Shown here one piece after another: positions 1-64,000 of a DNA stretch of 64,000 bases. Under the pieces are notes generated by a model, which worked only from the letters and a program-made list of their open reading frames with translations, had not been told where the DNA came from and did no database searches. How positions within the stretch are numbered: position 1 is the first letter of the stretch; each line of letters starts with the position of its first letter. The stretch spans positions 371 to 64,370 of the forward strand of contig JABFRW010000052.1 in NCBI GenBank assembly GCA_013140805.1, given 5' to 3'. The position numbers and the translations under genes are program-made. The DNA comes from Candidatus Eiseniibacteriota bacterium. GTDB taxonomy: Bacteria > Eisenbacteria > RBG-16-71-46.

Positions 1-720
1 CTCGATGCGGCGGAACATCACGATGACTCGGACGAGGACTCGCACGATGACTCGGATGAGGACTCCGACGACGACTCGGACGATGACATGGATGACGAAG
101 CGGACGATGACATGGACGACGACTCGGTCGAGGAGGCGCAGGTGGAGGAGATCACGCTGCCGGAACGCGGGGAGCGCTCCACGCGTCGCGATCGGGACGA
201 TGACCGCGAACGCCGCGATCGCGGGCCCCGCATGCCCGCTGATGCGCTTCGGGACACTGCGGTTCGCCATGCCTCGGAGCTGCTGAAGGCGATGGGATTC
301 GATGCCCACGTAACCGGCACGGCGGCGGACGATCGCGTGGACCTGGTGATCCAGGTGGCCTCGGGTGAGGAGTTGCTCACCGGCCGCAAGGGCGAGACGC
401 GGGACGCGCTGCAGCATCTGCTGACGCGCAGCCTCAATCGCGGCGACGGGGCCTACTACCATCTGCAGCTCGAGATCAACGACTCGTGGAAGAAGCGCGA
501 GGACGAGCTGGTCGAACTCGCGCATCATCTCGCCGATGCGGCGGTGACGACGGGTGCCGAACAGGTGACCGAGTTCCTGAATGCTCAGGAGCGTCGGATC
601 ATTCACGTCACTCTGCGCGAAGACGGACGGGTGCGAACTCAGTCGGTCGGCGATGGAATGGTCAAACGTCTGGCGGTGGCTCCGGCGCATTCCGCCGAGA
701 CCTCGGGCGCTGGTTCCTAA
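1..720 (+). CDS. jag: Jag/KhpB-family RNA-binding protein (KH + R3H domains), 5'-truncated by window edge; N-terminal poly-Asp/Ser/Glu low-complexity tract
   Basis: Frame 1 is open from nt 1, so the gene starts upstream of the window. C-terminal R3H-like segment 'RRIIHVTLREDGRVRTQSVGDG'. Position immediately upstream of mnmE is the classic yidC-jag-mnmE order. Confidence 0.8.
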   Translation, partial: LDAAEHHDDSDEDSHDDSDEDSDDDSDDDMDDEADDDMDDDSVEEAQVEEITLPERGERSTRRDRDDDRERRDRGPRMPADALRDTAVRHASELLKAMGFDAHVTGTAADDRVDLVIQVASGEELLTGRKGETRDALQHLLTRSLNRGDGAYYHLQLEINDSWKKREDELVELAHHLADAAVTTGAEQVTEFLNAQERRIIHVTLREDGRVRTQSVGDGMVKRLAVAPAHSAETSGAGS

Positions 721-804
721 GCCACACCCGCCGTTCGGATTCGAATGACGCGCCGGAGCCCTCGAGGCCCCGGCGCGTTCTCGTTGCAGGCTGGAGCACC
801 TTTC

Positions 805-2214
805 ATGAGCGGGACCCTTCCGATCCTCGACGACACGATCGCCGCCATCGCGACTCCTCCCGGAGCGGGCGGGCTCGCCGTCGTGCGGGTGAGCGGTCGC
901 GCCGCGATCGAGGTCGCCGATCGAGTGTTCGCGGGTGGCATGCGGCTCGACCAGGCCGCGAGCCACACGCTTCACCACGGCTGGGCGCGGTGGCCGGCGG
1001 ATGTCGAGCCGTCGCTTCAACGGAGGCTCGACGAAGTGGTGGCGGCGGTGTTTCGGGCACCGCGCTCCTACACGCGGGAGCATGTGATCGAGCTGTCCTG
1101 CCATGGAGGCGAGCTACCGTCGCGCCGCGTGCTGGCGGCGCTGCTGGCAGCGGGGGCGCGTCTGGCGCGGCCCGGCGAGTTCACGCTGCGGGCATTTCTG
1201 AACGGTCGACTCGATCTCACGCGCGCCGAGGCGGTCGCGGACGTGATCGCCGCGGCGAGCGAGGCAGCGAGCGATCTGGCGCTCGCTCAATTATCGGGCG
1301 CGCTTTCGCTCCGGCTCGACGCCCTCCACGACCGAATCTGCGATGCCCTCGCAGAGATCGAGGCGCGCGTCGACTTCGCCGAGGACGTGGGTGGCGTCGA
1401 AGTTCCGCCTGCCGTGATTTCCTCGATCGACGAGGTCGCGAGCGAGCTGGGCGCGATGCTCGCGGGCTCAAGCTACGCGCGCGCGATCCGTGAAGGTGTG
1501 CGCGTGCCCCTGATCGGGCGTCCGAACGTCGGCAAGTCCTCGTTGTTCAACGCGCTGCTGGGCGAGGCACGGGCGATCGTCACGCCGTTGCCCGGCACCA
1601 CCCGCGACCGGGTCAGCGAGGCGATCGAACTGGCGGGCATTCGAGTCACGCTCTCCGATACCGCCGGCATCCGGGCCACGCGCGACCCGATCGAGGCGCT
1701 CGGGGTCGAACGGTCTCGCGGCGAACTGAACGCGAGCCCGTTGGCGGTGTGGGTGGTCGACGCCTCACAGCCGCTGACATCGGAGGATTTTCAGATCGCT
1801 TCCGCCCTCGCGGGGCGCCGCTCGCTGGTGGCGCTCAACAAGAGCGATCTCGACTGCCGGGTCGGATCCTCCGAAGTGGCCGAGCTCCTCTCGGGTGGCC
1901 CGAGCATGGCGGTCCCGGTCTCGGCGCTGCACGGAGCTGGCGTCGATGCGCTTCGCGAGGCGCTCGCAACCGCACTCGGCGCGACCGACGGTGCACTCGG
2001 CGAGGCGGTCTCGAACCCGCGTCACGCCGAGGCGCTGGCGCGTGCGCAGGCGGCCGTCGTGCGCGCCGGTGCGGCGGGCCGTGCGAGCGCGCCGGGCGAA
2101 TGCGTAGCGCTCGAACTTCGCGAGGCGCTCGCGGCGATCGGTGAAGTCACCGGGCGCTCGGTGAGCGAGGAATTGCTCGACCGCATCTTCAGCCGCTTCT
2201 GCATCGGGAAGTAG
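805..2214 (+). CDS. mnmE: tRNA modification GTPase MnmE
   Basis: N-terminal 'IAAIATPPGAGGLAVVRVSG', G-domain 'GRPNVGKSSLFNALLG', C-terminal 'CIGK' motif. ATG at 805 is in frame; the ORF track starts at 745. Confidence 0.95.
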   Translation: MSGTLPILDDTIAAIATPPGAGGLAVVRVSGRAAIEVADRVFAGGMRLDQAASHTLHHGWARWPADVEPSLQRRLDEVVAAVFRAPRSYTREHVIELSCHGGELPSRRVLAALLAAGARLARPGEFTLRAFLNGRLDLTRAEAVADVIAAASEAASDLALAQLSGALSLRLDALHDRICDALAEIEARVDFAEDVGGVEVPPAVISSIDEVASELGAMLAGSSYARAIREGVRVPLIGRPNVGKSSLFNALLGEARAIVTPLPGTTRDRVSEAIELAGIRVTLSDTAGIRATRDPIEALGVERSRGELNASPLAVWVVDASQPLTSEDFQIASALAGRRSLVALNKSDLDCRVGSSEVAELLSGGPSMAVPVSALHGAGVDALREALATALGATDGALGEAVSNPRHAEALARAQAAVVRAGAAGRASAPGECVALELREALAAIGEVTGRSVSEELLDRIFSRFCIGK

Positions 2215-2221
2215 GAACGTC

Positions 2222-4147
2222 ATGCGATCCGATTACGACATCGTGGTGGTGGGAGCGGGGCACGCCGGCTGCGAGGCTGCGATCGCCTGCGCACGACTCG
2301 GGCTCCACACCGCACTCGTCACGGTGCGGCTCGAAGACTCGGCGAAGATGTCGTGCAATCCGGCGATCGGCGGAATCGCCAAGGGCCACATGGTGCGTGA
2401 ACTGGATGCGCTCGGTGGCGTGATGGGGGTGATCACCGATCGGGCGGGCATCCAGTTCAAGATGCTCAACCGTGCTCGTGGTCCCGCCGTGTGGTCGCCG
2501 CGCGCGCAGTGCGACAAACCGCTCTACTCGGAGGAGATGGCGCGACTCCTGGCGGCGACGCCGAACCTCGAGCGCCTCGCCGGCGTGGTCAATCGGGCGG
2601 TGATCGCATCGGGTCAGCTGGTGGCGATCGAACTGGACGACGGCCGCCGACTCGAGTGCCGGGCCGCGGTCATCACTCCGGGGACGTTTCTCAACGGCCT
2701 CATTCACGTGGGGGAACGACGCATCGAGGGCGGACGGATCGGCGAGCACGCGGCACGAGCGCTCAGCGATTGCCTCGCCGACCTGGGACTCGAACTGGGT
2801 CGCCTCAAGACCGGCACCCCGCCGCGGCTGCACCGCGACAGCATCGACTGGTCGGCCGTGGCGCCTCAGTCGGGTGATGATCCCCCTCAGCCCTTCTCGT
2901 ACTGGACCGAACGGCTCGAGTTGCAGCAGGTGTTGTGTCACCTCACGCACACGAATGCGAAGACGCACCAGGTGATCCGCCGCAATCTCGCTCGCTCGCC
3001 GCTCTATTCAGGCGCGATTCGCGGCACCGGGCCGCGCTACTGCCCTTCGATCGAGGACAAGGTCGTCAAATTTCCCGAACGCGAGTCGCATCAGGTGTTC
3101 CTCGAGCCCGAGGGGCGCAGTGTGCCCGAGATCTACGTGAACGGCGTGTCGTCGAGCATGCCCGAAGAGGTGCAGCTCGAGTTCATCCGCACCATGGAGG
3201 GGCTCGAGTACGCCGAGATGATTCGACCCGGCTACGCGGTCGAATACGACTTCGTGAGTTCGCACCAATTGCGGCCGACGCTCGAGTTGAAGCAGGTGCG
3301 CGGGCTGTTCCTGGCCGGCCAAATCTGCGGAACTTCGGGCTACGAGGAGGCCGCCGCACAGGGCTGGGTCGCCGGCGTCAACGCCGCGCTGCAGGTGCTG
3401 GGGCGTGACCCGCTGGTGTTGCGACGCGATCAGGCGTACGTCGGGGTCCTGGTGGACGATCTGGTGTCGCGCGAGCACACCGAGCCCTATCGCATGTTCA
3501 CATCGGCGGCCGAGCATCGGCTGCTGCTGCGCGCCGACAATGCCGACCAGCGGCTGGCTCCGATCGGACACGCACTCGGGCTGCTGAGCGATGCCCAACG
3601 GGAGCGTGTGCGCGAGAAGTACGCGGCGATCGAAGCCGAGGAGCGGCGTCTCTCGCGAATCAGCGTGAGGATTCCCGCGCACTCGCTCGCCGGTCCTGCC
3701 GGCCCTGCCGGCCCCGCCGGCTCCACGAGCTCTGCCGACCCGCCGCCGGAAGAGCCGCGGTCGGTGCGCGCACTGGAGTATCTCGCCCGGCCGGAATCGA
3801 GCCACCAGCGCCTGGCGGAGCTGGGCGTGCACAGCGAGCTGCCCGCGGCGTGGGCCGACGCGCTCGAGATCCGCACCCGCTACCGCGGCTACATCGAACG
3901 ACAGGAGCGTGCGGCCGCGCGAGCGATGACGGTCGAGGGCGCTCCGATCCCGACCTCGGTCTGGGACGGTGACTTGAATGCATTGTCACGCGAAGCGCGG
4001 GAGAAGCTGTTGCGCTGGCGACCCGCGACGCTCGGTCAGGCGGCGCGAATCTCCGGCGTCTCGCCATCGGATGTCGCGGTGCTCATGGTGATGTCACGGC
4101 GACGCCCCGAAGCGGCAACGGTCGAAGCGGAGCCACTCACGCACTGA
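2222..4147 (+). CDS. mnmG: tRNA uridine 5-carboxymethylaminomethyl modification enzyme MnmG (GidA)
   Basis: FAD-binding 'DIVVVGAGHAGCEAA' N-terminus, length 641 aa, follows mnmE. Confidence 0.95.
   Translation: MRSDYDIVVVGAGHAGCEAAIACARLGLHTALVTVRLEDSAKMSCNPAIGGIAKGHMVRELDALGGVMGVITDRAGIQFKMLNRARGPAVWSPRAQCDKPLYSEEMARLLAATPNLERLAGVVNRAVIASGQLVAIELDDGRRLECRAAVITPGTFLNGLIHVGERRIEGGRIGEHAARALSDCLADLGLELGRLKTGTPPRLHRDSIDWSAVAPQSGDDPPQPFSYWTERLELQQVLCHLTHTNAKTHQVIRRNLARSPLYSGAIRGTGPRYCPSIEDKVVKFPERESHQVFLEPEGRSVPEIYVNGVSSSMPEEVQLEFIRTMEGLEYAEMIRPGYAVEYDFVSSHQLRPTLELKQVRGLFLAGQICGTSGYEEAAAQGWVAGVNAALQVLGRDPLVLRRDQAYVGVLVDDLVSREHTEPYRMFTSAAEHRLLLRADNADQRLAPIGHALGLLSDAQRERVREKYAAIEAEERRLSRISVRIPAHSLAGPAGPAGPAGSTSSADPPPEEPRSVRALEYLARPESSHQRLAELGVHSELPAAWADALEIRTRYRGYIERQERAAARAMTVEGAPIPTSVWDGDLNALSREAREKLLRWRPATLGQAARISGVSPSDVAVLMVMSRRRPEAATVEAEPLTH
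3691..3720 (+). repeat. In-frame 9-bp x3 microsatellite (cggYccYgcc) encoding AGPAGPAGP in a MnmG linker
   Basis: Direct reading: cggtcctgcc ggccctgcc ggccccgcc. Confidence 0.6.
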
Positions 4148-4213
4148 CGCGATCGCGTGCGGATCGCGCAATCGGGCGAGCGGTCAGGATCCACCTTGCT
4201 ATAGTGCGCCGCC

Positions 4214-5845
4214 ATGCGCCCGATCCTCGAAATCGCCCGCCAGCTCGAACTCGATCCGGAAGCCCTCGAACCCTACGGTCGCTACAAGGCGAAGATCCCT
4301 CCCGCCGCACTCGCGGGGCGTGTCCCGCGCGGTGCGCTGGTGCTGGTATCGGCGATCACGCCGACGCCGGCTGGCGAAGGCAAGACCACCACCTCGGTCG
4401 GACTGTCGCAGGGGCTCGCGAAGATCGGCATGCGGGCCGCCGTGGCGTTGCGAGAGCCGTCGCTCGGGCCGTTTCTCGGCATGAAGGGCGGCGGAACCGG
4501 CGGTGGAGCCTCGCAGGTGGTGCCGTCGGACGACATCAATCTGCACTTCACGGGCGACATTCACGCCGTCACCAGCGCCAATAATCTGCTCGCCGCGATG
4601 CTCGACAACCACCTGCATCACGGCAATCAGCTGGGGCTCGATTCGCGCCGCGTGATCTGGCGCCGGGCGATGGACATGAACGATCGCGCTTTGCGCTTCA
4701 TGGTGAGCGGGCTGGGTGGGCGCACCGAAGGGGTACCGCGCGAGACCGGTTTCGACATTTCGGCCGCCAGCGAAGTGATGGCGGTCTTGTGCCTCGCAAG
4801 CGACATCGGCGATCTCAAGACGCGGCTCGCGCGCATCGTGGTGGGCTTCCGGTCGGATGGTTCGCCGGTGACCGCGGCGAACCTCAAGGCGGTCGGCGCG
4901 ATGTGCGCGCTGCTCAAGGACGCGATCAAGCCGAATCTCGTGCAGACCGTGGAAGGCGTTCCGGCGTTCATTCACGGCGGCCCGTTCGCGAACATCGCTC
5001 ACGGCACCAACTCGATCGCCGCCACTCGCATGGCGCTCTCACTGGCGGACATCGTCGTGACCGAGGCGGGTTTCGCGTTCGAGCTCGGCGCGGAGAAGTT
5101 CTTCGACATCAACTGCCGCTACGGTGGATTCGCGCCGAGCTGCACGGTGCTGGTCGCCACGCTGCGCGCGCTCAAGATGCACGGCGGAGTTCCGCTGGCG
5201 CAGATCGCCTCGCCCGACGTCGCGGCGGTGGAGCGCGGTCTCGCCAACCTCGACAAGCATCTCGAGAACATTCGAAAGTTCGAACAGCCGTGCGTGGTCG
5301 CCATCAACCACTTTCCAACCGATACCGTCGAAGAGGCGGAAATGGTGCGCAGACACTGCGCGGCGGTCGGGATCGAAGCGGTGCCCTCGAAGCCATTCAC
5401 CGAAGGGGGCGATGGCTGCCGGGCGCTCGCCGAGGTGGTGCGCGATCGCGTTTCGGCGAATCGCCCGCACTTTCGCCCGCTCTACGACTGGAACGCGCCG
5501 ATCGCCGAGAAGATCCAGATCATCGCGCGCGAGATGTACGGCGCCGAGGCGGTCGACTTCAGCACCCGCGCCAGGCGCGATCGCGCGCAGCTCGAGAAGC
5601 TCGGTTTCGACAAGCTGCCGGTCTGCATCGCCAAGACGCAGCAGTCGCTGTCGGACAATCCCGCGCTGCTCGGTCGGCCGAAAGACTTTCTCGTCACGGT
5701 GCGCGAGATTCAACTCGCAGCCGGCGCCGGATTCATCGTGCCGATCACCGGAGAGATCCTGCGCATGCCGGGGCTTCCGAAGGAACCGCTGGCGGAACGC
5801 TTCGATCTCGAGGAGTCGGGCGAGATCGTGATTCGCAGCGAGTAG
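4214..5845 (+). CDS. fhs: Formate--tetrahydrofolate ligase
   Basis: 543 aa with the characteristic FTHFS N-terminus (ATP-binding 'PTPAGEGKTTTSVGL'). Confidence 0.95.
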   Translation: MRPILEIARQLELDPEALEPYGRYKAKIPPAALAGRVPRGALVLVSAITPTPAGEGKTTTSVGLSQGLAKIGMRAAVALREPSLGPFLGMKGGGTGGGASQVVPSDDINLHFTGDIHAVTSANNLLAAMLDNHLHHGNQLGLDSRRVIWRRAMDMNDRALRFMVSGLGGRTEGVPRETGFDISAASEVMAVLCLASDIGDLKTRLARIVVGFRSDGSPVTAANLKAVGAMCALLKDAIKPNLVQTVEGVPAFIHGGPFANIAHGTNSIAATRMALSLADIVVTEAGFAFELGAEKFFDINCRYGGFAPSCTVLVATLRALKMHGGVPLAQIASPDVAAVERGLANLDKHLENIRKFEQPCVVAINHFPTDTVEEAEMVRRHCAAVGIEAVPSKPFTEGGDGCRALAEVVRDRVSANRPHFRPLYDWNAPIAEKIQIIAREMYGAEAVDFSTRARRDRAQLEKLGFDKLPVCIAKTQQSLSDNPALLGRPKDFLVTVREIQLAAGAGFIVPITGEILRMPGLPKEPLAERFDLEESGEIVIRSE

Positions 5846-6346
5846 CACCGCGCTTCGGTCCGCGAGCCAGGCTGCGTACGCGGTGCTCGCAGTGCCGCCC
5901 TGTGTACGGCCGGGCCGCCGCTCGCGTAGAGTGCGCGAGCCATGACTCCGCCACGCTCGAACTCGAATCGCCGCGATTCCCGCACGTCGACCCGGCCTGC
6001 CCGTGTTTCGGGGGAGATTCGTCGCGGCTCGGCTTCCGAGGGCCGTGTGGGCGCGACCAAGAGTTCGAGGCGCGGTCCGGGAGCTCCAGCAGGGCCGGGA
6101 GCTTCCGGCTCATCGCGCCGCGGGCCCGGCACCAGCGGTCGGCCTGACTCGCGCGGCGGGACTGGCGCCGGCAGCGGCTCGGGGTTCGCCCGTGACTCGC
6201 GCGGTGGCTCCGGTTCGGCGCGCGGCCAGGGCTTCGGAGGGGATTCGCGAGGCGAGCGGTCCGAGCGTGCCGGACGGGGATCCTCCACCGCACGGCGAGG
6301 TGAGTTTGCGCCGCCCAGACGACGCGCGAATGCCAGTCCGGAACGC

Positions 6347-7000
6347 ATGGTCGAGCGCCAGAACTGGGATTCGCTGATCCCTCATCTGTTGCGGCTCGGT
6401 GCGGAACCCGACACGACGCTCGAAAAGCTCAAGCTGTTCACGCGCGCCTTGCTCGAGTGGAATCGCGGCGCCTCGAACCTGATCTCGGCCGGCGACGAGG
6501 TGCGAGTCGTCGAACGTCATGTGGTCGAGTCGATCGAACCCGCCCACTGGCTCAAGCAAAATGGCGGAAACCGTTGGCTCGATTTGGGAAGTGGCGCTGG
6601 ATTTCCGGGTCTGCTGCTCGCCATTTGCGGAGTCGGTGATCACTGGACGCTGGTGGAATCGCGCCGCAACAAGACTCTCTTTCTGCGAAAGATCTGCCAG
6701 GATTTCGCGCTTCGCCACGTCAAGGTGGTGACGGAACGACTCGAATCGCTGGTCGAGAACGAGGAATTCGCGCATGACTTCGATGGCTTCACCTCGCGCG
6801 CGACCATGAAGCTGACCCCGACCCTCGAGCTCGCAAATCGATTCGTTGTAACCGGTGGGCAGGCCTTCCTCTGGAAAGGCAGCGGTCGCGACAAGGAGAT
6901 GGAGGACGCGCCGGAGTGGCGTTCTCACTGGCGCCTCGAGGGCCTGCTCGGAGTCGGATCCGGCCCCAATGTCGTGTGCAGATTCACAAGGACCGCTTAG
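6347..7000 (+). CDS. rsmG: 16S rRNA (guanine527-N7)-methyltransferase RsmG (GidB); possible RGG-rich N-terminal extension if translation starts at 5942
   Basis: SAM-binding 'WLDLGSGAGFPGLLLAI'. Core of 218 aa from the in-frame ATG at 6347; the same frame is open back to ATG 5942. Confidence 0.85.
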   Translation: MVERQNWDSLIPHLLRLGAEPDTTLEKLKLFTRALLEWNRGASNLISAGDEVRVVERHVVESIEPAHWLKQNGGNRWLDLGSGAGFPGLLLAICGVGDHWTLVESRRNKTLFLRKICQDFALRHVKVVTERLESLVENEEFAHDFDGFTSRATMKLTPTLELANRFVVTGGQAFLWKGSGRDKEMEDAPEWRSHWRLEGLLGVGSGPNVVCRFTRTA

Positions 7001-7022
7001 CCTTCTGTCGTTTCGCGTGACG

Positions 7023-7040
7023 AAGTTCCACGTGGAACAT
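7023..7040. promoter_or_regulatory. parS centromere site (aaGTTCCACGTGGAACat), perfect 14-bp palindrome, upstream of parA
   Basis: Matches the parS consensus tGTTNCACGTGAAACa; lies 100 bp upstream of the parA start. Confidence 0.8.
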
Positions 7041-7143
7041 ACGCCTTGAGCGATCGCTCGGCTGTTGCTACTGTGCCCGCCCCAAGTTCACACCACCGAG
7101 ATTCACGCGGTGGACACGATGTCCGCCCTAAGAATCCAACGGA

Positions 7144-7905
7144 ATGGCCAAAGTCATCGCTATCGCCAGCCAGAAGGGCGGCGTCGGGAAGACCACGACC
7201 GCCATCAATCTGGCTGCGTGCCTCGCTCAAGAGAGCAAGCACGTTCTGCTGATCGACATTGATCCACAGGGTAACGCGACGAGCGGACTGGGAATCAATG
7301 GCAACGATCAACGAACCAGCATCTACGAGGCGCTGCTCGGCCAGATCGAGATGCGCGCTGCGAGCATGCCGACTGCGCTCTCGAACCTCGATCTCGTGCC
7401 TGCGGGCCAACGTCTATCGGGCGCGGAAGTCGAGCTCGTCGGCATGATGGCGCGCGAGAACCGCCTGAAGAGCAGCCTCGCCCCGGTGCGCGACGAGTAC
7501 GAGTACATCATCCTCGACTGCCCACCGGCGCTGGGGATGCTCACCATCAATGCGTTGACGGCCGCGGACTCGGTACTGATCCCCCTGCAATGCGAGTACC
7601 TCGCACTCGAGGGCTTGACTTCACTCATCAACGCGATCGGCCTGGTCCAGAACAGCCTGAACCCGTCGCTTCGAATCGAGGGTGTGTTGTTGACGATGTT
7701 CGACGCACGGCTCAATCTGTCCCAACAAGTCGCCGACGAGGCTCGAAAATTCTTCTCCGATCGTGTGTATCGCACCGTGATTCCGAGAAACGTCCGACTC
7801 AGCGAAGCTCCGTCGTTCGGCAAGCCGATCGTTCTCTACGACCCACATAGCAGCGGCGCGGACAGCTATCGAGAGCTCGCGCGGGAGGTATTGGATCATG
7901 CCTAG
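7144..7905 (+). CDS. parA: Chromosome partitioning ATPase ParA/Soj
   Basis: Deviant Walker A 'ASQKGGVGKTTTAINLAA'. Confidence 0.95.
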   Translation: MAKVIAIASQKGGVGKTTTAINLAACLAQESKHVLLIDIDPQGNATSGLGINGNDQRTSIYEALLGQIEMRAASMPTALSNLDLVPAGQRLSGAEVELVGMMARENRLKSSLAPVRDEYEYIILDCPPALGMLTINALTAADSVLIPLQCEYLALEGLTSLINAIGLVQNSLNPSLRIEGVLLTMFDARLNLSQQVADEARKFFSDRVYRTVIPRNVRLSEAPSFGKPIVLYDPHSSGADSYRELAREVLDHA

Positions 7906-8785
7906 GAACGCCCTTGGTCGTGGACTCGAAGCGTTGATTCCCGGAGCGGGCGCACAGGCGACCGCGACGCTTCCAGCCCCTGTGGAGAGTCCGGCCACCT
8001 CCACCGGAGAGGCTATTCGCTCGATTCCGATCGACCAGATCGGTTCGAATCCCTTTCAGCCGCGCACGCGTTTCAACGATGACTCGCTTCGAGAGCTCGC
8101 AGAGTCGATCAAGTCGAGCGGCATCATCCAGCCGATGATCGTGCGTCAGCTCGAAGCGGATTCCTTCGAGCTGGTCGCGGGCGAGCGACGCCTTCGTGCG
8201 GCGGCATTGGCGGGTCTCAAGCAGGTTCCCGTCATCGTCCGTACGGTCGATGAGCGCGAGATGATGGAGATGGCGCTGATCGAGAACGTCCAGCGCGAGG
8301 ATCTGAATCCGATCGACGAAGCCAAGGGCTACCAGGCGCTCATGCAGAAGGTCGGGCTGACGCACGATCAGCTGAGCGAGAGAGTCGGAAAACAGCGCAG
8401 CACGATCACGAACTCGATTCGCCTGCTTGGACTTCCGACAGAAGTACAGGACATGGTTTCACGTGGAACATTGAGCGCTGGGCACGGTCGGGCACTCATC
8501 TCGCTGGAGAACGCGGGCGATCAGCTGACGTCGGCGCGCTATGTCTCCTCGAAGGGCTTTTCGGTGCGCCGAACCGAGGCGTTCGTGGCGCGAAAGCTTC
8601 GACGCCAGCACGCGCGACCCAAGGCGGCGCGTTCGAGCGGCCTGACCGAGTGGGAGAACAAGCTCCAGCAGCGATTCTCGACGCATGTCGCCATCGTTCC
8701 AGGGCGCAAGGGCGGCAGGATCGAGTTCGAGTACTACGGACAAGAAGATCTCGAGCGACTCTTCGAAGCGTGGGGTGTGATGTAG
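7898..8785 (+). CDS. parB: Chromosome partitioning protein ParB/Spo0J
   Basis: ParB box 'GERRLRAA', HTH region; overlaps the parA stop by 8 nt. Confidence 0.95.
   Translation: MPRNALGRGLEALIPGAGAQATATLPAPVESPATSTGEAIRSIPIDQIGSNPFQPRTRFNDDSLRELAESIKSSGIIQPMIVRQLEADSFELVAGERRLRAAALAGLKQVPVIVRTVDEREMMEMALIENVQREDLNPIDEAKGYQALMQKVGLTHDQLSERVGKQRSTITNSIRLLGLPTEVQDMVSRGTLSAGHGRALISLENAGDQLTSARYVSSKGFSVRRTEAFVARKLRRQHARPKAARSSGLTEWENKLQQRFSTHVAIVPGRKGGRIEFEYYGQEDLERLFEAWGVM
8456..8469. promoter_or_regulatory. Second parS site (GTTTCACGTGGAAC) inside the parB coding sequence
   Basis: One mismatch from the perfect palindrome at 7025-7038. An intragenic parS within parB is common. Confidence 0.7.
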
Positions 8786-8860
8786 CGCATTGAGGACGCA
8801 ATCGGGGGGCGGCGCTAAGTCGAACCCCGCGAATCTCGTGTACCGGATCACGGAGGAGCT

Positions 8861-9271
8861 ATGATGAGATTCAGACCTCGCGCGAGCACGTCGGAAGTCC
8901 CCGAGGCGCCGAACACCTACGTCGGCGTGGGGTCGAGCGTGCGTGGAACGCTCATGATCACGGGCACGCTTCGGATCGATGGCGAGTATGAGGGCGACAT
9001 CCTGAACTGCGACCGGCTCGAAGTTGGTGAGCACGGCATCATGCGATCGGATGTCGAGGTCAAGAGTGCGCTGATCCTCGGCCGGGTCCACGGCAGTATT
9101 CGAGCACTCGGCGTCATCGAGATGAAGACCGGCTGCCGAATCGAAGGCGATGTCACCGCGACCAGCGTGGTGATGGAGCCGGGCGTGTTCTTCACCGGTC
9201 GGTGCACGATGCTCGAGAACGGCGCCGAGGCGATGGAATACGGAACCGAATTCGCGAGGGCCCGCGACTAG
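8861..9271 (+). CDS. Bactofilin (DUF583) cytoskeletal protein
   Basis: Beta-helical repeat pattern 'VRGTLMITGTLRIDGEYEGDI...ALILGRVHGSI...IEGDVTATSVVMEPGVFFTG', 136 aa. Confidence 0.9.
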   Translation: MMRFRPRASTSEVPEAPNTYVGVGSSVRGTLMITGTLRIDGEYEGDILNCDRLEVGEHGIMRSDVEVKSALILGRVHGSIRALGVIEMKTGCRIEGDVTATSVVMEPGVFFTGRCTMLENGAEAMEYGTEFARARD

Positions 9272-9345
9272 TGCGCGCCGATCGAGCGGTCGAGCCACGG
9301 CATAATCCGGAGCCGCGAGGTGTGGCGAAGGGTCGGCTCGCGCGA

Positions 9346-10926
9346 ATGCTGTTCCCGCTCGGGATCGCACTCGTCGTCTCAGTCTGGCTCCCGACGATCA
9401 CGAGCGCGGAGACCTCGTCGACCCGGCAGGACTCGCTCCCAGACGGAGCCTATTCTTTTCCGTTCGAATTGTATGAAGGTCTTGTCATTGCAAAAGCAAC
9501 CGTGTCTGCAGATGGTGGCGACTCGGCGGGGACGTTCGTGCTCGACACCGGGGCCGGCTTTCTCGCAATCGACGATTCGCTCGCAATGTGGCTCGGAATC
9601 GCGGATTCGATTCCGTTTGGCGGCACCCCGTCGCTTGCTCCGCGTGCGTTGAAGCGATTCCAGATCGGCGATCACTCGATCGACTTCGTTCAACCGATCA
9701 TGACGATTGATGCCGACGTGATTCGCCGCGTCACCGACCGACCGGTGCTCGGGCTTCTGGGTCAGCGGCTCTATCAGGATCGCGCGCTGGTCCTCGACTA
9801 TGTCGCACGTCGCGTCACGATGGTGCCGTCGGCAGGTCATGATGCGGGCTCCCCCGCGCTCGAGGCTTCGCGCGTCGTGGCGAGTTCGTTCTACGGGGTC
9901 GGTGCGCGCGCCATTCCGTTTCGGCTCGCAGGCGACGGCAAGATCCTCGTGACCGCGCGCATCGTGGTCAGCCGATTCGCGCGTTCCAAGCCGTTCACTC
10001 TGGTGCTCGATACCGGAGCCACCAAGAGCACCCTTTTTCGATCCTCGCTCGAGGAACTTCGCGTCGATCCAAAATCGTGGAATGCGATCTGCGGCATCAC
10101 ACTCCCGACCCTGTTCGGAACACCGTCCGCATGCGTGGTGCGCGTACCGAGACTGGAGCTCGAGGGCTTCGTGCCGCATTCGGCGGCTGCTGCGGAGGCC
10201 GGGACGCCGCGCGAGACTCCACCGTCGAACGCATCCACTGCCCACGCCTCGAAAACCACACGCCGCATGCGGCCCGCAGTCAGCGCCACGCTGGGCGGCA
10301 ACGCATCCGCGAACGCCAATCCTGCGACGCCAGTGGCGAAAGCGCAGGAGGATTCGGCGAATGCAGTTTCGGACGAGTCGAGCCGAACGGCTGCCGATTC
10401 CGCTGAGCTGCGAACGAAGAATGCGCAGGACGCGGATCGCCGTACCGCAAAGGAGCCGTGGCGCGCGGAGACCGTCGCGATCCGGGATCACGATGCGATC
10501 CTCATGGACTCGCCGCTTCAGGCGGTGCTCAGCCAGATCGCGGGAGAATCGGTGCATGGCTTGATCGGATACTCGTTCCTCAAAGCTTTTCGAGTGACGA
10601 TCGACTATCCGAATCGAGTGCTATGGCTCGCTCCCGCCGCCGATCCAGATCCTCGACCTTTCGAATACTCGACGCCGGGACTCCAACTCGAACGCCGGGG
10701 TACCGAAGTTCGGGTCACGGGCGTGGTGGAAGATTCTCCGGCCGCCGCGGAGGGCATCTCCGTCGGCGATCGGGTGGTGAGCATCGACGGCCGCCAGGCG
10801 GCCTCGACCGATCTGACGACACTCGGTCGAGCACTCGAAGGCGAGCCCGGAAGTCATATCGAAATCGTGGTAGAAGGCACGAAGGGCGTCCGAACCCTGA
10901 AGCTGCAGCGCCGCAAGCTGCTGTGA
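9346..10926 (+). CDS. Secreted single-chain bilobed retropepsin-like aspartic protease (two DTGA motifs) with C-terminal PDZ domain
   Basis: Signal peptide 'MLFPLGIALVVSVWLPTITSA'. Active-site motifs 'VLDTGAGF' and 'LVLDTGATKS'. PDZ 'VTGVVEDSPAAAEGISVGDRVVSIDG'. Confidence 0.8.
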   Translation: MLFPLGIALVVSVWLPTITSAETSSTRQDSLPDGAYSFPFELYEGLVIAKATVSADGGDSAGTFVLDTGAGFLAIDDSLAMWLGIADSIPFGGTPSLAPRALKRFQIGDHSIDFVQPIMTIDADVIRRVTDRPVLGLLGQRLYQDRALVLDYVARRVTMVPSAGHDAGSPALEASRVVASSFYGVGARAIPFRLAGDGKILVTARIVVSRFARSKPFTLVLDTGATKSTLFRSSLEELRVDPKSWNAICGITLPTLFGTPSACVVRVPRLELEGFVPHSAAAAEAGTPRETPPSNASTAHASKTTRRMRPAVSATLGGNASANANPATPVAKAQEDSANAVSDESSRTAADSAELRTKNAQDADRRTAKEPWRAETVAIRDHDAILMDSPLQAVLSQIAGESVHGLIGYSFLKAFRVTIDYPNRVLWLAPAADPDPRPFEYSTPGLQLERRGTEVRVTGVVEDSPAAAEGISVGDRVVSIDGRQAASTDLTTLGRALEGEPGSHIEIVVEGTKGVRTLKLQRRKLL

Positions 10927-10927
10927 A

Positions 10928-11905
10928 GTGAGCCGGGTGCCTGGCGAGCCGCTCGCCACCGCCGCAGCAGCAGCCGCCACGCGCCGCGCCGGAAACGGCC
11001 GCTGGCTGGTCGCGGGGGCCGCAACGTTGTGGGGAACAACCGCGACGCTCGCTCGCTTCGTCTTTCATGATCGAAGCGTTTCGCCGTTCGTGGTTGTCGA
11101 GTTGCGCCTCGCGATCGCGGTCGCGGTACTCGGACTCTGGCTCGCGATTCGAGACCCGAGTGCGTTTCGAGTGTCAGCGAGCGCACTGCTCGAACTGGTC
11201 GTTCTCGGTGCCGTCGGTGTCACGCTGGTCCAGGTCAGCTACTACTACTCGATCGCGCATCTGGGCGTGGGACTGGCGATCCTGCTGCAGTATCTGGCGC
11301 CTTCGTTGATCGTGGCGCTCCACCTGATCCGCCGCCAGCCGACTCGCCGTGAGACTGCGCTCGCCGTGTTGATGGCGGCGAGTGGAACTGCGCTGCTCGT
11401 GAGTCGCGTCCCTCGAGAGGCGGCGGATGCCACTCCGCTGCAATGGGCGGTGAGTTTTGCGTCGGCAGCCTTTTTTGCGGGCTACATCCTGCTCTCGAAA
11501 CGGATACTCAAGACGCATCGACCCGAGACGACGCTGTTCTACTCGTTCTCGACCGCGGCGGTCGTCCTTGCGATCGTCGCGCCACCGTGGCGAATCGCCG
11601 CCGCCGGGTACGGCGCCGATCTGTGGCTGATGTTCGTGGCTCTCGGCCTACTCTCGACCCTCGCGCCGTTCGTACTCTTCAATTTCGGGCTCCAGCGCAT
11701 GCCGGCCGCCGAAGCGGGCATCGTTGCGACACTCGAGCCGGTCGTCGCGGTCATCTCGGCGTGGGTATTTCTGGGCGAACGCCTCGAATCACTGCAGTGG
11801 GCAGGCGCGGCACTCGTTCTCTCAGCAGCCGTCCTGGCGTCCGGTGCTGAAACGCCGACCGCAAAACGAATCCCCGCCACGCCGAGGCAGAGCAAGTTGT
11901 CGTGA
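10928..11905 (+). CDS. EamA/DMT-family transporter (10 TM)
   Basis: Two EamA-like hydrophobic repeats; 325 aa. Confidence 0.85.
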   Translation: MSRVPGEPLATAAAAAATRRAGNGRWLVAGAATLWGTTATLARFVFHDRSVSPFVVVELRLAIAVAVLGLWLAIRDPSAFRVSASALLELVVLGAVGVTLVQVSYYYSIAHLGVGLAILLQYLAPSLIVALHLIRRQPTRRETALAVLMAASGTALLVSRVPREAADATPLQWAVSFASAAFFAGYILLSKRILKTHRPETTLFYSFSTAAVVLAIVAPPWRIAAAGYGADLWLMFVALGLLSTLAPFVLFNFGLQRMPAAEAGIVATLEPVVAVISAWVFLGERLESLQWAGAALVLSAAVLASGAETPTAKRIPATPRQSKLS

Positions 11906-11936
11906 GTTTCGGCATGGCGGGGTGAATCCTCGGTGC

Positions 11937-12413
11937 CTAGCTGGCCCGAGCCAGGTTCGACTCGTCGCTGACGCGATGATGCGAACGGTGCACGGTGTGC
12001 AGTCGCGACTGCACTCGCTCGAGCCTCGATGCGCTCACGGTCTCGACCGCGTAGCGTTCGTCCCACACCAGATTCCCGCCCAGCCACACACGCAACTCGG
12101 GGTGTCGCTCGAGCAGCACCACACTGGTGCGACCCTTGAGCTCTCGAATCGCGCTCGCGATGCTCTGCGCCGGACGCAGGCCCATGAGCACGTGAACGTG
12201 ATCGAGTCCGACCGCGAGATCGACGACTTCGAATCCCCGCTCCTCGCACAGCGTGCGAATCAAGGACTCGAGCGTCACCGCATGGCGGTCCTTCATGACC
12301 GGTCGCCGACCGCGCGTGCTCCAGGTGACGAGATAGTGGAGTCGACTCCGGTACACGGGCTCCCATCGGCCAAGCAGAGCGTTCTGAACTGAGGGAGCGA
12401 TGACATTGCTCAT
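11937..12413 (-). CDS. IS200/IS605-family Y1 (HUH) transposase TnpA homolog, solo, without detectable IS ends
   Basis: HUH motif 'LDHVHVLMGL'; C-terminal catalytic-Tyr context 'WDERYAVETV'; 158 aa. Only ~66 bp of flanking non-coding DNA in total. Confidence 0.85.
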   Translation of the reverse strand: MSNVIAPSVQNALLGRWEPVYRSRLHYLVTWSTRGRRPVMKDRHAVTLESLIRTLCEERGFEVVDLAVGLDHVHVLMGLRPAQSIASAIRELKGRTSVVLLERHPELRVWLGGNLVWDERYAVETVSASRLERVQSRLHTVHRSHHRVSDESNLARAS

Positions 12414-12434
12414 GATGCCGCCTCCTGCGGGGTG

Positions 12435-12450
12435 CTGAACGGATGTGCAG
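12435..12450. promoter_or_regulatory. LexA-box-like palindrome CTGAAC-GGAT-GTGCAG between SD and upstream terminator of the tnpA homolog
   Basis: Matches TGNNC-N4-GTGCA; one half-site mismatch relative to the lexA operator at 13170-13185. Confidence 0.5.
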
Positions 12451-12459
12451 TTAATGGGT

Positions 12460-12490
12460 CCGAAAAACGGGAGCTTTCGCTCCCGTTCGG
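12460..12490 (-). terminator. Intrinsic terminator of lexA (stem ccgaacgggagc/gctcccgtt + U-tract on minus strand)
   Basis: Hairpin 20 bp downstream of the lexA stop; minus-strand transcript ends in gcucccguuuuucgg. Confidence 0.7.
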
Positions 12491-12509
12491 GGTGCCGGTG
12501 CCGAGCGAC

Positions 12510-13124
12510 TCAGCGACCGACGGTTCGCATGACACCTTTCACGATTCCGAGCACACGAAACTCCTGATCGCTTCCAACCAGGATCGGCTTGTACTTCTCG
12601 TTCGCCGGTTCGAGTTCGAGGTGGGTTCCGCGAGGGCGGTAGTACTTCACCGTCGCCTCATCGCCGATCAACGCGACGATCATGTCACCCGACGAAGCAC
12701 GATCCTGACTGCGAACGATCACGAAGTCTCCTTCGAGGATCCCCGCGTCGATCATGCTGTCACCGCGAACCTTCAGCGCGAACAGTCCCTGCGTATCGCC
12801 GAACAGCTCGCCGGGCTTGAGCGATTCGTCGAACGAAGTCTCGGCGAGAATCGGTTCGCCTGCCGCGACGCGCCCGAGAATCGGAATGCCGCCGAGTTGC
12901 GGTAGTGGTCCGTCGTCATGCAGGAGCAGATCGATCCCGCGCGAAATCTTCGCGTTGCGGCGGATGAAGCCTTCCCGCTCGAGCGACGTCAGATGATGTC
13001 GGACGCCATTGGTCGACATGATCTCGAATGCTTCGCCGATCTCGCGAATGGTCGGCGGGTAGCCTCGCTCGCGAGCGAAGGTCCGGATGTAGTCGAGAAT
13101 CTCTCTCGCCCGCTCACTGAGCAT
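12510..13124 (-). CDS. lexA: LexA repressor (SOS response)
   Basis: Winged-helix N-terminus 'TIREIGEAFEIMSTNGVRHHLTSLEREGFI'; C-terminal S24 peptidase Ser/Lys dyad region; 204 aa. Confidence 0.95.
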   Translation of the reverse strand: MLSERAREILDYIRTFARERGYPPTIREIGEAFEIMSTNGVRHHLTSLEREGFIRRNAKISRGIDLLLHDDGPLPQLGGIPILGRVAAGEPILAETSFDESLKPGELFGDTQGLFALKVRGDSMIDAGILEGDFVIVRSQDRASSGDMIVALIGDEATVKYYRPRGTHLELEPANEKYKPILVGSDQEFRVLGIVKGVMRTVGR

Positions 13125-13169
13125 GGCTTCTTCTCCTTCGGGGTGGGTCCGTCAGGGCCCTAGCACGTG

Positions 13170-13185
13170 CGGGACCGTACTGCAC
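13170..13185. promoter_or_regulatory. Putative LexA operator CTGCAC-ACGC-GTGCAG (Fibrobacteres-type TGCNC-N4-GTGCA box), 46-61 nt upstream of the lexA start
   Basis: Perfect inverted half-sites CTGCAC/GTGCAG in the lexA promoter; autoregulation is expected. Confidence 0.7.
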
Positions 13186-13539
13186 ACGCGTGCAGCCGTC
13201 AAGAGAAAGAGTTCGGCTGGCGAGCGAAGCCCGTCGGACGGCCCCGATTCGTCACGCTCGTCGCCGCCTCGACGCCGAGGGCGTCACGCGCGACCACTGG
13301 GGCGCCGGTCGAGTCGAGCAGGTCTCATGGAATCCGGCGCAATTGCGTTCCTCCTGCGCGTGAAGTCAGCGCCCGATGAATGGCCCTCGACTTGCCCTAT
13401 GACTTGAACGAGGTCGCAAGGCCTCGAACCACGACAGGCAAGGGGCGGGCGGCACGAAGCTCCGAGGTCGATCGCAATCGGGGGCCGGTCACTGAGGAGT
13501 CGGACCACCGCTGCCTTGTCGGTCGGGGGAAGCGCACGC

Positions 13540-13573
13540 AAACGGGGACCGAAAGCGACTTCGGTCCCCGTTT
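13540..13573. terminator. Perfect 14-bp stem hairpin (aaacggggaccgaa-agcgac-ttcggtccccgttt), likely terminator of the convergent TonB-dependent receptor gene
   Basis: Located 43 bp downstream of the receptor stop (13616); short T-tracts on both strands. Confidence 0.65.
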
Positions 13574-13615
13574 GTTCGTGCACTGCAAGGCTCTCGCGTG
13601 CGGGCATCGCGAGCG

Positions 13616-15667
13616 TCAGCGGATCGAGAGGCTGAGCCCTGCCGACCAGTTCTGCGGCAGACCGGGCTCGAAGTACTGCCCGCTGATGCCGTTGATGAAC
13701 ACCGACGAAACGTGCTCCTCGTCGGTCAGATTGTCGCCGCTGACGAACGCGCGCATGACGCCGATCGGCATCGCGTGCGCGTACTCGAGCAGCGCGCCGT
13801 ACAGCACGTAGCCCTCGACGAACGCGGTGTTCGCGTCGTCGGCGAAGTAGTGACCGACGTGCTTCAAGTTGCCGGACACGCTGAGCCCCGCCGGCAGCTG
13901 GTAACGGGCTTCGACGTTGACCAGCGCCTCGGGAAGTCCCGCGACGTCGTTGCCGTCGAAGTCGCCGAGTTCGTTCTGGTATTCGACGTACTCGTTCTGC
14001 GAGAACGTCAGCGCACCATTGAACGAGAGCTTGTCGACCGGCGACCACCCGAGCCCCAGTTCAGCTCCGCGCCGTCGCGACTTGCCGGCGGTAAAGAAGA
14101 ACGCGCCGCCGTTGAACGGCACCACTTCGTTGCGCACGTCGATCCAGTACAACGCCGCGTCGTAGCTGAGGCGACCGAAGCGCGAGTCCTGCGCTGCGAA
14201 CTCGCCCTTGGCTCCGAACTCATAGCTGGTCGAACTCATCGGCTCGAGGAACGGGTTGAAACTCGTGAGCGTGTCATAAGGCGGCGGCGGATCGATCTCG
14301 TTGAATGCCGGAGCCTCGACGCCTCCACCGACCGAGGCGTAGATCGTGTGCCGCTCGAACATGCGCGCGACCGAACCCTTCGGCGTCACCTGAGTGAAGC
14401 GTTTGGTCGCATTGAGCCGCGGCGTCACTCGATCCTCCGACAGGTACCAGAGGTTGTCGTAACGGGCAGCCACGCGTACCGCCCACTGCTCGCTCCAGGT
14501 CAACTCAGCTTGAACGAAGCCACCGGCCGAGTTGGAACCCTCGCGCTTGTTCTGGAATACGGTGGTGCTTCGATTGCCGCCCGGGGCGAGGTTGTAGAAC
14601 TGGATCGCGCCGTCCTGGAACTGATCGTCGGCGCCGGCAGTCCAGGTGCCGTAGAGCTCGGAGCTGAACGTGGTGCGATGTTGCACCGCGAGGTTTCCAC
14701 CGATGTGATAGCGATTGAAATCGCGGAATCGATTGCGCTCGGAGCGCTGAAGCGACTTGGGTTCCGCAAACAGCGTCGCCGAAACGCTCGTATTGCCCTC
14801 GAGTCCGCGCTCCAGCGAGAAGCCGAGTCGGCCCGCCCGATTGAAGCGCCGCTCGTTCCGGGTGACGAAAGTTGGGTTCGCCTGCTCGGGATCGGCCTCG
14901 AGCTGCGCCTGCGTCAGCGCGCCCGGAAAGAAGTTCAGATTGCTGACGAAATCCGCCAGCACACCGAGCCGCGTGCGGTCGTCGAGCGGCGCCGAGAAGC
15001 GCGACTGGATCGACGTGGTGGTGCTGCGACTGTGGGCCCGCCAGCCGTCGAAGTTCGAGTTGAAAACCGAGACGGTGCCGCGTCCGCTGCCCATCGCGAT
15101 GCCGGCCGCGCCCTGTTCGCGGTGATAGCCGAACGACCCTGCGCGCTCCTGGTATTCGATCCACGGTCGCTCGAAATCGAATGCGGTGCGAAGCTGCACC
15201 ACGCCGCCCGAGGCATTGCCGTAAACGACGGATCCGTTGCTGCGCAGCACCTCGATCCGGTCGGCCGAGCCCAGATCGATGAACTCGAGCGAGGTGCGGC
15301 CGTCGGGCTCGGTGAGTGGAATGCCGTCGGTGAGCACGCGAATGCCGCGCATGTTTCCGGCATTCGATCGTTCGCCGTTTCCGCGCGCGCCATAGCCGCG
15401 AATCGTGATGCGAACGTCCTGCCCGCCGCCGCGACTCTGCGAGAACACGCCCGGTACTCGAGCGAGTCCGTCGAGCAGGCTGATCCCGCGCGTCGAGCGC
15501 AGCGTATTTTTCGTGACGACCGACAGCGCCGCCGGCGTGCGCAGCACGCTCTCCGGCACGCGCGAGCCGGTGATCGAGATGCCTTCCAGCGGCACCACGG
15601 TCGAATCGGTGAATGTGCCGCCGGGCGCCGTAGCGAGCGCGATCGGCAGCACCAGGAACCAGGACAT
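13616..15667 (-). CDS. TonB-dependent outer-membrane receptor
   Basis: Signal peptide; plug-domain motifs 'RIEVLRSNGSVVYGNASGGVVQLRT'; 683 aa beta-barrel. Confidence 0.9.
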   Translation of the reverse strand: MSWFLVLPIALATAPGGTFTDSTVVPLEGISITGSRVPESVLRTPAALSVVTKNTLRSTRGISLLDGLARVPGVFSQSRGGGQDVRITIRGYGARGNGERSNAGNMRGIRVLTDGIPLTEPDGRTSLEFIDLGSADRIEVLRSNGSVVYGNASGGVVQLRTAFDFERPWIEYQERAGSFGYHREQGAAGIAMGSGRGTVSVFNSNFDGWRAHSRSTTTSIQSRFSAPLDDRTRLGVLADFVSNLNFFPGALTQAQLEADPEQANPTFVTRNERRFNRAGRLGFSLERGLEGNTSVSATLFAEPKSLQRSERNRFRDFNRYHIGGNLAVQHRTTFSSELYGTWTAGADDQFQDGAIQFYNLAPGGNRSTTVFQNKREGSNSAGGFVQAELTWSEQWAVRVAARYDNLWYLSEDRVTPRLNATKRFTQVTPKGSVARMFERHTIYASVGGGVEAPAFNEIDPPPPYDTLTSFNPFLEPMSSTSYEFGAKGEFAAQDSRFGRLSYDAALYWIDVRNEVVPFNGGAFFFTAGKSRRRGAELGLGWSPVDKLSFNGALTFSQNEYVEYQNELGDFDGNDVAGLPEALVNVEARYQLPAGLSVSGNLKHVGHYFADDANTAFVEGYVLYGALLEYAHAMPIGVMRAFVSGDNLTDEEHVSSVFINGISGQYFEPGLPQNWSAGLSLSIR

Positions 15668-15744
15668 GGAGTGTCCCTCCGGGATGAATCCACGATGACG
15701 AACGGCATGGGGTCACAGGCTTCCAGTTCACGGAAGCACGCGAC

Positions 15745-16452
15745 TCACGTTTGCATCGGGAACCGGCGCGGAGGCAGAAATCGTTCGATGGACGAACCCA
15801 TCGTGGTTCGGCACGGGCACCGCGGCCCGACGAGGCGCACACCCGCCGTCGCACTGCGCTCGAGTGCGCGAGCCGGTGCGTCGCATGCGATGAGCTCGCA
15901 CGTCGATGCGAGCGAGAGCGCCACGCGGGCAGGACCCCAGCCGAGCGGGTAAGGGCCGCCCTCCGAGTCGAGCCCGCGCCACCAGAAACCCTCGTGCATC
16001 AGGTCGCGCTCGGGTGCGTCGCCGGCCGCGAGTTCGATCGTGAAGCGTTCGCCGGCCGCCGACTCGTGCTCCCGTTCGTCAACGTGCATGCGCAGCTGCA
16101 ATCGCGCGGTCCGAGTGGCCAACCGCGGGACGCGCCAGCGAAAGTGCGTTTCGCGGCCTTCCAGCTCGGGGGTCACGCGGAGCGGAAAGCTGCGTCCGTC
16201 GTCGAGCGAGAGCAGCAGCTCGAGTTCCTCGACCGAAGCGCCGGGATCGTCCCAGTGAATCTCGACCAGACTGCCGGCCTGCACCACGCCGTCGTGCTCG
16301 AGCGCGATGCGAGGAACGGGCGGCACCGGGGCGCTCACGGCGGGTCCCGCAACCATGCCGCACCCGAACACCAGCACGAGCACCGCGTGCCGGCGCGCGA
16401 AGGCCCCGGATCGTCTGGCGGTGGGCGAGGTTAGAAAATGGATGGGGAGCAT
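15745..16452 (-). CDS. Hypothetical lipoprotein (lipobox LVFGC), immediately upstream of the TonB-dependent receptor
   Basis: ORF with N-terminal 'RRHAVLVLVFGCG'; no recognisable domain; exact start uncertain. Confidence 0.45.
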   Translation of the reverse strand: MLPIHFLTSPTARRSGAFARRHAVLVLVFGCGMVAGPAVSAPVPPVPRIALEHDGVVQAGSLVEIHWDDPGASVEELELLLSLDDGRSFPLRVTPELEGRETHFRWRVPRLATRTARLQLRMHVDEREHESAAGERFTIELAAGDAPERDLMHEGFWWRGLDSEGGPYPLGWGPARVALSLASTCELIACDAPARALERSATAGVRLVGPRCPCRTTMGSSIERFLPPRRFPMQT

Positions 16453-16550
16453 CGTGGGGGTGGGCGCGAGAGGGCCGGCAGGCTAGCACAGGCCCCGCGA
16501 GTCCGAACTCACGCCCGCACGAACGCCGGCCGATACCGGACGGGAACCCC

Positions 16551-18155
16551 GTGGCGCCAGGTCCCCGGAGCATGGCCGTGGAACTCGAACTACCCGACTA
16601 CTGGAAGCCCATCCTCGAACCGTTGAGGGCCGGCGACCGACACGAGGCCGTGAAACGCCTGCGCATGCAGGTGGATCACGATCCGTTCGCGCTTGCGCCG
16701 CGTCACGTCCTGGCGACGCTCCTGAGCGAACTCGGTCAGAGCAATGCTGCGCAGGTGCAGTACGAGAAGCTCCTGACCGCTTCGGTCTCGCGCGGAGACG
16801 TGTTCCGTGCGATCGCGGCGCAGCGGCGCATCAGCGAGATCGAGGGTGGCGCGCAGTCGACAGCGCGACTGGTCGCGCTGCAGCGCTGGTTCCGACTGCT
16901 CGGGCCTCAGAGCCTGACCGCTTTCGGCGATGGACCGCGCGGAGGCGTGCGCCCGATCCATTTCCTGCGTCTGCCCGAGGATCTGTTCGCCCACGCTGCC
17001 GCCGGCATGCGGCTCGAGCGCTTCGATCTGACGTGGCGCTTCGAGGGGGTGGACCGCCCGCGACAGTGGGTGGTGCTGTGGGGTGCGTTGCGCTGGGATC
17101 TTCGCCATCCAGACGACAACGCCACCGCGATCGCGCACTGCCGCGAGGGTGACGTTCTGTTTCCGGGCGCCTCGAATCCCGTCGGGACCATGCTGCGCAT
17201 CGCGGCCGATACGCCGTGCGAATGCCTCGTCATCGAGCCTGACCTGATGGCGGAACTCGCCGAACGCGATCCGGGAGTGCTCGACTCCGGTGCGGCGACG
17301 AGTCCCGAGATCGTTCACGACGAGCGCGCGCATCTCCCCGCGCGACCGCGCAGTCGCGGCGATCTCGACGACCGGCGCTTCGCACCTCCGAGTCCCGACA
17401 CCGATGCGCCGCGCCAGCTTCATATCGCACCCGAGTCGCGCGCACCGGATGAGGGCCGCGACGCCGGCGAGTGGCTCGAGTTTGGCGAAGTGTCGCTCGA
17501 CGGGACCGCGAACGGCTCCGGCGAAAGCAATCGCTCGCACGACGACATGGGCCTGCCGACCCTCGATCTCGTGAGCCCTGCGGACATGACGAACGGTGCG
17601 GGAGAGATTCCGCGGGTGCCGCGGCTGACACGTCCGAGCACGCCGGCCGCAGACAGCCCAGGCGACCCGACCCACGGGGCACGCGAAATCGAGCTGCCCA
17701 CGCCGATCGATCCGCGGACTTCCTCCGCCGGCTCCGAAGGCAAACCCAGCGACCGCAGGAACCGCCGGCGTACCGGCGTCTCGTACCAGGGAACCGTGCA
17801 GCTGCTGGGCCTCGGCCAGGCGACCGGTGTGCGGCTCGAGTGCGAAGTGGTGAATCTGTCGACCACCGGAGTCGGCATCAAGATCCCGCGCGACGCCGTG
17901 CTCTCGCTGGTGAGGATTCTCGAGGACGAAACCCTGCGACTCGAGCTCGGACCCACAAGTGGCCGAGTGGAGCTGGCAGGCCGGGTGCGCTGGCTCGACT
18001 CCCAGTCGAGCGAGGCGGTGTACGTGGGAATCCAGTTCGTTCTGCTCACGCGCGACGACACCGCCGCACTCGAGGGTCTGATCGCGCGCGCCGCACGCAA
18101 GCCCGCACCGCCCTCGATCCGCGTGCCGCGCGACCCGGACGCTCGCGCCGCCTAG
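16551..18155 (+). CDS. Multidomain PilZ-domain protein (probable c-di-GMP receptor) with TPR-like N-terminus and long Pro-rich linker
   Basis: C-terminal PilZ motifs 'RRNRRR' (RxxxR) and 'NLSTTGVGI' (D/NxSxxG). Confidence 0.75.
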   Translation: MAPGPRSMAVELELPDYWKPILEPLRAGDRHEAVKRLRMQVDHDPFALAPRHVLATLLSELGQSNAAQVQYEKLLTASVSRGDVFRAIAAQRRISEIEGGAQSTARLVALQRWFRLLGPQSLTAFGDGPRGGVRPIHFLRLPEDLFAHAAAGMRLERFDLTWRFEGVDRPRQWVVLWGALRWDLRHPDDNATAIAHCREGDVLFPGASNPVGTMLRIAADTPCECLVIEPDLMAELAERDPGVLDSGAATSPEIVHDERAHLPARPRSRGDLDDRRFAPPSPDTDAPRQLHIAPESRAPDEGRDAGEWLEFGEVSLDGTANGSGESNRSHDDMGLPTLDLVSPADMTNGAGEIPRVPRLTRPSTPAADSPGDPTHGAREIELPTPIDPRTSSAGSEGKPSDRRNRRRTGVSYQGTVQLLGLGQATGVRLECEVVNLSTTGVGIKIPRDAVLSLVRILEDETLRLELGPTSGRVELAGRVRWLDSQSSEAVYVGIQFVLLTRDDTAALEGLIARAARKPAPPSIRVPRDPDARAA

Positions 18156-18234
18156 TTCGCGGTGCCGCGCGCATCCGCGCGCCCATGTCCTCCGGTTCGC
18201 CGGCTCCCGCGACGTTCGCTATCCTCGTCGGCCC

Positions 18235-19140
18235 ATGTCCTCCGCCTCCCCGAGCGCGAACCCATTCGAACGCGTCCGCACCTACGCGTCGTTCGTGCGC
18301 TTCGAGCACACGCTGTTTTCTCTGCCGCTGGTGCTCGCCGGCATCTTCAGCGTCGCGGGCCCGGCGCTTGCCGCCGCCCGCTGGGGCTGGATCGCGCTCG
18401 CGGCCGTCGGTGCCCGCACCGCCGCGATGGCGATCAATCGCATCGTGGATCGGCGGCTCGATGCCCTGAACCCGCGCACCCGATCGCGCGAACTGCCCGC
18501 CGGAACCATGAAAGCACTCGAAGCCTGGGGGCTGCTGGCGGCGAGTGGTGTGGCGTATCTGATCGCATGTCGTGCGCTGGGGCCCTGGTACCTGCGCGTT
18601 TCGTGGGTGCCGCTCGCGGTGTTCACGATCTACCCGTATCTCAAGCGGTTCACGCCGCTCTGCCACTTCGGGGTCGGTGCCGCACTGGCACTCGCGCCTC
18701 TGGCAGGCTTCGCAGCCGCGCATCCCGATCTCGAGATGTCGCGCACCGCGCTGTGGCTGGCCGGTTTCGCGCTGGCGTGGGTGTCGGGCTTCGACATCAT
18801 CTACGCGACGCTCGACGAGGACTTCGACCGCCTGCACCGGGTGCGCTCGATGGTGACGTGGCTCGGCCGCGACCCCGCCCTGCGGGTCTCGGTGGCCCTG
18901 CACGGCATCGCGTTCCTGTGTCTGCTGGGCGTCGCAGGATCGGTGCTCGCGAGTGTCGGCGACCCGCCCGCGTGGGCGTTCTTCGCGGTCGTGGTACTCC
19001 TCACGCTCAGCGGCGTGCTGCTGTGGCTTGAGCAGCGCTGGGCGGAGGACGTGGACCTGGCGTTCTTCAAGGTCAACGTATGGGTCGGCGCCGCGGTGCT
19101 CGCGACCGTGCTGGTTGCGCGCGCGGCCGGAGGATTTTGA
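18235..19140 (+). CDS. UbiA-family aromatic prenyltransferase (likely MqnP of the futalosine menaquinone pathway)
   Basis: Asp-rich motif 'NRIVDRRLD'; multiple TM segments; directly followed by ubiX/ubiD homologs. Confidence 0.9.
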   Translation: MSSASPSANPFERVRTYASFVRFEHTLFSLPLVLAGIFSVAGPALAAARWGWIALAAVGARTAAMAINRIVDRRLDALNPRTRSRELPAGTMKALEAWGLLAASGVAYLIACRALGPWYLRVSWVPLAVFTIYPYLKRFTPLCHFGVGAALALAPLAGFAAAHPDLEMSRTALWLAGFALAWVSGFDIIYATLDEDFDRLHRVRSMVTWLGRDPALRVSVALHGIAFLCLLGVAGSVLASVGDPPAWAFFAVVVLLTLSGVLLWLEQRWAEDVDLAFFKVNVWVGAAVLATVLVARAAGGF

Positions 19141-19694
19141 TGAAGCGCTACCTGATCGGCATGACCGGCGCCTCGGGCAGTGTCTATGGCGTGGACTTTC
19201 TCAAGCGCTGCCCGGGCGAGAAGTTCCTCGTCATGAGCGACTGGGCGCGACAGGTGTTGCAGTCCGAGACCGGGCTCAAGGCGTCGGACCTCGAAGCGCA
19301 CGCGAAGAAGTTGTTCCTCGACAGCGACCTGGCGGCACCGTTCAGCTCCGGCAGCAATCGCTATGACGCTTACGTGATCGTGCCGTGCAGCGTCTCGACG
19401 CTCGCGAAGATCGCCGCGGGCATCGCGGACACGCTCATCACGCGCGCCGCAGCCGTAGCGCTCAAGGAACGCATGCGCATGGTGCTGTGCGTGCGCGAGA
19501 CTCCGCTGTCCTCGATCGCGCTCGAGGCGTGTCTCAAGCTGTCGCGAGAGGGCGTAGTGATCATGCCGGTTTCGCCGCCCTGGTACGCGAACCCGCGTGA
19601 TCTCGATCAGCTGGTCGGCGGCTTCAGCCACAAGCTGCTCGCGCTGCTCGGCGAAGGCGCAGGCCCCGGCTGGCGCGAAGAGGCGCTCGAGTAA
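19140..19694 (+). CDS. ubiX: Flavin prenyltransferase UbiX family (likely MqnL)
   Basis: 'MKRYLIGMTGASGSVYG' flavoprotein N-terminus; 184 aa. Confidence 0.9.
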   Translation: MKRYLIGMTGASGSVYGVDFLKRCPGEKFLVMSDWARQVLQSETGLKASDLEAHAKKLFLDSDLAAPFSSGSNRYDAYVIVPCSVSTLAKIAAGIADTLITRAAAVALKERMRMVLCVRETPLSSIALEACLKLSREGVVIMPVSPPWYANPRDLDQLVGGFSHKLLALLGEGAGPGWREEALE

Positions 19695-19695
19695 C

Positions 19696-21585
19696 GTGGC
19701 TCCCTTCCGCTCCCTCACCGACTTCCTCGACCATCTCGATCACCACGGCGACCTCAAGCGCGTGACGCGCGAGGTGGACTTCGCGCATGAAGTCACCGAG
19801 ATCGCGTGCCGCGAGGCCAGGGCACAGGGCCCCGCGCTGCTGTTCGAGAAGGTGCGCGGCGCGCGCTTCCCGCTCGCGGTCAACGTGCTCGCGGCCACGC
19901 GACGCATCGAGTGGGCGCTCGGCCGCACCGCGAAGAGCGTCGGCGCCGAAATCGAAGAGATTTTCCACGCGCTGCCGCCACGGCGGATCTCGGATCTGTG
20001 GAAGCTGCGCGGCAGTGTGCCGCGACTCCTCGCCTCGCGCCCGCGGACGATCGGCGTCGCCCCGGTGCACGATGCGCGCGGCGTGACCTTCGACGATTTG
20101 CCGCTGCTCAAGCTGTGGCCTCGCGACGGCGGGCGTTTCGTCACGTTTCCGCTCGTGTTCACGGAGGATCCCGACACTCACAAGCGCAATCTCGGGATCT
20201 ATCGCATGCACGTGTACGACGCGAAGACCAGCGGCATGCACTGGCAGATCGGCAAGGGCGGCGGCTTCCACTTTCACACCGCCGAGTCGCGCGGTCTCCC
20301 GCTCGGCGTGGCGGTCGCGGTGGGCGCCGACCCGGCGACTCTGCTCGCGGCGGTCTCGCCGCTGCCCGAGGGCATCGACGAACTCGCGTTCGCGGGATTC
20401 CTGCGCGGATCGCCCACGCGACTCACGCGCGCCCGCACCATGGACATGCTGGTGCCGGCGGATGCCGAGTTCGTGATCGAAGGCGTGGTGCCGGCCGGTG
20501 AGCGCCGCACCGAGGGCCCGTTCGGCGATCACTTCGGGCACTACTCGCAGTCGGCGCCGTTCCCGGTCTTTCACGTTCGCGAGATCACGCACCGCGCGCG
20601 TCCGGTGTTCCAGGCCAGCGTGGTCGGCAAGCCACCGCAAGAAGATCTGTGGATGGGCGAGGCGATCCAGGACATGTTCCTCGGCGTGCTCAAGGTGATC
20701 CACCCCGAAGTGGTGGATCTGTGGGCCTACTTCGAAGCCGGCTTCCACAACCTGCTGGTGGTGGCGGTGAGCAATCGCTTCGCGCGCGAAGCACGCAAGA
20801 CCGCCCTGGGCTTGATGGGCACCGGCCAGCTCTCGCTCACCAAGTGCATCGTGCTGGTCGATGGCGACGTGAATCCTCGCGATCGACGCGCGGTGTTCGA
20901 AGCGCTGGCGCGCAACTTCGACGCGACCGAAGACTTCATGCTGATCCCCGGTGTGCCGCTCGACACGCTCGACTTCACGAGCTACCGCATGAACCTCGGC
21001 AGCAAGATGGTGCTCGACGCCCAGTCGTCACCCGGCGGTGCGGCGGCCCGCGCCGGAGGATCGAGCGGGCGCGTCGCCGCCGTCGCGCCGCTCGACCCGC
21101 CGCTCGAGGTGCCGGATCCGCGCGCATTCGCGGACGGCATCACGGCGTGGCGCCTCAAGTGGAGCGGCATTCTCGCGGTACAGGTGGCGGGCGCCATCGG
21201 TGGTGACGCCGCGACCTGGGAGATCGAAGCTGCCGAGCGCGCGGGCGATTCGTCGGAGCCCGCCGGGAACGACACCGTGCCGGCGACCCCCGGGCGCGCA
21301 GTCGTGGAAGCGCTGGTGCGGCGCCCCGAATACGCGGCGGTGCGATTCATCGTGGCGGTGAGCGGCGATGTCGACCTCGACGACGACGCGATCTTCCTGT
21401 GGGGCTGGTTCACGCGCTTCGACTGTGCCCGCGACGTGGTGCCCGCTCATGCCGAGACGCGAGGTGCGTGGCTCACGTGTCGCGGGCCGCTCGGAATCGA
21501 CGCCACCTGGAAGCGCGGCTACCCGGAACCGGTCGCGAATCTGCCCGAAGTGATCCGTGCGGTCGACGGCTGGTGGGGGAAGTGA
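19696..21585 (+). CDS. ubiD: UbiD-family (prFMN-dependent) decarboxylase (likely MqnM) with ~130-aa C-terminal extension
   Basis: GTG start right after the ubiX stop; UbiD core; Ala/Gly-rich C-terminal extra region. Confidence 0.9.
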   Translation: MAPFRSLTDFLDHLDHHGDLKRVTREVDFAHEVTEIACREARAQGPALLFEKVRGARFPLAVNVLAATRRIEWALGRTAKSVGAEIEEIFHALPPRRISDLWKLRGSVPRLLASRPRTIGVAPVHDARGVTFDDLPLLKLWPRDGGRFVTFPLVFTEDPDTHKRNLGIYRMHVYDAKTSGMHWQIGKGGGFHFHTAESRGLPLGVAVAVGADPATLLAAVSPLPEGIDELAFAGFLRGSPTRLTRARTMDMLVPADAEFVIEGVVPAGERRTEGPFGDHFGHYSQSAPFPVFHVREITHRARPVFQASVVGKPPQEDLWMGEAIQDMFLGVLKVIHPEVVDLWAYFEAGFHNLLVVAVSNRFAREARKTALGLMGTGQLSLTKCIVLVDGDVNPRDRRAVFEALARNFDATEDFMLIPGVPLDTLDFTSYRMNLGSKMVLDAQSSPGGAAARAGGSSGRVAAVAPLDPPLEVPDPRAFADGITAWRLKWSGILAVQVAGAIGGDAATWEIEAAERAGDSSEPAGNDTVPATPGRAVVEALVRRPEYAAVRFIVAVSGDVDLDDDAIFLWGWFTRFDCARDVVPAHAETRGAWLTCRGPLGIDATWKRGYPEPVANLPEVIRAVDGWWGK

Positions 21586-21592
21586 CTCGTTC

Positions 21593-22501
21593 GTGAGCCG
21601 GCGCCCCGCTCGCTCGCTCGTCTACGCCGGCATGGTGTGTTCCGCGCTGATCGCGGGCAGTTCGTACCCGATCTTCAAGCGCACCGTCGCCGAGATTCCT
21701 GCGATGCCGTTCACGCTGATGCGCTTCGCGCTGGCGGCGGCGTTCATGGCGGTCGCGCTACGCGTTTCGGGCGACCGACAAACGATCGCACCGGCCGATC
21801 GTAAGCGGCTGTGGCTCGCCGGCATTCTGGTGGTGCCGATCAACGCCGGACTCTTCATCTTCGGAATCCAGTGGACCAAGGCGGCGCACGGCGCGCTTCT
21901 CTACGCGCTCACTCCCGCGGCGGTGCTGGTGATCACCAGCATTCAGTCGCGGCGGCTTCCCTCTCCGCTCGCGTGGGTCGGCGCCGGGCTCGCGTTTGCG
22001 GGGGTCCTGGTGCTGCTGCTCGAGCGCGGGTTGTCGTTCGAGTGGCACGCGCTGCGCGGTGACCTGCTCATCCTGATCGCGGTGTTCGCGTGGGCCTGGT
22101 ACACGGCACTCGGCCGCGGACTGACCGCGAGCTATGGCGCGGTCGGCACCGCAGCGCGCGCGGTGCTCTACGGCACGATCGCGTTCGCGCCGTTCGGATT
22201 GCTGTTCTGGGGCGGCTTCGATCCGCGCACCGTGTCGATGGTGGCATGGGCGGGGCTCGTCTACCTGGCGTGGTTCGTCGCCGGCATCAACTTCATCCTG
22301 TGGTACTGGGGCGTGAAGCAGCTCTCGCCCGCGGGGGTCGCGGTGTTCGCGAATCTGCAGCCGCTGGTCGCCGCAGGTATGGCGTGGTGGCTGCTGCACG
22401 AGGCGCTCGCACCCTCGTTCTGGTTGAGCGTCGCGCTGGTGCTCACCGGCGTCGCGGTGACGCAGCGGGCGGCCCAGGCGGCGGTGCGCGCCTCGAGCTA
22501 G
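21593..22501 (+). CDS. EamA/DMT-family transporter
   Basis: 10-TM EamA repeats; GTG start chosen just after the ubiD stop (ORF track starts at 21557). Confidence 0.8.
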   Translation: MSRRPARSLVYAGMVCSALIAGSSYPIFKRTVAEIPAMPFTLMRFALAAAFMAVALRVSGDRQTIAPADRKRLWLAGILVVPINAGLFIFGIQWTKAAHGALLYALTPAAVLVITSIQSRRLPSPLAWVGAGLAFAGVLVLLLERGLSFEWHALRGDLLILIAVFAWAWYTALGRGLTASYGAVGTAARAVLYGTIAFAPFGLLFWGGFDPRTVSMVAWAGLVYLAWFVAGINFILWYWGVKQLSPAGVAVFANLQPLVAAGMAWWLLHEALAPSFWLSVALVLTGVAVTQRAAQAAVRASS

Positions 22502-25500
22502 CGAACCACCGCGAAGCGGCGCGCGGCACGGCGGCCATCGCACTCGAGCACCGCGACGTAGACGCCGGCGCCGACGCGGCTCGCATCCCAGTTCACGCGC
22601 TGCAGTCCCGCCGAACGCGGCTCGTCGATCACTCTGGCTACCAGTCGTCCGCTCACGTCGAACACGTTCAGGCGGATGCGCGACGCCTTCGACAGTGCGA
22701 AACCGAAGGCGGCACGCGAGCCGAGCGGATTGGGAGCCACGGCGAGTTCGAGCTCGTCCCGCGCCGGCAGTTCGATTCCCGGTTCGACCGCGGTCGCGGC
22801 GGACAAGCGCACGCGTGCGCGAACGGCCGAGACCGTGACGCCGCAGCGCGCGCTGCCGGGCGGCTTGGTCAGATTGTCGTTCGAGTGCAGATAACCGATC
22901 GCGGTGACGTCTTCGAAGACGTGCGGAACGAATGCGGCTGCGGGCAGATCGAACTTGAAGTTCTTGGGTGGCGAGGGCGAGTAGAGGGCCCAGCGACGCG
23001 CGTCCGGATTCGTCATCACGAAGTCGGCGGTCGCGCTGGCGGCCGGACCCGCGAAGTCTTCGGAGACCCAGAACTGCGTGCCGTCCCGCACCACGAATCG
23101 CAGCTGGCCGGAATTGAGACTGGGAGTGGCGAAGCTGCCCGAGTAGTCGAGCAGTTCGAGCGTGCTCGAAGGACCGAAGGCCACGCGCGGAGCGTGGGCG
23201 CCGACTCGGAAGTCTTCCTTCTTCCAGTAGCGCAGGTCCCAGCCGATGGTGCCGGTCGGGCCACCCGAGTGCAGCGCGTCGAGCGCGCCGCGATCCCACA
23301 CTTCGGCCTCGTGATAGGCGAAGAAGCCGAAGTAGCTCTCCATCAGGAGTCCGCCGTAGAAGCGGCCGTTCACACCGAGCGTGTCCGCGGCGGCCGTCAT
23401 CAGCGGCAGGACGTCGCTGAATGGAATCGACCAGCGTGCGCCGGTGGCGCCGCCTTCGAGCTGCACCTGCAGTTCGGCGGGCGTGTTGAATTCGCGCAAC
23501 AGAGCGTCGCCCGTGTGGGTGTAGTCGCCGCTCCAGTCGAGCGCGAGGATGGTGTCCTCGGGCGATGAAACGTAGCGCGCGACATAGGCGGTCGGAGTCG
23601 CGGGTGTGGCGACATCGTGGGTGTCGGCCGTTGCGTCGGACCAGCCTGCGAACAGCCACACCTTGCCGTTGGCGGTCTGCACGCCGGGTGCTCCGAACGA
23701 GCGCAATACGCCGATGGTGCTCGTGAACGCGAGCGGCGTCGGAATGAGTCCGCCATCCAGTACCAGCGGGATGCCGGGTGGATCGGTCTGCAACGTGAGC
23801 ACCGTGGTGTCGGGCAACACATCGCGATACACCGTGGTGGTGAGTCCCTGGGAATCGACGACCCGCAGGTTCACCCGCAGCCAGATGTTGTTCTCGATGT
23901 GATTGCGCGCCGCGATGCCGTAGCTGCCGCTCGCGAGCCCCGAGGTCTCGGGCAGCCCCGGGTGCAGGTGCTGGTCGTGATGCAGATCGATCCACCACGT
24001 ATACGCCGCGGGCGGCAGCGTGCCGTCCTCCGGATCGCTCGCGGTTCCCGAGAACTCGAGCGTGGTGCCGCCTCGAAAGCGCGCGCCCTCGGGCGGCGTG
24101 ACGATCGAGGCCAGCGGTGACTGCGATCCGATCACCGACAGGATCGCGGCGTCGCTGGTGTCGGCGCCGGTCGCGTTGCTCACGATACAGCGAAACGTGG
24201 CGCCGCTGTCGGCCTTGACCGCGTCGCGGAGCACGTAACGCGGTGTGTTCGCGGCGCCGATCGGCGCGTTGCCTCGCAGCCACTGATACGCCAGCGGAGG
24301 CGTGCCGTTGGCGGTGACCGTGAACTCGGCCGAATCGCCGGTCGCGATGCTGACGCTCTGCGGATGGAGCCCGATCGAAGGCGCGAAGCTCGCGGTGTAG
24401 GCGATCTTCACCAGCACGCCGGTGTTGCTGCCGTCACCGCGCGCGATGTAGTAGAGGTTGCCGTCGACTCCGAGCGCCACGCCGACCGGATTGATCGCGA
24501 GCGTGATCCCCAGCACCTGAGAAGTCGCCGGCGAGGCCGGATTGATCCAGCGGATCTCCTCGGCGCACAGGTCGCTGAAGAAGTAGCGGCCGCGCCACTG
24601 CGGCGGCCACCGCGTGGTGTCGGGATCGAAGAATGCGCCGCCCACGATCGCGCAGCCGTTCGAGTGGTTGTAGGCGTGCAGCGGCGGCACGTAGGTCGGA
24701 GCGCCGCCCGGGCCCTCGACGCTCGGCCAGCCATAATTCGAGCCCGGCGCGAGATCGTTGATCTCTTCGAACGCATCCTGACCCACGTCGTTGACGAACA
24801 TGCGGCCGGTACCTGGCTGCACCGCGAACGTGAACGGATTGCGAAAGCCGCGCGCCCAGATCGCGCGATTCTTGCCGGTGGTCTGGGCATAGAACGGATT
24901 GTCGGTCGGAATCGTGCCGTCGCGTCGGATGCGCGAAATCTTGCCGCGCAGGCTGGTGAGGTTCTGCGCCTCGTTGCTCGAGGCGTTCTCGCCCATTGCG
25001 ATGTACAGCATGCTGTCGGCGCCGAAGCGAATCGCGCCGCCGACGTGGAAGTCGGAGAGGTTCTGATCGAGGTCGAACAGGTTGACCGCACTGCCGACCA
25101 GCGCGACGTCACCGTTGGCGGTGAAGCGCGTGATGCGATTGAACGACGACGGCGTGGTGTAGCAGGCGTACACATGACCGTTGGTGGTGAACGCGGGATC
25201 GAATGCGAGCCCGAGCAACCCCTGCTCGCCGGGTGTCATCACCGAAAGCGTGGTGAACGCGGTGGGCAGCAACGCACCGTTCTTGACCACGCGAATCGCG
25301 CCACCTTGTTGACCGATGAAGATGCGACCGTCGGGTGCCATCGCCATGCAGGTGGGCGTCTGGAGGCTCGAGGTCAGCACCGTTTCGCTGAAATCCGCCG
25401 GCACGCTCGCGCGCGAGCGGCCGGGCGTGACGCACCACAGGCCGAGCAGCAACGTGAGGGCACAGCACGGCGTGAAGCGTGGCCAAGTCGAGGTCACGAA

Positions 25501-25554
25501 CGGGGCTCCGGGCGCGGATCTGGATGAAAAAGGGAGGCGACCCGCGCACTCCAT
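22498..25554 (-). CDS. Giant secreted multidomain protein, paralog 1: signal peptide, PQQ-dependent sugar dehydrogenase (GSDH)-like beta-propeller, Ig-like domains, His-cluster domain, T9SS C-terminal sorting domain
   Basis: 'LLGLAFDP' GSDH-type motif; 'WWIDLHHDQHLHPG'; C-terminus 'PNPLGSRAAFGFAL...GVYVAVLE...RRFAVVR' typical of a Por_Secre_tail. Confidence 0.85.
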   Translation of the reverse strand: MECAGRLPFSSRSAPGAPFVTSTWPRFTPCCALTLLLGLWCVTPGRSRASVPADFSETVLTSSLQTPTCMAMAPDGRIFIGQQGGAIRVVKNGALLPTAFTTLSVMTPGEQGLLGLAFDPAFTTNGHVYACYTTPSSFNRITRFTANGDVALVGSAVNLFDLDQNLSDFHVGGAIRFGADSMLYIAMGENASSNEAQNLTSLRGKISRIRRDGTIPTDNPFYAQTTGKNRAIWARGFRNPFTFAVQPGTGRMFVNDVGQDAFEEINDLAPGSNYGWPSVEGPGGAPTYVPPLHAYNHSNGCAIVGGAFFDPDTTRWPPQWRGRYFFSDLCAEEIRWINPASPATSQVLGITLAINPVGVALGVDGNLYYIARGDGSNTGVLVKIAYTASFAPSIGLHPQSVSIATGDSAEFTVTANGTPPLAYQWLRGNAPIGAANTPRYVLRDAVKADSGATFRCIVSNATGADTSDAAILSVIGSQSPLASIVTPPEGARFRGGTTLEFSGTASDPEDGTLPPAAYTWWIDLHHDQHLHPGLPETSGLASGSYGIAARNHIENNIWLRVNLRVVDSQGLTTTVYRDVLPDTTVLTLQTDPPGIPLVLDGGLIPTPLAFTSTIGVLRSFGAPGVQTANGKVWLFAGWSDATADTHDVATPATPTAYVARYVSSPEDTILALDWSGDYTHTGDALLREFNTPAELQVQLEGGATGARWSIPFSDVLPLMTAAADTLGVNGRFYGGLLMESYFGFFAYHEAEVWDRGALDALHSGGPTGTIGWDLRYWKKEDFRVGAHAPRVAFGPSSTLELLDYSGSFATPSLNSGQLRFVVRDGTQFWVSEDFAGPAASATADFVMTNPDARRWALYSPSPPKNFKFDLPAAAFVPHVFEDVTAIGYLHSNDNLTKPPGSARCGVTVSAVRARVRLSAATAVEPGIELPARDELELAVAPNPLGSRAAFGFALSKASRIRLNVFDVSGRLVARVIDEPRSAGLQRVNWDASRVGAGVYVAVLECDGRRAARRFAVVR

Positions 25555-25628
25555 GCCGAGTCAGGCTGAGGAGTGTAGAGAGTCGCCTCACATGGACTCA
25601 AGTCAGAACCAAAGATTTCTCGGTGCAA

Positions 25629-27044
25629 CTATTTCAATTCGGCGAGCTGCTTCTTGAAACCGTCGATGGTACGGGTCGAGCGCTGGCTTTCGGGCATCGA
25701 CTCGGCCTCCGAAATCGCCTGCGCGAGTGCGCTGCGCGTGTCCGCCGGGTCACCGCGATCGGTGAGAATGCCGATTCGAGTGCGCCACAACAGGAAGCGC
25801 CGCGGACCGTAGGCGAGCGCCATGGCGCGGTCGGAGGCCGCCAGCGCCGTGTCATATCGTTTCATCGCACGAAGTGCGGTGGCGAGCCGCGCCGGCGGAT
25901 TGTAGTCCTGGGGCAGATCGCGCTCCGAGGCCTCCAGCATCGGCACGGCCTTCTCGGGCGTGCCGAGTTCCAGATACGCCGAGAGTCGGTGCGAGTCGAA
26001 GACCGCACGCGCGTCCGGCGTCTTCGCCTTCGCCGCCGCGCCGTCGAGAAACGCCGACCACTCGATCGCGACCTGATGTGCGGCGGTCGAGTCTCCGCGT
26101 TCCTGCAGCGCGTCGAGCAGCGAGATGTAGACACCGCTGCGATCGTCGCCCGCAAGGTCGAGCTTCGAGTCCGCGAGGATGCTGCGCACCGCGCGTTCGA
26201 AGTGCGCGACGGAGCGCTGCTTCTCGGGGTTCGAGTCCGGCAGCGCAACCGCCGAGGACAGGCCGTAGGCCGCGACATTCGCCGAAGTCGACTGGCCCTC
26301 GAGCCGCGTCCACGCCACGCCGGCCACGTCCACCACCGCCTGATTCTGATTCGTGTTCGAGAGCGCGAACAGCAGCGCGTCGATCGCGCGCGAGTAGCTG
26401 GGCCAGTTCGCGGGCGCCAGCGCGATCGCGCCGCGATACGCCTCCGCGGCCAGCGAGTCCTGCCCCTCGCCGTAGAGCGAGTCGGCGCGGGCGAGCGCGC
26501 GGTCGGCCGGCGAGGCCTCGCCGTGCTGGGTCCAGGACACGATCGCCTGGTCGAGGAAGTGATGGAGCTGCGTCACGGTCATGCTGCCGACCATCCGCAT
26601 CGTGACCTTCTCGGTGTTCGGATCGATCACGTAGTAGCTCGGCAGCGCCGGCAACGGATAGCGCTTGCGAACCTCGGCGTTGACCGAGTTCTCGGCGTCC
26701 ACGCTGAGCCACACGAAGCGCTCGGCGTGGCGTGCGAGCGTGGGATCGGTGAACACGTAGGCCCGCATCGAGCGGCAGGTGTGACACCACGGCGCCCACG
26801 CCTCGACGAACACGGGAGCCTTTCGCTGCTTTGCCAGCGAGAGCGCGCGCGCAAGATCGTCGTCGATGAACGGAACCGCGGCGGCCAGCGCGCCATGCTT
26901 CGGCACCGAGGTCGGCCGCGGCGCCGCCTTCGTGGTCGCGAGCGGCGCTGCGAAGCCGCGAGGCGCAGCGATGGAAATCGCGAGGCCGGCCGCGAGTGTC
27001 AGCGCGATCCAGCTCGGAAGCGGACTCGAAAAACGAGCGGGCAT
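25629..27044 (-). CDS. Secreted thioredoxin-fold protein (WCxxC) with C-terminal TPR repeats
   Basis: Signal peptide; 'EAWAPWCHTCRSM'; co-oriented 74 bp upstream of paralog 1. Confidence 0.8.
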   Translation of the reverse strand: MPARFSSPLPSWIALTLAAGLAISIAAPRGFAAPLATTKAAPRPTSVPKHGALAAAVPFIDDDLARALSLAKQRKAPVFVEAWAPWCHTCRSMRAYVFTDPTLARHAERFVWLSVDAENSVNAEVRKRYPLPALPSYYVIDPNTEKVTMRMVGSMTVTQLHHFLDQAIVSWTQHGEASPADRALARADSLYGEGQDSLAAEAYRGAIALAPANWPSYSRAIDALLFALSNTNQNQAVVDVAGVAWTRLEGQSTSANVAAYGLSSAVALPDSNPEKQRSVAHFERAVRSILADSKLDLAGDDRSGVYISLLDALQERGDSTAAHQVAIEWSAFLDGAAAKAKTPDARAVFDSHRLSAYLELGTPEKAVPMLEASERDLPQDYNPPARLATALRAMKRYDTALAASDRAMALAYGPRRFLLWRTRIGILTDRGDPADTRSALAQAISEAESMPESQRSTRTIDGFKKQLAELK

Positions 27045-27211
27045 GTCGGACGTTCCTCGGACGAAAGCTCGAGCACGCGAACGGTGAGACCACGGGTGCG
27101 GAGGACGGGTCGTTCGGCGACGGCTTTCTGATAGGGTGCGAGCGCGATCCTAGCACGCGAATCGCGTCATTTCGCAGTTCACGACCGGGCTTCCGACCCG
27201 ACGAGCGCCGC

Positions 27212-28039
27212 ATGCCGAACGCCACTCCCCGAGCCACCCAAACGATGCAGGCGTGCTTCGGCGTGCCGCGTGCACTGATCGGCATGGTGCACGTCGGAGC
27301 ATTGCCAGGAACGCCGCGCGCGACCGATTTGCTGCCAGTTATCACTGAGCGCGCGGTCGAAGAGGCGAGGCTCTACCACTCGGCCGGTTTCAACGCGGTG
27401 ATGGTCGAAAACATGCACGACCGGCCCTATCTCGCGCGTGATGTGGGTCCCGAGATCACGGCGGCCATGACCGTGGTGGCGAGTGCCGTGCGCCGCTCGG
27501 TGCCGATTCCGCTTGGAGTGCAGGTGCTGGCGGGAGCCAATCGTGAAGCGCTCGCGGTCGCGCTCGCCAGCGATGCTTCGTTCGTCCGCGTCGAGGGTTT
27601 CGTGTTCGCGCACGTCGCCGATGAAGGGCTGATCGAGGCCGACGCGGGAGCCCTGCTGCGCTACCGCAATGCGATCGGCGCCGGGGGCGTGAGGGTGTTC
27701 GCGGACATCAAGAAGAAGCACTCCTCCCACGCAGTGACGATCGACGTGGACCTGGTCGAGACCGCGCGCGCCGCCGAGTTCGCACTCGCGGACGGCGTGA
27801 TCGTGACCGGCGCAGCGACCGGGCGTGAGACCGATGCGACCGAAGTCGAGTCGGTGGTCCGCGCCGTGGATCTGCCGGTGCTGGTCGGCTCCGGGGTCAC
27901 GGCGGACAACGTGTCGCGCTATCGAGCGGCGCATGCGCTGATCGTGGGTTCGTGGGCGAAGCGAGACGGCCGCTGGGACGCACCGTGCGATCCCGATCGC
28001 ATCGCACGGCTCGCGGCCGCCTTCGCCGAGCTGCGGTGA
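27212..28039 (+). CDS. BtpA/SgcQ-family TIM-barrel protein
   Basis: 'ALIGMVHVGALPGTP' motif typical of PF03437. Confidence 0.8.
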   Translation: MPNATPRATQTMQACFGVPRALIGMVHVGALPGTPRATDLLPVITERAVEEARLYHSAGFNAVMVENMHDRPYLARDVGPEITAAMTVVASAVRRSVPIPLGVQVLAGANREALAVALASDASFVRVEGFVFAHVADEGLIEADAGALLRYRNAIGAGGVRVFADIKKKHSSHAVTIDVDLVETARAAEFALADGVIVTGAATGRETDATEVESVVRAVDLPVLVGSGVTADNVSRYRAAHALIVGSWAKRDGRWDAPCDPDRIARLAAAFAELR

Positions 28040-29061
28040 GCTTCGAAGTCACGACACGGTCTGCGGAGCCAGGGTTCCCGCTTCGCGTGCCGCCCGGATC
28101 GCCCGAACTCGTCATCGTTGGCAATCTGCTGATCGACGACCTGGTATTCGAAGACGGGCGCACGCTCGAAGCCGAACCCGGCGGAGCGGTGCTCTACGCA
28201 GCACTCGCGGCCGCCCTCTGGCGCGTGCGGGTCGGAGTGGTGAGCCGTGTCGGCAACGACTATCCGGCCGCGACGCTCGCAGAGCTCGAGTCGCGAGGCG
28301 TCGACCTGTCGGGCCTGCACTCGATCGAGGGCCCGGGCCTGCGCGCCTGGCTTCGCTACGGGCCGGCCGGTCGAGGCGTCGAGCATCGACCCGGCGCAGC
28401 CACACACCTCGCCGCCTCGCCGGAAGTCTCCGAGATTCCGAGTCCGTTTCGGTCGGCCGCATGCATCCACATCGCGCCCATGCCGTTCAATGCCCAGGTC
28501 GAGATCCTCTCGCGGCTGGCGGCAACTGACGCCCGTCCTGCGTTGAGCCTCGATCCGCACGAGGCGATCACGCCCGATCGATTCGATGAGTGGCGTGCGC
28601 TCGCGGCAACGCTCCAGGTGCTTTCGCTCGGACTCGATGAGGTCCGCATCCCCGGCGTGCTCGAGCGACCCGACGCGTTGATCGAGGAACTTCGAGCGTT
28701 CCGATCGCTCGATTTGTTGTTTCGGATGGGCGAACGCGGCGGCGTGCTTTTCGCTCCGCGCGGGGCGTCGGCGGCCGAGCGCTGCGATTGGCGTGCGTGG
28801 GCCCGCCACGTCGTCGACTCGACCGGCGCGGGCGATGCCTTTACCGCGGGTTACCTCGCCGGCCGCGTGCGGGCGCGAAGCCGCGCAGCATCGGTCGCGC
28901 GCGGGCTCGTCTCGGCGAGCTTCGCGCTCGAAGACTTCGGAGCTCGCGGCCTGCTGCGGGCCACGCCCGAGGAGGCCGAGCGACGCCTCGCGCGCGTTCC
29001 CGAACCAGTGCTCGTGCCCCACCCGGCGCGCGACCACCGTGAACCGAATGCCGAGCTGTGA
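28036..29061 (+). CDS. PfkB-family carbohydrate/nucleoside kinase (probable pseudouridine kinase)
   Basis: 'DSTGAGDAFTAGYL' ribokinase signature; GTGA start/stop overlap with the upstream gene; followed by psuG. Confidence 0.8.
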   Translation: MSFEVTTRSAEPGFPLRVPPGSPELVIVGNLLIDDLVFEDGRTLEAEPGGAVLYAALAAALWRVRVGVVSRVGNDYPAATLAELESRGVDLSGLHSIEGPGLRAWLRYGPAGRGVEHRPGAATHLAASPEVSEIPSPFRSAACIHIAPMPFNAQVEILSRLAATDARPALSLDPHEAITPDRFDEWRALAATLQVLSLGLDEVRIPGVLERPDALIEELRAFRSLDLLFRMGERGGVLFAPRGASAAERCDWRAWARHVVDSTGAGDAFTAGYLAGRVRARSRAASVARGLVSASFALEDFGARGLLRATPEEAERRLARVPEPVLVPHPARDHREPNAEL

Positions 29062-29074
29062 TAAGGAGAGCCGC

Positions 29075-29989
29075 ATGACCCGACTGATTCGCATCGCTCC
29101 GTTCGTCGAAGCCGCGTTGCGCGACCACCGCCCGGTCGTCGCACTCGAAACCACGGTGGTGACGCACGGGCTTCCCGAGCCGCAGGGTTTCGAGCTGGCC
29201 GGGGCACTCGAGGCCGAGATCATCCGCCACGGCGCGGTGCCCGCGACCATCGGCGTGCTCAAAGGCTGCGTGCGGGTCGGCCTGTCGCGCGACGAACTCA
29301 GCGAGCTGGCGCACGCACCGGAGGTCGCCAAGCTCAACCTGAGCAACCTCGGCGCTCAGCTCGCCGAAGGCGGTCCCGGCTCGACGACGGTGGCCGCGAC
29401 CATGTTCATCGCTGCGCGCTGCGGCATTCAGGTGTTCGCAACCGGCGGAATCGGCGGGGTGCATCGAGGCGAATCCGAGACCGGCGACGTTTCGGCGGAC
29501 CTCACCGCACTGGCGCATCACCCGGTCGCGGTGGTGTGCGCGGGCGCCAAGGCGGTGCTGGACCTGCCGCGCACGGTCGAGGCCCTGGAAACCCTCGGCG
29601 TGCCGATTCTGGGCTTCGGCACCGCGGAGTTCCCGGCCTTCTGGCGGCGGTCGAGCGGCTTGCCCGTGGATCGGCGCTACGACGAACTGGCGCCGCTCGC
29701 GCGCGCGATCCGCGCGCACTGGGAGCTGGGTGCCACCAGCGGCGTGGTGGTCGCGAATCCGATCCCGGAGGCTGACGAGATGGACGCGGCACTCTACGAG
29801 ACCGCATTGAATCAGGCGCTGTCCGACGCGCGACAGCGGCAGTCGAGTGGTCGCGACGTGACGCCATTCCTGCTCGACCGCATGCGCGAACTGACCGGCG
29901 GCGCGAGCGTGCAATCGAACCTGGCGCTCCTTGTGAACAACGCTCGAGTCGCAGCGGAGCTGGCCGCCGCGATCGAGGCGGTGCGCTGA
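29075..29989 (+). CDS. psuG: Pseudouridine-5'-phosphate glycosidase (IndA family)
   Basis: 'VVALETTVVTHGLPEPQ' N-terminus; strong SD aaggagag upstream. Confidence 0.9.
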   Translation: MTRLIRIAPFVEAALRDHRPVVALETTVVTHGLPEPQGFELAGALEAEIIRHGAVPATIGVLKGCVRVGLSRDELSELAHAPEVAKLNLSNLGAQLAEGGPGSTTVAATMFIAARCGIQVFATGGIGGVHRGESETGDVSADLTALAHHPVAVVCAGAKAVLDLPRTVEALETLGVPILGFGTAEFPAFWRRSSGLPVDRRYDELAPLARAIRAHWELGATSGVVVANPIPEADEMDAALYETALNQALSDARQRQSSGRDVTPFLLDRMRELTGGASVQSNLALLVNNARVAAELAAAIEAVR

Positions 29990-29995
29990 GTCCGC

Positions 29996-30853
29996 CTACA
30001 ACACCTCGGCCGAGAAGGTGTCGCCCTCTCGCATGTCGCCGGTCTCGTAGCCGCGCATGAACCAGCGCTGGCGCTGCTCGGAAGTGCCGTGTGTGAACGC
30101 GTCGGGAACCACGTAGCCCTGCGACTGCTTCTGCAGGCGGTCGTCGCCGATCGCTTCGGCCGCCGCCATCGCTTCTTCGACGTCGCCGGGTTCCAGAACA
30201 CCCTTGTCGCGCTGGGTGTGATGCGCCCACACGCCGGCGTAGAAGTCGGCCTGCAGTTCGAGCCGCACCGAGAGCCGGTTGTACTCGGACGCGCTGAGCC
30301 GACTCTTCATGGCGTGCACCTTGTCGGTGACGCCGAGCAGGTTCTGCACGTGATGTCCGACTTCGTGCGCGATGACGTAGGCCTGGGCGAAGTCGCCCGG
30401 GGCGCCGAGGCGCTGGCGCAGCAGTTCGTAGAACGACAGGTCGATGTAGACGTGCCGGTCCTCGGGGCAATAGAACGGGCCGACGGCCGCGTTCGCCAGA
30501 CCGCAGGCCGACTCGACGCGATCCGTGAACAGGGTCAGCTGAGGATCTTCGTACTGGCGCCCGAAGCGCTGGAACTCCGACTTCCACACGTCTTCGGTCT
30601 GGGCCAGCACCACCGCCACGAACTGGCTCATTTCGTCGTTCGCGGGCGGTGCTGCGCCCTGCGTCGCCGTCGGCGCCGGATTCGTGCTGTCGAGACCGAG
30701 CTGGTTGAGCAGCTGCCCCGGGTCAACGCCCGTGAAGAGCGCGATCAGCAGCACGATCACGAGGCCGCCGCCACCCAGCGCCAGTCCGCCAGCCGCTCCC
30801 CGACCTCGGCGATCCTCGACGTTGTCGCTGCGACGTTCGTTCTGCCAGCGCAT
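29996..30853 (-). CDS. Membrane-anchored neutral zinc metallopeptidase (YpfJ family, PF04228)
   Basis: 'HEVGHHVQ' zinc site; N-terminal TM helix. Confidence 0.85.
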   Translation of the reverse strand: MRWQNERRSDNVEDRRGRGAAGGLALGGGGLVIVLLIALFTGVDPGQLLNQLGLDSTNPAPTATQGAAPPANDEMSQFVAVVLAQTEDVWKSEFQRFGRQYEDPQLTLFTDRVESACGLANAAVGPFYCPEDRHVYIDLSFYELLRQRLGAPGDFAQAYVIAHEVGHHVQNLLGVTDKVHAMKSRLSASEYNRLSVRLELQADFYAGVWAHHTQRDKGVLEPGDVEEAMAAAEAIGDDRLQKQSQGYVVPDAFTHGTSEQRQRWFMRGYETGDMREGDTFSAEVL

Positions 30854-31067
30854 GTTCGACCTCCGTTGACGGTTCGCGACTCGAATGTGGCCGCGAGTAT
30901 GCGACACGACCCGACCCCTCGCCACCTTGCCACCGCGTCCGTCGCGTGCGAACGGGCGATCGTCGGGGACGCGTGGCGCGGGTCGGGTCGGATGTCAACG
31001 TTTCAGGGGCGTGGGCCGTCATACCGCTCGGCCACCCGAACTTGCTCACCCCCTCGAGAGATCCGAC

Positions 31068-33662
31068 ATGTCGCCGCGCTCCCTGATGATCATCGGTCTC
31101 CTCGCGCTGGCTGCTCCGGCGATGGCACTCGCCGCCGCTGCGCCGCCGCACCCGCCAATTCAAGCCCAGCGACTCGCCGCGCCGATCACCATCGACGGCC
31201 GACTCGACGAAGCCGTGTGGTCGAGCGGCACGCCGATCACGGCCTTCTACCAGGCCGGACCGGACCAGGGCGAGCCGTCCTCCCAGAAATCCGAAGTGCG
31301 CGTCTACTACGACGATGACGCGCTCTATGTGGGCGCCCGACTGTGGGACAGCGCCCCCGACTCGATGATCGCGCGGCTGTCGCGGCGCGACGTGTCGGTG
31401 CCGTCCGATCGCTTCTCGGTCTACCTGGACCCGTACCACGACAAGCGGAGCGGTTATTACTTCCTCATCAATTCTGCCGGCACGCTGTTCGATGGAACGC
31501 TCTCGAACGACGGCTGGGAGGACACCTCGTGGGACGGGGTGTGGAACGCGCAGGCCCATCGTGATTCGAAAGGCTGGACCGCCGAGTACCGCATTCCGTT
31601 CTCGCAGCTGCGCTTTCAGAACGCCACCCCGCAGGTGTGGGGCATCAACTTCCGGCGCGTGATCCTGCGCCGCAACGAAGAGGCGTTCGTCGCCTATCAG
31701 CCGCGCGACGAGAGCGGCTTCGTTTCGCGCTGGCCGGAGCTGGTGGGCCTCGACGGGCTGCACGCTTCGCGCACGGTCGAGCTGCTGCCTTACGCGACCA
31801 GCAAGGGCGAGTTCGTGAATCGCGTGAGCGGCGATCCGTTCCACGACGGTTCCCGCATCAATGGGGACATCGGGTTCGACCTGCGGACCTCGATCGGCAG
31901 CCGCATGACGCTCAACGGCACCGTCAATCCCGATTTCGGGCAGGTCGAGGTCGATCCGGCGAGCCTCAACTTGAGCGACGTGGAGACCTTTTTCCAGGAG
32001 AAGCGCCCGTTCTTCGTCGAAGGCTCGTCGAACTTCCGATTCGGCAACGAGGGCGCGAGCGACTACTGGAACTTCAACTGGCCGGAGCCGACGTTCTTCT
32101 ACAGCCGCCGCATCGGCCGCTCACCGCAGGGCTCGCTCCCCGGCACGCCGGACCCCGACAACGACGTGGTCTACGCCGACGTGCCGATCGGCACGACCAT
32201 TCTGGGTGCCGCCAAGCTGACGGGGAAGATCACGCCCAGCACCAACTTTGGCACCCTGCACGCGATCACCGCTCGGGAGCGCGCGAAGATGTGGGTGAAT
32301 GGCATCGATTCCAAGGCCGAGGTCGAGCCATTCGCTTACTACGGGGTGATGCGCGGGCTGCGTGAATTCAAGGACCGCAAGCAGGGACTCGGCAGCATGG
32401 TGTCGCTGGTGCAGCGCTCGTTCGACCGCGACGACCTGAGCAACGAACTCAACCAGACCAGCGCGGTCGGAGCACTCGACGGCTGGACCTCATTCGGACC
32501 GAACCGGCTCTGGGTGCTGTCGGGATGGGCCGCCGGTACCCATGTGCGCGGAACCGAACACCGCATGCTGGCGCTTCAGCAGAGTTCGCGCCGCTACTAC
32601 CAGCGTCCCGACGCGGGCCACGTCTCGCTCGACCCTGATGCCACTTCGCTAAGCGGTGCCGGTGCGCGCGTGTGGCTCAACAAGGAGCGCGGGCAGTGGA
32701 CGACGAACTCGGCGTTCGGCGTGATCTCGCCGGGCTTCGAGATGAACGACATGGGATTCCAGACCCGTTCCGACGTGACCAACGGACACGTCTCGGTGAG
32801 CCGGCGCTTCAGCACGCCCGGCAAGTACCGCCAGTACCTGCAGCTGAACGGGGCGCTGTTCGGAGCCACCGATCTCGACGGAAACTTCACCAACGGCGGC
32901 ATCTTCCACAGCGGCAGCCTCGAGTTCCGCAACCGCGTGAGCCTCGAGTGGTGGGACACCTACAACCCGCCCGCCACCAGCGTGCGCGGGACGCGTGGTG
33001 GCCCGCGTATGAAGCTTCCGGGCGGATTCGAGAGCGGTTTCTACCTCGACAGCGACGGAACGCGCACGCGCTTCTACTCGCTGAACGGCAACCTGTACGT
33101 GAAGGCAGACGGCAGCCAGGACTGGTCGATCAGTCCGTACATGGAGTGGAAGCCGGTTTCGAACGTGCTGCTGAGCTTCGGCCCCGGGTTCAATCGTTCG
33201 ATCGAGAAGTCGATGTACGTCGAGACGATCGAAGATCCGCTCGCGACCTCGACGTTCGGCAATCGCTACGTATTCGCGAATCTCGATCAGACCACGATCT
33301 CGACCAACTTCCGGCTGTCGTGGGCGTTCACGCCGACGATCAGCCTGCAGACCTACGTACAGCCCTATCTGTCGGCCGGGACGTACACGAACTACAAGGC
33401 GCTGGCTCAGCCGAACACGCGCGAGTTCGTGGCGACGGTTCCGAGCGCTCCACAGGACTTCAACTACAAGTCGCTGCGCGGCAGTGCCGTGTTCCGTTAC
33501 GAGTACATGCCGGGTTCGACGCTCTACCTGGTGTGGACGCAGGATCGCTCGGACTACGTCGAGAACGGCGAGTTCGAGTTCGGGCGCGACGCGCAGCGCC
33601 TGTTCGATCGCGACGGCGACAACATCTACCTGGCGAAGGTCACCTACTACCTGGGGCTCTGA
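31068..33662 (+). CDS. DUF5916-family outer-membrane protein with N-terminal CBM9/DOMON-like domain
   Basis: Signal peptide; 'ITIDGRLDEAVWS...' CBM9-like start; 865 aa. Confidence 0.8.
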   Translation: MSPRSLMIIGLLALAAPAMALAAAAPPHPPIQAQRLAAPITIDGRLDEAVWSSGTPITAFYQAGPDQGEPSSQKSEVRVYYDDDALYVGARLWDSAPDSMIARLSRRDVSVPSDRFSVYLDPYHDKRSGYYFLINSAGTLFDGTLSNDGWEDTSWDGVWNAQAHRDSKGWTAEYRIPFSQLRFQNATPQVWGINFRRVILRRNEEAFVAYQPRDESGFVSRWPELVGLDGLHASRTVELLPYATSKGEFVNRVSGDPFHDGSRINGDIGFDLRTSIGSRMTLNGTVNPDFGQVEVDPASLNLSDVETFFQEKRPFFVEGSSNFRFGNEGASDYWNFNWPEPTFFYSRRIGRSPQGSLPGTPDPDNDVVYADVPIGTTILGAAKLTGKITPSTNFGTLHAITARERAKMWVNGIDSKAEVEPFAYYGVMRGLREFKDRKQGLGSMVSLVQRSFDRDDLSNELNQTSAVGALDGWTSFGPNRLWVLSGWAAGTHVRGTEHRMLALQQSSRRYYQRPDAGHVSLDPDATSLSGAGARVWLNKERGQWTTNSAFGVISPGFEMNDMGFQTRSDVTNGHVSVSRRFSTPGKYRQYLQLNGALFGATDLDGNFTNGGIFHSGSLEFRNRVSLEWWDTYNPPATSVRGTRGGPRMKLPGGFESGFYLDSDGTRTRFYSLNGNLYVKADGSQDWSISPYMEWKPVSNVLLSFGPGFNRSIEKSMYVETIEDPLATSTFGNRYVFANLDQTTISTNFRLSWAFTPTISLQTYVQPYLSAGTYTNYKALAQPNTREFVATVPSAPQDFNYKSLRGSAVFRYEYMPGSTLYLVWTQDRSDYVENGEFEFGRDAQRLFDRDGDNIYLAKVTYYLGL

Positions 33663-33727
33663 TCCCGGGCGCGACCCGCGAGTCGCGAAGCAGCTCGCTC
33701 TCCAGCTCCGGACCGGGCGGGAAGCGA

Positions 33728-33759
33728 AACGAGGCCCGGCGCAGTTGCCGGGCCTCGTT
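33728..33759. terminator. Bidirectional 13-bp stem hairpin (aacgaggcccggc-gcagtt-gccgggcctcgtt) between convergent genes
   Basis: Perfect inverted repeat in the 119-bp convergent intergenic region. Confidence 0.65.
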
Positions 33760-33781
33760 GCACGTTCGGCGGTCGACGCGC

Positions 33782-34762
33782 TCAGCGCGCCATGATGATC
33801 TTCTGCGTCAGCGCGACTTCGCGACCCGGTGCCTTGAGCTTGAGGAAGTAGATCCCGTTGCGCGCGTAGTCGCCGGCTTCGGTCCGACCGCTCCAGGTGC
33901 TCGCGTGCGTACCGGGCGGGCGGGACTCGTGCATCAGCGTCTTCACGCGACGTCCGGCCGCATCAAAGACCGCCAGATCGACGAAGCCGCCGACCGGGAT
34001 CGTGAAGTCGATGTTCGTGCACACCTTCATGGGATTCGGGAACGGCTTCTCGAGCGCGTAGCTCAGATCGAGCGGCGAAGGTCCGACGCCCACCGCACCA
34101 CCGGCTGCCATGCTGTCCGAGGTCGTGAAGATGTAGTCGTCGCTGCCGAACGAACTGCCGTCGCCGTTCGCCGAATTGCCGGCTGCGAAGAAATAGACGG
34201 TGCCCTCGGTCGCGGCCGGCGCGGTCCACAGCAGATTCCATTCGATGCTGGGGCCGGGATTGCCCTCACGAATCGAGCCGCACATCATTTCGAAATCGCG
34301 GAATGGATCGCAGGTGTGTTCGAGGTAACGGCGATTGCGGTAGACGCTGCTGGCGGCAGTCTTGGTGATCTGGAACGAGTCCGGCTGCGCGCCGTTGACG
34401 GGGGCCCAGCTTCCGAGGCTGTCGCCGGTCTGCGAAGACACCGCCTGGATCTCGAATCCCCACCGAACAAAACCCTGTTCGGGAGGCGGCAGCTGCGGCC
34501 ACGTGTGCGTGAGTCGCAGGCGCAGCGGGTAGGTGATCCCGGCGTCGTAGGTCTCCGGCAGGTCGAGGATCTCGAGCTGCCCGACCGGCAAGTTGAGCGG
34601 ATTGCCGTTGTGGCACAGCGTGCAATTCGACTCGGCGGCCTTGTTGGCGACCGCGAATGCTCCGGTGCGCGCGGCTGGCGGCCCGGTCGAGAAAGCGAAC
34701 GCGATCGATGCGCCCAGAATCAGCGCGACAAGGATGGCGGCCCGAAAGATGTGGCGCGACAT
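33782..34762 (-). CDS. Secreted CxxCH (putative mono-heme c-type) protein with T9SS C-terminal sorting domain
   Basis: Signal peptide; 'SNCTLCHNG' heme-attachment motif; C-terminus 'PFPNPMKV...GIYFLKLKAPGREVALTQKIIMAR'. Confidence 0.65.
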   Translation of the reverse strand: MSRHIFRAAILVALILGASIAFAFSTGPPAARTGAFAVANKAAESNCTLCHNGNPLNLPVGQLEILDLPETYDAGITYPLRLRLTHTWPQLPPPEQGFVRWGFEIQAVSSQTGDSLGSWAPVNGAQPDSFQITKTAASSVYRNRRYLEHTCDPFRDFEMMCGSIREGNPGPSIEWNLLWTAPAATEGTVYFFAAGNSANGDGSSFGSDDYIFTTSDSMAAGGAVGVGPSPLDLSYALEKPFPNPMKVCTNIDFTIPVGGFVDLAVFDAAGRRVKTLMHESRPPGTHASTWSGRTEAGDYARNGIYFLKLKAPGREVALTQKIIMAR

Positions 34763-34828
34763 GGGCGATCTCCGATCGGGGGAAGCGGAGGAAGGGTGGG
34801 TCAAGCTGCCGCCGACGATGATAGTCGA

Positions 34829-34844
34829 GAAATCGACCGATTTC
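34829..34844. promoter_or_regulatory. Palindrome GAAATCG-AC-CGATTTC in the divergent promoter region (possible operator)
   Basis: 7-bp perfect arms in the 192-bp divergent intergenic region. Confidence 0.3.
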
Positions 34845-34954
34845 CGTATCGAATTTGCCCCTGCCTCGGGACTCGGAGATGACCGTTTCCGCGGGTCGGG
34901 GCTATACTGCGGCCCGTTTTGAGCATCCTTTCCAGCGCTCAGCAAGGAGCCCCC

Positions 34955-36148
34955 GTGAACGAACTCGTCGCCGCGCTGCGGTTACGCGATCCCGTGGTCG
35001 AAGCCGCTCGCGTCCGGCTGCTGGCCGGCGAACGCCTGAGCCAGGAGGACGGCCTGCGCCTGTATGACGCCCCGGTGATGGAACTGGGGCGGCTGGCCGA
35101 TGCAGTGGCGCGAGATCGGCATGGGGACCGCGTGTACTTCACGGTCAATCGTCAGCTCAATCCGACCAACGTCTGCGTGCTGGCCTGCAAGTTCTGCGAC
35201 TACGCGAAGAAGCCCGACGATCCGACCGCCTACACGATGACGAAGGAACAGATTCTCGGGCACGTGGACTCCGAGATCACCGAGATCCACATCGTGGGCG
35301 GGCTCCACAACAAGTGGCGCTTCGACGACTACCTGAACGTGATCCGGTGGGTGAAGGAGAAGAAGCCGAGCCTGAGCGTCAAGGCCTACACGGCGGTCGA
35401 GATCGACTTCTTCTGCCGACTCACCAAACAGTCGGTCGAGTGGGTGCTGACCGAGTTGAAGCAGGTGGGGCTCGATGCACTGCCGGGCGGTGGCGCCGAA
35501 GTGTTCAGCGAGCGGGTGCGGCGCGAGATCTTCCATCAGAAGATCGGTGCACAGCGCTGGCTGGAGATTCACGAGACCGCACATCGGCTCGGGATCCCCA
35601 GCAACTCGACGCTGCTCTACGGCCACATCGAGACGCGCGCCGAGCGCGTTCAGCACCTGATCATGTTGCGCGATCTCGAGGATCGAGCACCCGGCTTCTT
35701 CGCCTTCATCCCGCTCGCGTTTCAGCCCGGCACCACGGGCCTGGTGCGCCGGCAGGTGTCGGCGATCGAAGACCTCAAGACCATCGCGATCTCGCGGCTG
35801 GTATTCGACAACGTGAAGCACGTGAAGAGCTACTGGATCATGCTCGGACAGGACACGGCGGCGGCCGGCATTCACTTTGGCGCTAGCGATCTCGACGGCA
35901 CGATCGGCCAGGAGAAGATCGCGCACGCCGCCCTGGCCCGCAGCCCGATCGGCATGGCCGAGGCCGGCATGGTGCAGATGATCCGCGAAGCCGGAAAGAT
36001 CCCGGTGCAGAGAGACGCGCTGTACCGGGTGATTCGCGAGTATCCGCGGCGCGAAGTCGAAGATGCTCTGTCGAGCTTCACGGGGGTGACGGTGCGGCGG
36101 ACGGAGCCCTCGGCCGGCGGTGTCGCAACCATCGAGGCGCCGCGATGA
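34955..36148 (+). CDS. Radical-SAM MqnE/MqnC-family enzyme (aminofutalosine synthase or cyclic dehypoxanthinyl-futalosine synthase)
   Basis: 'CVLACKFCDY' CxxxCxxC cluster motif; AAGGAG-N5-GTG start. Confidence 0.9.
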   Translation: MNELVAALRLRDPVVEAARVRLLAGERLSQEDGLRLYDAPVMELGRLADAVARDRHGDRVYFTVNRQLNPTNVCVLACKFCDYAKKPDDPTAYTMTKEQILGHVDSEITEIHIVGGLHNKWRFDDYLNVIRWVKEKKPSLSVKAYTAVEIDFFCRLTKQSVEWVLTELKQVGLDALPGGGAEVFSERVRREIFHQKIGAQRWLEIHETAHRLGIPSNSTLLYGHIETRAERVQHLIMLRDLEDRAPGFFAFIPLAFQPGTTGLVRRQVSAIEDLKTIAISRLVFDNVKHVKSYWIMLGQDTAAAGIHFGASDLDGTIGQEKIAHAALARSPIGMAEAGMVQMIREAGKIPVQRDALYRVIREYPRREVEDALSSFTGVTVRRTEPSAGGVATIEAPR

Positions 36149-36522
36149 AGCACTCTCCGGGGTTTCTCGCGCTCGTCAACGACGCCAAGTCGCGCGTGAA
36201 GCAGATGTCGATCGAGGACTACCGCCGTCGCGTCGCGGCCGGCGAGGCGTTCGTGCTGGTCGACACTCGCGAAGACAACGAGTGGGCGAGCGCGCATGCG
36301 ACCGGTGCCATGCACCTGAGCAAGGGCGTGATCGAGCGCGAGATCGAACAGGCGGTGCCCGAGAAGGACGCCCCGGTGGTGCTCTACTGCGGCGGCGGCT
36401 TCCGAAGTGCTCTGGTGGCCGACAACCTTCAGAAGATGGGCTACACCAACGTGATCTCGCTCGACGGCGGCTGGCGCGGCTGGGTCGCGGCCGGGCTCCC
36501 GACCGAAAAGGGTGGCGCGTGA
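36145..36522 (+). CDS. Single-domain rhodanese (sulfurtransferase) protein
   Basis: Active-site 'YCGGGFRS'; ATGA overlap with the upstream gene. Confidence 0.85.
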   Translation: MKHSPGFLALVNDAKSRVKQMSIEDYRRRVAAGEAFVLVDTREDNEWASAHATGAMHLSKGVIEREIEQAVPEKDAPVVLYCGGGFRSALVADNLQKMGYTNVISLDGGWRGWVAAGLPTEKGGA

Positions 36523-38570
36523 GCGCGCCGCGCTGCATGACGACGGCCGCGATCGCGTGCGCACTCGCGTGTGGCTCGGTGGCGACGTTCGCGCACCCCG
36601 GACACTCCGACGTGGTGCCGGACACGCAGGTCGTGCGGCTGCCCGAGGAGATCGTGAGCGCGCTGCGCAGCACCGAGGACGCGCGGCGGTTGCCGGCTGC
36701 CACGTTCGTGCTCAAGCGCGGCGAGCTGGTCGCACGCGCCGACGCGCGCGTCTCGACGCTGCTCGCGAACCTGCCTGGGCTCTACGCCTATCGCACCGGT
36801 CCGGGCGGCGAGCCGCTGACCGTCGATCCGCGTGGCTTCACGGCGAACGGCGAGGTCTCGTACCTCAAGGTGCTGGTGGATGGCAACGACGTGCGCGACC
36901 TGGAGAACGGATTCGTCGACTGGGACTGGGTGCCGCCCGCGGATATCGAACGCGTCGAGGTGATCGAGGGGCCGGGCGCATGGCTCTACGGCGATGGTGC
37001 AGAGGGCGGGATCGTGAACATCGTGCGGCGCGCGCCGCTGCAGGGGCTCGAACCATTCGCGCGGCTGCGGCTCGGTGACTTCGAAAATCGCGGCGGCGAA
37101 CTGGGCCTGCGCGGCGGTCGCGGCGAGTGGAGCGGACTCGTGAGTGGCCGCGGGCGCGACGTCGAGGGCTGGCGCGACCGCAGCGCCGAGCAGATGCGGG
37201 GCGGAAGTGTGTCGCTGCGGCGCCCGCTCGGTGGTCCGATCGGGCTCACGCTCGACGTGCGGTGGCTCGATGCCGAGCGCGAGGAGCCCGGCTCCCTCAC
37301 ACCCGAAGCGTTCTACGCGGATCCCGCCGAGGCCGAGACTCCGATCGACTTCACGAACCAGGAGCGCAGCGCGGTCGCGCTCACGCTCACGCACTCGAAT
37401 GTGATGGGTGGCGAGCTCAAGCTGGCGCCGTTCGCGCGCCGCGAACTCACCGAACAGATTCGCACGATCTTCTTCGACCCCTCGCGTCATCGCAGCGATG
37501 GCACCTCGATCGGTGGCGAACTGTCGTGGAGCCGTGTGTTCGCGCCGATGCAGCATGCGCTGCGTCTCGACCTCGGCTATCAGGTGGACCGGGGCGAACT
37601 GGAGACCGAGTGGGACAACCGAGAGTTCTTCGGTTTCTTCCCGAATCGGACCGCGGGCACCGGAACGCGGCTCTCGCACTCGCTGTTTTCTGCGCTGCGG
37701 TGGGACGCGACGCCCGCGCTGGTTGCGCGTGCCGGGCTGCGCGGCGACTGGCTCTCGGTCGAGTTCGAGCCCGACGCCACGAGCTCGCCGGTGCCGCCTG
37801 AAGTTCCCGCGCGCACGCTGTCGGCGACGAGTCCATTTCTCGCCGTGACTCATGCGCTCGGTGACCGCGCACATGCCTACGCCAGCGTGAGCGGCGCCTT
37901 CCATGCGCCGACGCTCAATCAGTTGTTCGATCCGCACGCGTTCCCGGCGCTGTTTCCGCCCGGCTACATCCTGATTTCGAACGGCTCGCTCGAGCCGCAG
38001 CGCGCCACCAGCTTCGAAGTCGGCGCGCGCTGGGACGACGAGAGTGGTGCGAGTGCCGCGCTCACGCTCTATCACGTGAGTGTGAAGGACGAGATCGACT
38101 TCGACGTTTCGACGTTTCAGTACGGGAACATCGGCAAGAGCCTCCATCAGGGAGCGCTCGCGCGGGTGCGGTGTCCATTGCCGATGGGTCTGATGGCCGA
38201 ACTCGACGGCACGGTTTCGCCGACCACGATTCGCGACGGCTCGCTCGACGGCAACCAGATCAACGCGGTGCCGAAGGGGCACGCGAGTGGACGCCTGGCG
38301 TGGCGCTGCGAGGATCGCTTCGCACTCGATGCCGGGGCGCGCTGGGTCGCCAGGCAGTTCCTCGACAAGGAGAACGTCTACCCGCTCGGCGAGTACACCG
38401 CCCTGGATCTCGGCGGCAGTGCTCGCGTGTCGCGGACCCGCGTCTCGCTGCGGGTCCTGAATCTGCTCGATCGCCGCTACGCGGATACCGGATTCCTCGG
38501 GGCGTTCGGCGAGGAGCGGTGGATCCCGGCCGCGCCTCGAACCGTGGTCGCCTCGCTCTCGTTCGAATAG
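36519..38570 (+). CDS. TonB-dependent receptor (plug + barrel)
   Basis: Plug motif 'RVEVIEGPGAWLYGDGAEGGIVNIVRR'; GTGA overlap with the rhodanese stop. Confidence 0.8.
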   Translation: MSAPRCMTTAAIACALACGSVATFAHPGHSDVVPDTQVVRLPEEIVSALRSTEDARRLPAATFVLKRGELVARADARVSTLLANLPGLYAYRTGPGGEPLTVDPRGFTANGEVSYLKVLVDGNDVRDLENGFVDWDWVPPADIERVEVIEGPGAWLYGDGAEGGIVNIVRRAPLQGLEPFARLRLGDFENRGGELGLRGGRGEWSGLVSGRGRDVEGWRDRSAEQMRGGSVSLRRPLGGPIGLTLDVRWLDAEREEPGSLTPEAFYADPAEAETPIDFTNQERSAVALTLTHSNVMGGELKLAPFARRELTEQIRTIFFDPSRHRSDGTSIGGELSWSRVFAPMQHALRLDLGYQVDRGELETEWDNREFFGFFPNRTAGTGTRLSHSLFSALRWDATPALVARAGLRGDWLSVEFEPDATSSPVPPEVPARTLSATSPFLAVTHALGDRAHAYASVSGAFHAPTLNQLFDPHAFPALFPPGYILISNGSLEPQRATSFEVGARWDDESGASAALTLYHVSVKDEIDFDVSTFQYGNIGKSLHQGALARVRCPLPMGLMAELDGTVSPTTIRDGSLDGNQINAVPKGHASGRLAWRCEDRFALDAGARWVARQFLDKENVYPLGEYTALDLGGSARVSRTRVSLRVLNLLDRRYADTGFLGAFGEERWIPAAPRTVVASLSFE

Positions 38571-38573
38571 CAC

Positions 38574-38589
38574 TGCTCACTTGTGCAGG
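38574..38589. promoter_or_regulatory. LexA-box-like palindrome CTGCTC-ACTT-GTGCAG, 53-68 nt upstream of the SPL-like radical SAM gene
   Basis: Exact match to TGCNC-N4-GTGCA. Confidence 0.55.
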
Positions 38590-38641
38590 CGCGACGGAGC
38601 CGCGATAATGGCGGCCGGTGCCGGGCCAGGAGGGCAGAAGC

Positions 38642-39538
38642 ATGCAGATCGAGTATCGAGAAGAGCCGTGCCGCAGTGCGCTCAATCGAGTCGTCGGCAT
38701 GGGATTCGAGTGGTCGCTCAATCCCTACATGGGCTGCGCGCATCGATGCGCGTTCTGCTATGTGCGGCAGTTCGAGCGCCGCGCCGAGCGACCGAGCGGC
38801 GAGACCTACGGGCTCTCGATTCGCGTCAAGACCAACATCGCGCAGGTGCTCCGAACTGAACTCGCGCGACCCTCATGGAAACGCGAGCAGGTGGCGATCG
38901 GAGCCGCGACCGATCCCTACCAACCGATCGAGGGACAGTATCGGCTCACCCGTGCGTGCCTGATCGAGCTGTCGCGTGCACGGACTCCATTCGGGATCAT
39001 CACGCGCGGACCGCTGATCGTGCGAGATCTCGACGTGCTCACCGAGGCGGCGAAGCGCGTGAAGGTGGGCGTCAGCATCTCGATTCCTACGCTCGACGAG
39101 GCGGTGTGCCGCACGCTGGAACCCGGCGCACCACCGCCGCGTGCGAGGCTCGAAGCCGTGCGGCGACTGGTCGACGCGGGCATTCGCGCCGGCATCGGAA
39201 TGGCGCCGATTCTTCCGGGCCTATCGGACGCGCCGGAGCAACTCGCGGCCGTCGTGCGCGCCGCGCGCGAAGTGGGCGCGGTCTCGCTGTGGGCCGGCGT
39301 CGTGTACCTGAAAGACGCACCACGCGAGCACTTTCTCGACGCGCTCCGGCGCGAGTGGCCGGAGCAGCTGGCGTACTACGAGAAACTGTTCGCGAGTCGC
39401 TCGTATCTACCCAGGCGGCTCACCGCACCGATCGTCGAGAAGGTGCGAGAGCTCAAGCTGCTGCACGACATCGCAGACCGGCGCACCCTGCGGCTGGAGC
39501 CAGCACCCGAGCCGGGGCAGTTGCTGCTGGGGGTGTGA
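38642..39538 (+). CDS. Radical-SAM DNA-repair enzyme of the spore-photoproduct-lyase-like (SplB / 'DNA repair photolyase', COG1533) family
   Basis: 'CAHRCAFCY' CxxxCxxC motif; AGGAGG-N7-ATG start. Confidence 0.8.
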   Translation: MQIEYREEPCRSALNRVVGMGFEWSLNPYMGCAHRCAFCYVRQFERRAERPSGETYGLSIRVKTNIAQVLRTELARPSWKREQVAIGAATDPYQPIEGQYRLTRACLIELSRARTPFGIITRGPLIVRDLDVLTEAAKRVKVGVSISIPTLDEAVCRTLEPGAPPPRARLEAVRRLVDAGIRAGIGMAPILPGLSDAPEQLAAVVRAAREVGAVSLWAGVVYLKDAPREHFLDALRREWPEQLAYYEKLFASRSYLPRRLTAPIVEKVRELKLLHDIADRRTLRLEPAPEPGQLLLGV

Positions 39539-39546
39539 AGTTGGGA

Positions 39547-40208
39547 TTACCGCAGCGAGAATTTGATCGGAATCGTCACCCACACCGCCACCGGTTCGCC
39601 GTTCGTCATCCCGGGCGTGAATCGCCACTGTCGAACGCAATCGACTGCGGCATCGTCGAGCATCGGGATCGACCTGACGACGCGCGTCTCCGCAACGGAG
39701 CCATCTCGAAACACGAGCGCCTGGACCAATAGGGTGCCCTCGACGCCGGCGGTTCTCGCTTTCTGCGGAAGAATCGCGGGACTCGTGAAATTGCTTCGGG
39801 CAACTCGTCGACTTGAACGTACTCGCCGAATTTGGGCGGGCCGTTCGATTCGGGGGCGCGAAGTCGTTGCCAGGTCACCCGAGTCGGGTCGATCGCGCTG
39901 CGATCGAACTCGACGGACACCGATGGGGCATCATCGCTCTGGAAACCGACGAGGTGCCGGCCGGTGAGACCAACGAGATTTGGTCGCGAGTCCCGCTCAT
40001 ATCGAAAGACTCCGCGATAGGCGGAGCCCGCTAGGATCCCAATGCCCTGCCAGCCCTCGCTCGATCGCAGGTGAGATCCGACCCGATCCGAATCGAGCGG
40101 ACGGACCTCGCTGGAACCGGAGCCCTCCGCGGCACTCAGCGAAAGGGGCGGCGTGAGAATTCCTGCGGCCGCGCAGGCGAGCGAGAGTGCGATCAGTCGA
40201 ACGGACAT
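39547..40208 (-). pseudogene. Secreted TonB C-terminal-domain protein interrupted by a frameshift near 39745-39750
   Basis: N-terminal part in the ORF 39606-40274 frame (starts MSVRLIALSLAC, strong GAGGAGG SD). TonB-C motif 'AGVEGTLLVQALVFRDGSVAETRVV...WRFTPGMTNGEPVAVWVTIPIKF' continues in another frame (ORF 39547-39729). Confidence 0.6.
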
Positions 40209-40294
40209 GCGTTCCTCCTCGAGCAGGTGGGTTCCACTCAGCAGGCTAGCACCCGATGGTGCCACGCCCCCCACTTGGCTATCCTCCGGCCCGC

Positions 40295-41089
40295 ATGAAC
40301 CGCTCCCACAAGCTGCTCACCGGCACGGTCGCGGCGCGCATTCCGTACGCGAACGCCGCACCGTTCTATGCGCTGTGGAACGACGCGCCCTTCGCGGTGC
40401 GCAATCTGGTTCCGCGCGATCTGGGGCGGGAGGCCGAAGCGGGTGGCGTGGACCTGGGCCTGATGGCATCGGGCGATTACCTGCGCTTGAAGGATCGCTT
40501 CGAGATCGTGGGCCCATTCGGCGTCGCGGCGCGCGGGCCGGTGCTGTCGGTGCTGCTCTACTCGCGGCGTCCGGCGGCCGCACTCGGTGACGCGCTCATC
40601 TCGGTGACGCCCGAGACCTCGACCTCGATCCGGCTACTGCGCCTGCTGCTCGACGTGCGGCGCGGGCTGACCGGCATCCGCTACGTGCGCGGCCTCGAGC
40701 CGCGGCAGGCGGCCGCACTGCTCATGATCGGCGATCGCGCGATGCGCATGCGCGATCAGCGCCCTGAGGGCTTCACGCACACGCTCGATCTGGGCGCCGA
40801 CTGGCTCGAGTGGACGAATCTCTCGTTCGTCTACGCGGTGTGGGTGATCCGCCGAGCACTCGATCCCGAAGTGAAACGCGAGTTGACGGAGTTCCTCGAG
40901 TCGTCGCTGGCCGCCGGCCTTGCGAACCTGCCCGAGATCGCGCGCCAGCAGATCGAGCCGGGCTGGAGCGCCGAGGAGACCGAAGCGTATCTGCGTCGCT
41001 TCCACTATCGCCTCGGCCCCGAGGACCTGGCGGGTCTGGATCGATTCGAAGCGCTGCTGCATCAGCACGGCCTGCGCGAAGTCGACTGA
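40295..41089 (+). CDS. mqnA: Chorismate dehydratase MqnA (futalosine pathway; PF02621)
   Basis: 'ARIPYANAAPFYAL' N-terminal motif. Confidence 0.85.
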   Translation: MNRSHKLLTGTVAARIPYANAAPFYALWNDAPFAVRNLVPRDLGREAEAGGVDLGLMASGDYLRLKDRFEIVGPFGVAARGPVLSVLLYSRRPAAALGDALISVTPETSTSIRLLRLLLDVRRGLTGIRYVRGLEPRQAAALLMIGDRAMRMRDQRPEGFTHTLDLGADWLEWTNLSFVYAVWVIRRALDPEVKRELTEFLESSLAAGLANLPEIARQQIEPGWSAEETEAYLRRFHYRLGPEDLAGLDRFEALLHQHGLREVD

Positions 41090-41122
41090 GTGCTCGCGGC
41101 CGCCCCGCACGAAAGGAACTCC

Positions 41123-41686
41123 ATGAGCACGCCTCTTCGCATCGTCGCGCTGGCCGGCAGTCTGCGCCGCGCATCGCTCAATCGCGGTGTTGCGCGCGCG
41201 GCGGTCGAACTGGCGCCGCCCGGCACCGTGGTCGAAGCCGCCTACATCGACGACATCCCGCTCTACAACGGTGACCTCGACGGGGCCACCCAGCCGCCGG
41301 GAGTCGCCGCGCTCAAGGCGAAGCTCGCGGCGGCCGACGCGGTTCTGATCGTGACCCCCGAGTACAACTATTCGGTGCCCGGAGTGCTGAAGAACACCCT
41401 CGACTGGCTGTCGCGGGGCACCCAGAAGCCGCTCAAGGGCAAACCCGTGGCGATCGTCGGCGCTTCGCCTGGCTACTTCGGTACCGTGAGGAGCCAGACG
41501 CACTTGCGGTGGGTGCTCGACGTGCTCCAGGCGCGCAACATGCCGCAACCCGAGATGATCGTTCCGCTTGCCGACAAGAAAGCCGACGCCGACGGCAACC
41601 TGACGGACGAGGAGACGCGTAATAAGCTGCGCGGGCTCCTGGAACGACTCGTCGAATGGGCGGCCCGCTTTCCCAAGGAGGACTGA
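41123..41686 (+). CDS. NAD(P)H-dependent FMN reductase family protein
   Basis: '[16 protein letters not shown]' flavodoxin-like start. Confidence 0.85.
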
Positions 41687-41687
41687 A

Positions 41688-42488
41688 GTGGCCCAGATGC
41701 ATGAGATCGAATACCAGATCGTCGGTGAGGATCTGCAGTTCGTGAAGATCGAGCTGGATCCGGGCGAGGCGGCGGTCGCCGAGGCCGGCATGATGATGTA
41801 CGTCGAAGACGACATTCAGATGGACACGATCTTTGGCGACGGCTCCCAGCAGAACAAGGGTTTCATGGGAGCACTCCTGGGCGCCGGCAAACGACTGCTG
41901 ACCGGCGAGGGGCTGTTCACGACCGTCTTCCACAACGAAGGCAAGCAGAAGCGCAAGGTCGCGTTCGCCGCGCCTTACGCGGGCCGCATCATGCCGATTC
42001 ACCTGTCGGAGATGGGCGGCGAGCTGCTCTGTCAGAAGGATTCGTTCCTGTGCGCCGCCAAGGGCGTGTCGCTCGGAATCGCGTTCAACAAGCGATTCGG
42101 CGCCGGCCTGTTCGGTGGCGAAGGCTTCATCATGCAGCGGCTGACCGGCGACGGGTGGGTGTTCGTGCACGCGGGCGGCATGCTCGAGGAGCGAGTGCTG
42201 GGCCCCGGCGAGACGCTGCGCGTCGATACCGGCTGCCTGGTCGCGCTGGTGCCGTCGGTGACGTACGACATCCAGCTGGTTGGCGGCCTGAAGACGGCAC
42301 TGTTCGGTGGTGAGGGATTGTTCTTCGCCACGCTGCGAGGCCCGGGCAAGATCTGGCTCCAGTCGCTGCCATTCAGCCGGCTCGCCAGCCGCATCTACGC
42401 GGCCGCTCCTCAAGCCGGCGGCCGGCGTCGCGAAGAGGGCTCGCTGCTCGGTGGGCTCGGCAATCTGCTGGATGGCGACGGGCGGTAG
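41688..42488 (+). CDS. AIM24/DUF124 (TIGR00266) family protein
   Basis: Conserved '[13 protein letters not shown]...[11 protein letters not shown]' pattern. Confidence 0.8.
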
Positions 42489-42652
42489 CGCCTCGCGTCC
42501 AGGCGGGCCAGCGACGGCCCGCGATCGATCTGCGCGGCTCCGCGCCCGTCGGGTGCGGGGCCGCGTCTGTCTACGCGAACCAGCGTGGCCTGCGCGGCTT
42601 TCGTAGCCTGCAAGCCTCTTCCCACCCCAGAGACTCGAACCCCGAGGAGCAC

Positions 42653-44692
42653 ATGAGACTTCGAATCACCGCGCTGGCCGCGCTCGCGCTCTGCGCGCTC
42701 GCGAACACCGCGCTGGCCCAGTCGAGCGGCATTCAGCTCGGCCAGATCGACAAGACCTGCCAGCCGTGTCGCGACTTCTATCAGTACGCAAACGGTGCGT
42801 GGACCGACACCGTGAGCATTCCCGCCATGTACAGCTCGATCGGCGTGGGCCGCGAGATGTTCGACCGCAACCAGGACATGTTGCACTCGGTGCTGATCTC
42901 GGCCGCGCAGAACATCTCGGGCGAGAGCAACGAGACGCTGGTCAAGGTCGGTGCGCTCTATGCGACGCTGATGGATTCCGCGCGCGCCGAGCGTGACGGC
43001 GTGACTCCGATCCAGCCGTACCTCGATCGCATCAACGCGATCCAGAGCCGCAAGGTGCTGCTGTCGGAGCTCGCGGACATGCACAAGCTCGGACTCCTGG
43101 TGCCGTTCTACTTCGGCGCTCAGGCGGATGCCAAGCAGAGCCAGTGGATGCTCGGCACGTTCTACCAGGGCGGGCTCGGGCTGCCGGAACGCGACTACTA
43201 CATGAAGACGGACACGGCGAGCGTCTCGCTGCGCAAGGCCTACGTCGCGCACGTGGCGAAGACATTTCAGCTCGCCGGCATGGCCGCGGACGCGGCGGTC
43301 AGAGACGCCGAGCGGGTGATGGCGTTCGAGATGGCGCTCGCGAAGGCGTCGCGGCCGAATGTCGAGCTTCGCGACCCCGACAAGAACTACAACAAGATCA
43401 CGGTTCGCGAACTGCAGAAGCAGGTACCGGCGATCGCGTGGGCCGACTACTTCGCTTCGCTCGGCGTCGCAACGCTGGCGTCGCCGGATTCGTTCGTCAA
43501 CGTGGCGCAGCCCGACTTCATGAAGGAAGTCAGCCGGCAGGTCGCCTCGACCCCGCTCGAATCGTGGCGAGCCTATCTTCGCTATCACGCGATCGACAAC
43601 AGCGCGGGCTGGCTGAGCCAGGAGTTCTTCGACGAGAACTTCACGTTCAACGCGCGGCTGACCGGCGCGCGCGCTCCGCTGCCGCGCTGGAAGCGCGCGG
43701 CCGACGCAGTGGACGGTGCTCTCGGTGAAGCGCTCGGGCGTGCGTGGGTCGAGAAGAACTTCACGCCGGCCGCCAAGGCGCGAATGCTCGAGCTGGTCGA
43801 CAATCTTCAGCGTGCCTACCAGAAGCGCATCGAGTCGCTGGCCTGGATGAGCGACGCGACCAAGAAGCAGGCGCTGGTCAAGCTCTCGACCTTCACGCGC
43901 AAGATCGGATACCCGGACCGGTGGCGCGATTACTCGGCGATCAAGATCCAGGCCGGGCAGCCGGCGATTCTGAACCTGGTCGAGTCCAATCGTTTCGAGC
44001 GAGCGCGCGATCTGGCGAAGATCGGCAAGGCGGTGGATCGCAATGAGTGGTTCCTGTCGCCGCCGACCGTGAACGCCTACTACAACCCGCCGAACAACGA
44101 GATCGTGTTTCCGGCCGGAATCCTGCAGCCGCCGATGTTCGATCTGAACGCCGATGACGCGGCGAACTATGGCGCGATCGGCATGGTGATCGGGCACGAG
44201 CTGACGCACGGCTTCGACGACGAGGGCAGCAAGTACGACGCCGAGGGAAATCTGAAGAACTGGTGGACCGAGGGCGACCGCAAGGCGTTCGAGGAGCTGG
44301 CGGGCCGCATCGACCAGCAGTACTCGGGCTATGTCGCGGTCGACACGCTCAAGGTGAACGGCAAGCTGACGCTGGGCGAAAACATTGCGGATCTCGGCGG
44401 GCTCACGATGGCCTACTACGCCTATCAGGCGAGCCTCGAGGGCAAGCCGCGTCTCGCGAATCTCGACGGCTTCACGCCCGAGCAGCGTTTCTTCCTCGGC
44501 TTCGCGCAGTCGTGGCGGCGCAAGATGCGGCCCGAGCGGCTGAAGCTCATGGTCAACACGGATCCGCACTCGCCGGCCAACTGGCGCGTGAACGGGCCGA
44601 TCGCCAACATGCCGGAGTTCGCGAAAGCGTTCGGTTGCAAAGCCGGTGACGCCATGGTCCATCCGCCCGAGAAGGCCGCGGTGATCTGGTAG
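42653..44692 (+). CDS. M13-family zinc metallo-endopeptidase (PepO/neprilysin-like), secreted
   Basis: 'VIGHELTHGFDDEG' HExxH; signal peptide. Confidence 0.9.
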   Translation: MRLRITALAALALCALANTALAQSSGIQLGQIDKTCQPCRDFYQYANGAWTDTVSIPAMYSSIGVGREMFDRNQDMLHSVLISAAQNISGESNETLVKVGALYATLMDSARAERDGVTPIQPYLDRINAIQSRKVLLSELADMHKLGLLVPFYFGAQADAKQSQWMLGTFYQGGLGLPERDYYMKTDTASVSLRKAYVAHVAKTFQLAGMAADAAVRDAERVMAFEMALAKASRPNVELRDPDKNYNKITVRELQKQVPAIAWADYFASLGVATLASPDSFVNVAQPDFMKEVSRQVASTPLESWRAYLRYHAIDNSAGWLSQEFFDENFTFNARLTGARAPLPRWKRAADAVDGALGEALGRAWVEKNFTPAAKARMLELVDNLQRAYQKRIESLAWMSDATKKQALVKLSTFTRKIGYPDRWRDYSAIKIQAGQPAILNLVESNRFERARDLAKIGKAVDRNEWFLSPPTVNAYYNPPNNEIVFPAGILQPPMFDLNADDAANYGAIGMVIGHELTHGFDDEGSKYDAEGNLKNWWTEGDRKAFEELAGRIDQQYSGYVAVDTLKVNGKLTLGENIADLGGLTMAYYAYQASLEGKPRLANLDGFTPEQRFFLGFAQSWRRKMRPERLKLMVNTDPHSPANWRVNGPIANMPEFAKAFGCKAGDAMVHPPEKAAVIW

Positions 44693-44738
44693 TCGGGGTA
44701 TCCGGCGAGCTTCACCGCCGCAGACTCTGCGTGTATCG

Positions 44739-44770
44739 TTGCGGCCCGCGTCTCACGGCGCGGGCCGCAA
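44739..44770 (+). terminator. Intrinsic terminator after the M13 peptidase gene (12-bp stem ttgcggcccgcg / cgcgggccgcaa, then tcgtttcg)
   Basis: Hairpin 47 bp after the stop, followed by a CCGTCCG x4 direct repeat. Confidence 0.6.
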
Positions 44771-44834
44771 TCGTTTCGTCCGCCGTCCGTCCGCCGTCCG
44801 TCGTGCGCCGCGCCAGGGGCAGGAGAGACTCGCC

Positions 44835-46055
44835 GTGTGGTCACGCATCGAATCCAAGCTGCTTGCGGGTGAACGGCTGATTACCGCCGAAGGCGTCTAT
44901 CTGCTCGCCGAAGCGCCGCTGCTCGAGATGGGTGCACTCGCGAACGAAATGCGGGCTCGCAAGACCGATCCGCGCGTCGTCACGTACGTGATCGATACCA
45001 ATCCGAACTACACCAACCTGTGCACGGTCGACTGCCACTTCTGCGCGTTCTACCGCAAGCCGGGCGCCAACGCCGCCGACGCCTACACGCACGACGTCGA
45101 GGGCGTGATGAAGATGATGGCGCAGGCGCGCAAGGTCGGCGCCACCACCGTGCTTCTTCAGGGCGGCCTCAACCCCGAGATCCCGTGGGAGTTCTACCCG
45201 ACCATCGTGCGCGAGGCGCGGGCGCGTTACCCAGAGATCACGCCGCACTTCTTCTCGGCTCCCGAGATCCACCAGATGATCGAGGTGTCGGGGCTCACCA
45301 TGCGCGGAGTGCTCGAGGCGCTCTACGAGGCGGGTCAGCGCACGCTGCCCGGCGGCGGAGCTGAAATCCTCGCCGACCGCGTGCGCAAACGCGTGTCGGT
45401 CAAGAAGGGCGGGCCCGAGGCGTGGCTCGAGGTCCATCGCACCGCGCACGCGGTCGGCATGCGCTCGACCGCCACCATGATGTACGGCCACGTCGAGACC
45501 CACGCCGAGATCATCGAACACCTCGACTACGTGCGTGCGCTCCAGGACGAGACCCGCGGCTTCACGGCGTTCGTGCCGTGGTCTTACAAGCGCGGCAACA
45601 CGCCGATGGAATCGAAGGTCAAGCACGTGGCCGGTGCCGGCGCCTACCTGCGGGTGCTGGCCGCAGCGCGGCTCTACCTGGACAACTTCGATCACATTCA
45701 GGCGTCGTGGTTCAGCGAGGGCAAGAAGACCGGCCAGATCGCGCTGCACTTCGGCGCCGACGACTTCGGCGGCACGCTGTTCGAAGAGAACGTGCACCTG
45801 GCGACCGGCTGGTCGAACAAGACCACGCTGGCCGAGATCGAAGCACTGATCCGCGAATCGGGCTTCGCCCCGGCGCAGCGCACCACGCTCTACGAGATCC
45901 TGCGAGTCGGCGAGGGCCCCGAGGCGCTCGCGAACCTGTCGGCCGACGTGCCGCTGTTCGTCGAGGCCCTGCGCGAAATGCCGGCCGAGTACCCGGTGCA
46001 ACTCGAGGGCGAAGAGCCCGTCGCGCCCGGGCCGCCGCTGATCATGCCGCGCTAG
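44835..46055 (+). CDS. Radical-SAM MqnC/MqnE-family enzyme (second paralog)
   Basis: 'CTVDCHFCAFY' motif; GTG start preceded by aggagag. Confidence 0.9.
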   Translation: MWSRIESKLLAGERLITAEGVYLLAEAPLLEMGALANEMRARKTDPRVVTYVIDTNPNYTNLCTVDCHFCAFYRKPGANAADAYTHDVEGVMKMMAQARKVGATTVLLQGGLNPEIPWEFYPTIVREARARYPEITPHFFSAPEIHQMIEVSGLTMRGVLEALYEAGQRTLPGGGAEILADRVRKRVSVKKGGPEAWLEVHRTAHAVGMRSTATMMYGHVETHAEIIEHLDYVRALQDETRGFTAFVPWSYKRGNTPMESKVKHVAGAGAYLRVLAAARLYLDNFDHIQASWFSEGKKTGQIALHFGADDFGGTLFEENVHLATGWSNKTTLAEIEALIRESGFAPAQRTTLYEILRVGEGPEALANLSADVPLFVEALREMPAEYPVQLEGEEPVAPGPPLIMPR

Positions 46056-46058
46056 CGA

Positions 46059-47594
46059 GTGGTCCCGCGCGCGCAGACATCACCGGATCGAACGCCGCCG
46101 ATCGACCCCGAGGAGCCGCTCGGTCCGACGCGCCACTTCAAGCCGGTTCCGATCCTGCTCTCGGTGCTCGCCGCATTCATCGTGGCGCAGCTGCGGATTC
46201 CCCACCTCGGCCCCGCGGCGCACGACACCCTCACGATCCTCACGCTCGCGATCGGGCTGTGGTTCACCGAAGCGGTGCCGATCGTGGTGCCGGCGTTGCT
46301 GATCCCGATTCTCGCCACGATGATGGGCGTCACCACGGTTCGTGGCGCGTTCTCGGGCTTCGGCGATCCGATCGTCTACATGTTCCTCGGCACCTTCCTG
46401 CTCACCGAGTCGGCGGCGCGTCACGGGCTCAACGCGCGACTCGCGGCCACGGTGATGAACGCACACTGGGTGCGCGGCAATCCGAAGCATCTGATCTGGG
46501 CACTGGCGCTGCTCGGCTGTGCGATCTCGGCGTTCGTGAACAACACCGCCACCACCGCCATGATCCTGCCGCTGGCACTCACCGCCGAGCGCACGCATCA
46601 TCGCGGGCTGCTGGTCGGCGCGCTGCTCATGGCTGCGTATGCGCCGTCGCTCGGCGGGTTCGCGACGCCGGTCGGCACCGCACCGAACCTGATCGGACTC
46701 GGATTGCTCGAAGCGGCGACCGGAGTGCGACCCTCGTTCGGGCGTTGGATGCTGGTGTTCGCGCCGCTCGCGATCCTGTTCACGATCGGCAGCGCCGCGT
46801 GGCTCCGGTGGCGCGCCGGCTCGGTGGCGCCGGTCGAGCTCACGCGCGACACAGCGATCCCCGCGCCGAGCATCGCCCGCCCGTGGTCGCTGGCCGAGCG
46901 GCTCCTCGTGCCGGTCTTCGGCGTGGTCGTGCTCCTGTGGATCGGTCCCGGCCTGCTTCAGAGCATGCCGGCGCTGGCGAACGCGCCGTTTCTCGAGCTG
47001 CTGCGCAAGCGCCTGCCCGAGACGGTCGTCCCTCTGTTCGGCGGTCTCCTGCTGTTCCTGTTGCCGAGCGGCGGACCCGGCGCGGGCGGGCGGCGCGGAT
47101 GGCGCAACGGCGAGCGCATTCTGGATGTGTCGGTGTTTCGCCGCCTCGAATGGAGCACGCTGCTGCTGTTCGGTGGTGGTCTGTCGCTCGGTGTCATGAT
47201 GTTCGACACCGGTCTCGCTCATTGGATCGGCGGCGGTCTCGCGAATCTGCTGCGCCTCGAGGGGACACCGCTCGCTGGCACCTTCGGTGTGGTGCTGGTC
47301 TCGACGCTGCTCGGAGTGCTGGTGAGCGAGATCACCAGCAACACCGCGAGTGCTTCCCTGGTGGTGCCGGTCGCGATCGCGCTCGCGCAGGTGGCGGGAG
47401 TGGATCCGGTCAAGCCGGCGCTGGCGGCAACGGTCGCATGTTCGTTCGGATTCATGCTGCCGGTTTCGACGCCGCCGAATGCCCTGGTCTACTCGACCGG
47501 GCGGCTGCGGGTCCGCGAGATGATCGCGAACGGAGCGCTCCTCGACCTGGCGGGCATTGCAGTGGTGTCGGTGTGGGTGACGCTTTTCGCCTGA
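46059..47594 (+). CDS. DASS/SLC13-family anion:sodium symporter
   Basis: Multi-TM permease with duplicated 'SNTA/TPPN' reentrant-loop motifs. Confidence 0.85.
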   Translation: MVPRAQTSPDRTPPIDPEEPLGPTRHFKPVPILLSVLAAFIVAQLRIPHLGPAAHDTLTILTLAIGLWFTEAVPIVVPALLIPILATMMGVTTVRGAFSGFGDPIVYMFLGTFLLTESAARHGLNARLAATVMNAHWVRGNPKHLIWALALLGCAISAFVNNTATTAMILPLALTAERTHHRGLLVGALLMAAYAPSLGGFATPVGTAPNLIGLGLLEAATGVRPSFGRWMLVFAPLAILFTIGSAAWLRWRAGSVAPVELTRDTAIPAPSIARPWSLAERLLVPVFGVVVLLWIGPGLLQSMPALANAPFLELLRKRLPETVVPLFGGLLLFLLPSGGPGAGGRRGWRNGERILDVSVFRRLEWSTLLLFGGGLSLGVMMFDTGLAHWIGGGLANLLRLEGTPLAGTFGVVLVSTLLGVLVSEITSNTASASLVVPVAIALAQVAGVDPVKPALAATVACSFGFMLPVSTPPNALVYSTGRLRVREMIANGALLDLAGIAVVSVWVTLFA

Positions 47595-47687
47595 TCCGGC
47601 GCCGCCTCAACGCCACACAAACCAGGCCGCCGGGCTAACTCGCGATGGCTCGCGACGCTGCCGCCTCGGAGGCCCCAACCCATTGAG

Positions 47688-47703
47688 TGGCTTGCACCTT
47701 GCA
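47688..47703 (+). promoter_or_regulatory. Sigma-54-like promoter candidate TGGCttgcaccTTGCA (GG-N10-GC spacing) ~180 bp upstream of the paralog operon
   Basis: -12 element TTGCA exact, -24 element TGGCTT 4/6, correct spacing. Confidence 0.25.
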
Positions 47704-47882
47704 AGTCCCAGGGTAGGAATCGTGCATTCCAGCCAGGCCGAACGGGGATTCGAGGGCGTGCGCGAAGAATCTCGAGTGCGCGCTTGGGGACTCGCGCATC
47801 TGCGTCCTACCATGTTCGACCCTTGCACCCCGCCGTCCGAGCGCCGCGCACACCACATCGAGAGTTCAGGGAGGTATTCCCG

Positions 47883-50800
47883 TTGTTCCGTCGCCTGAGG
47901 ATCCAGGCCGGTTTCGCGGTGCTGCTCGCGGCGATCGCCGTGTCGGCGACCGCCTCGCAGGTCGGCGCGTCGATCACGCTGCCGTACCCGTTCTGGTACT
48001 TCAACGCGGCGCCCGGAACCACGTTCGACACTCCGACCGGCATCGCGTTCATGCCCGACGGCCGGCTGCTGGTGTCCGAGAAGCGCGGCCGCGTCTACGT
48101 GATCAAAGATGGCACCCGGCTCACGACTCCGCTGTGGCAGCGCGAGAACGAGGTGCTGAACAACGGCGACAAGGGATTGCTCGACGTCGCGGTGGATCCC
48201 GACTTCGCGATCAACCGCTACGTCTACCTGCTCTACACGGTGGACCCCGACACCAACGGCGTCGACGACAACGAGGACGCGTTCGGGCGTCTGACGCGCT
48301 ACCAGGTCAGCGCCACCGATCCGAATGTCGTCGACTACGACACCCGCACCGTGCTGATGGGTCGCGTGTGGAACGAGGGCCCGACGATCGGATCGATCAC
48401 GCACTCGATCGGATCGTTGCGGTGGGGCACCGACAAGACGCTGCTGATCTCGATGGGCGACGGCGCGCAGTTCACCGTGATGGACCCGGGTGGGCTCGAC
48501 CCGGCGATGTTCGGCCCCGGCAAGGCGAATCCCTACGAAGACATCGGCGCGTTTCGCGCACAGGACATCACGGTGCTGCCGGGCAAGGTGTTGCGAATCG
48601 ATCCCGCGACCGGGCACGGCATGCCGAGCAATCCGTTCTACGACGGCAACCCGAGCTCGAACCGCTCCAAGGTGTGGGCCTACGGAGTGCGCAATCCGTT
48701 TCGCATCTGCGTGCGTCCCGGCAGCGGCAGCAGCAATCCCGCCGACGGTGACCCCGGTAGCGTGTACGTCGGCGACGTGGGCTGGGAGACCTGGGAAGAG
48801 GTGAGTGTGATCAAGACCGGCGGCACCAACCTGGGCTGGCCGTGCTTCGAGGGCACCCACAACAATTCGCCCTATCAGTCGGCCTCTCCGGCGCACAACG
48901 GCTGCGGCAGCGTGGGCAGCGCCACCAATCCCTCACCCTTCACCGCGCCGTTCACCGACTGGCATCACGCCAACGCATCGCTCAGTTCGCCGTCGGGAGT
49001 GAAAGGCAATTCAGCGATCGGCGGCACGTTCTACACCGGCGTGTCGTGGCCGCTCGCCTTTCGCGGGCGCCTGATCGTCGGCGACTACGGCTACGGCTTC
49101 ATGCGGGTCGCCACCGTCGACGCGAACGATGACGTGACGGCGTGGACCTCGTTCGCGGCCGAAACCGACGGCCCGGTCGACATGGCGACCGGCCCCTACG
49201 ACGGCGATCTCTACTACGTCTCGATCACCACCGGCGAAGTGCGCCGCATCCACTACTTCCGCCCGCTGGGCGGCAACCAGGCGCCCAACGCGGTGGCGGG
49301 CGCCGACCTGCTGCTGGGCACCGCACCGCTGACCGTGCAGTTCTCGAGTGCCGCCAGCAGTGATCCCGACGGCGATTCGCTGCGCACCACGTGGACGTTC
49401 GACGACGGCTCCGGCTCATTCCTCGCGAACCCGACGCACTCTTTCCAGTACGCGGGGACCTATCAGGTGCAACTGCTGGTCGACGACGATCGGTTGAACG
49501 AAGGCACCCACACCGTGACGATCGTGGTGAATCCGTCTCAGCCGTTCCCGGCCACCGGCACGCTCGATGACTTCAACCGCGCCAACGGGCCACTCGGGGC
49601 TTCGTGGAGTGACCCGGTCCATGGCGCTGCGGCGGCCGCGGTGAACGGCAACGACCTGGTGCAGAGCGGCGTCACGCCCACCGAACCGGTGTGGGACCCG
49701 CAGGTCTTCGGCACCGAGCAGGAAGCGTACGTGCGCTTCGACGCCACGACCTCGAACTCGCCCGAGCAGGCGCTGCTTCTCAAGCTGCAGGGGGCGCGCT
49801 CCGATTCGTCGCACATCCGCGTGGTCTACGACGCGCGCTTCCCGCACGTGCAGGTCGCGACTTTCCAGCCCGGCATCGGCGAGGTGGTGCGAGGGGCGGC
49901 GATTCCGATCGAGTTCGTGGTCGGCGACACGCTCGGCGCCCGCGCGTTCGGTAACGGCACCGTGCAGGTGTTCCACAACGGCGCGCTGATCGGCACCGTA
50001 AGCGTGGGCTCGTGGCCCTATGCCGCGAGCGGCGGCCGCATCGGACTGGCGCTTACCGGCGCGCTGCTCACGCGCCTCGACGACTTCGGCGGCGGCAACT
50101 TCGCAGGTGGAGCGAACACCGCGCCGCTCGCGGTCATCGACGCGCCGATCGACAGCGCGTTCTTCGCCGCGCAGGATTCGATCCACATGAGCGGCAGCGG
50201 TGTCGATGCGCAACAGCCGGCCGAGGCGCTGCAATACTTCTGGGATGTCTACCTGCATCACAACACGCACGTGCATCCGAACACCTTCACGAGCTCCAAT
50301 CGCAACGCCGCGATGGTCGCCGAAGATCACGAAGACGGCACCGGCGTGTGGTACGAGGTGCGCCTCTACGTGCAGGACGCCGAAGGGCTGCGCGATACCG
50401 CACGCGTCGATCTGTTCCCCGAGATCAACCTGCGCGCGAGTGAACTCGCGGTCACGCCGGATCCGCCGACCGAGGGTCAGTGGGCGACCTGGAGCTTCAA
50501 GCTCCGCAACCTGGGCCGCATGCCGGCGCCGATCTCGCGCTGGCGTCTGGTACTCGGCAACACACTGCTGGCCGAAGGCGACACTTTGATCGCGCCCGGC
50601 GACAGCGTGCTGATCTCGGCCACGCTCATCAACCCGTTGGGTGGCGGCAGCTTCACTGCCCGGGCGACCGGTGACACCCTGGCCAACGTGGTCGAGACCG
50701 ACGAATCCGACAACGCCTCGATTCGGCAGGTCGAAATGGCCGGATCGCCGGTCGGAGTGGGGCAGGCGCCACAGCGTTTCGCGCTTTCACAGGGATTTCC

Positions 50801-51050
50801 CAACCCCGCCGGCGCCATGGTGCGATTCGGTCTCGATCTGCCCCGACGTGGTGCGGTAGCATTTCGGGTCCTCGACGTTCAGGGTCGCGAGGTGTGGACG
50901 CAAGGCGCGCGGGAATTCGCGGCCGGGCACTGGAATCTCGAGTGGCCGTCACGGTTGGCGGACGGTTCGCGAGCTCCGGCAGGTCTCTACCTCGCGTTGA
51001 TTGCCGTCGAGGGCCGCACGTACGCTCGACGGATTGCGGTCGTGCGATGA
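47883..51050 (+). CDS. Giant secreted multidomain protein, paralog 2: signal peptide, GSDH-like beta-propeller, PKD domain, LDDF-bracketed jelly-roll-like domain, His-cluster domain, CARDB-like domain, T9SS C-terminal domain
   Basis: AGGGAGG-N7-TTG start; 'GLLDVAVDPDF', PKD 'TVQFSSAASSDPDGD', 'YLHHNTHVHPNTF', C-terminus 'FPNPAGAMVRF...GLYLALIAVEGRTYARRIAVVR'. Confidence 0.85.
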   Translation: MFRRLRIQAGFAVLLAAIAVSATASQVGASITLPYPFWYFNAAPGTTFDTPTGIAFMPDGRLLVSEKRGRVYVIKDGTRLTTPLWQRENEVLNNGDKGLLDVAVDPDFAINRYVYLLYTVDPDTNGVDDNEDAFGRLTRYQVSATDPNVVDYDTRTVLMGRVWNEGPTIGSITHSIGSLRWGTDKTLLISMGDGAQFTVMDPGGLDPAMFGPGKANPYEDIGAFRAQDITVLPGKVLRIDPATGHGMPSNPFYDGNPSSNRSKVWAYGVRNPFRICVRPGSGSSNPADGDPGSVYVGDVGWETWEEVSVIKTGGTNLGWPCFEGTHNNSPYQSASPAHNGCGSVGSATNPSPFTAPFTDWHHANASLSSPSGVKGNSAIGGTFYTGVSWPLAFRGRLIVGDYGYGFMRVATVDANDDVTAWTSFAAETDGPVDMATGPYDGDLYYVSITTGEVRRIHYFRPLGGNQAPNAVAGADLLLGTAPLTVQFSSAASSDPDGDSLRTTWTFDDGSGSFLANPTHSFQYAGTYQVQLLVDDDRLNEGTHTVTIVVNPSQPFPATGTLDDFNRANGPLGASWSDPVHGAAAAAVNGNDLVQSGVTPTEPVWDPQVFGTEQEAYVRFDATTSNSPEQALLLKLQGARSDSSHIRVVYDARFPHVQVATFQPGIGEVVRGAAIPIEFVVGDTLGARAFGNGTVQVFHNGALIGTVSVGSWPYAASGGRIGLALTGALLTRLDDFGGGNFAGGANTAPLAVIDAPIDSAFFAAQDSIHMSGSGVDAQQPAEALQYFWDVYLHHNTHVHPNTFTSSNRNAAMVAEDHEDGTGVWYEVRLYVQDAEGLRDTARVDLFPEINLRASELAVTPDPPTEGQWATWSFKLRNLGRMPAPISRWRLVLGNTLLAEGDTLIAPGDSVLISATLINPLGGGSFTARATGDTLANVVETDESDNASIRQVEMAGSPVGVGQAPQRFALSQGFPNPAGAMVRFGLDLPRRGAVAFRVLDVQGREVWTQGAREFAAGHWNLEWPSRLADGSRAPAGLYLALIAVEGRTYARRIAVVR

Positions 51051-51081
51051 CTTCCCGCTTACGCATCGGAGACCTACCGGT

Positions 51082-54000
51082 ATGCTCCCCCGGCTACCCG
51101 GCCTCGCCTTCGTCGTCGCCTGCTTGCTGCTCGTCGCCGTCGCGCTGGCTCCGCGACCCGCTGACGCCATCACCTTCACCGACTCCCTGTTCATCGCCGA
51201 GGATATCGCCCCGGCAGTGACGTGGACCACGCCGACCGGACTGGCGTACCTGCCCGGCGGTCGGCTGCTGGTGATCGAGAAGCGCGGCCGCGTGTATTCC
51301 GTGATGAACGGCATCAAGAGCGCTCAGCCGCTGCTCAATCTCGAGTCCGAGGTGTTGAACGAGGGCGACCGTGGACTGCTCGGAATCGCGGTCGATCCCA
51401 ACTACGTCACGAACCACTTCGTGTACCTGCTCTACACCGTGGATCCCGACTCGAACGACATTGAGACCAACGACGACGCATTCAGCCGCCTGTCGAGATT
51501 CCAGGTCAGCTTCGCGGACTCGACCTCGATGCCCTACGCGAGTCGCGCGGTGCTGTTCGGGCACACCTGGACGAGCGGCGCGATCTCCGCGTCGTCTTCG
51601 CACACTGTCGGCTGCCTGCGCTTCGGTACCGACGGCACGCTGCTGGTCTCGATCGGCGACGGCGGACAGTTCAACGTCACCGATGCCGGTGGCGTCGACC
51701 CCGGGGCGTTCGGCGCCGGCAGGACCGATCCGCTCGAGGACATCGGCGCGTTTCGCGCGCAGTACCTGCAGAGTCTCGCGGGCAAGCTGTTGCGGATCGA
51801 TCCCGCAACCGGCCTCGGACTGCCGAGCAATCCGTTCTACGAGTCGGCGAACCCCGGCTCGGCGCAATCGCGTGTGTGGTGCTACGGCCTGCGCAATCCG
51901 TTCCGATTCGCGCTGCACCCCGCCACCGGCAGCACCGACCCGAGCGCCGGTCAGCCCGGCAGCGCGTTCATCGGCGACGTCGGCTGGACGGCGTGGGAGG
52001 AAACCAACGTCGCGACCACCGGGGGGGTCAACTTCGGCTGGCCGTGCTACGAAGGTTTGAATCCGCAGGACGGCTATCAGGCCGCCACACCGCCACATCA
52101 CGATTGCGCGACCATCGGAACGGTCACGAATCCATCGCCGGCGACGAGCCCCATCATGACCTGGCATCACCTCACGGCGAGTCTCAGCACGCCTCCGGGC
52201 CTGGTCGGAAACGCCGCGACCGCGTGCGTGTTCTACACCGGCGGGCGCTACCCGATCATCTACGCCGGGCGGTTCTTCTTCAGCGACTACGGCGCCGACT
52301 GGATCAACACCGCGGTGCTCGACGGCAACCAGGTACTGGTGAGCACTTCGCCGTGGGCGACCTCGGTCGGCGGCCCGGTCGACCTCGCGCAGGACCCCGT
52401 GAACGGCGAACTGATCGTCGTCAGCATCACGAACAACCAGGTGCTGCGGATTCGCTACGCCGGCACCGTGCCGAACGGCGAGCCGGTCACGGTCGCGAAG
52501 GGCACGCCGCTGGTGGGCATCATGCCGCTGACCGTGAGCTTCTCGAGCGCCGGCACCTTCGATCCGAACGGCGACCCGGTCACGATGACGTGGCTGTTCG
52601 GTGACGGCGAGGGGGCGAGCGGTCCGGCGCCTCAGCACACCTACACCAAGTCGGGAAGCTTCCTGGCGGTGCTCAATGCCGCCGACGATGACGGCAGCAT
52701 CGGCCGCGATACCGTGAACGTGGTGGTGCTCGCTTCTTCGGCGTTCCCGACCACCCCGGTGCTCGACAACTTCAATCGCGCGAACGGACCGATCGGAAGC
52801 CCGTGGGTCGGAATCACGAGCGGGCTCACCATCAACAACAACATGCTGTGGCCGAGCTGCTGTTCACCGAGCACGGTGTGGAGCAGTCAGAGCTTCGGCC
52901 CCAACCAGGAAGCGTTCATTCGATTCCAGGCGATCAGCACCAGCGCGCCCGAACAGGACCTGATGCTCAAGGTGCAGGGGCTCTCGTACACCACCGGGCA
53001 CATCGAAGTGCGCTACGACGCAGCGCTTCACGCGGTTCGCGTGGCAACCTACGTGCTGCCGGGCGGGTGGACGCAACGCGCCTCGTTCCCCACCACCATG
53101 GCGGTCGGTGACGTGATGGGGGCGCGCGCATTCGCGAATGGTGTGATCCAGGTGATCAAAAACGGCGCGGTGCTCGGCCAGACCAGCACCGGCAACTGGC
53201 CGTTTGCCGCCAACGGTGGCTATCTGGGATTGACGATCGCCGGAGCGCAGGCCGCGCGTCTCGACGACTTCGGCGGCGGAAACGTGGTGTTCAGCACCAA
53301 CACGCCGCCGGCCGTCTCGATCGTCTCGCCGCTGCCCGGCGAGTTCTACGTCGAAGGTGAACCGCTGACGCTCAACGGCATCGCCACCGACGGTCAACAG
53401 GAGCCGGGCTCGCTGCCTTACGAGTGGTCGGTCAATCTGCACCACAACAATCACGTGCACCCGAACACCGTGGTCCTGTCGGGACCGACCACCGGATTCA
53501 CGCCCGAGAATCACGACGACGGCACCGGGGTGTGGCTGCAGCTCAAGCTGAGTGTGACCGATGCGGAAGGGCTCTCCGACACGACCAGCATCGCGATCTT
53601 CCCGGAGATCGACCTGGTGGCAGCGCCCGCACTGATCTCGCCCGATCCGCCGGTGACCGGCACCCAGACGTTCGTGAACTTCTGGATCCACAACCGTGGA
53701 CACATGCCGGCGCAGCTCTCGCGCTGGCGGCTGAATCGCGGCAACGAAGTACTGGCGGAAGGCGACACGCTGGTGCCGCCGCTCGATTCGGTGCGTGTGC
53801 AGCGCATCTACCCGGCCGGCAGCTTCGCCGCCGGCCCGCTCACGCTGCGATTCGTCGCCGACACGCTCGGCGTGATTCCCGAGACCGACGAATCCAACAA
53901 TGGGGTGACGATCGAACGCGTGGTGACGGAAGGCGGCGCGGTGGACGTCGAAGCAGCGCCTCTGGCATTCAGCCTCGGTGAGGTGCGCCCCAATCCCAGC

Positions 54001-54240
54001 CCGTCGACGGTCGCGCTGTCGCTCGCGCTGCCGCGCGTGTCGCGCGTCGAGTTCGAAGTGTTCGACGCGCAGGGTCGCGTCGCGCTGCGACGCGCCACGC
54101 GCGCCTACTCGCCGGGGCGGCACGAGTTGCGCTGGGACGGCCGGCTCAATGGCCGCGAAGCCGCGCCCGCCGGGCTCTACTGGGCCCGCGTGACGGTCGA
54201 CGGAGCTCGATATGCGCGGCGCTTCGTGATCGTGAAGTAG
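51082..54240 (+). CDS. Paralog 3, same architecture (~88% nt identity to paralog 4 over the aligned 5' segment (51241-51420 vs 54421-54600))
   Basis: 'GLLGIAVDPNYV', 'NLHHNNHVHPNTV', C-terminus '...GLYWARVTVDGARYARRFVIVK'. Confidence 0.9.
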   Translation: MLPRLPGLAFVVACLLLVAVALAPRPADAITFTDSLFIAEDIAPAVTWTTPTGLAYLPGGRLLVIEKRGRVYSVMNGIKSAQPLLNLESEVLNEGDRGLLGIAVDPNYVTNHFVYLLYTVDPDSNDIETNDDAFSRLSRFQVSFADSTSMPYASRAVLFGHTWTSGAISASSSHTVGCLRFGTDGTLLVSIGDGGQFNVTDAGGVDPGAFGAGRTDPLEDIGAFRAQYLQSLAGKLLRIDPATGLGLPSNPFYESANPGSAQSRVWCYGLRNPFRFALHPATGSTDPSAGQPGSAFIGDVGWTAWEETNVATTGGVNFGWPCYEGLNPQDGYQAATPPHHDCATIGTVTNPSPATSPIMTWHHLTASLSTPPGLVGNAATACVFYTGGRYPIIYAGRFFFSDYGADWINTAVLDGNQVLVSTSPWATSVGGPVDLAQDPVNGELIVVSITNNQVLRIRYAGTVPNGEPVTVAKGTPLVGIMPLTVSFSSAGTFDPNGDPVTMTWLFGDGEGASGPAPQHTYTKSGSFLAVLNAADDDGSIGRDTVNVVVLASSAFPTTPVLDNFNRANGPIGSPWVGITSGLTINNNMLWPSCCSPSTVWSSQSFGPNQEAFIRFQAISTSAPEQDLMLKVQGLSYTTGHIEVRYDAALHAVRVATYVLPGGWTQRASFPTTMAVGDVMGARAFANGVIQVIKNGAVLGQTSTGNWPFAANGGYLGLTIAGAQAARLDDFGGGNVVFSTNTPPAVSIVSPLPGEFYVEGEPLTLNGIATDGQQEPGSLPYEWSVNLHHNNHVHPNTVVLSGPTTGFTPENHDDGTGVWLQLKLSVTDAEGLSDTTSIAIFPEIDLVAAPALISPDPPVTGTQTFVNFWIHNRGHMPAQLSRWRLNRGNEVLAEGDTLVPPLDSVRVQRIYPAGSFAAGPLTLRFVADTLGVIPETDESNNGVTIERVVTEGGAVDVEAAPLAFSLGEVRPNPSPSTVALSLALPRVSRVEFEVFDAQGRVALRRATRAYSPGRHELRWDGRLNGREAAPAGLYWARVTVDGARYARRFVIVK

Positions 54241-54262
54241 CCGGATGCATCGGAGGGTCGGC

Positions 54263-57200
54263 ATGCTCTCGAGACGCGCCGGCCGCTTGTTCGCGGCTGC
54301 TCTGATCGTCACTGCAATTGGGATCGCACCCCGACCCGCACGCGCGATCGCCTTCAGCGATCCGTTGTTCGTTGCCGAGGACGTGGCCCCCGGAGCGAGC
54401 TGGAGCACGCCGACCGGACTGGCCTACCTGCCCGGCGGCCGGCTGCTGGTGATCGAGAAGCGCGGTCGCGTGTACTCGGTGATGAACGGAATCAAGAGCG
54501 CGCAGCCGCTGCTCAATCTCGAACTCGAGGTACTGAACGAAGGCGATCGCGGCCTGCTCGGAATCGCCGTCGACCCGAACTACGTCTCGAACCACTCGGT
54601 GTATCTGCTCTACACGGTGGACCCCGATTCGAACAACGTCGAGACCAACGATGATGCGTTCAGCCGGCTGTCGCGATTCCAGATCGGCTTCGCGGACTCG
54701 ACCGTGATCGCCTACTCGTCGCGTGCGGTTCTGTTCGGCTCCACCTGGACGAACGGAGCGGTCTCGGCGGCGTCTTCGCACACCATCGGTTGTCTGCGCT
54801 TTGGAAGCGACGGAACCCTGCTCGTGTCGGTCGGCGATGGGGGTCAGTTCAGCGGCGCCGATGCGGGCGGACTGGACCCCGGTGCGTTCGGCGCCGGCAG
54901 GACCGATCCGCTCGAAGACATCGGAGCGTTTCGCGCGCAGTACCTGCAGAGCCTCGCTGGAAAGCTGCTGCGGCTCGATCCGGCGACCGGTCGGGGACTG
55001 CCGAGCAATCCGTTCTATCAAGCCGGCAGTCCGAGCTCTGCCCAGTCTCGCGTGTGGGCCTACGGACTTCGGAACCCGTTCCGCTTCGCGATGCGACCCG
55101 GCACCGGCAGCTCGAATCCTGGCGTGGGTCAGCCGGGCGTGGCGTTCATCGACGACGCGGGCTGGTTCACGTGGGAGGAAACCAACGTCGCGGTGACCGG
55201 AGGACTCAACTTCGGTTGGCCTTGTTACGAAGGGTTCAACCCGCAGAATGCGTATCAGGGTGCCGTGCCGTCGCACCACGGCTGCGCGACCATCGGCACT
55301 CCCGCGAATCCCTCGCCGCGAGCGAACCCGCTGATCGCGTGGCATCACGGCGACTCGCTGCTCAGCACGCCGGCGGGTCTGATCGGCAATGCGGCGACGG
55401 CGTGTCTTTTCTACACCGGGAGTCGCTACCCGACCGGCTTCGCCGGCCGGTTCTTCTTTAGCGACTACGGGCGCAATTGGATCGACACCGCCGTGATGGA
55501 CGCCAGTCACGCGCTCGTGAGCACCGCGCCGTGGGCCACTTCCGCGGATGGCCCGGTCGACATGGCGCAGGATCCCGCGAGCGGCGAGATCGTGCTCGTG
55601 ACACTCGCGAACAACAAGGTGCTGCGCGTTCGATACACCGGAGCGGGATCGAACGGTGCTCCGTTGGCATTCGCAGCCGGCACGCCGCGCGTCGGGGTGG
55701 CGCCCTGCCTGGTGAACTTCTCGAGCGCGGGCACGTTCGATCCGAATGGTGATCCACTCACGCTCAACTGGCTGTTCGGCGACGGTACCGGCGCGAGTGG
55801 TCCAGCGCCCTCGCACTCGTACACGGTGGCGGGCAGCTATCAGGCGACCCTCACCGCGCGCGACAATCACGGCGACATCGGTCGCGATACTGTGACCATC
55901 GTGGTGCTGGGCTCGTCGGTTTTTCCGACCACCGCGGTGCTCGACAACTTCAACCGCGCGAACGGCCCGCTCGGCGGCGCGTGGGTCGACAATGCGAACG
56001 GGCTCGCGATCAATGGCAACCAGCTCACGCAGACGTGCTGCACTCCGAGCACGGTGTGGAGCGGGCAGAGCTTCGGGCCCAACCAGGAGGCCTACGTCCG
56101 CTTCCTGGCCGTCACGCCGGGCGCCGACGAACAGGACCTGATGCTCAAGGTTCAGGGGCTCTCGTACAGCACCGGCCACATCGAGGTGCGCTACGACGCG
56201 GTGCTCGCGGCGGTGCGTGTGTCGACCTATCTGCCCTCGACGAGCTGGACGCAATGGGCAGCGTTTCCGACCACGATGGCGGTCGGCGACGTGCTGGGTG
56301 CCCGCGCGTTCTCGAACGGCATGATTCAGGTGATGAAGAATGGCGCTTTGCTGGGCGAGACCACGAGCGGTGAGTGGCCGTTCGCCGCCAACGGAGGCTA
56401 CCTGGGGCTGACGTTTGCGGGTGCGCTGACGTCGCGACTCGATGACTTCGGCGGAGGCACCATCGTGCTCAATCCGAACACCGCACCGAACGCCACCGTC
56501 ACCTCACCGCCCTCCGGCCAGTTCTATGTGGAGGGGATTCCGATTGCGCTGACCGGAACCGCCACCGATGCGCAGCAGAGCTCGGCGTCCCTTCAGTACG
56601 ACTGGTCGGTCGACCTGCATCACAACAACCACGTTCATCCGAGCACCGTGGTGTTGTCGGGCGCTTCGACCGGCTTCACGCCCGAGAACCACGACGACGG
56701 CACGGGTGTGTGGCTCGAGGTCAAGCTGCTGGCGATGGACTCGGGCGGGCTCGCTGACACCGCCGGCATCGCGCTCTATCCTGAAATCGACCTCCAGGCA
56801 AAGGCCGGCTTGATCTCGCCGGATCCACCCACCACCGGGACGCAGACGTTCGTGAACTTCTGGATCCACAATCGTGGCCGCATGCCGGCGCAACGGTCGC
56901 GCTGGCGACTCAACCGCGGCGCGCAGATGCTCGCCGAGGGCGACACGCTGGTGGCACGACTCGACTCGGTTCGCGTTCAGCGCGTGTTCCCGGCCGGCAC
57001 GTTCGTGGCGGGTCCACTCACGCTGCGATTCCGGGCGGACACGCTCGGCACCGTGCCCGAGACCAACGAGGCGAACAACGGAGTGACGGTTCAACGCACC
57101 GTGATCCAGGGCGGTGCGGTCGCCGTCGAGCCGCCACCGATCGCATTCGGTCTCGGCGAGTCGCGCCCGAATCCGAGTGCCTCGAGCGTTGCATTCTCGC

Positions 57201-57418
57201 TGGACCTGCCGCGGGCGGCGAGCGTGACGTTCGAAGTATTCGACGCCCAGGGCCGTGTCGCCTTTCGGAGCCTCGGACGGACACTCGCACCCGGGCGCCA
57301 CACGCTGGACTGGAGCGGACGCGTCGAAGGTCGTGAGCCGGCAGCGCCGGGGCTCTACTGGGCACGCGTGACGGTCGACGGCGTCCGCTACGCCCGTCGC
57401 TTCGTGATCGTCAGGTAG
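54263..57418 (+). CDS. Paralog 4, same architecture
   Basis: GGAGGG-N5-ATG start; 'DLHHNNHVHPSTV'; C-terminus '...RRFVIVR'. Confidence 0.9.
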   Translation: MLSRRAGRLFAAALIVTAIGIAPRPARAIAFSDPLFVAEDVAPGASWSTPTGLAYLPGGRLLVIEKRGRVYSVMNGIKSAQPLLNLELEVLNEGDRGLLGIAVDPNYVSNHSVYLLYTVDPDSNNVETNDDAFSRLSRFQIGFADSTVIAYSSRAVLFGSTWTNGAVSAASSHTIGCLRFGSDGTLLVSVGDGGQFSGADAGGLDPGAFGAGRTDPLEDIGAFRAQYLQSLAGKLLRLDPATGRGLPSNPFYQAGSPSSAQSRVWAYGLRNPFRFAMRPGTGSSNPGVGQPGVAFIDDAGWFTWEETNVAVTGGLNFGWPCYEGFNPQNAYQGAVPSHHGCATIGTPANPSPRANPLIAWHHGDSLLSTPAGLIGNAATACLFYTGSRYPTGFAGRFFFSDYGRNWIDTAVMDASHALVSTAPWATSADGPVDMAQDPASGEIVLVTLANNKVLRVRYTGAGSNGAPLAFAAGTPRVGVAPCLVNFSSAGTFDPNGDPLTLNWLFGDGTGASGPAPSHSYTVAGSYQATLTARDNHGDIGRDTVTIVVLGSSVFPTTAVLDNFNRANGPLGGAWVDNANGLAINGNQLTQTCCTPSTVWSGQSFGPNQEAYVRFLAVTPGADEQDLMLKVQGLSYSTGHIEVRYDAVLAAVRVSTYLPSTSWTQWAAFPTTMAVGDVLGARAFSNGMIQVMKNGALLGETTSGEWPFAANGGYLGLTFAGALTSRLDDFGGGTIVLNPNTAPNATVTSPPSGQFYVEGIPIALTGTATDAQQSSASLQYDWSVDLHHNNHVHPSTVVLSGASTGFTPENHDDGTGVWLEVKLLAMDSGGLADTAGIALYPEIDLQAKAGLISPDPPTTGTQTFVNFWIHNRGRMPAQRSRWRLNRGAQMLAEGDTLVARLDSVRVQRVFPAGTFVAGPLTLRFRADTLGTVPETNEANNGVTVQRTVIQGGAVAVEPPPIAFGLGESRPNPSASSVAFSLDLPRAASVTFEVFDAQGRVAFRSLGRTLAPGRHTLDWSGRVEGREPAAPGLYWARVTVDGVRYARRFVIVR

Positions 57419-57841
57419 ATGCGCGTGTCGCGTTCGATCGGAGCGAACTCCCGGCATTCAAGATTCGGCGCGATCGTTGCCCTGGCCCTCGTCCTTCACG
57501 GCTGCGCCGGTTCGCGTCCTCCGATCGAGCCGCTGCCGGGTGCTGCCGAGGTCGGCGAGGCTTCGTACTACGCGCGACACTTCCAGGGTCGCCGCACCGC
57601 GAACGGGGAGCGCTTCGATCAGGCCGAGCTGACCGCGGCGCATCGCACGCTGCCGTTCGGCACCCGCGTCAAGGTCACGAACCTTGCGAATGGCGCGAGC
57701 GTGTTCCTGCGCATCAACGATCGCGGACCGTTTCGCCGCGGACGCGTGATCGACGTGTCGCGGCGCGCGGCCCGCGAACTCGGCTTCCTGCGAGAGGGCG
57801 TGACGCGCGTCCGGGTCGAGGTGATGCCCGACCCGCCGTAG
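57419..57841 (+). CDS. RlpA-like (double-psi beta-barrel) lipoprotein
   Basis: Lipobox 'LVLHGCAG'; DPBB '[20 protein letters not shown]...[25 protein letters not shown]'; start abuts the paralog 4 stop (TAGATG). Confidence 0.85.
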
Positions 57842-59533
57842 CGATCGTGCTGCGTGCGAGCGAAGCTCCCGTGCGGCGAGTGCCGGCGCCAGCGGCCCCA
57901 GCTCGAGCCAGATCACGGTGAAGCCGTCGGCGGTGCGAAAGCGGCGCTCCTGAATGGCCCCGAGCGTCGCGTGGGTGCGTGCCGCTCCCGGGCGCTCGGC
58001 GATCTCGACCCATGCGGGCCACGCGCGATCCGAATCGCGAAGCGCGAGCAGCACGAAGCGGAACTCGTGCAATCGTCGAAGCGGCGAAACCTCATCGGGC
58101 GTGAGCGCCAGCTGAAGGACCGGGCGCTCGAGCGGCCACGCGAGCAGGGGACCGAGGTTCGACATCACCGTCGCGCCGGCCGGCGCGCGCTGCACGAGCA
58201 GGTCCGCGATCGATCGCAGCGACTCGGTCGACGGCACCACGCGCGCATCGAGTGCGCGTTGCGCGGCGCGATTGCCCTCGCTGCTCTGCCGGACGCCCCA
58301 GCCGAGCGCCAGCACGGCAACGCTCGCGATCAGCAGGTTGCGAGCGCGTGCGCCCAACATCGCATCGGGTGCCCGGCTCAGCAGTCCGACGAGCGAGAGC
58401 CACCCCGCAGCTTCGAGCGGCAGCCGGCTCGGGAACATCTCGCGCGGCCACGGAAGCGTAACCGCGGCGGCGACGACTCCGAGCGTCGCGGCGCCGAGGG
58501 CTGCGAGCACGGCCGCGACGAGCGCACGCGCCGGGCGTGCGATCACCAGCCACAGCACCAGAGAGCCGAACCACAAGCCGCGCAATCCCGTGAGTGACAG
58601 GAGCAACAACTCGGGCAGCTGTCTCGAGAGCTTCGCCGCGAGCAACGGAATGGCGTCCGCCCCGCGGTTCGAATCCCACGCCGGCGATCCGAAGGCACGC
58701 CACTTGTAGGTCCACCAGGGTGCGAGCGGAATCACGCCGCCGAGCACCGCGAGCGCCAGCACGCGTCGACGAGTCCCAGGCGCAGCGCTCCACGCGGCCG
58801 CGAGGATCGCGAGCGGGCCGAGCCACGCGATGCCGGGCCGGAACAGGCCGGTGACTCCCAGCACCACGCCGAACGCCAGCGGCCAGCGCGCTGCATGCCC
58901 GAGCGCGATCGCGAACAACAACGCGGTCCAGCCCAGTGTGAAAGGCAATTCGGGCAGCCCGTTCACCGCGAGGTGTTGTGCCTCAGGGTCGAGCCACACC
59001 AGCAACGCAGCGACAGAGGCGAGCAGCAGTCGCGGAACCCTCGATGTCGAAACTGCACCGGAGGCACCCCGGGCGACCGCGTTCGAGCCCGGTTCGCGGT
59101 ACGGCTCTCCGGGTGAGTCCGAGATTCGCAAGGTGCCGATGAACACCACGAGCCCGAGCAAGATGAAGCATGCAACCGGGCTTGCCAGCGTGAGCGGCGC
59201 GAGTGACTCAGGCGAGGTGCCGGCTCCGAACATGCGCGCGACCGTGAACAGAAGCGCCTCGACCAGCACCAGTCCCGGCTGCACAATCGCGAGCGGCCAC
59301 GGTGGCGCGGGGTGGCTCGCCAGCTCGATCGGCAGCGCGAAGAGAGTCGCGAGGCGGCCGTGAAGCGCCAGCTCGCGCGCGGCAATCGCGACCTGCGCCG
59401 CATCGCCATTGAGCAGCGGCGTGTGGCCGCCGAGGTCCCAGGCGCGCGCGTGAAGCCACCACGCGAGTCCGCCCATCGCACTCAGCAGAACGGCGAGCAG
59501 GCGGGCCGGCCACGACTTCCAGGTCGCCGTCAT
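57458..59533 (-). CDS. GT-C-fold (ArnT/PMT-like, GT39/83) polytopic membrane glycosyltransferase; 3' boundary uncertain because the open frame runs antisense through rlpA
   Basis: ~11 TM segments, first-loop '[14 protein letters not shown]' resembling the DE-motif loop. ORF remains open to 57458, overlapping the RlpA-like gene by ~380 bp. Confidence 0.6.
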
Positions 59534-59579
59534 GGCGGCAGAGTAGGGGGCGTGCCGAATCGTGTCGAGAGGTCGCGAA

Positions 59580-60434
59580 CTAGACGATGTCGATCGTCGG
59601 AACCGTCGGGATCGCACCGATCCGTACGGCACTCTCGTACAACTTCGCGAGCGCCTTGCGGCCCAGATCGCCCATGTCGAGCGTCAGGTCGTTGACGTAC
59701 ATGTGCACGAACTTCTTGCCCTGTGTCACGTCCAGTCCGCGTCCGAACTGAAGCGCATAGCGGATCGCTTCGTCCTCGTGGTCGAGCGCGTCCTGGATGC
59801 TGGCGCGAAAGCCGTCGCTGGCGGCTCGCATGAGTTCGGGGCCCAGGTCGCGCCGGATCACGTCGAGTCCGAGCGGAACCGGCAGGCCGTCCCGTTCCTC
59901 CCACAGCTCGCCGAAGTCGAGGACCTTGACGAGGCCCTCGTCGCGATACGTGAGCTGGCTCTCGTGAATGATCACGCCGGCTTCGACTTCGCCCGCGAGC
60001 ACCGCGCCCGGGATGCGATCGAACATGACATCGACCGGAATGCAATCGGGGCACTCGATCTTGAGCAGCAGCGCCGCGGTGGTGAGCGGCCCCGGGATCG
60101 CGACACGCTTGCCGTGCAGCGACTTCATGTTGCGTGCCTCGCGCGCCACCACCAGCGGCCCGTAGCCCTGACCCATCGAGGCGCCGCAGCGCATCACCGC
60201 GAATCGATCGGTGAGAAATGCGTAGGCGTGCGCCGACACCGCGGTGATCTCGAGGTCGCCGTGTTCGAGTGCCCGACGATTGAGTGATTGAATGTCCTGC
60301 AGCACGTGTTCCACGCGGCAGCCGGCGATCTGGGCGCGGCCGGTGTGGAAGCCGTAGAACATGTAGGCGTCGTCGGCGTCGGGGCTGTGGCCGAAACGAA
60401 GAGTTCGCAGGGTCGTGCCGGGCGAGGTGGTCAT
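59580..60434 (-). CDS. mqnD: 1,4-dihydroxy-6-naphthoate synthase MqnD (futalosine pathway)
   Basis: 'LRFGHSPDADDAYMFYG...LQDIQSLNRRALEHGDLEITAVSAHAY' matches the MqnD 'SPCPNDTF...VLEDVETLN' pattern. Confidence 0.85.
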   Translation of the reverse strand: MTTSPGTTLRTLRFGHSPDADDAYMFYGFHTGRAQIAGCRVEHVLQDIQSLNRRALEHGDLEITAVSAHAYAFLTDRFAVMRCGASMGQGYGPLVVAREARNMKSLHGKRVAIPGPLTTAALLLKIECPDCIPVDVMFDRIPGAVLAGEVEAGVIIHESQLTYRDEGLVKVLDFGELWEERDGLPVPLGLDVIRRDLGPELMRAASDGFRASIQDALDHEDEAIRYALQFGRGLDVTQGKKFVHMYVNDLTLDMGDLGRKALAKLYESAVRIGAIPTVPTIDIV

Positions 60435-60489
60435 GTGAGCGCTCCCAAGGGTCAAGAGTCGCGCAGGATAGCGCACACGCGGCCGTGGC

Positions 60490-60954
60490 TCACACGCGAG
60501 GTGCGAGATAGTCCGCAAGTCGTGCGAGTGCTCGCGGCCAGGCCGCGCGGTACTGCTCGGCGATCGGTTCGTAGTCGGGCCGCGCCGGCAGGGTGTGCGT
60601 GACGCGCAGCCGGCAGGCCCCGCCGACTGCACCCTTCGGATCGAGCCGGAACTCGACGCGGCCCGCGTAGCCGCTCGAGTCCGCTGCCGAGCGTGGCGGG
60701 TAGCCCGCATGCCCGCCCTCGTAGGCGCAGGCCAGCGGCGGCTCGAATCCCGTCCAGGTCGCCTGAAACGGCAGCCCTGAGCGGCCGGGCCGCGTCCACT
60801 CGAGCGTCAGGCGGCCGCCGGCCCGCGGTTCGCTGACCGCCCAATCGCAGAACCAGGCCTGCAGATGGCGGCCCTCGGTCAGCACGTCGAACAGCCGCGC
60901 GGGCGGGGCCGCGAGCGTCCGATCGAAGGCGAGAACCTGTTCGGGGTGCGTCAT
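60490..60954 (-). CDS. SRPBCC (START/Aha1-like) domain protein
   Basis: 154 aa with the typical 'RLFDVLTE...LQAWF' start of an SRPBCC fold. Confidence 0.75.
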   Translation of the reverse strand: MTHPEQVLAFDRTLAAPPARLFDVLTEGRHLQAWFCDWAVSEPRAGGRLTLEWTRPGRSGLPFQATWTGFEPPLACAYEGGHAGYPPRSAADSSGYAGRVEFRLDPKGAVGGACRLRVTHTLPARPDYEPIAEQYRAAWPRALARLADYLAPRV

Positions 60955-61039
60955 TCCTGCGCAGAGTAGCGCACCCGGACTTCAACCTTCGGCCCCGGCC
61001 CGGTGTCCAATCCCATGTTCGCGACCCATGACCTATCGT

Positions 61040-61058
61040 GTGCCCGGTGTCCGGGCAC
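61040..61058. promoter_or_regulatory. Palindrome GTGCCCGG-TGT-CCGGGCAC in the divergent promoter region upstream of the repeat-protein gene
   Basis: 8-bp perfect arms, 21 bp upstream of the start codon. Confidence 0.3.
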
Positions 61059-61078
61059 CTGACCGCGGGAGAAAACAC

Positions 61079-62173
61079 ATGTCGGTTCGGATCTTCCACG
61101 TCGCGCTGGTCGCGACCCTCCTCGCAGCGCCGCTCGCCGTGGCGCAGGCCGGGGGCTCGCACAGCGGAACCCACGTCAACTCGTCGAGCGGAGACGGACT
61201 GCCGCGCACGTCGTCCGGCGAGTGGTGGGTCGACCCGACATCGGATGCGTCGACTCTGCGGCTCGGGTTTCGAGTCGCACTCACCGGCAGCGGCACCAGC
61301 TGGAACACCATCGACGTCTCACTCGACCGGTTGCCGGGTCTCGATCGCCAGCTCCTCAAGGGCCGCGATGGCGCGACGAGCTTCGACATCAAGCGCGACG
61401 CTGGAACCTTCCACGCCACCGGCAAGTTCACCAAGCGCCGCGGTTCGGGTCGATTCACCTTCGAAGCCGATCCCGCCTACGCGCGCGAACTCGAGAAGCG
61501 TGGCATCGGCCGACCCGCCAGCGGGCAGCAGTTGACGCTCGCGATGCACGACGTGGGGCTCGCGTTCATCGACGCGCTGAGCGCGCAGCAGTACCCGCGA
61601 CCGACGGTCGACGTGCTGGTGCAGTTCGGATGGCACGGCGTGACGCGCGAATACGTCGACGGACTCGCGCGTCTGGGTCATCGGCTCGGCGAGCTCGGTG
61701 CGCTGATCGAGGCGCGCGATCACGGCGTGTCGCTCGACTACATCGCGGACATGCAGCGGCTCGGATTCGACAAGCTCTCGATCGAGGAGCTGATCGAGGC
61801 GCGCGACCACGGCGTGGGACCCGAGTATGTCGCCGCCATGACGGCGAGCGGGCGCGAGAAGCTCTCGATCGAGGAGCTGATCAAGGCGCGCGATCATGGC
61901 GTGGATGCCGAGTTCGCCGCCGAGCTGAGTGCCGCGGGGCTCAAGGACTTCGGCTACGAGGATCTGATTCGGGCCCGCGATCACGGGGTGGACGGCAACT
62001 TCGCCGCCGAACTGTCGACCGCCGGCTACGCGAACCTCACGCTCGATCAGCTGATCCGCGCACGCGACCACGGAGTGACGGGGCGCCAGGCGCGGAAGAT
62101 CAATGCGAAGCTCGGGCGGCGCACGACGTTCGACGAGCTGGTGCGGATCGTGGACCGCGGCGGGCTCGACTAG
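61079..62173 (+). CDS. Secreted protein with ~6-7 tandem ~37-aa repeats (consensus xLxELIxARDHGVxxE[FY]AAEL)
   Basis: Signal peptide 'MSVRIFHVALVATLLAAPLAVAQA'; repeats visible at protein and DNA level (period ~111 nt from ~61680 to 62100). Confidence 0.7.
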   Translation: MSVRIFHVALVATLLAAPLAVAQAGGSHSGTHVNSSSGDGLPRTSSGEWWVDPTSDASTLRLGFRVALTGSGTSWNTIDVSLDRLPGLDRQLLKGRDGATSFDIKRDAGTFHATGKFTKRRGSGRFTFEADPAYARELEKRGIGRPASGQQLTLAMHDVGLAFIDALSAQQYPRPTVDVLVQFGWHGVTREYVDGLARLGHRLGELGALIEARDHGVSLDYIADMQRLGFDKLSIEELIEARDHGVGPEYVAAMTASGREKLSIEELIKARDHGVDAEFAAELSAAGLKDFGYEDLIRARDHGVDGNFAAELSTAGYANLTLDQLIRARDHGVTGRQARKINAKLGRRTTFDELVRIVDRGGLD

Positions 62174-63330
62174 GCGCGCGAGCGCGAATTCTCGAGTGCC
62201 GCGCGCGCCTGCCCCTTCGCCGCCGCGCGGTCGCGGGAACGCTGCCACACCCGATCGCGCAACAGGTCGAGCCCCTCGCCCCGCAGCGCGGAGACGAACA
62301 CCGCACCCGGATACTCGGCGCGAATCGCCTCGAGCGCGGTCTCGTCGGTCACCGCGTCGATCTTGTTGAACACCAGCATCGAAGGCTGCGGAGTGACGAG
62401 CAACTCCTCCAGAACTCCGTCGACCGCGCCGATGTGATCGCGAAACGCGAGATCGGCCGCGTCCACCACGTGCAGCAGCAGGTCGGCCTCGAGCGTCTCG
62501 GCGAGCGTGCTGCGAAACGACGCCACCAGATGATGCGGCAGTTTGCGGATGAATCCGACCGTGTCGGTGAGCAGCGCCACGTCGCGCTCGGGGCTCACCA
62601 TCTGACGCGTGGTGGCATCGAGAGTCGCGAACAGACGGTCCTCGACGAACACCCGAGAGCGCGTGAGCGCATTGAACAACGTGCTCTTGCCGGCGTTCGT
62701 GTATCCGACCAGCGCGGCGCGGAACTCGCCGCGCCGTCGCCGTCGCTGGGTCTCGCGTTCACGCTCGACCGCGACCAGCTCGCGCTTGAGGCGTGCGATG
62801 CGATCGCGCACCAGCCGGCGATCGGTCTCGAGCTGGGTTTCGCCGGGGCCGCGCGTGCCGACGCCGCCCTCCTGACGCTCGAGGTGCTTCCACATGCCGG
62901 TCAGGCGCGGGAACGTGTACTCGAGCTGCGCCAGCTCCACCTGAAGCCGCGATTCGCGGCTGCGCGCGCGGCGCGCGAAGATGTCGAGGATCAGCTCGGA
63001 GCGATCGACCACTTTGCGGTCGATCGCCTTCTCGAGGTTTCGCACCTGGGCGGGCGAGAGGTCGTCGTCGAAGATCACGACGTCCACGTCGTGCGCTTCC
63101 GACAGCGCCTTCACTTCGGCGACCTTGCCCTTGCCGATGAAGGTGGCGGGATGGACCGAGCCGCGTCGCTGCGTGGCCTGCCCCATCACGATCGCACCCG
63201 CGGTGTCGGCGAGGCGCGCGAGTTCCTCGAGCGAGCGGCGCAGGTCTTCGGCGCTCCCGGTCGAATGTCCCACCAGGATGGCGCGCTCCTCGCGCGGCGG
63301 ATTGATGACTTCGAAGTGTTCGCGCTTCAT
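62170..63330 (-). CDS. hflX: GTPase HflX
   Basis: 'GYTNAGKSTLFNALT' G1 motif, HflX N-domain; start overlaps the upstream gene by 4 nt. Confidence 0.9.
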   Translation of the reverse strand: MKREHFEVINPPREERAILVGHSTGSAEDLRRSLEELARLADTAGAIVMGQATQRRGSVHPATFIGKGKVAEVKALSEAHDVDVVIFDDDLSPAQVRNLEKAIDRKVVDRSELILDIFARRARSRESRLQVELAQLEYTFPRLTGMWKHLERQEGGVGTRGPGETQLETDRRLVRDRIARLKRELVAVERERETQRRRRRGEFRAALVGYTNAGKSTLFNALTRSRVFVEDRLFATLDATTRQMVSPERDVALLTDTVGFIRKLPHHLVASFRSTLAETLEADLLLHVVDAADLAFRDHIGAVDGVLEELLVTPQPSMLVFNKIDAVTDETALEAIRAEYPGAVFVSALRGEGLDLLRDRVWQRSRDRAAAKGQARAALENSRSRA

Positions 63331-64000
63331 GCGGGGATCAGGATCTCCAGTTCGTAGGCGGCGGGGGTGAGGTTCTCGAAGCCGCCATCCGCACGCATCA
63401 CCACCGTGTCCTCGATGCGCACGCCGAGTCCGCGCGACGGGTAGTAGAGGCCCGGCTCGACCGTCACCACCATGCCCGGCTCCAGCTTGTCCAGATTGCT
63501 CGGCGGCCCGCCGAGCAGCGGGGCCTCGTGGATCGAAAGCCCGACGCCATGACCGAGGCTGTGCACGTAGCCTTCCTGCAGCGACGGATCCGTGCGGCGC
63601 GTGGCGTGGCCGCGCGCTTCGAAGACATCGCACACTTTTTCGTTCAACGAGCGACACGGTTCACCCACGCGCATTGCTCCCATCGCTTCGCGGAACGCCG
63701 AGTGCACGTCGTCCCACGCGCGTTTCACCGGTTCGGGCGCCACACCAACGCAGAACGTGCGCGTGAAGTCGCTGAAGTAGCCGCCGCCTGCTTCGCCCGG
63801 GAAGATGTCGACGATCACCGGTGCTCCGGGGCGCAACAGTTCTTCGTCGTTGCCGCGGTTGTGGGGAACGCCGGCGTCACGGCCCTGGGCCACGATGCTC
63901 TCGCCACCCTCGAGCCCGCGCGCCACGAATTCGCGGTGCAGCAGCGCGCGCAGATCGCCGAGTTTCACCGCGCGCATGCCGTCGACGACGGTTTCGCCGT
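63327..64000 (-). CDS. M24-family metallopeptidase (Xaa-Pro aminopeptidase/creatinase-like), 5' end beyond window
   Basis: 'HSLGHGVGLSIHE' metal-binding region; open frame continues past nt 64000. Confidence 0.8.
   Translation of the reverse strand, partial: GETVVDGMRAVKLGDLRALLHREFVARGLEGGESIVAQGRDAGVPHNRGNDEELLRPGAPVIVDIFPGEAGGGYFSDFTRTFCVGVAPEPVKRAWDDVHSAFREAMGAMRVGEPCRSLNEKVCDVFEARGHATRRTDPSLQEGYVHSLGHGVGLSIHEAPLLGGPPSNLDKLEPGMVVTVEPGLYYPSRGLGVRIEDTVVMRADGGFENLTPAAYELEILIPA

Follow-up and report, generated by a model that had tools for sequence, protein, structure and literature searches.

The small gene that directly follows lexA in the 64-kb stretch of DNA analysed here (hereafter, the window) is best explained, as far as its sequence can tell, as a descendant of the class 1 (Y-x3-Q) TnpA transposases of the IS200/IS605 family that is itself neither an insertion sequence nor a RAYT. 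It appears highly likely that the product is a domesticated, non-mobile HUH protein of the IS200 type, devoid of the catalytic tyrosine and encoded by an operator-bearing gene. The distribution of the gene is best explained if it was already fixed directly behind lexA in an ancestor shared by all sampled Candidatus Eisenbacteria, and the protein probably acts in the DNA-damage response. The features of the locus are collected in Table 1.

Table 1. Coordinates of the tnpA-like gene, its neighbours and the associated sequence elements within the window
Feature	Position	Strand	Remark
EamA-family transporter gene	10928..11905	+	convergent with the tnpA-like gene
Hairpin with 14-bp stem and 23-nt loop	11872..11922	.	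between the convergent EamA and tnpA-like genes
CDS of the IS200/IS605-type HUH protein without catalytic Tyr	11937..12413	-	158 aa
Codon of His142	11988-11990	-	near-invariant in the orthologue alignment
Codon of Arg137	12003-12005	-	nucleophile position, by alignment
HUH motif H72/H74 (D71-H72-V73-H74)	12192-12200	-	intact
Conserved CCCCGCAGGAGG with Shine-Dalgarno AGGAGG	12421..12432	-	7 nt before ATG
LexA-type operator of the tnpA-like gene, TGCACATCCGTTCA	12436..12449	-	predicted
Hairpin AACGGGAGC-gaaa-GCTCCCGTT followed by a T-run	12463..12487	-	intrinsic terminator of lexA
lexA	12510-13124	-	204 aa; TIGR00498, 199.7 bits
Palindromic operator of lexA, TGCACACGCGTGCA	13181..13194	.	TGCAC-N4-GTGCA

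Fold, placement and inheritance of the gene

The open reading frame of 477 bp is genuine, and its assignment to the IS200/IS605 family, already made in a reading of the DNA without database searches (hereafter, the sequence-only reading), is well founded: the product matches the Pfam model Y1_Tnp (PF01797) with E = 1.3e-22 and the NCBIfam model NF033573 (IS200/IS605 transposase) with 78.5 bits versus a cutoff of 55. The best Foldseek matches of its AlphaFold2 model are the TnpA proteins of ISDra2, IS608 and Sulfolobus, with E values from 1e-9 to 1e-7. This model (mean pLDDT 78.9), which ends in a single long C-terminal helix and is of low confidence past residue 145, is a monomer and does not reveal whether Arg137 reaches the HUH site of its own subunit or that of a partner. 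In the public annotation, the gene is called an 'IS200/IS605 family transposase', a label that the present finding corrects for these genes; at the present locus, the annotated protein is truncated at the N-terminus. The source organism is known solely from metagenome-assembled genomes.

On one side, the gene is separated by 31 bp, the distance already given in the sequence-only reading, from the stop codon of the EamA transporter gene, a frequent, if not universal, neighbour across the related loci. On the other side, at a distance of 96 bp upstream and on the same strand, lies lexA, the product of which displays canonical features, namely an Ala-Gly cleavage site (VAAGEP), the serine (GDSM) and the lysine (TVKYY). 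The same arrangement, with lexA immediately upstream and in the same orientation, recurs at 78 of the 78 related loci, almost all of them labelled Candidatus Eisenbacteria, that were returned by a scan for carriers of the gene only. P0125, a sister that has diverged, is likewise encoded behind the 3' end of lexA. The nearest tyrosine-bearing relative, P0137, is not located beside lexA; this single case fits the possibility that the arginine substitution discussed below and the linkage to lexA arose together.

The pairwise identities of the tnpA-like protein co-vary with those of LexA (r = 0.80). In the closest pairs, the dN/dS ratio is 0.02-0.2, the same as for lexA; as judged from these closest pairs only, purifying selection on the tnpA-like gene is as strong as on lexA. 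The median of 0.32 in distant pairs is unreliable because the synonymous sites of this G+C-rich lineage are saturated and biased. All 79 orthologous reading frames are intact, code for 152-170 amino acids and share about 30 invariant positions, and a 20-residue N-terminal extension as well as a C-terminal A-x-A-S tail, the latter behind a variable linker, are conserved among them.

The gene shows no sign of mobility. For two complete chromosomes, a family scan gave a single locus apiece (L050 and L062), the window contains no second tnpA-like copy and, in keeping with the sequence-only reading, no tnpB partner, and an inspection of the window and of the flanks covered turned up neither an IS200/IS605 element nor tnpB. 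The 64 kb of the window harbor no REP-like repeats, no 16-mer occurring more than three times and no recurrent hairpin family, and no relatives with more than 40% identity were found on plasmids or phages. Within the limits of the data, no identical copies framed by hairpin ends have come to light at other places, nor have relatives without the gene at this locus.

An arginine in place of the catalytic tyrosine

The sequence-only reading envisaged a single-strand DNA transposase or nuclease with both parts of the Y1 active site intact. For the HUH motif, this is the case. The catalytic tyrosine, by contrast, is missing: in the pairwise alignment with the TnpA of ISDra2 (2xm3), the nucleophile Y132 (in QKYIESQH) corresponds to Arg137 (in QSRLHTVH), and the glutamine that serves as a metal ligand four residues further on aligns with Val141, a position variably occupied by Val, Leu or Thr among the orthologues. 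There is no tyrosine after residue 121 of the 158-residue protein, the C-terminal helix included. Y121 itself (in WDERYAVE), which had been mistaken for the nucleophile, is the structural aromatic of a W-x-x-x-Y/F motif before the last strand; 96 of 103 relatives, among them those with a true catalytic tyrosine, have Y or F at the equivalent position. As alternative nucleophiles, Y27 and Y121 were dismissed as structural positions common to canonical TnpAs, and Y21 because it is not invariant (68/79).

The arginine is kept in 20 of 20 sequences compared and in 77 of the 79 genomic orthologues, along with H74 (79/79), H72 (77/79) and His142 (77/79), a near-invariant histidine five residues past Arg137 that is new in comparison with canonical TnpA. 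In the wider family, represented by 103 full-length cluster representatives, the nucleophile position is occupied by tyrosine in 82 and the +4 position by glutamine in 72; once truncated or scrambled C-termini and lone Phe or Trp variants are set aside, the only Tyr-less members are the present family and its sister P0125, both with Arg-Leu at this place. In P0125, the HUH motif has degenerated to R-I-H, which indicates that this motif can drift.

Taken together, the alignments indicate that a conserved arginine has taken the place of the tyrosine nucleophile and that the glutamine ligand is gone, with the HUH metal site left intact. The replacement of tyrosine by a near-invariant arginine excludes the covalent chemistry of Y1 enzymes and, hence, should make transposition by the known chemistry impossible. 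At the same time, HUH histidines as strictly conserved as these argue for a metal site that has kept some activity or role.

Operators, terminators and hairpins

The LexA-box-like site pointed out in the sequence-only reading, which together with its flanks reads CTGCACATCCGTTCAGC, is widely conserved: an exact match to TGCAC-N4-GT[GT]CA is present in 75 of the 79 orthologous intergenic regions, at a median of 24 nt before the start codon. This box mirrors the operator of lexA, TGCAC-N4-GTGCA, and the exact operator motif is found in 77 of the 78 lexA promoters, at a median of 57 nt before the start; there are no other exact sites in 598 kb of flanking DNA. In the window, a box with one mismatch precedes a radical SAM gene of the Rv2578c/PA0069 family, which is LexA-regulated in other phyla. 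The LexA box of Fibrobacter is TGCNC-N4-GTGCA. TGCAC-N4-GTGCA is a well-supported prediction for the LexA operator of this phylum, and the tnpA-like gene, by virtue of its predicted operator, is a putative member of the LexA regulon. The operator 17-mer also fits the SOS box consensus CTRHAMRYBYGTTCAGS, a delta-proteobacterial one (bioRxiv 10.1101/2020.12.14.422803). In conjunction with the conserved synteny, the lexA-like selection and the co-divergence with LexA, this operator lends strong support to the view, first put forward from the sequence by itself, of a host-retained, SOS-linked gene as opposed to an active insertion sequence.

The element that carries the Shine-Dalgarno sequence is likewise kept in most of the 79 intergenic regions. 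The terminator of lexA was correctly recognized in the sequence-only reading; its distance from the start codon of the tnpA-like gene is, however, about 49 bp, not 35 bp. It had also been held that no hairpin ends fit on either side of the gene. In fact, the terminator is a conserved hairpin at the very place where the left-end terminator of an IS200 element would sit, and a second hairpin, overlapping the EamA stop codon, follows the gene; what remains valid is that the two, CGGGAGC...GCTCCCG upstream and CCCCGCCACGCCGA... downstream, are unrelated in sequence and do not make up a matched pair. The downstream hairpin is probably a bidirectional terminator.

The CGGGAG/CTCCCG core of the upstream hairpin is invariant in 37-41 of 41 intergenic regions, in sequence and not merely in structure. 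Since the base of the stem is conserved in sequence, there are very few compensatory changes, so that covariation speaks neither for nor against a structural role in addition to termination. The window contains a single copy of the core, as does each locus; within the DNA analysed, a dispersed target of the REP type was therefore rejected. The hairpin may be a vestige of the terminator found at IS200-type left ends; alternatively, it may overlap the promoter downstream of it; a scan for sigma-70 promoters between positions 11700 and 13400 yielded no promoter-like site.

Possible functions and relation to known systems

With these features, the following sequence of events can be envisaged. In undamaged cells, LexA would sit on its predicted site and block a promoter between the T-run of the terminator and the Shine-Dalgarno sequence; upon DNA damage, the RecA-stimulated self-cleavage of LexA would derepress the gene. 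Its product, which is presumably dimeric, as TnpA is, would then bind structured single-stranded DNA, such as hairpins in gaps or in the lagging-strand template, the ancestral hairpin-recognition surface having been recruited for such structures. A pocket formed by the metal, the two HUH histidines (perhaps together with His142) and Arg137 would hold the phosphate, with no covalent 5'-phosphotyrosine link. The protein would thus be a damage-induced factor that binds or processes single-stranded DNA structures and not a transposase. Non-covalent binding of structured single-stranded DNA is the mechanism that we favour, if with slightly less than even confidence; no repeat family that might serve as the DNA target emerged from the DNA examined.

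The foremost alternative, which we consider rather unlikely, is an SOS-induced hydrolytic nuclease acting on single-stranded or structured DNA, in which His142, along with the HUH motif, would activate water and Arg137 would stabilize the transition state, so that hairpins or flaps would be cut without a covalent intermediate. The conservation of the HUH histidines, Arg137 and His142 is awkward for a passive binder and is as readily, if not more readily, reconciled with a hydrolytic nuclease, all the more as the HUH motif was free to drift in P0125; SOS control, too, would suit a repair nuclease. Yet we know of no HUH-fold enzyme that cleaves hydrolytically without the tyrosine, and the third canonical metal ligand, the glutamine, is lost. 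Moreover, where TnpA is needed in a catalytically dead form, Y-to-F mutants are employed: the Y125F variant of IS200 is listed as 'cat. dead' (PMC4513863), and the Y132F variant of ISDra2 (2xo6) is among the TnpA structures.

An improbable alternative is that the protein regulates the SOS circuit, either by binding the CGGGAG/CTCCCG hairpin as single-stranded DNA or RNA or by modulating LexA or RecA in the manner of the small modulators whose genes neighbour lexA or recA in other bacteria. The unbroken adjacency to lexA, the sequence conservation of a hairpin core that occurs once per locus and the C-terminal tail, which resembles a partner-binding or degradation tag, are all compatible with such a role; however, an overlap with the promoter of the downstream gene and the role in termination can explain the conservation of the hairpin, and co-divergence with LexA is to be expected from shared vertical descent alone.

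Still less probable appears a dominant-negative guardian against IS200/IS605 elements, a dead TnpA that would occupy their ends or form inactive heterodimers. The active sites of TnpA are built across the dimer, so a Tyr-less subunit would poison an active partner, and a TnpA fold minus its nucleophile, induced when transposition that depends on single-stranded DNA is favoured, is just what this role would call for; the transposition of ISDra2, for one, is triggered by irradiation. Against this speak the lack of any IS200/IS605 element or tnpB in the DNA inspected and the identity to canonical TnpAs of only 28-38%, which makes heterodimerization or shared recognition of ends doubtful; strong conservation throughout the sampled genomes would, in addition, presuppose a matching element that persists.

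The view of the gene as a plain solo IS200 insertion or as a RAYT accompanied by REP partners, in either case an active or recently active Y1 transposase next to lexA by chance, is hardly tenable. The NCBIfam score above the cutoff, the public label and the presence of a hairpin on each side would agree with it, but the missing tyrosine, the same locus in all 78 cases, a divergence equal to that of lexA, the unrelated flanking hairpins and the absence of REP-like repeats in the window and of close relatives on plasmids or phages refute it as far as sequence data allow; the RAYT-like nature suggested in the sequence-only reading is further at odds with the RAYT model NF047646, against which the protein scores 38.7 bits versus a cutoff of 80. 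Finally, a functionless pseudogene in the making, of which the loss of Tyr and Gln is what decay would give, is refuted by the conservation data and has next to no likelihood, given the intact reading frames, the invariant positions, the near-universal arginine, the low dN/dS of close pairs and the retention of operator and Shine-Dalgarno sequence.

The boldest proposal, namely that a Tyr-free HUH family has become, under LexA repression, a core SOS effector of a bacterial phylum and works as a hydrolytic, structure-specific nuclease for single-stranded DNA or a hairpin-processing factor at damaged forks, seems to us slightly less likely again than hydrolytic cleavage as such. If true, this would add a novel catalytic mode to the HUH superfamily and a new class of transposase-derived functions to the SOS response. 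The gene is, in any case, a new candidate for an SOS effector, from a phylum without cultured members, and a clade with arginine in place of the nucleophile and a retained metal site is a natural experiment on the Tyr-free HUH site. Since the protein is small and should be easily expressed, assays of binding and cleavage as well as gel shifts with LexA are feasible.

Among known systems, the IS200/IS605 TnpAs (2xm3, 2vju and that of IS200) are closest: they have the same fold (Foldseek E about 1e-9) and fall under the same Pfam and NCBIfam models, and the HUH and W-x-x-x-Y motifs as well as a K/R-rich motif in strand 1 (RGRRP here versus KYRR) are common to both. In the left end of IS200, too, a terminator hairpin directly precedes the gene (PMC4513863). 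Unlike these proteins with their Y-x3-Q motif, the present one has an arginine and no glutamine ligand, together with the conserved N-terminal extension and C-terminal tail; unlike IS200, its gene has no matched left and right ends and no tnpB, but a fixed single-copy locus, a LexA-type operator and vertical inheritance with lexA.

RAYTs, the known precedent for domesticated Y1 transposases, retain the catalytic tyrosine (Y-x3-NP); REP/REPIN repeats flank them and are their substrates. The present gene resembles them in being a domesticated, single-copy and vertically inherited Y1 HUH derivative, a concept developed for RAYTs (PMC5581495, PMC6006769), but it lacks both the tyrosine and, within the window, the repeats, its defining genomic partner being lexA; the structural match to a RAYT (4er8 of E. 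coli; E = 6.8e-5) is also weaker. In the 2018 survey of the superfamily, every class keeps the HuH and Y motifs (PMC6006769), and a Tyr-less, lexA-linked HUH class was not encountered in the literature searched. ISCR elements are also reported to tie a transposase gene of the HUH superfamily to the SOS response via LexA (J Bacteriol 2026, PMC13393415); they are mobile, IS91-like and possess an active transposase, whereas the present protein is immobile, devoid of the nucleophile and fixed at lexA.

As regards gene arrangement, the present case is akin to other lexA-adjacent, LexA-repressed genes, such as sulA, downstream of lexA in Pseudomonas, and yneA, divergent from it in Bacillus: in each case, a small (here, putative) SOS effector gene with a LexA operator of its own lies beside lexA. 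The products of sulA and yneA, however, are division inhibitors with unrelated folds, whereas the protein described here has the nucleic-acid-binding HUH fold of a transposase from which it is apparently derived.

Inheritance of the lexA-linked gene

To judge from its sequence, the tnpA-like gene beside lexA appears to be a member of the SOS regulon, encoding a Y1-type HUH protein that was domesticated and is now without its nucleophile. The ORF is real, as the sequence-only reading had it: its product is a Y1_Tnp protein by Pfam (E = 1.3e-22), with 78.5 bits against the NCBIfam IS200/IS605 transposase model (cutoff 55). The surroundings, too, are as described there, with lexA upstream on the same strand and a convergent EamA transporter gene downstream, whose stop ends 31 bp from the tnpA-like stop; neither tnpB nor a second copy of the gene is found in the 64-kb window. 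The LexA translation displays the Ala-Gly cleavage site as well as the Ser and Lys residues. The public entry of the gene (P0001; 139 aa, 99% identical) begins at an internal GTG (Val20); the 158-aa form is supported by the conserved residues A6, P7 and W17-E18-P19 and by the conserved Shine-Dalgarno sequence upstream.

Features of the lexA/tnpA-like locus and of the second candidate SOS gene in the window
Feature	Position	Strand	Remarks
Hairpin 3' of tnpA-like gene	11872-11922		
tnpA-like ORF	11937-12413	-	477 bp, 158 aa
Residues 1-19 of tnpA-like protein	12357-12413		
Shine-Dalgarno AGGAGG			7 nt 5' of tnpA-like ATG
LexA-type box TGCACATCCGTTCA	12436-12449		between lexA and tnpA-like ORF
Hairpin, 9-bp stem, then T-run	12463-12487		between lexA and tnpA-like ORF
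lexA	12510-13124	-	canonical; TIGR00498, 199.7 bits
Palindromic operator CTGCACACGCGTGCAG	13180-13195		lexA promoter; perfect palindrome
One-mismatch LexA-type box TGCTCACTTGTGCA	38574-38587		31 bp upstream of radical SAM gene
Rv2578c/PA0069-family radical SAM gene	38618-39538	+	NCBIfam NF038135, 270 bits (below the equivalog cutoff of 430)

A scan of GTDB representatives, one genome per species, yielded 78 loci, nearly all labelled Candidatus Eisenbacteria, the few other labels coming from third-party bins. lexA is directly upstream on the same strand in 78/78, mostly at a spacing of 83-180 bp, and a convergent EamA gene often lies downstream; two complete chromosomes (L050 and L062) yielded a single locus each. 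Mean pairwise identity is 64% for the tnpA-like protein vs 66% for LexA, the two sets of identities correlate (Pearson r = 0.80, 2850 pairs), and dN/dS in the closest genome pairs (0.02-0.2) is indistinguishable from that of lexA, which points to strong purifying selection. Plasmids and phages hold no relatives above 40% identity. Synteny, further copies (in the window and the two chromosomes) and dN/dS, the checks that the sequence-only reading had named, all came out as expected of a host-retained gene.

The gene of the divergent sister P0125 (on L079, a 1215-bp contig of Logan SRR29093010) likewise follows a lexA 3' end with a TGCCCGGATGTTCA site between; P0137, the nearest Tyr-bearing relative examined, is not behind lexA. 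Taken together, synteny, co-divergence, dN/dS, the contexts of these two relatives and the lack of relatives above 40% identity on plasmids and phages exclude that the gene is newly inserted, part of an active IS or a decaying pseudogene. Against an active IS stand the fixed locus, single in both chromosomes, and the lack of a matching pair of IS ends there; against a pseudogene, a dN/dS as low as that of lexA.

Two loci, L029 and L072, come from one MAG (MFD05942.bin.1.32). The LexA-like match upstream in L072 has 33% identity to the window LexA, and the frame at the match start runs for only 165 nt before it closes; L072 does have the tnpA-like gene and both boxes. Paralogy, misassembly or contamination during binning could each account for the two loci.

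Arginine at the nucleophile position

Residues 21-142 of the tnpA-like protein align with the solved ISDra2 TnpA (2xm3), whose nucleophile segment QKYIESQH pairs with QSRLHTVH; therefore Arg137 occupies the position of the catalytic Tyr and Val141 that of the metal-ligand Gln. The HUH motif (H72-V-H74) is intact, as previously claimed; the claim of an intact catalytic Tyr, however, was mistaken. No tyrosine occurs beyond residue 121 of the window's protein, and Y121 itself (WDERYAVE) is a structural aromatic residue, found before the last strand of canonical TnpAs as well; at this position 96 of 103 relatives carry Y or F, and the majority of them have a true catalytic Tyr too. The AlphaFold2 model (mean pLDDT 78.9) predicts a TnpA fold, with the ISDra2, Sulfolobus and IS608 TnpAs as the best Foldseek matches (E = 1e-9 to 1e-7) and a poorer match to the E. 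coli RAYT (REP-associated tyrosine transposase) structure (E = 6.8e-5).

A search of 5.8 billion proteins yielded hundreds of homologues (152-159 aa, 61-74% identity), mostly on single contigs. In 20 homologues, Arg137, D71/H72/H74, H142 and the final Ala-Ser are all invariant; the ORFs of all 79 genomic orthologues are intact, and His74 is retained in 79/79 and Arg137, His72 and His142 in 77/79 each. Newly conserved in the family are Arg137, His142, an N-terminal extension (W17-E18-P19) and a C-terminal tail, in which A-x-A-S is nearly invariant among the 79 behind a variable, gapped linker. Speculatively, a tail so conserved beyond a flexible linker might be a tag for binding a partner or for recognition by a protease.

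The Arg family is tight and isolated: of 1.84 billion cluster representatives, an exhaustive profile search gave no more than 9 with hits below 1e-30. In the surrounding superfamily, 103 representatives are full-length, and of these 82 have the Tyr and 72 the Gln at +4; Arg-Leu at the nucleophile site is confined to the tnpA-like family and P0125 (157 aa, with the HUH motif degenerate to R-I-H), the other non-Tyr representatives being lone Phe/Trp variants or having truncated or scrambled C-termini. Since a 2018 phylogenomic survey gives the HuH and Y motifs as common to all superfamily sequences (PMC6006769), a Tyr-less class falls outside the classification published there. Many of the distant relatives (P0136, P0140-P0142, P0147 and similar) are 270-300 aa long, with two tandem Y1_Tnp domains per chain; in some (e.g. 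P0140), the HUH or Tyr motif is degenerate in one domain.

Operators and hairpins

The LexA-like box, also noted from the sequence earlier, recurs at most of the loci. Exact TGCAC-N4-GT[GT]CA is present in 77/78 lexA promoters (median 57 nt before the start) and in 75/79 lexA-to-ORF intergenic regions (median 24 nt before the ORF start), with no further exact site in 598 kb of flanking DNA. The lexA operators read TGCAC-GC-N-T-GTGCA, then (C/G)TA, and the tnpA-like ones TGCAC-AT-N-Y-GTTCA. The trailing (C/G)-T-A of the former (window 13195-13197) is nearly invariant (T 73/77, A 75/77), and the spacer A-T and the T of the GTTCA half-site of the latter are equally consistent across the sampled loci; these differences may stem from overlap with the promoters or from a graded affinity of LexA. 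The Fibrobacter LexA box is TGCNC-N4-GTGCA, which the 17-mer CTGCACATCCGTTCAGC fits. The same 17-mer agrees with CTRHAMRYBYGTTCAGS, the SOS box consensus of delta-proteobacteria as quoted in bioRxiv 10.1101/2020.12.14.422803. From comparative evidence, we infer that the tnpA-like operator would be bound by LexA. The window's only other near-match just upstream of any gene start precedes the radical SAM gene, probably a second member of the SOS regulon; in Mycobacterium and Pseudomonas, genes of this family are under LexA control.

Most loci share one order: hairpin, TTTTTCA, ~11 nt, operator, (T)CCCCGCAGGAGG, 6-8 nt, GTG or ATG start. In the lexA-terminator hairpin, the CGGGAG/CTCCCG core is conserved and the distal stem and loop are variable (most of L001-L078); each pair of the base is identical in 37-41 of 41 sequences, with few compensatory changes, and no locus, nor the window, has the core more than once. 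The base is more conserved than a plain terminator requires; candidate explanations are promoter overlap, a remnant of an IS200 left end or the binding of a protein. In IS200, nt 12-34 of the left end form a bidirectional terminator hairpin and tnpA transcription starts at ~nt 40 (PMC4513863); by analogy with this layout, the lexA-side hairpin may be what is left of the ancestral left end, reused as lexA terminator and overlapping a new promoter.

The downstream hairpin of the window is unrelated in sequence to the lexA-side one. Strong hairpins follow the tnpA-like stop in most loci (e.g. L004, L008, L012, L016, L020, L030, L073), with stems of 12-20 bp and unusually large loops of 10-25 nt; they differ between lineages and are probably bidirectional terminators. 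One subgroup has a common stem, CCGGCCGCGGCG...CGCCGCGGCCGG. A few 16-mers of the AGAACGGATTGCTCGGCA type, present three times in the window, are not hairpin repeats and possibly come from three tandem, paralogous ORFs of ~1,060-1,090 aa (47784-57418).

Possible function and relation to known systems

We propose that LexA would repress the tnpA-like gene and DNA damage would derepress it; the protein would then use its ancestral hairpin-binding surface to bind ssDNA structures that gaps or forks expose, the metal/Arg pocket holding a phosphate without covalent catalysis. Of the earlier suggestion of a host-retained, SOS-linked ssDNA transposase or nuclease, the retention and the SOS link stand, whereas Tyr-dependent activity falls with the missing Tyr. 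A hydrolytic nuclease, although on balance unlikely, is still a serious rival because the HUH histidines are near-invariant. It is distinctly improbable that the protein modulates the SOS circuit by binding the conserved hairpin or LexA/RecA, and hardly to be expected that it inhibits IS200/IS605 transposition in a dominant-negative manner.

In the literature searched, no paper describes a domesticated lexA-linked HUH gene, and none connects Eisenbacteria with LexA. Sequence models place the protein in the IS200/IS605 TnpA family, but three features defining that family are absent: the catalytic Tyr-x3-Gln, a pair of ends, and mobility. Like RAYTs, it is domesticated and single-copy; yet the RAYT-like identity once considered does not hold, the model score being under cutoff (38.7 vs 80), the Tyr missing and a REP partner lacking. 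ISCR elements, mobile and active unlike the tnpA-like gene, offer a recent precedent for an SOS-controlled HUH transposase (PMC13393415).

Follow-up and report, generated by a model that had tools for sequence, protein, structure and literature searches.

Does the palindrome that stands ahead of lexA, of the gene next to it and of a distant radical-SAM gene in Candidatus Eisenbacteria define a LexA regulon, and is the lexA neighbour, which carries a transposase name, a mobile element under SOS control? We examined these questions in a 64-kb stretch of Eisenbacteria DNA (hereafter the window) and in 21 other Eisenbacteria loci. To our knowledge the phylum has no cultured member, and our literature search found no paper mentioning Eisenbacteria LexA. 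Here we establish computationally the operator sites, their conservation and their overlap with promoters, the intact cleavage machinery of LexA, and both the synteny and the Tyr loss of the Y1-like gene. The sequences probably describe the core SOS circuit of Candidatus Eisenbacteria, made up of a LexA operator, three predicted target units and a Tyr-less Y1 gene. The features are listed in Table 1.

Table 1. Positions in the window of the genes and of the predicted regulatory elements discussed in the text.
Feature	Position	Strand	Basis or remark
Y1 (HUH) TnpA-derived gene, 158 aa, without nucleophile Tyr	11937..12413	-	Pfam Y1_Tnp
Shine-Dalgarno (SD) of Y1-like gene, within conserved CCCCGCAGGAGG	12421..12427	-	conservation across loci
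Second operator, CTGCAC-ATCC-GTTCAG on gene strand	12435..12450		21 nt ahead of Y1-like start codon
Intrinsic terminator after lexA, ACGGGAGC-GAAA-GCUCCCGU + U5	12462..12487	-	predicted fold
lexA CDS, 204 aa	12510..13124	-	Pfam LexA_DNA_bind + Peptidase_S24, NCBIfam TIGR00498
Conserved lexA leader start, GTGCYRGG + short hairpin	13144..13168	-	recurs in 22 promoters
lexA -10, TACGGT	13174..13179	-	consensus-based assignment, predicted
lexA operator, perfect palindrome CTGCAC-ACGC-GTGCAG	13180..13195		promoter position kept in 21/21 other loci
lexA -35, TTGACG	13197..13202	-	TTGAC invariant in 22/22 aligned promoters
Third operator, CTGCTC-ACTT-GTGCAG	38573..38588		overlaps radical-SAM -35 TTGTGC (38581-38586)
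Radical-SAM gene, Rv2578c/PA0069 (COG1533 'SplB') group	38642..39538	+	Pfam Radical_SAM

The lexA assignment made in the initial annotation was borne out by the domain matches of the encoded protein (PF01726, 2e-19; PF00717, 1e-28) and by its score of 199.7 bits against TIGR00498, for which the cut-off is 110.95. A Candidatus Eisenbacteria MAG encodes the identical protein (100%) under the name LexA, and the LexA proteins among the 22 genomes shared only 56-65% identity. The cleavage site Ala88-Gly89 (VAAGEP), Ser123 (GDSM) and Lys160 were invariant in a 25-sequence alignment. With the HTH and S24 domains, the AAG site, Ser and Lys all present, the self-cleavage machinery is intact as far as sequence can tell.

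A string search of the 64-kb window found CTGCACACGCGTGCAG at 13180-13195, CTGAACGGATGTGCAG at 12435-12450 and CTGCTCACTTGTGCAG at 38573-38588. The initial annotation had reported all three boxes with exact letters. Its position was also exact for CTGAAC-GGAT-GTGCAG, one base off for the third box (38574-38589), and wrong for the lexA palindrome (13170-13185); the distance of 53 nt between the third box and the ATG of the radical-SAM gene (38642) was right. Its lexA interval, 12425-13190, splits the lexA palindrome, since the latter spans 13180-13195. The pattern CTGNNCN4GTGCAG matched the window three times, at just these boxes, where 0.27 matches were expected, and none of 100 shuffles gave as many; chance is thus rejected as the origin of the three boxes. 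The loose pattern TGCNCN4GTGCA with one mismatch was not enriched in the window (29 matches against 25.7 expected), and therefore only the full 16-18-mer is informative. In place of the loose consensus, scanning was carried out with an 18-nt position weight matrix (PWM) derived from 22 lexA-promoter sites. The lexA, Y1 and radical-SAM boxes scored 26.8, 19.7 and 15.7, respectively; the last, which has a weakened arm (CTGCTC), is the lowest. No other position of the 64 kb scored at least 10. Shuffled windows gave 0.025 matches per window at scores of at least 15. Over 236 kb from the 21 other Eisenbacteria loci, the PWM found the lexA and Y1 sites only.

Generally, LexA controls its own gene by way of a box in the lexA promoter. 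In each of the 22 lexA promoters compared (the window and the 21 other loci), TGCAC-N4-GT[G/T]CA lay within the 17 nt that part the -35 element from the -10, and TAnnnT directly followed the box in 20 of them, L005 and L020 being the ones that deviate. The footprint TTGAC-N4-TGCAC-N4-GTGCA-N-TAnnnT was thereby shared by essentially all 22 genomes, and the divergent Eisenbacteria LexA loci L050, L069 and L076 likewise bore ACTGCACAAATGTGCAGT-type boxes. About 7 nt past the -10, the 22 promoters carried cGTGCC[A/G]GGTCC...GGACC, with changes on both sides of the stem when read by eye. An Rfam scan of the window matched nothing, and hence known RNA families explain neither this leader nor the terminator after lexA. 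A promoter scanner applied to 11800-13400 returned no sigma-70-like promoter and missed the lexA terminator too: the lexA promoter because TTGACG-17-TACGGT does not reach the scanner's 9-of-12 criterion, the terminator because the stem absorbs part of the T-run. The palindrome in the lexA promoter is the predicted LexA operator of this lineage, of the textbook autoregulatory type.

Previously, the same box had been assigned to three genes. This holds for lexA and the radical-SAM gene, but the box ahead of the Y1-like gene is a conserved hybrid, TGCAC-N4-GTTCA. Its placement between the lexA terminator and the SD of the Y1-like gene was confirmed, and terminator, hybrid box and SD were found together in 20 of the 21 other loci. 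The sole locus without the box is L002, where the Y1 gene is deleted and frameshifted. The hybrid box mostly reads TGCACAT-NN-GTTCA, keeps a constant orientation and is present even in the distant L028, with a LexA 48% and a Y1 protein 45% identical to those of the window. The terminator stem core GGGAG/CTCCC was invariant in all 18 aligned loci, with an adjacent pair that covaries; in the aligned loci the 13 nt upstream of the hybrid box were unconserved, and the spacing from hairpin to box was held near 18 nt. The lexA promoters of other phyla carry related palindromes, which presumably resemble characterised LexA boxes: TGCAC-N4-GTTCA in Latescibacterota and some Ignavibacteria, and CT..CAC..GTTCAG in Myxococcota. 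The lexA loci thus form a graded series, from TGCAC/GTGCA in Eisenbacteria through TGCAC/GTTCA in Latescibacterota to CxCAC/GTTCAG in Myxococcota. Since sister-phylum lexA promoters use TGCAC-N4-GTTCA, the hybrid box would be a natural form of LexA target.

It may be argued that LexA controls lexA and the radical-SAM gene, and that the 14-mer ahead of the Y1-like gene is kept as a part of the promoter or mRNA leader, or as a site for the Y1 protein, its likeness to a LexA box being partly incidental. The GTTCA T and the orientation of the box are invariant beyond what LexA binding needs, the nearly constant hairpin-box distance and the invariant stem core hint at a larger composite element, and no convincing conserved sigma-70 promoter was found ahead of the Y1-like gene, the best candidate -10, TnnGTT, having no A at position 2. 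However, the 14-mer scores 13-22 on a PWM made from lexA promoters only, and in 300 kb (the window plus the 236 kb) only the lexA sites and the radical-SAM box of the window otherwise reach 12. The sister-phylum lexA promoters use the same pair of half-sites, and the dual constraint of a LexA box and an overlapping -10 would cover the extra conservation with LexA retained. We therefore consider it improbable that the 14-mer serves another role, and take it as a predicted LexA operator in what follows.

The predicted promoter of the radical-SAM gene runs from TTGTGC to GATAAT (38604-38609), 17 nt apart. The product had been described as an SPL-like DNA-photoproduct repair enzyme, which is too specific: it scored 16.9 bits against photo_TT_lyase (spore photoproduct lyase, TIGR04070), for which the cut-off is 400, and a true spore photoproduct lyase identity was rejected on this score. 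Instead, it probably groups with Rv2578c/PA0069, aligning over the full length with both models. Its scores of 269.7 bits against rSAM_Rv2578c and 205.2 bits against PA0069 are below the respective cut-offs of 430 and 360, and hence the protein is a relative and not an equivalog. The cluster motif CxxxCxxC (C32/C36/C39) is invariant. The link between box and gene, also proposed in the initial annotation, gained support from orthologues with the same type of box. In the related MAG L081 the orthologue is preceded by GTGCACACTTGTGCAA, and 12 of 80 metagenomic homologues (loci without taxonomic label) carry TGCAC-N4-GTGCA at -9 to -70. A further box, GAAC-N4-GTTC, the core of the Gram-positive/actinobacterial LexA box, stands at -23 to -46 in 59 of the 80, so that 71 of the 80 have one or the other LexA-type box. 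Binding of LexA to splB promoters has been shown by EMSA in Verrucomicrobia (PMC4951493), and Actinobacteria and Proteobacteria are further phyla with reported LexA control of the COG1533 group (PMC4951493, PMC8565304). Among the window ORFs, 28 with Pfam matches and 2 more without a match, together covering part of the window, none of the 28 matched recA, uvrA, dinB or imuAB, nor were these genes found in the flanks of the other loci.

The promoters of rSAM homologues also bear on whether LexA is the regulator at all. If the palindrome were the operator of a non-LexA regulator, then lexA, the Y1-like gene and the radical-SAM gene would be under shared non-SOS control; the tiny target set, two of three members of which are not classical SOS genes, fits this, and many HTH proteins target short GC-rich palindromes. 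Against it, the box lies exactly between the -35 and -10 of lexA in all 22 genomes, the motif passes by degrees into the palindromes that Latescibacterota, Ignavibacteria and Myxococcota have at the same position of their lexA promoters, radical-SAM orthologues elsewhere bear the GAAC-N4-GTTC LexA box at the equivalent place, and LexA binds splB promoters in another phylum (PMC4951493). A regulator other than LexA is accordingly very unlikely, and we retain LexA.

The Y1-like protein had been introduced as a solo IS200-like, LexA-controlled HUH transposase. It matched PF01797 (1.3e-22) and scored 78.5 bits against NCBIfam transpos_IS200, above the cut-off of 55, and public records label it 'IS200/IS605 family transposase'. 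Its AF2 model folds like an IS200/IS605 TnpA, the top PDB matches in Foldseek being ISDra2, IS608 and IS200 (E ~3e-10, TM 0.65-0.8). The HUH motif D71-H72-V73-H74 is conserved, apart from one branch that has lost the first His. Y1 TnpAs carry their nucleophilic Tyr on the C-terminal helix, in the Y---Q motif (PMC6006769). Tyr132 of ISDra2 aligns with Arg137, an Arg invariant in 25 Y1-like orthologues, and no orthologue aligned has a Tyr in the C-terminal helix, while distant TnpAs at 25-32% identity retain the catalytic residue. In all 21 other loci the gene follows lexA, with position and orientation unchanged, at 56-67% identity, in parallel with the divergence of LexA (56-65%). Each locus, the window included, has a single copy of it, and its clade comprises about two full-length 50% clusters among 1.84 billion representatives, separate from ordinary TnpAs. 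The terminator hairpin, too, occurs once in the window, so that within the 64 kb nothing speaks for a REP-like repeat on which the Y1 protein acts. Beuzon and Casadesus reportedly described a terminator hairpin at the left end of IS200, which the hairpin ahead of the Y1-like gene resembles. An active solo IS200/IS605 insertion beside lexA, whose HUH transposase would be LexA-controlled and SOS-inducible as in ISCR, is a very improbable reading, for although the family matches, the public name, this hairpin and the known LexA-repressed HUH transposases of ISCR1, ISCR2 and ISCR8 (PMC13393415) speak for it, it is largely refuted by the fixed synteny, the single copy and the exchange of Tyr for an invariant Arg.

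Thus, as judged from the sequence comparisons, the Y1-like gene is a fixed, vertically inherited relic, predicted to be catalytically dead, and a mobile element is all but ruled out. Most likely, the protein has a non-catalytic role; it may, for instance, bind single-stranded or hairpin DNA while the SOS response is under way. A possible target is the invariant GGGAGC/GCTCCC hairpin ahead of its own gene; if this were bound, the protein would adjust termination downstream of lexA and thereby exert feedback on the SOS circuit. As to its origin, one may tentatively imagine, with more doubt than confidence, that a TnpA was captured beside lexA in the Eisenbacteria ancestor, lost its nucleophile, and was kept phylum-wide as a LexA-controlled, non-cutting SOS protein that binds single-stranded or hairpin DNA. 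No description seems to exist of a TnpA-derived gene that lacks the Tyr, occurs phylum-wide and is wired to lexA.

For the circuit as a whole, we infer both LexA binding and induction by damage. A LexA dimer would bind the TGCAC-N4-GTGCA palindrome. As the box at lexA fills the 17-nt spacer between TTGACG and TACGGT, bound LexA would exclude RNA polymerase there and repress its own synthesis; at the radical-SAM gene, where the box overlaps the -35 TTGTGC, polymerase would be excluded too. At the Y1-like gene, LexA on the hybrid box may act in one of two ways, by covering a weak promoter (TTTTCR, 17 nt, TnnGTT) or by stopping transcripts that have passed the terminator. Upon damage, RecA-ssDNA filaments would, by what is general in the family, trigger self-cleavage of LexA at Ala88-Gly89 via Ser123/Lys160, thereby derepressing the lexA, Y1 and radical-SAM units. 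The IS200/IS605-type TnpA fold would have been fixed beside lexA before the sampled Eisenbacteria diverged.

The predicted LexA regulon with its Fibrobacter-like motif is, in our reading of these promoters, real. Of the candidate SOS regulon first proposed, the boxes stood, and the identities of two members, as photoproduct lyase and as HUH transposase, did not. The candidate phylum gains a testable predicted operator, with a consensus and 22 promoter sites, and the graded GTGCA-to-GTTCA half-site series of the loci makes it a new data point for the drift of LexA boxes between phyla. The view of the COG1533 radical-SAM gene as a near-universal SOS gene is strengthened by the 71 of 80 homologues with a LexA-type box. 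The least expected result is that the lexA neighbour with the IS200/IS605 transposase label is a fixed, disabled derivative, which sets right a systematic error of annotation and suggests that hosts may have put the Y1/HUH fold to a new use in responding to DNA damage. If the proposed history is true, a transposase-derived protein would be part of a core stress regulon, and would represent the first class of the Y1 superfamily that lacks the Tyr and serves the host.

The operator itself and the splB link are ordinary when set beside known systems. Eisenbacteria, like Fibrobacteres, are assigned to the FCB group (Fibrobacterota-Chlorobiota-Bacteroidota) or its vicinity, and Mazon et al. (2004, Microbiology 150:3783) reportedly found that the Fibrobacter succinogenes LexA box is TGCNC-N4-GTGCA. 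The claim of a Fibrobacter-type box would fit the lexA (TGCAC-ACGC-GTGCA) and radical-SAM (TGCTC-ACTT-GTGCA) sites, with no mismatch to this reported consensus, but not fully the Y1 site, which has one mismatch and departs in its GTTCA arm. The two boxes, compared at the level of the consensus, are alike in the 5-bp inverted arms, the 4-bp spacer and the half-site GTGCA, but the Eisenbacteria consensus, (C)TGCAC-N4-GTGCA(G/C), is longer and stricter, the third base of the arm being almost always C. The boxes of Gram-positive bacteria and Actinobacteria (CGAAC-N4-GTTCG), Myxococcus (CTRHAMRYBYGTTCAGS) and Verrucomicrobia (TGTTC-N4-GAACA) are likewise palindromes with a 4-nt spacer in the lexA promoter. 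They differ at the centre of the half-site, GTGCA in Eisenbacteria against GTTCG or GAACA in other phyla, and no Eisenbacteria site would match the Gram-positive box.

The radical-SAM gene resembles the SplB/COG1533 genes that recur in LexA regulons, such as Rv2578c in Mycobacterium and those of Bacteroidetes, both in protein group and in its LexA-type promoter box; in this group, 'photolyase' is an annotation label and not established biochemistry. In Verrucomicrobia, whose LexA-binding motif has been described (PMC4951493), the core regulon consists of lexA and splB together with imuA-imuB-dnaE2. The Y1-like gene is similar to RAYT/TnpA-REP genes (PMC3333891, PMC8266576, PMC6006769) in being a single-copy, vertically inherited, host-recruited relative of Y1 TnpA. 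RAYTs, however, retain both HUH and the catalytic Tyr (motif Y---NP) and have REP repeats on either side, whereas the Y1-like protein has Arg, scores only 38.7 bits against the RAYT model (cut-off 80) and is encoded by a gene tied to lexA, in a window without repeated hairpins. With ISCR1, ISCR2 and ISCR8 (PMC13393415) it shares a LexA box near the start of an HUH-superfamily gene, and the idea that ssDNA is at once the SOS inducer and the substrate of the protein. Yet the ISCR elements are mobile, IS91-like and have active transposases, whereas the Eisenbacteria gene is fixed in the chromosome as a single, Tyr-less copy.

Each of the three 16-nt boxes proposed in the initial annotation was found in the window, with the lexA palindrome (not at 13170-13185) and the third box moved to the coordinates in the table. 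The strict box pattern occurred at three places as against 0.27 expected. A loose pattern in the published style, that of the Fibrobacter LexA-box consensus reportedly described in a 2004 paper (cited as reference 5 of PMC3091678), was not enriched in the window when one mismatch was allowed. The window LexA is 100% identical to the NCBI protein so named from a Candidatus Eisenbacteria MAG, and alignment revealed that the cleavage site Ala88-Gly89 as well as Ser123 and Lys160 are all retained. Our literature search returned no paper mentioning Eisenbacteria together with LexA.

Table. Coordinates of the lexA, Y1-derived and radical-SAM (rSAM) features in the window
Feature	Position	Strand	Basis or location
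lexA	12510-13124	-	LexA DNA-binding and S24 peptidase domains; TIGR00498, 199.7 bits
lexA operator (palindrome)	13180-13195	-	inside promoter spacer
lexA -35	13197-13202	-	promoter consensus
lexA -10	13174-13179	-	promoter consensus
Terminator hairpin after lexA	12462-12487	-	conserved stem, spacer alignment A4
Y1-derived gene	11937-12413	-	Y1_Tnp domain, IS200/IS605 TnpA fold
Third box	38573-38588		upstream of rSAM gene; exact 16-mer match
rSAM -35 (TTGTGC)	38581-38586		overlaps third box
rSAM -10 (GATAAT-like)	38604-38609
rSAM gene, COG1533 'SplB' group	38642-39538	+	Rv2578c/PA0069 family alignment, CxxxCxxC

A scan of species-representative genomes yielded 21 further Eisenbacteria lexA loci, with LexA 56-65% identical. 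The arrangement TTGAC-N4-TGCAC-N4-GT[G/T]CA-N-TAnnnT was present in essentially all of these and in the window, two having deviant -10 hexamers; thus, the whole box fills the 17-nt spacer from -35 to -10. Since adjoining intergenic bases are randomised at such divergence, the conserved arrangement amounts to a strong phylogenetic footprint. A position weight matrix (PWM, 18 nt) built from the 22 lexA-promoter sites detected only three sites in the window, scoring 26.8, 19.7 and 15.7 with all else below 10, and shuffled sequence gave 0.025 hits at a score of at least 15. Across the other 21 loci (236 kb), it recovered the lexA sites and sites before the downstream gene, and no others. The boxes are real and far from chance. 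None of the 28 window ORFs with Pfam matches is recA, uvrA, dinB or imuAB, and two more ORFs gave no hit. The start of the lexA leader (13144-13168, minus strand) is also conserved at the same place in the 21 loci, as cGTGCC[A/G]GG and then a short hairpin whose arms change together (GGTCC...GGACC, GGTTCG...CGAACC); this element had no match in Rfam, and may serve as a stem-loop stabilising the 5' end or as an additional regulatory site.

In the 130 nt upstream of lexA, the loci L022-L080 held boxes that grade into one another across neighbouring phyla at an unchanged promoter position: TGCAC-N4-GTTCA in Latescibacterota, CTGCAC-N4-G[A/G]GCAG in Ignavibacteria/Zixibacteria, CT.[C/T]AC-N4-GTTCAG in Myxococcota and CTGCTC-GCTT-GTGCAG in one Bdellovibrionales MAG. 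The series is useful raw material for tracing the evolution of the LexA box. Three divergent Eisenbacteria LexA loci (L050, L069 and L076) carried boxes of the ACTGCACAAATGTGCAGT type; L076 has two of them in tandem, GCTGCACGGATGTGCAGT and GGTGCACAGATGTGCAGG, 5 nt apart (5687-5727) and about 300 nt before the divergent LexA homologue.

The rSAM gene belongs to the COG1533 'SplB' group. Its product is not a spore photoproduct lyase, to which it was earlier likened (TIGR04070, 16.9 bits versus a cut-off of 400); the protein has the CxxxCxxC motif and gives full-length alignments to the radical-SAM families Rv2578c and PA0069, with scores below their cut-offs. We surveyed the upstream regions of 80 metagenomic homologues (61-69% identical). 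The Eisenbacteria-type box was present at -9 to -70 in 12 of the 80, whereas in 59 a GAAC-N4-GTTC motif, the Gram-positive/actinobacterial LexA box core, lay between -23 and -46; the remaining nine had neither type, one of them with only 17 nt of upstream sequence. Thus, the rSAM gene bears whichever LexA box its lineage uses, and this swap is the best available argument for a LexA reading of TGCAC-N4-GTGCA here. Together with the promoter footprint and the specificity of the PWM, it gives good comparative support to TGCAC-N4-GTGCA as the predicted, and well supported, LexA operator of Eisenbacteria. In Eisenbacteria-type rSAM promoters the spacer and right arm of the box (ACTT-GTGC) double as the -35 (TTGTGC), with 17 nt between it and a GATAAT-like -10, and the box of Gram-positive-type loci, GAAC-N4-GTTCTATA, itself extends into the -10. 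Just 7-9 nt separate the -10 (GATAAT or TATAGT type) from the ATG in many rSAM loci, suggesting a leaderless or near-leaderless mRNA. In a related MAG, the region upstream of the rSAM orthologue contains GTGCACACTTGTGCAA, and lexA and this orthologue appear to share one 64.8-kb contig, as the longest contig recorded for each of the two proteins has an identical length.

The gene following lexA, named 'IS200/IS605 family transposase' in the public record, had been taken for a LexA-controlled transposase. The AlphaFold model of its product (pLDDT 79) best matched ISDra2, IS608 and IS200 TnpA in the PDB, including the Y132F mutant structure. The catalytic Tyr132 of ISDra2 aligns with Arg137, which is invariant across 25 orthologues; no orthologue examined has a tyrosine in the C-terminal helix, whereas all homologues at 25-32% identity keep it. 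The HUH histidines are retained in the main clade, but the L028/P0363 branch has lost the first of them. Directly 3' of lexA and on the same strand, 21/21 other loci have a homologue (56-67% identical), and the order recurs in two further contigs and in the distant locus L028 (LexA 48%, Y1 45% identical). Fixed synteny, divergence parallel to that of LexA and replacement of the tyrosine by an invariant arginine dismiss a mobile element. Among 1.84 billion representatives, the clade forms about two full-length 50% clusters, beyond which similarity falls to ordinary TnpAs at ≤38% identity. We read the gene as an exapted, probably non-catalytic TnpA derivative. All orthologues end in [L/F/W]-A-x-A-S (11937-11954, minus strand; A157 and S158 invariant) after a poorly conserved, low-confidence segment; this tail resembles a recognition tag at the C-terminus, possibly one read by a protease, as in other short-lived SOS proteins.

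The box before the Y1-derived gene, described earlier as the same as that of lexA, is conserved in a hybrid form, TGCAC-N4-GTTCA. The segment that follows the lexA stop has one layout in the window, in L028 and in 20 of 21 loci: a hairpin with a T-run, about 13 unconserved nt, the hybrid box, 6-10 nt, CCCCGCAGGAGG and, some 7 nt further on, a start codon (GTG or ATG). The box is mostly TGCACAT-NN-GTTCA, with invariant columns and fixed orientation (GTTCA always gene-side), and is a credible LexA site because Latescibacterota and some Ignavibacteria use exactly this pair of half-sites in their lexA promoters. The exception, L002, lacks both hairpin and box; its Y1-derived gene (6686-7405) has an internal deletion and frameshift, reflecting either gene decay in the lineage or an assembly error. 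The promoter scan revealed no evident conserved sigma-70 promoter before the gene. Transcription may start at a weak promoter (TTTTCR-17-TnnGTT) overlapping both the T-run and the box's right arm, or transcripts from the lexA promoter may pass the terminator and be blocked at the box by LexA. The hairpin, single-copy in the window, has a stem core (GGGAG/CTCCC) invariant in 18/18 aligned spacers, the next pair covaries, and its distance to the box is held near 18 nt amid randomised spacer bases. As a terminator alone needs structure and not sequence, something presumably reads the hairpin sequence; the hairpin may survive as a relic from an IS200-like left end, or the Y1-derived protein may have it as a target.

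In locus L162 lexA is neighboured by a UbiA-UbiX-UbiD block, and likewise by an EamA transporter gene oriented convergently to the Y1-derived gene; thus, synteny reaches beyond the lexA pair. Futalosine-type menaquinone genes are scattered in the window (18235-21585, 34919-36148, 40256-41089, 44739-46055 and 59580-60710), comprising two VitK2_biosynth (MqnA/D-like), two CofH/MqnC-type radical-SAM, UbiA, UbiX-like and UbiD genes. Three tandem paralogues (47784-57418, plus strand) encode proteins of ~1060-1090 aa with glucose/sorbosone dehydrogenase and PKD domains, and a fourth GSDH-Ig protein is encoded at 22498-25554 (minus strand).

We propose that LexA dimers on the three boxes would repress lexA from within the promoter spacer, the rSAM gene at its -35 and the Y1-derived gene next to its Shine-Dalgarno sequence. 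Damage would then lead, through RecA-ssDNA filaments and LexA self-cleavage, to expression of all three units. Our best guess, held with low confidence, is that the Y1-derived protein binds ssDNA or hairpins non-catalytically, possibly including its own upstream hairpin.

The splB-LexA link is biology already known: the core LexA regulon of Verrucomicrobia comprises splB, lexA and imuA-imuB-dnaE2, with EMSA support, and LexA regulation of the COG1533 group is reported in Actinobacteria and Proteobacteria (PMC4951493) and likewise in Bacteroidetes (PMC8565304). A published survey of the Y1 superfamily, according to which every class keeps HuH and Y, makes no mention of LexA (PMC6006769). What is new is the conserved gene coupled to lexA, which derives from a TnpA and lacks the Tyr.

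Follow-up and report, generated by a model that had tools for sequence, protein, structure and literature searches.

Organisation of the locus and its paralogs

Three long genes, g1, g2 and g3, lie one behind another on the forward strand of a 64-kb stretch of Eisenbacterial DNA (hereafter, the window) and are followed by a short rlpA-like gene and a convergent membrane-protein gene (Table 1). The neighbouring reading frames described in an earlier note on this DNA were confirmed with ends at 51050, 54240 and 57418, as were the gaps of 31 nt (51051-51081), 22 nt (54241-54262) and 0 nt before rlpA, where the TAG stop codon of g3 (57416-57418) abuts the ATG at 57419. The start codon of g1 is TTG, not ATG, and Shine-Dalgarno-like GGAGG motifs precede each of the three start codons (g1, g2 and g3) by 5-9 nt. 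The intergenic region upstream of g1 probably holds a promoter and a ribosome-binding site (GGGAGG at 47869-47874); a search of this region for a sigma-70-like promoter, an Rfam family and a motif common to the orthologous loci found none of them. No terminator-like site was found in the gaps between g1, g2, g3 and rlpA by a scan that itself performs at chance level. As judged by spacing, the tight arrangement of g1-g3 and rlpA is compatible with co-transcription. In the convergent gene, homology stops near 57862, and the open reading frame then continues for 134 codons antisense to rlpA.

Table 1 Positions of the genes, domains and intergenic region in the window.
Feature	Position	Strand	Description
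Distant paralog	22498-25554	-	propeller, I-set Ig, His-cluster Ig, 'SWSDGG'-type beta domain, further region, C-terminal domain
Distant paralog, His-cluster Ig	23797-24120	-	
Intergenic region, CitMHS-type transporter gene to g1	47595-47882	+	288 nt; read from sequence
g1	47883-51050	+	1055 aa from TTG start; NCBI NOT33500.1 'PKD domain-containing protein'
g1 GSDH-type six-bladed propeller	47970-49262	+	aa 30-460; PF07995 120 bits
g1 PKD domain	49269-49532	+	aa 463-550; PKD_4 63.9 bits; matches ColH PKD domains in PDB
g1 'LDDF' module	49548-50108	+	aa 556-742; concanavalin-A-like lectin or CBM-type beta-sandwich
g1 His-cluster Ig-like domain	50118-50426	+	aa 746-848
g1 CARDB-like domain	50436-50726	+	aa 852-948; PF07705 24.4 bits (cut-off 22.7)
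g1 C-terminal sorting-type domain	50778-51047	+	aa 966-1055; FlgD_ig 21.1 bits, sub-threshold
g2	51082-54240	+	1052 aa; six-domain architecture as in g1
g2 GSDH propeller	51178-52464	+	
g2 PKD domain	52471-52728	+	
g2 lectin module	52747-53292	+	
g2 His-cluster Ig	53302-53610	+	
g2 CARDB	53626-53910	+	
g2 C-terminal domain	53968-54237	+	
g3	54263-57418	+	1051 aa; NCBI NOT33502.1; sister of g2
g3 GSDH propeller	54359-55642	+	
g3 PKD domain	55649-55906	+	
g3 lectin module	55925-56467	+	
g3 His-cluster Ig	56480-56788	+	
g3 CARDB	56810-57088	+	
g3 C-terminal domain	57149-57415	+	
rlpA-like gene	57419-57841	+	140 aa; DPBB only; lipoprotein-like signal VLHG-C; NCBI NOT33503.1
Polytopic membrane-protein gene, convergent	57458-59632	-	adjoins GSDH gene in orthologous loci too

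Overall, g2 and g3 share 75% nucleotide and 72% amino-acid identity, and g1 is about 47% identical to either at the amino-acid level. A recent duplication of g2 and g3 had been claimed from a segment of 88% identity. At the positions quoted for it (51241-51420 versus 54421-54600) the identity was 19%, and a 2-nt shift of the second segment (54419-54598) restored the value (87.8%). The identity at four-fold sites, for which chance expectation is 0.38, was 0.57 between g2 and g3 and 0.56 between g1 and g2, and no tract of low divergence was found. The synonymous sites of g2 and g3 are thus as diverged as those of g1 and g2, and the duplication is old rather than recent. The distant paralog belongs to the canonical GSDH subfamily (PF07995, 181 bits; cut-off 25), and its propeller is only 27% identical to the g1-g3 type. 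Its middle modules were said to have been swapped, which holds for some of them, but the His-cluster domain (30% identity) is retained, as is the C-terminal domain.

Domain architecture and conserved residues

The reading of g1-g3 as secreted multidomain proteins was borne out. Behind the signal peptide of each follow, in order, a GSDH-type propeller, a PKD domain, the concanavalin-A-like 'LDDF' lectin module, a His-cluster Ig-like domain, a CARDB domain and, at the end, a C-terminal domain resembling those of T9SS type A. The propellers of g1, g2 and g3 matched Pfam PF07995 at 120.4, 99.9 and 93.4 bits (cut-off 25), and their PKD domains matched PKD_4 at 52-64 bits. The CARDB assignment (22.2-24.4 bits; cut-off 22.7) held for the others, with g2 slightly under the cut-off, and the Pfam family FlgD_ig reached 21-25 bits in g1-g3, under its cut-off of 27.

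The N-termini of g1-g3, read from the translations, combine an Arg-containing n-region with a hydrophobic core and a site of the A-x-A type. At the other end, the sorting-type domain delimited by a family C-terminal-domain profile reaches the last residue, so that a Sec signal and an extreme C-terminal position occur together. The T9SS model TIGR04183 (cut-off 23) gave scores slightly under its cut-off for g2, g3 and the distant paralog (22.2, 20.9 and 22.7 bits) and did not match g1. Of 25 family members, 24 matched it at E<=0.01, the best at 3.6e-7. The family profile matched five ORFs in the window, recurred on other, unrelated ORFs of the window and of related loci, and was confined to FCB-type loci, with no match among the homologs from Planctomycetota, Myxococcota and Acidobacteriota. 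None of the T9SS core genes (PorK/L/M/N, SprA/Sov, PorV, PorU) was found within the window, and a literature search found no paper tying Eisenbacteria to T9SS.

A full-length alignment was made of 25 family members, whose mutual identity is only about 50%. His174, Arg270, Glu305, Trp319-Pro320-Cys321, Cys341 and His793/His796/His798 (g1 numbering) were invariant, and Asn271 was conserved in at least 90% of the members. In alignments to solved enzymes, H174 falls on the His of 'IHNGG' of Pyrobaculum 3A9G, a PQQ-bound structure, and R270-N271 on the 'RNP' motif of 2ISM, 2G8S, 7CDY and 3A9G. In sGDH, His144 is the catalytic base and Arg228-Asn229 is the PQQ-binding pair (PMC6881789). R455-I-R457 is also conserved in the 25 members, and R455/R457 are candidates for the C-terminal Arg-x-Arg that in sGDH (Arg406/Arg408) binds the carboxylates of PQQ. 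The g1 propeller retains His174, Arg270-Asn271 and Glu305 and carries subfamily-specific insertions, recognised by comparison with the distant paralog, that include the Cys321/Cys341 pair. Since these insertions are large, the substrate, and even the cofactor, could differ from those of known enzymes.

The curated model of PQQ glucose/sorbosone dehydrogenases, TIGR03606, was not reached by g1-g3 (45.6, 40.4 and 37.4 bits; cut-off 434.55), and because of these scores of 37-46 bits the proteins are assigned to a subfamily other than TIGR03606 non_repeat_PQQ. Scores so far under the cut-off would also suit non-catalytic surface adhesins or binding proteins, in which the propeller would be a ligand scaffold, as in vertebrate hedgehog-interacting protein, and the lectin and Ig-like domains would mediate attachment to polysaccharide or other cells. 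Four of the six domains are indeed binding or spacer modules, the propeller also matches hedgehog-interacting protein structures, and no pqq genes were found within the window. Nevertheless, we regard this alternative as unlikely, since an invariant or near-invariant His, Arg-Asn pair and acidic residue at about 50% identity form the pattern expected of a maintained PQQ/Ca active site. Judged from their sequences, g1-g3 are most likely surface or extracellular PQQ/Ca-dependent sugar dehydrogenases.

The LDDF module and the His-cluster Ig domain are widespread and well folded, and neither has a Pfam family. The former can be superposed, as a jelly-roll beta-sandwich, on structures of lectins or CBMs, and its first and last predicted strands hold the two LDDF motifs. 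The latter has an Ig fold and an H-x2-H-x-H cluster, in which, besides the three invariant His residues named above, D775 and D832 of g1 are invariant and H816 is nearly so. Its motif, W-x-[VI]-x-[LF]-H-H-x-x-H-x-H, is common to the g1-g3 family and the canonical-type GSDH proteins; the domain accompanies GSDH propellers in two architectures and several phyla, and three proteins (P0155, P0189 and P0208) keep the His cluster only in the copy closest to the propeller. These features might be explained by a metal centre that works with the propeller, for instance by relaying electrons or by serving as a second catalytic site, comparable to the cytochrome domain that fungal AA12 PQQ dehydrogenases carry as a fusion. 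We consider this improbable: the structural neighbours of the domain were spacers of the usual Ig, PKD and Fn3 kinds, none of them homologous to a metal site, Eisenbacterial GSDH-PKD-lectin-C-terminal domain variants lack it, and His-rich loops may be purely structural. It is with similar doubt that we put forward the extension of this idea, in which the domain would be a metal module dedicated to GSDH propellers and the proteins bacterial extracellular 'quino-metalloproteins', whose putative His-ligated metal site would receive the electrons of PQQH2 or handle the substrate, a role similar to that of the AA12 cytochrome domain. The His-cluster Ig domain is the one feature of g1-g3 worth following up.

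Family distribution and neighbouring genes

The family had been described as a lineage-specific expansion. Against this view, there are upwards of 1,400 relatives, including over 100 full-length proteins with about 50% identity, and the GSDH-PKD-HisIg core is present in no fewer than five phyla (Planctomycetota, Myxococcota, Acidobacteriota, Bacteroidota/Rhodothermales and Chlorobi-type contigs); the full g1-g3 architecture is common in Eisenbacteria MAGs. The family is widespread and uncharacterised, and it is already annotated by NCBI ('PQQ-dependent sugar dehydrogenase', 'PKD domain-containing protein').

The position of the locus, amid menaquinone (futalosine) genes, is conserved in Eisenbacteria. 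The gene order MqnC/E -> (CitMHS) -> one or two GSDH genes -> <- membrane protein ... <- MqnA/D was observed, whole or in part, in L001-L006, L008, L011, L022 and L023, although the proteins are only 45-55% identical. The retention of this order in about ten loci, together with the UbiA/UbiD-type genes that adjoin the distant paralog, could indicate that the g1-g3 family is tied functionally to futalosine-pathway menaquinone metabolism, the position reflecting co-regulation or a shared quinone-related function. Such a tie is very improbable, because the synteny is restricted to Eisenbacteria-type contigs and absent from the homologs in other phyla, the flanking mqn genes lie on different strands or are split off by unrelated genes, and the longer Eisenbacterial members sit elsewhere (L009, L013-L021). 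Moreover, a signal peptide combined with an outer-membrane sorting domain points to a site of action outside the cell.

The assignment of the rlpA-like product to the RlpA family was confirmed through its DPBB domain (TIGR00413, 145.2 bits, cut-off 82.15; PF03330, 85.5 bits), its signal is lipoprotein-like, and it resembles the septal-ring lytic transglycosylase family in both respects. The lipobox has His at position -2. Unlike E. coli RlpA, this protein of only 140 aa consists of Pfam DPBB_1 without a SPOR peptidoglycan-binding domain, and the label 'peptidoglycan-binding' given to it earlier is not supported; short DPBB-only forms of RlpA are very common in metagenomes. That g1-g3 and this lipoprotein form one functional unit, for example by coupling peptidoglycan remodelling to cargo export or anchoring, is a reading already disfavoured and hardly credible, since the abutting g3 stop and rlpA start and the lack of a terminator-like site in the chance-level scan are outweighed by the missing SPOR domain, by the absence of any RlpA homolog within 10 kb in all 82 related loci, even at E<0.1, and by three close homologs on long contigs that sit in unrelated neighbourhoods. 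Because the convergent membrane-protein gene directly follows the GSDH gene in orthologous loci, rlpA looks inserted; it is a locus-specific insertion and a chance neighbour of g1-g3, not a conserved partner.

Proposed function and comparison with known systems

As a whole, the locus is best explained, with reasonable though not high confidence, as three old tandem paralogs of a widespread secreted family in which a GSDH/sGDH-type propeller would be the catalytic unit. The signal peptides suggest that g1-g3 are exported by Sec, and in an FCB-group host the T9SS type A C-terminal domain would take them across the outer membrane and probably anchor them at the surface. Outside the cell, the propeller may bind scavenged PQQ and Ca2+ and oxidise a sugar or glycan, as the conserved catalytic His, Arg-Asn pair and invariant Glu suggest, and the concanavalin-A-like lectin module, from its fold, would direct the enzyme to carbohydrate. 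PKD, CARDB and His-cluster Ig domains would act as spacers, and the His cluster might, speculatively, also bind metal. The array would have expanded by duplication at a fixed Eisenbacterial site, flanked on one side by a radical-SAM gene of the MqnC/E type and its neighbouring CitMHS transporter gene, and on the other by the convergent membrane-protein gene, beyond which lies a gene of the MqnA/D type. In this lineage only, a small DPBB gene of the lytic-transglycosylase family appears to have been inserted at the 3' end; it may share the g1-g3 transcript but belongs to no conserved system. The more striking claims made for this locus, namely a conserved RlpA partner, a lineage-specific expansion and a recent duplication, thus fail, and two domains give practical leads: the lectin-like LDDF module and the Ig domain with the His cluster, of which the latter is consistently linked to GSDH propellers.

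Compared with known systems, g1-g3 resemble Bacteroidota T9SS type A cargo (TIGR04183/PF18962) in their N-terminal signal peptide and in an Ig-like domain of about 80-90 aa that closes the C-terminus; other, unrelated proteins encoded by the same genome bear this tag as well. They differ in scoring just under the curated cut-offs and in their Eisenbacterial host, for which the literature search found no T9SS study. With canonical-type GSDH-Ig-HisIg-'SWSDGG' proteins (e.g. P0213, P0225, P0249 and the distant paralog), g1-g3 share the propeller family and the His-cluster Ig-like domain; those proteins have the other propeller subfamily (27% identity), no PKD domain and no lectin, and their His-Ig unit, often repeated, is followed by a different beta domain.

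The soluble PQQ aldose/glucose dehydrogenases, namely Acinetobacter calcoaceticus sGDH, E. coli Asd/YliI (2G8S) and Pyrobaculum PQQ-ASD (3A9G/3A9H), have in common with g1-g3 a six-bladed propeller that matches PF07995 well over the cut-off and keeps the catalytic His and Arg-Asn. Similarity of g1-g3 to the solved PQQ enzymes is low (phmmer 38-62 bits, over parts of the propeller only), and their propeller, longer by about 100 residues, has conserved insertions and the Cys pair and is fused to five further domains. The fungal AA12 pyranose dehydrogenase CcPDH, which joins an AA8 cytochrome, an AA12 PQQ propeller and CBM1, is similar in plan to g1-g3, which are predicted to be extracellular and modular, with a PQQ propeller, a carbohydrate-binding module and a possible electron-handling domain (PMC6881789). 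The g1-g3 proteins are of bacterial origin, and in place of CBM1 and cytochrome b they carry a concanavalin-A-like lectin and a His-cluster Ig domain, respectively. If the proposed function is true, Eisenbacteria and several uncultured soil and sediment phyla deploy modular PQQ sugar oxidoreductases on or outside the cell, which would bear on polysaccharide attack by these organisms and on environmental PQQ sharing, in parallel to the AA12 enzymes of wood-decay fungi.

Gene organisation and the rlpA-like gene

Reading of the open reading frames confirmed the placement by the earlier note of three large genes (g1, g2 and g3) and a short rlpA-like gene in this window, whose G+C content is 67%. 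The products of g1, g3 and the rlpA-like gene were identical to NCBI entries NOT33500.1, NOT33502.1 and NOT33503.1, respectively; the g1 and g3 entries bear the name 'PKD domain-containing protein', and the entry for the rlpA-like product is called 'septal ring lytic transglycosylase RlpA family protein'. An intergenic region of 288 nt lies ahead of g1, and the TAG of g3 directly abuts the ATG of the rlpA-like gene. The ATG at 54245, further upstream, is a less probable g3 start. A scan of 46000-60000 for sigma-70 promoters and intrinsic terminators gave counts at or below shuffle expectation and is uninformative for this phylum; the Rfam scan of the whole window returned no family, and when the stretch upstream of g1 was compared among 10 orthologous loci, the only shared motifs were GC-rich 9-mers, each common to at most four loci.

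Features of the g1-g3 locus and of other genes in the window
Feature	Coordinates	Strand	Remark
g1 start	47883	+	TTG; GGGAGG motif in front
g1 stop	51048-51050	+	31 nt before g2 ATG
g2 stop	54238-54240	+	22 nt before g3 ATG
g3 start	54263	+	ATG; GGAGGG motif in front
rlpA-like gene	57419-57841	+	
Genes upstream of g1		+	MqnA/D-type, FMN reductase, AIM24, M13 peptidase, MqnC/E-type radical SAM, CitMHS transporter
Genes downstream		-	membrane protein, MqnA/D-type gene
Membrane-protein homolog	57863-59632	-	43% identical to the copy in related locus L001
134-codon extension of the membrane-protein frame	57458-57862	-	
UbiA, UbiD, two MqnC/E-type, another radical SAM, two MqnA/D-type	18082-21585, 34883-36148, 38609-39538, 40250-41089, 44739-46055, 59580-60710 (-)		
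Distant paralog (canonical-type GSDH gene)	22498-25554	-	
Thioredoxin-like/TPR gene	25629-27149	-	immediately upstream of the distant paralog
IS200/IS605-type Y1 transposase gene	11937-12509	-	directly adjoins the LexA-type gene
LexA-type repressor gene	12510-13151	-	
TonB-dependent receptor	13616-15712	-	
TonB-dependent receptor	36090-38570	+	
CBM9/DUF5916 protein	30870-33662	+	
ORF with C-terminal FlgD_ig	33782-34981	-	399 aa

The RlpA-like protein had been proposed as a linked partner of the large proteins. This link was not supported, as all 82 related loci lacked an RlpA homolog within 10 kb of the family gene at thresholds as lax as E<0.1, and three close RlpA homologs on long contigs adjoin unrelated genes. 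Short RlpA proteins with DPBB as their only domain are highly abundant, and Pfam found no SPOR domain in the one encoded here. In related loci L001, L004, L006, L008, L011 and L023, the next gene, on the opposite strand, encodes a conserved polytopic membrane protein that stops just past its conserved C-terminus. The usual stop is lost in the window copy, whose frame continues to 57458, crossing rlpA in antisense for a further 134 codons and giving an overlap of 384 nt. The possibility that this minus-strand ORF (57458-59632) is an artefact was rejected because its homologs in related loci mark it as a real conserved gene, save for the last 134 codons. These codons had no homologs and no coding-type composition or GC3 signature, and they represent an assembly or sequence error or else a genuine extension of the C-terminus brought about by insertion of rlpA. 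Since the membrane-protein gene directly follows the family gene in related loci and the extension is antisense to rlpA, rlpA appears to have been inserted between these two convergent genes.

The order of an MqnC/E gene, in some cases CitMHS, the family gene(s) and then, convergently, the membrane-protein and MqnA/D genes was found whole or in part in ca. 10 Eisenbacteria-type loci; MqnC/E, GSDH and convergent MqnA/D are kept in this order in L001-L006, L008, L011, L022 and L023. The mqn-flanked order was not kept outside Eisenbacteria-type loci, and we attribute it to inheritance of gene order, giving functional significance only a low probability. Dispersed futalosine-pathway-type menaquinone genes surround both GSDH loci of the window. 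The contigs of L003, L006 and L008, labelled Candidatus Limnocylindria, Saccharimonadaceae and Udaeobacter, come from one soil MAG series; they show Eisenbacterial synteny with orthologs ca. 50% identical, and are probably mis-binned or mislabelled. At its start (1-9271), the window encodes a jag-like R3H protein, mnmE, mnmG, formate-THF ligase, rsmG, parA, parB and bactofilin; since this set is typical of a replication-origin region, the window is probably origin-proximal on the chromosome.

Age of the duplication and spread of the family

In a neighbour-joining tree, g2 and g3 were sisters and g1 formed a deep branch. g2 and g3 shared 75% nucleotide and 72% amino-acid identity, and g1 shared ca. 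47% amino-acid identity with either. The earlier note had taken ca. 88% DNA identity between 5' segments of g2 and g3 as a sign of recent duplication. That value was reproduced only once the second coordinate range was moved by 2 nt, and it does not indicate recency: the same segment is also the region of highest likeness between g1 and g2, so the high identity reflects protein constraint. Likewise, sliding-window identity tracked protein conservation, with g1/g2 peaks at the same places. At four-fold degenerate sites, identity was 0.57 for g2/g3 and 0.56 for g1/g2 (chance expectation, 0.38), that is, synonymous divergence was the same in both pairs. Gene conversion or a recent g2/g3 duplication was rejected because four-fold-site identity was flat along g2/g3 (ca. 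0.57), with no block of lower synonymous divergence and no conversion tract. Judging from these sequences, the g2/g3 duplication is old.

A word-indexed homolog search returned 1,494 matches (E<=1e-5); in over 100 of these the alignment, at 45-62% identity, extended across almost the full protein length. The source names of relatives include 'PQQ-dependent sugar dehydrogenase', 'glucose/arabinose dehydrogenase' and 'PKD repeat protein'. The same type of search with the LDDF (lectin-type) and His-cluster modules as the query gave only 16 matches, for the most part fragments. At least 573 stretches with relatives were found in species-representative genomes, and the best 80 loci were examined. 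Domain profiles made from the family alignment were run on the relatives. Eisenbacterial contigs encoded GSDH-PKD-lectin-HisIg-CARDB-C-terminal domain, longer forms of it, or GSDH-PKD-lectin-C-terminal domain, and Planctomycetota, Myxococcota, Blastocatellia, Rhodothermales, Bacteroidota and Chlorobi-type contigs encoded GSDH-PKD-HisIg (HisIg being the His-cluster Ig-like domain) with other C-terminal parts. Tandem copies occurred in L003, L004 and L005 (two each), in the Planctomycetota loci L050 (4858-16502) and L052 (three each), and in L030 and L073 (two each); the arrays in L050, L052, L030 and L073 consist of GSDH-PKD-HisIg genes. Since the arrays outside Eisenbacteria are spread over Planctomycetota (L050 and L052) and two MAGs labelled as a delta-proteobacterium and as Bacteroidota (L073 and L030), the family shows a general tendency towards local amplification. 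Taken with its recurrence across phyla, the family is thus neither lineage-specific, as had been claimed, nor unusual in its tandem repetition.

C-terminal and His-cluster domains

The FlgD_ig/Por_Secre_tail-like C-terminal domains of g1-g3 fell singly just under the Pfam and NCBIfam cut-offs, and TIGR04183 was matched by 24 of 25 family members at E<=0.01. A family profile of this domain matched five ORFs in the window, namely g1-g3, the distant paralog and the ORF at 33782-34981; the last also scored 31.9 bits with FlgD_ig, above the cut-off (family profile E 3e-15), and its N-terminal part had no Pfam match. The profile also picked out numerous unrelated ORFs of Eisenbacterial loci and the Bacteroidota/Chlorobi-type homologs, but no Planctomycetota, Myxococcota or Acidobacteriota homolog. 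This lineage-bound distribution fits a T9SS type A-like sorting tag whose presence depends on lineage. No T9SS core genes lie within the 64-kb window, and literature searches on type IX secretion (T9SS) in Eisenbacteria found no papers.

The LDDF and His-cluster modules had no Pfam family and no significant match in PDB sequence searches, and were modelled from family alignments. The His-cluster profile had matches (E<=1e-3) in 9,489 cluster representatives, many of them giant repeat proteins that match only its generic, Big_7-like N-terminal half. Many full-length matches carry a GSDH propeller, including the canonical-type architecture of the distant paralog (GSDH, I-set Ig, HisIg and 'SWSDGG' beta domain); some of the 20 matches read as sequence were fragments or had no propeller. 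In the proteins P0155, P0189 and P0208, which have several HisIg-plus-'SWSDGG' repeats, the HH-x2-H-x-H cluster is kept only in the repeat nearest the propeller, the histidines being lost from the distal repeats. The His-cluster domain is the sole feature that hints, circumstantially, at something undescribed.

The propeller and its putative PQQ site

The locus observation is real and beyond chance. The family concerned is large and uncharacterised but already carries annotations, and this locus is a typical example of it. The products of the locus are most likely surface-displayed or extracellular PQQ/Ca-dependent sugar or glycan dehydrogenases with a lectin-type targeting module. GSDH and PKD were confirmed in g1-g3 by Pfam and NCBIfam, and CARDB was borderline. 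The window contains no pqq genes. It encodes two TonB-dependent receptors; in E. coli, PQQ is known to be taken up by a TonB-dependent route (bioRxiv 10.1101/2022.06.07.495086). The propeller of g1-g3 scored ca. 40 bits with TIGR03606 against a cut-off of 434 and is ca. 100 residues longer than that of the distant paralog, which marks a distinct subfamily despite the kept active-site residues. Across 25 aligned full-length relatives, in which column identity averaged 60%, no variation was seen at H174, R270, E305, the GWPC-x-EG motif or a second Cys, and N271 and R455/R457 were almost invariant. Using phmmer, H174 aligned with the histidine in the 'IHNGG' stretch of the Pyrobaculum enzyme in its PQQ-bound form, and R270-N271 with 'RNP' in four GSDH-family enzymes of solved structure. 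Since H174 matches His144, the catalytic residue of sGDH, and R270 and N271 match its PQQ-binding Arg228 and Asn229 (PMC6881789), the active site of the family looks maintained.
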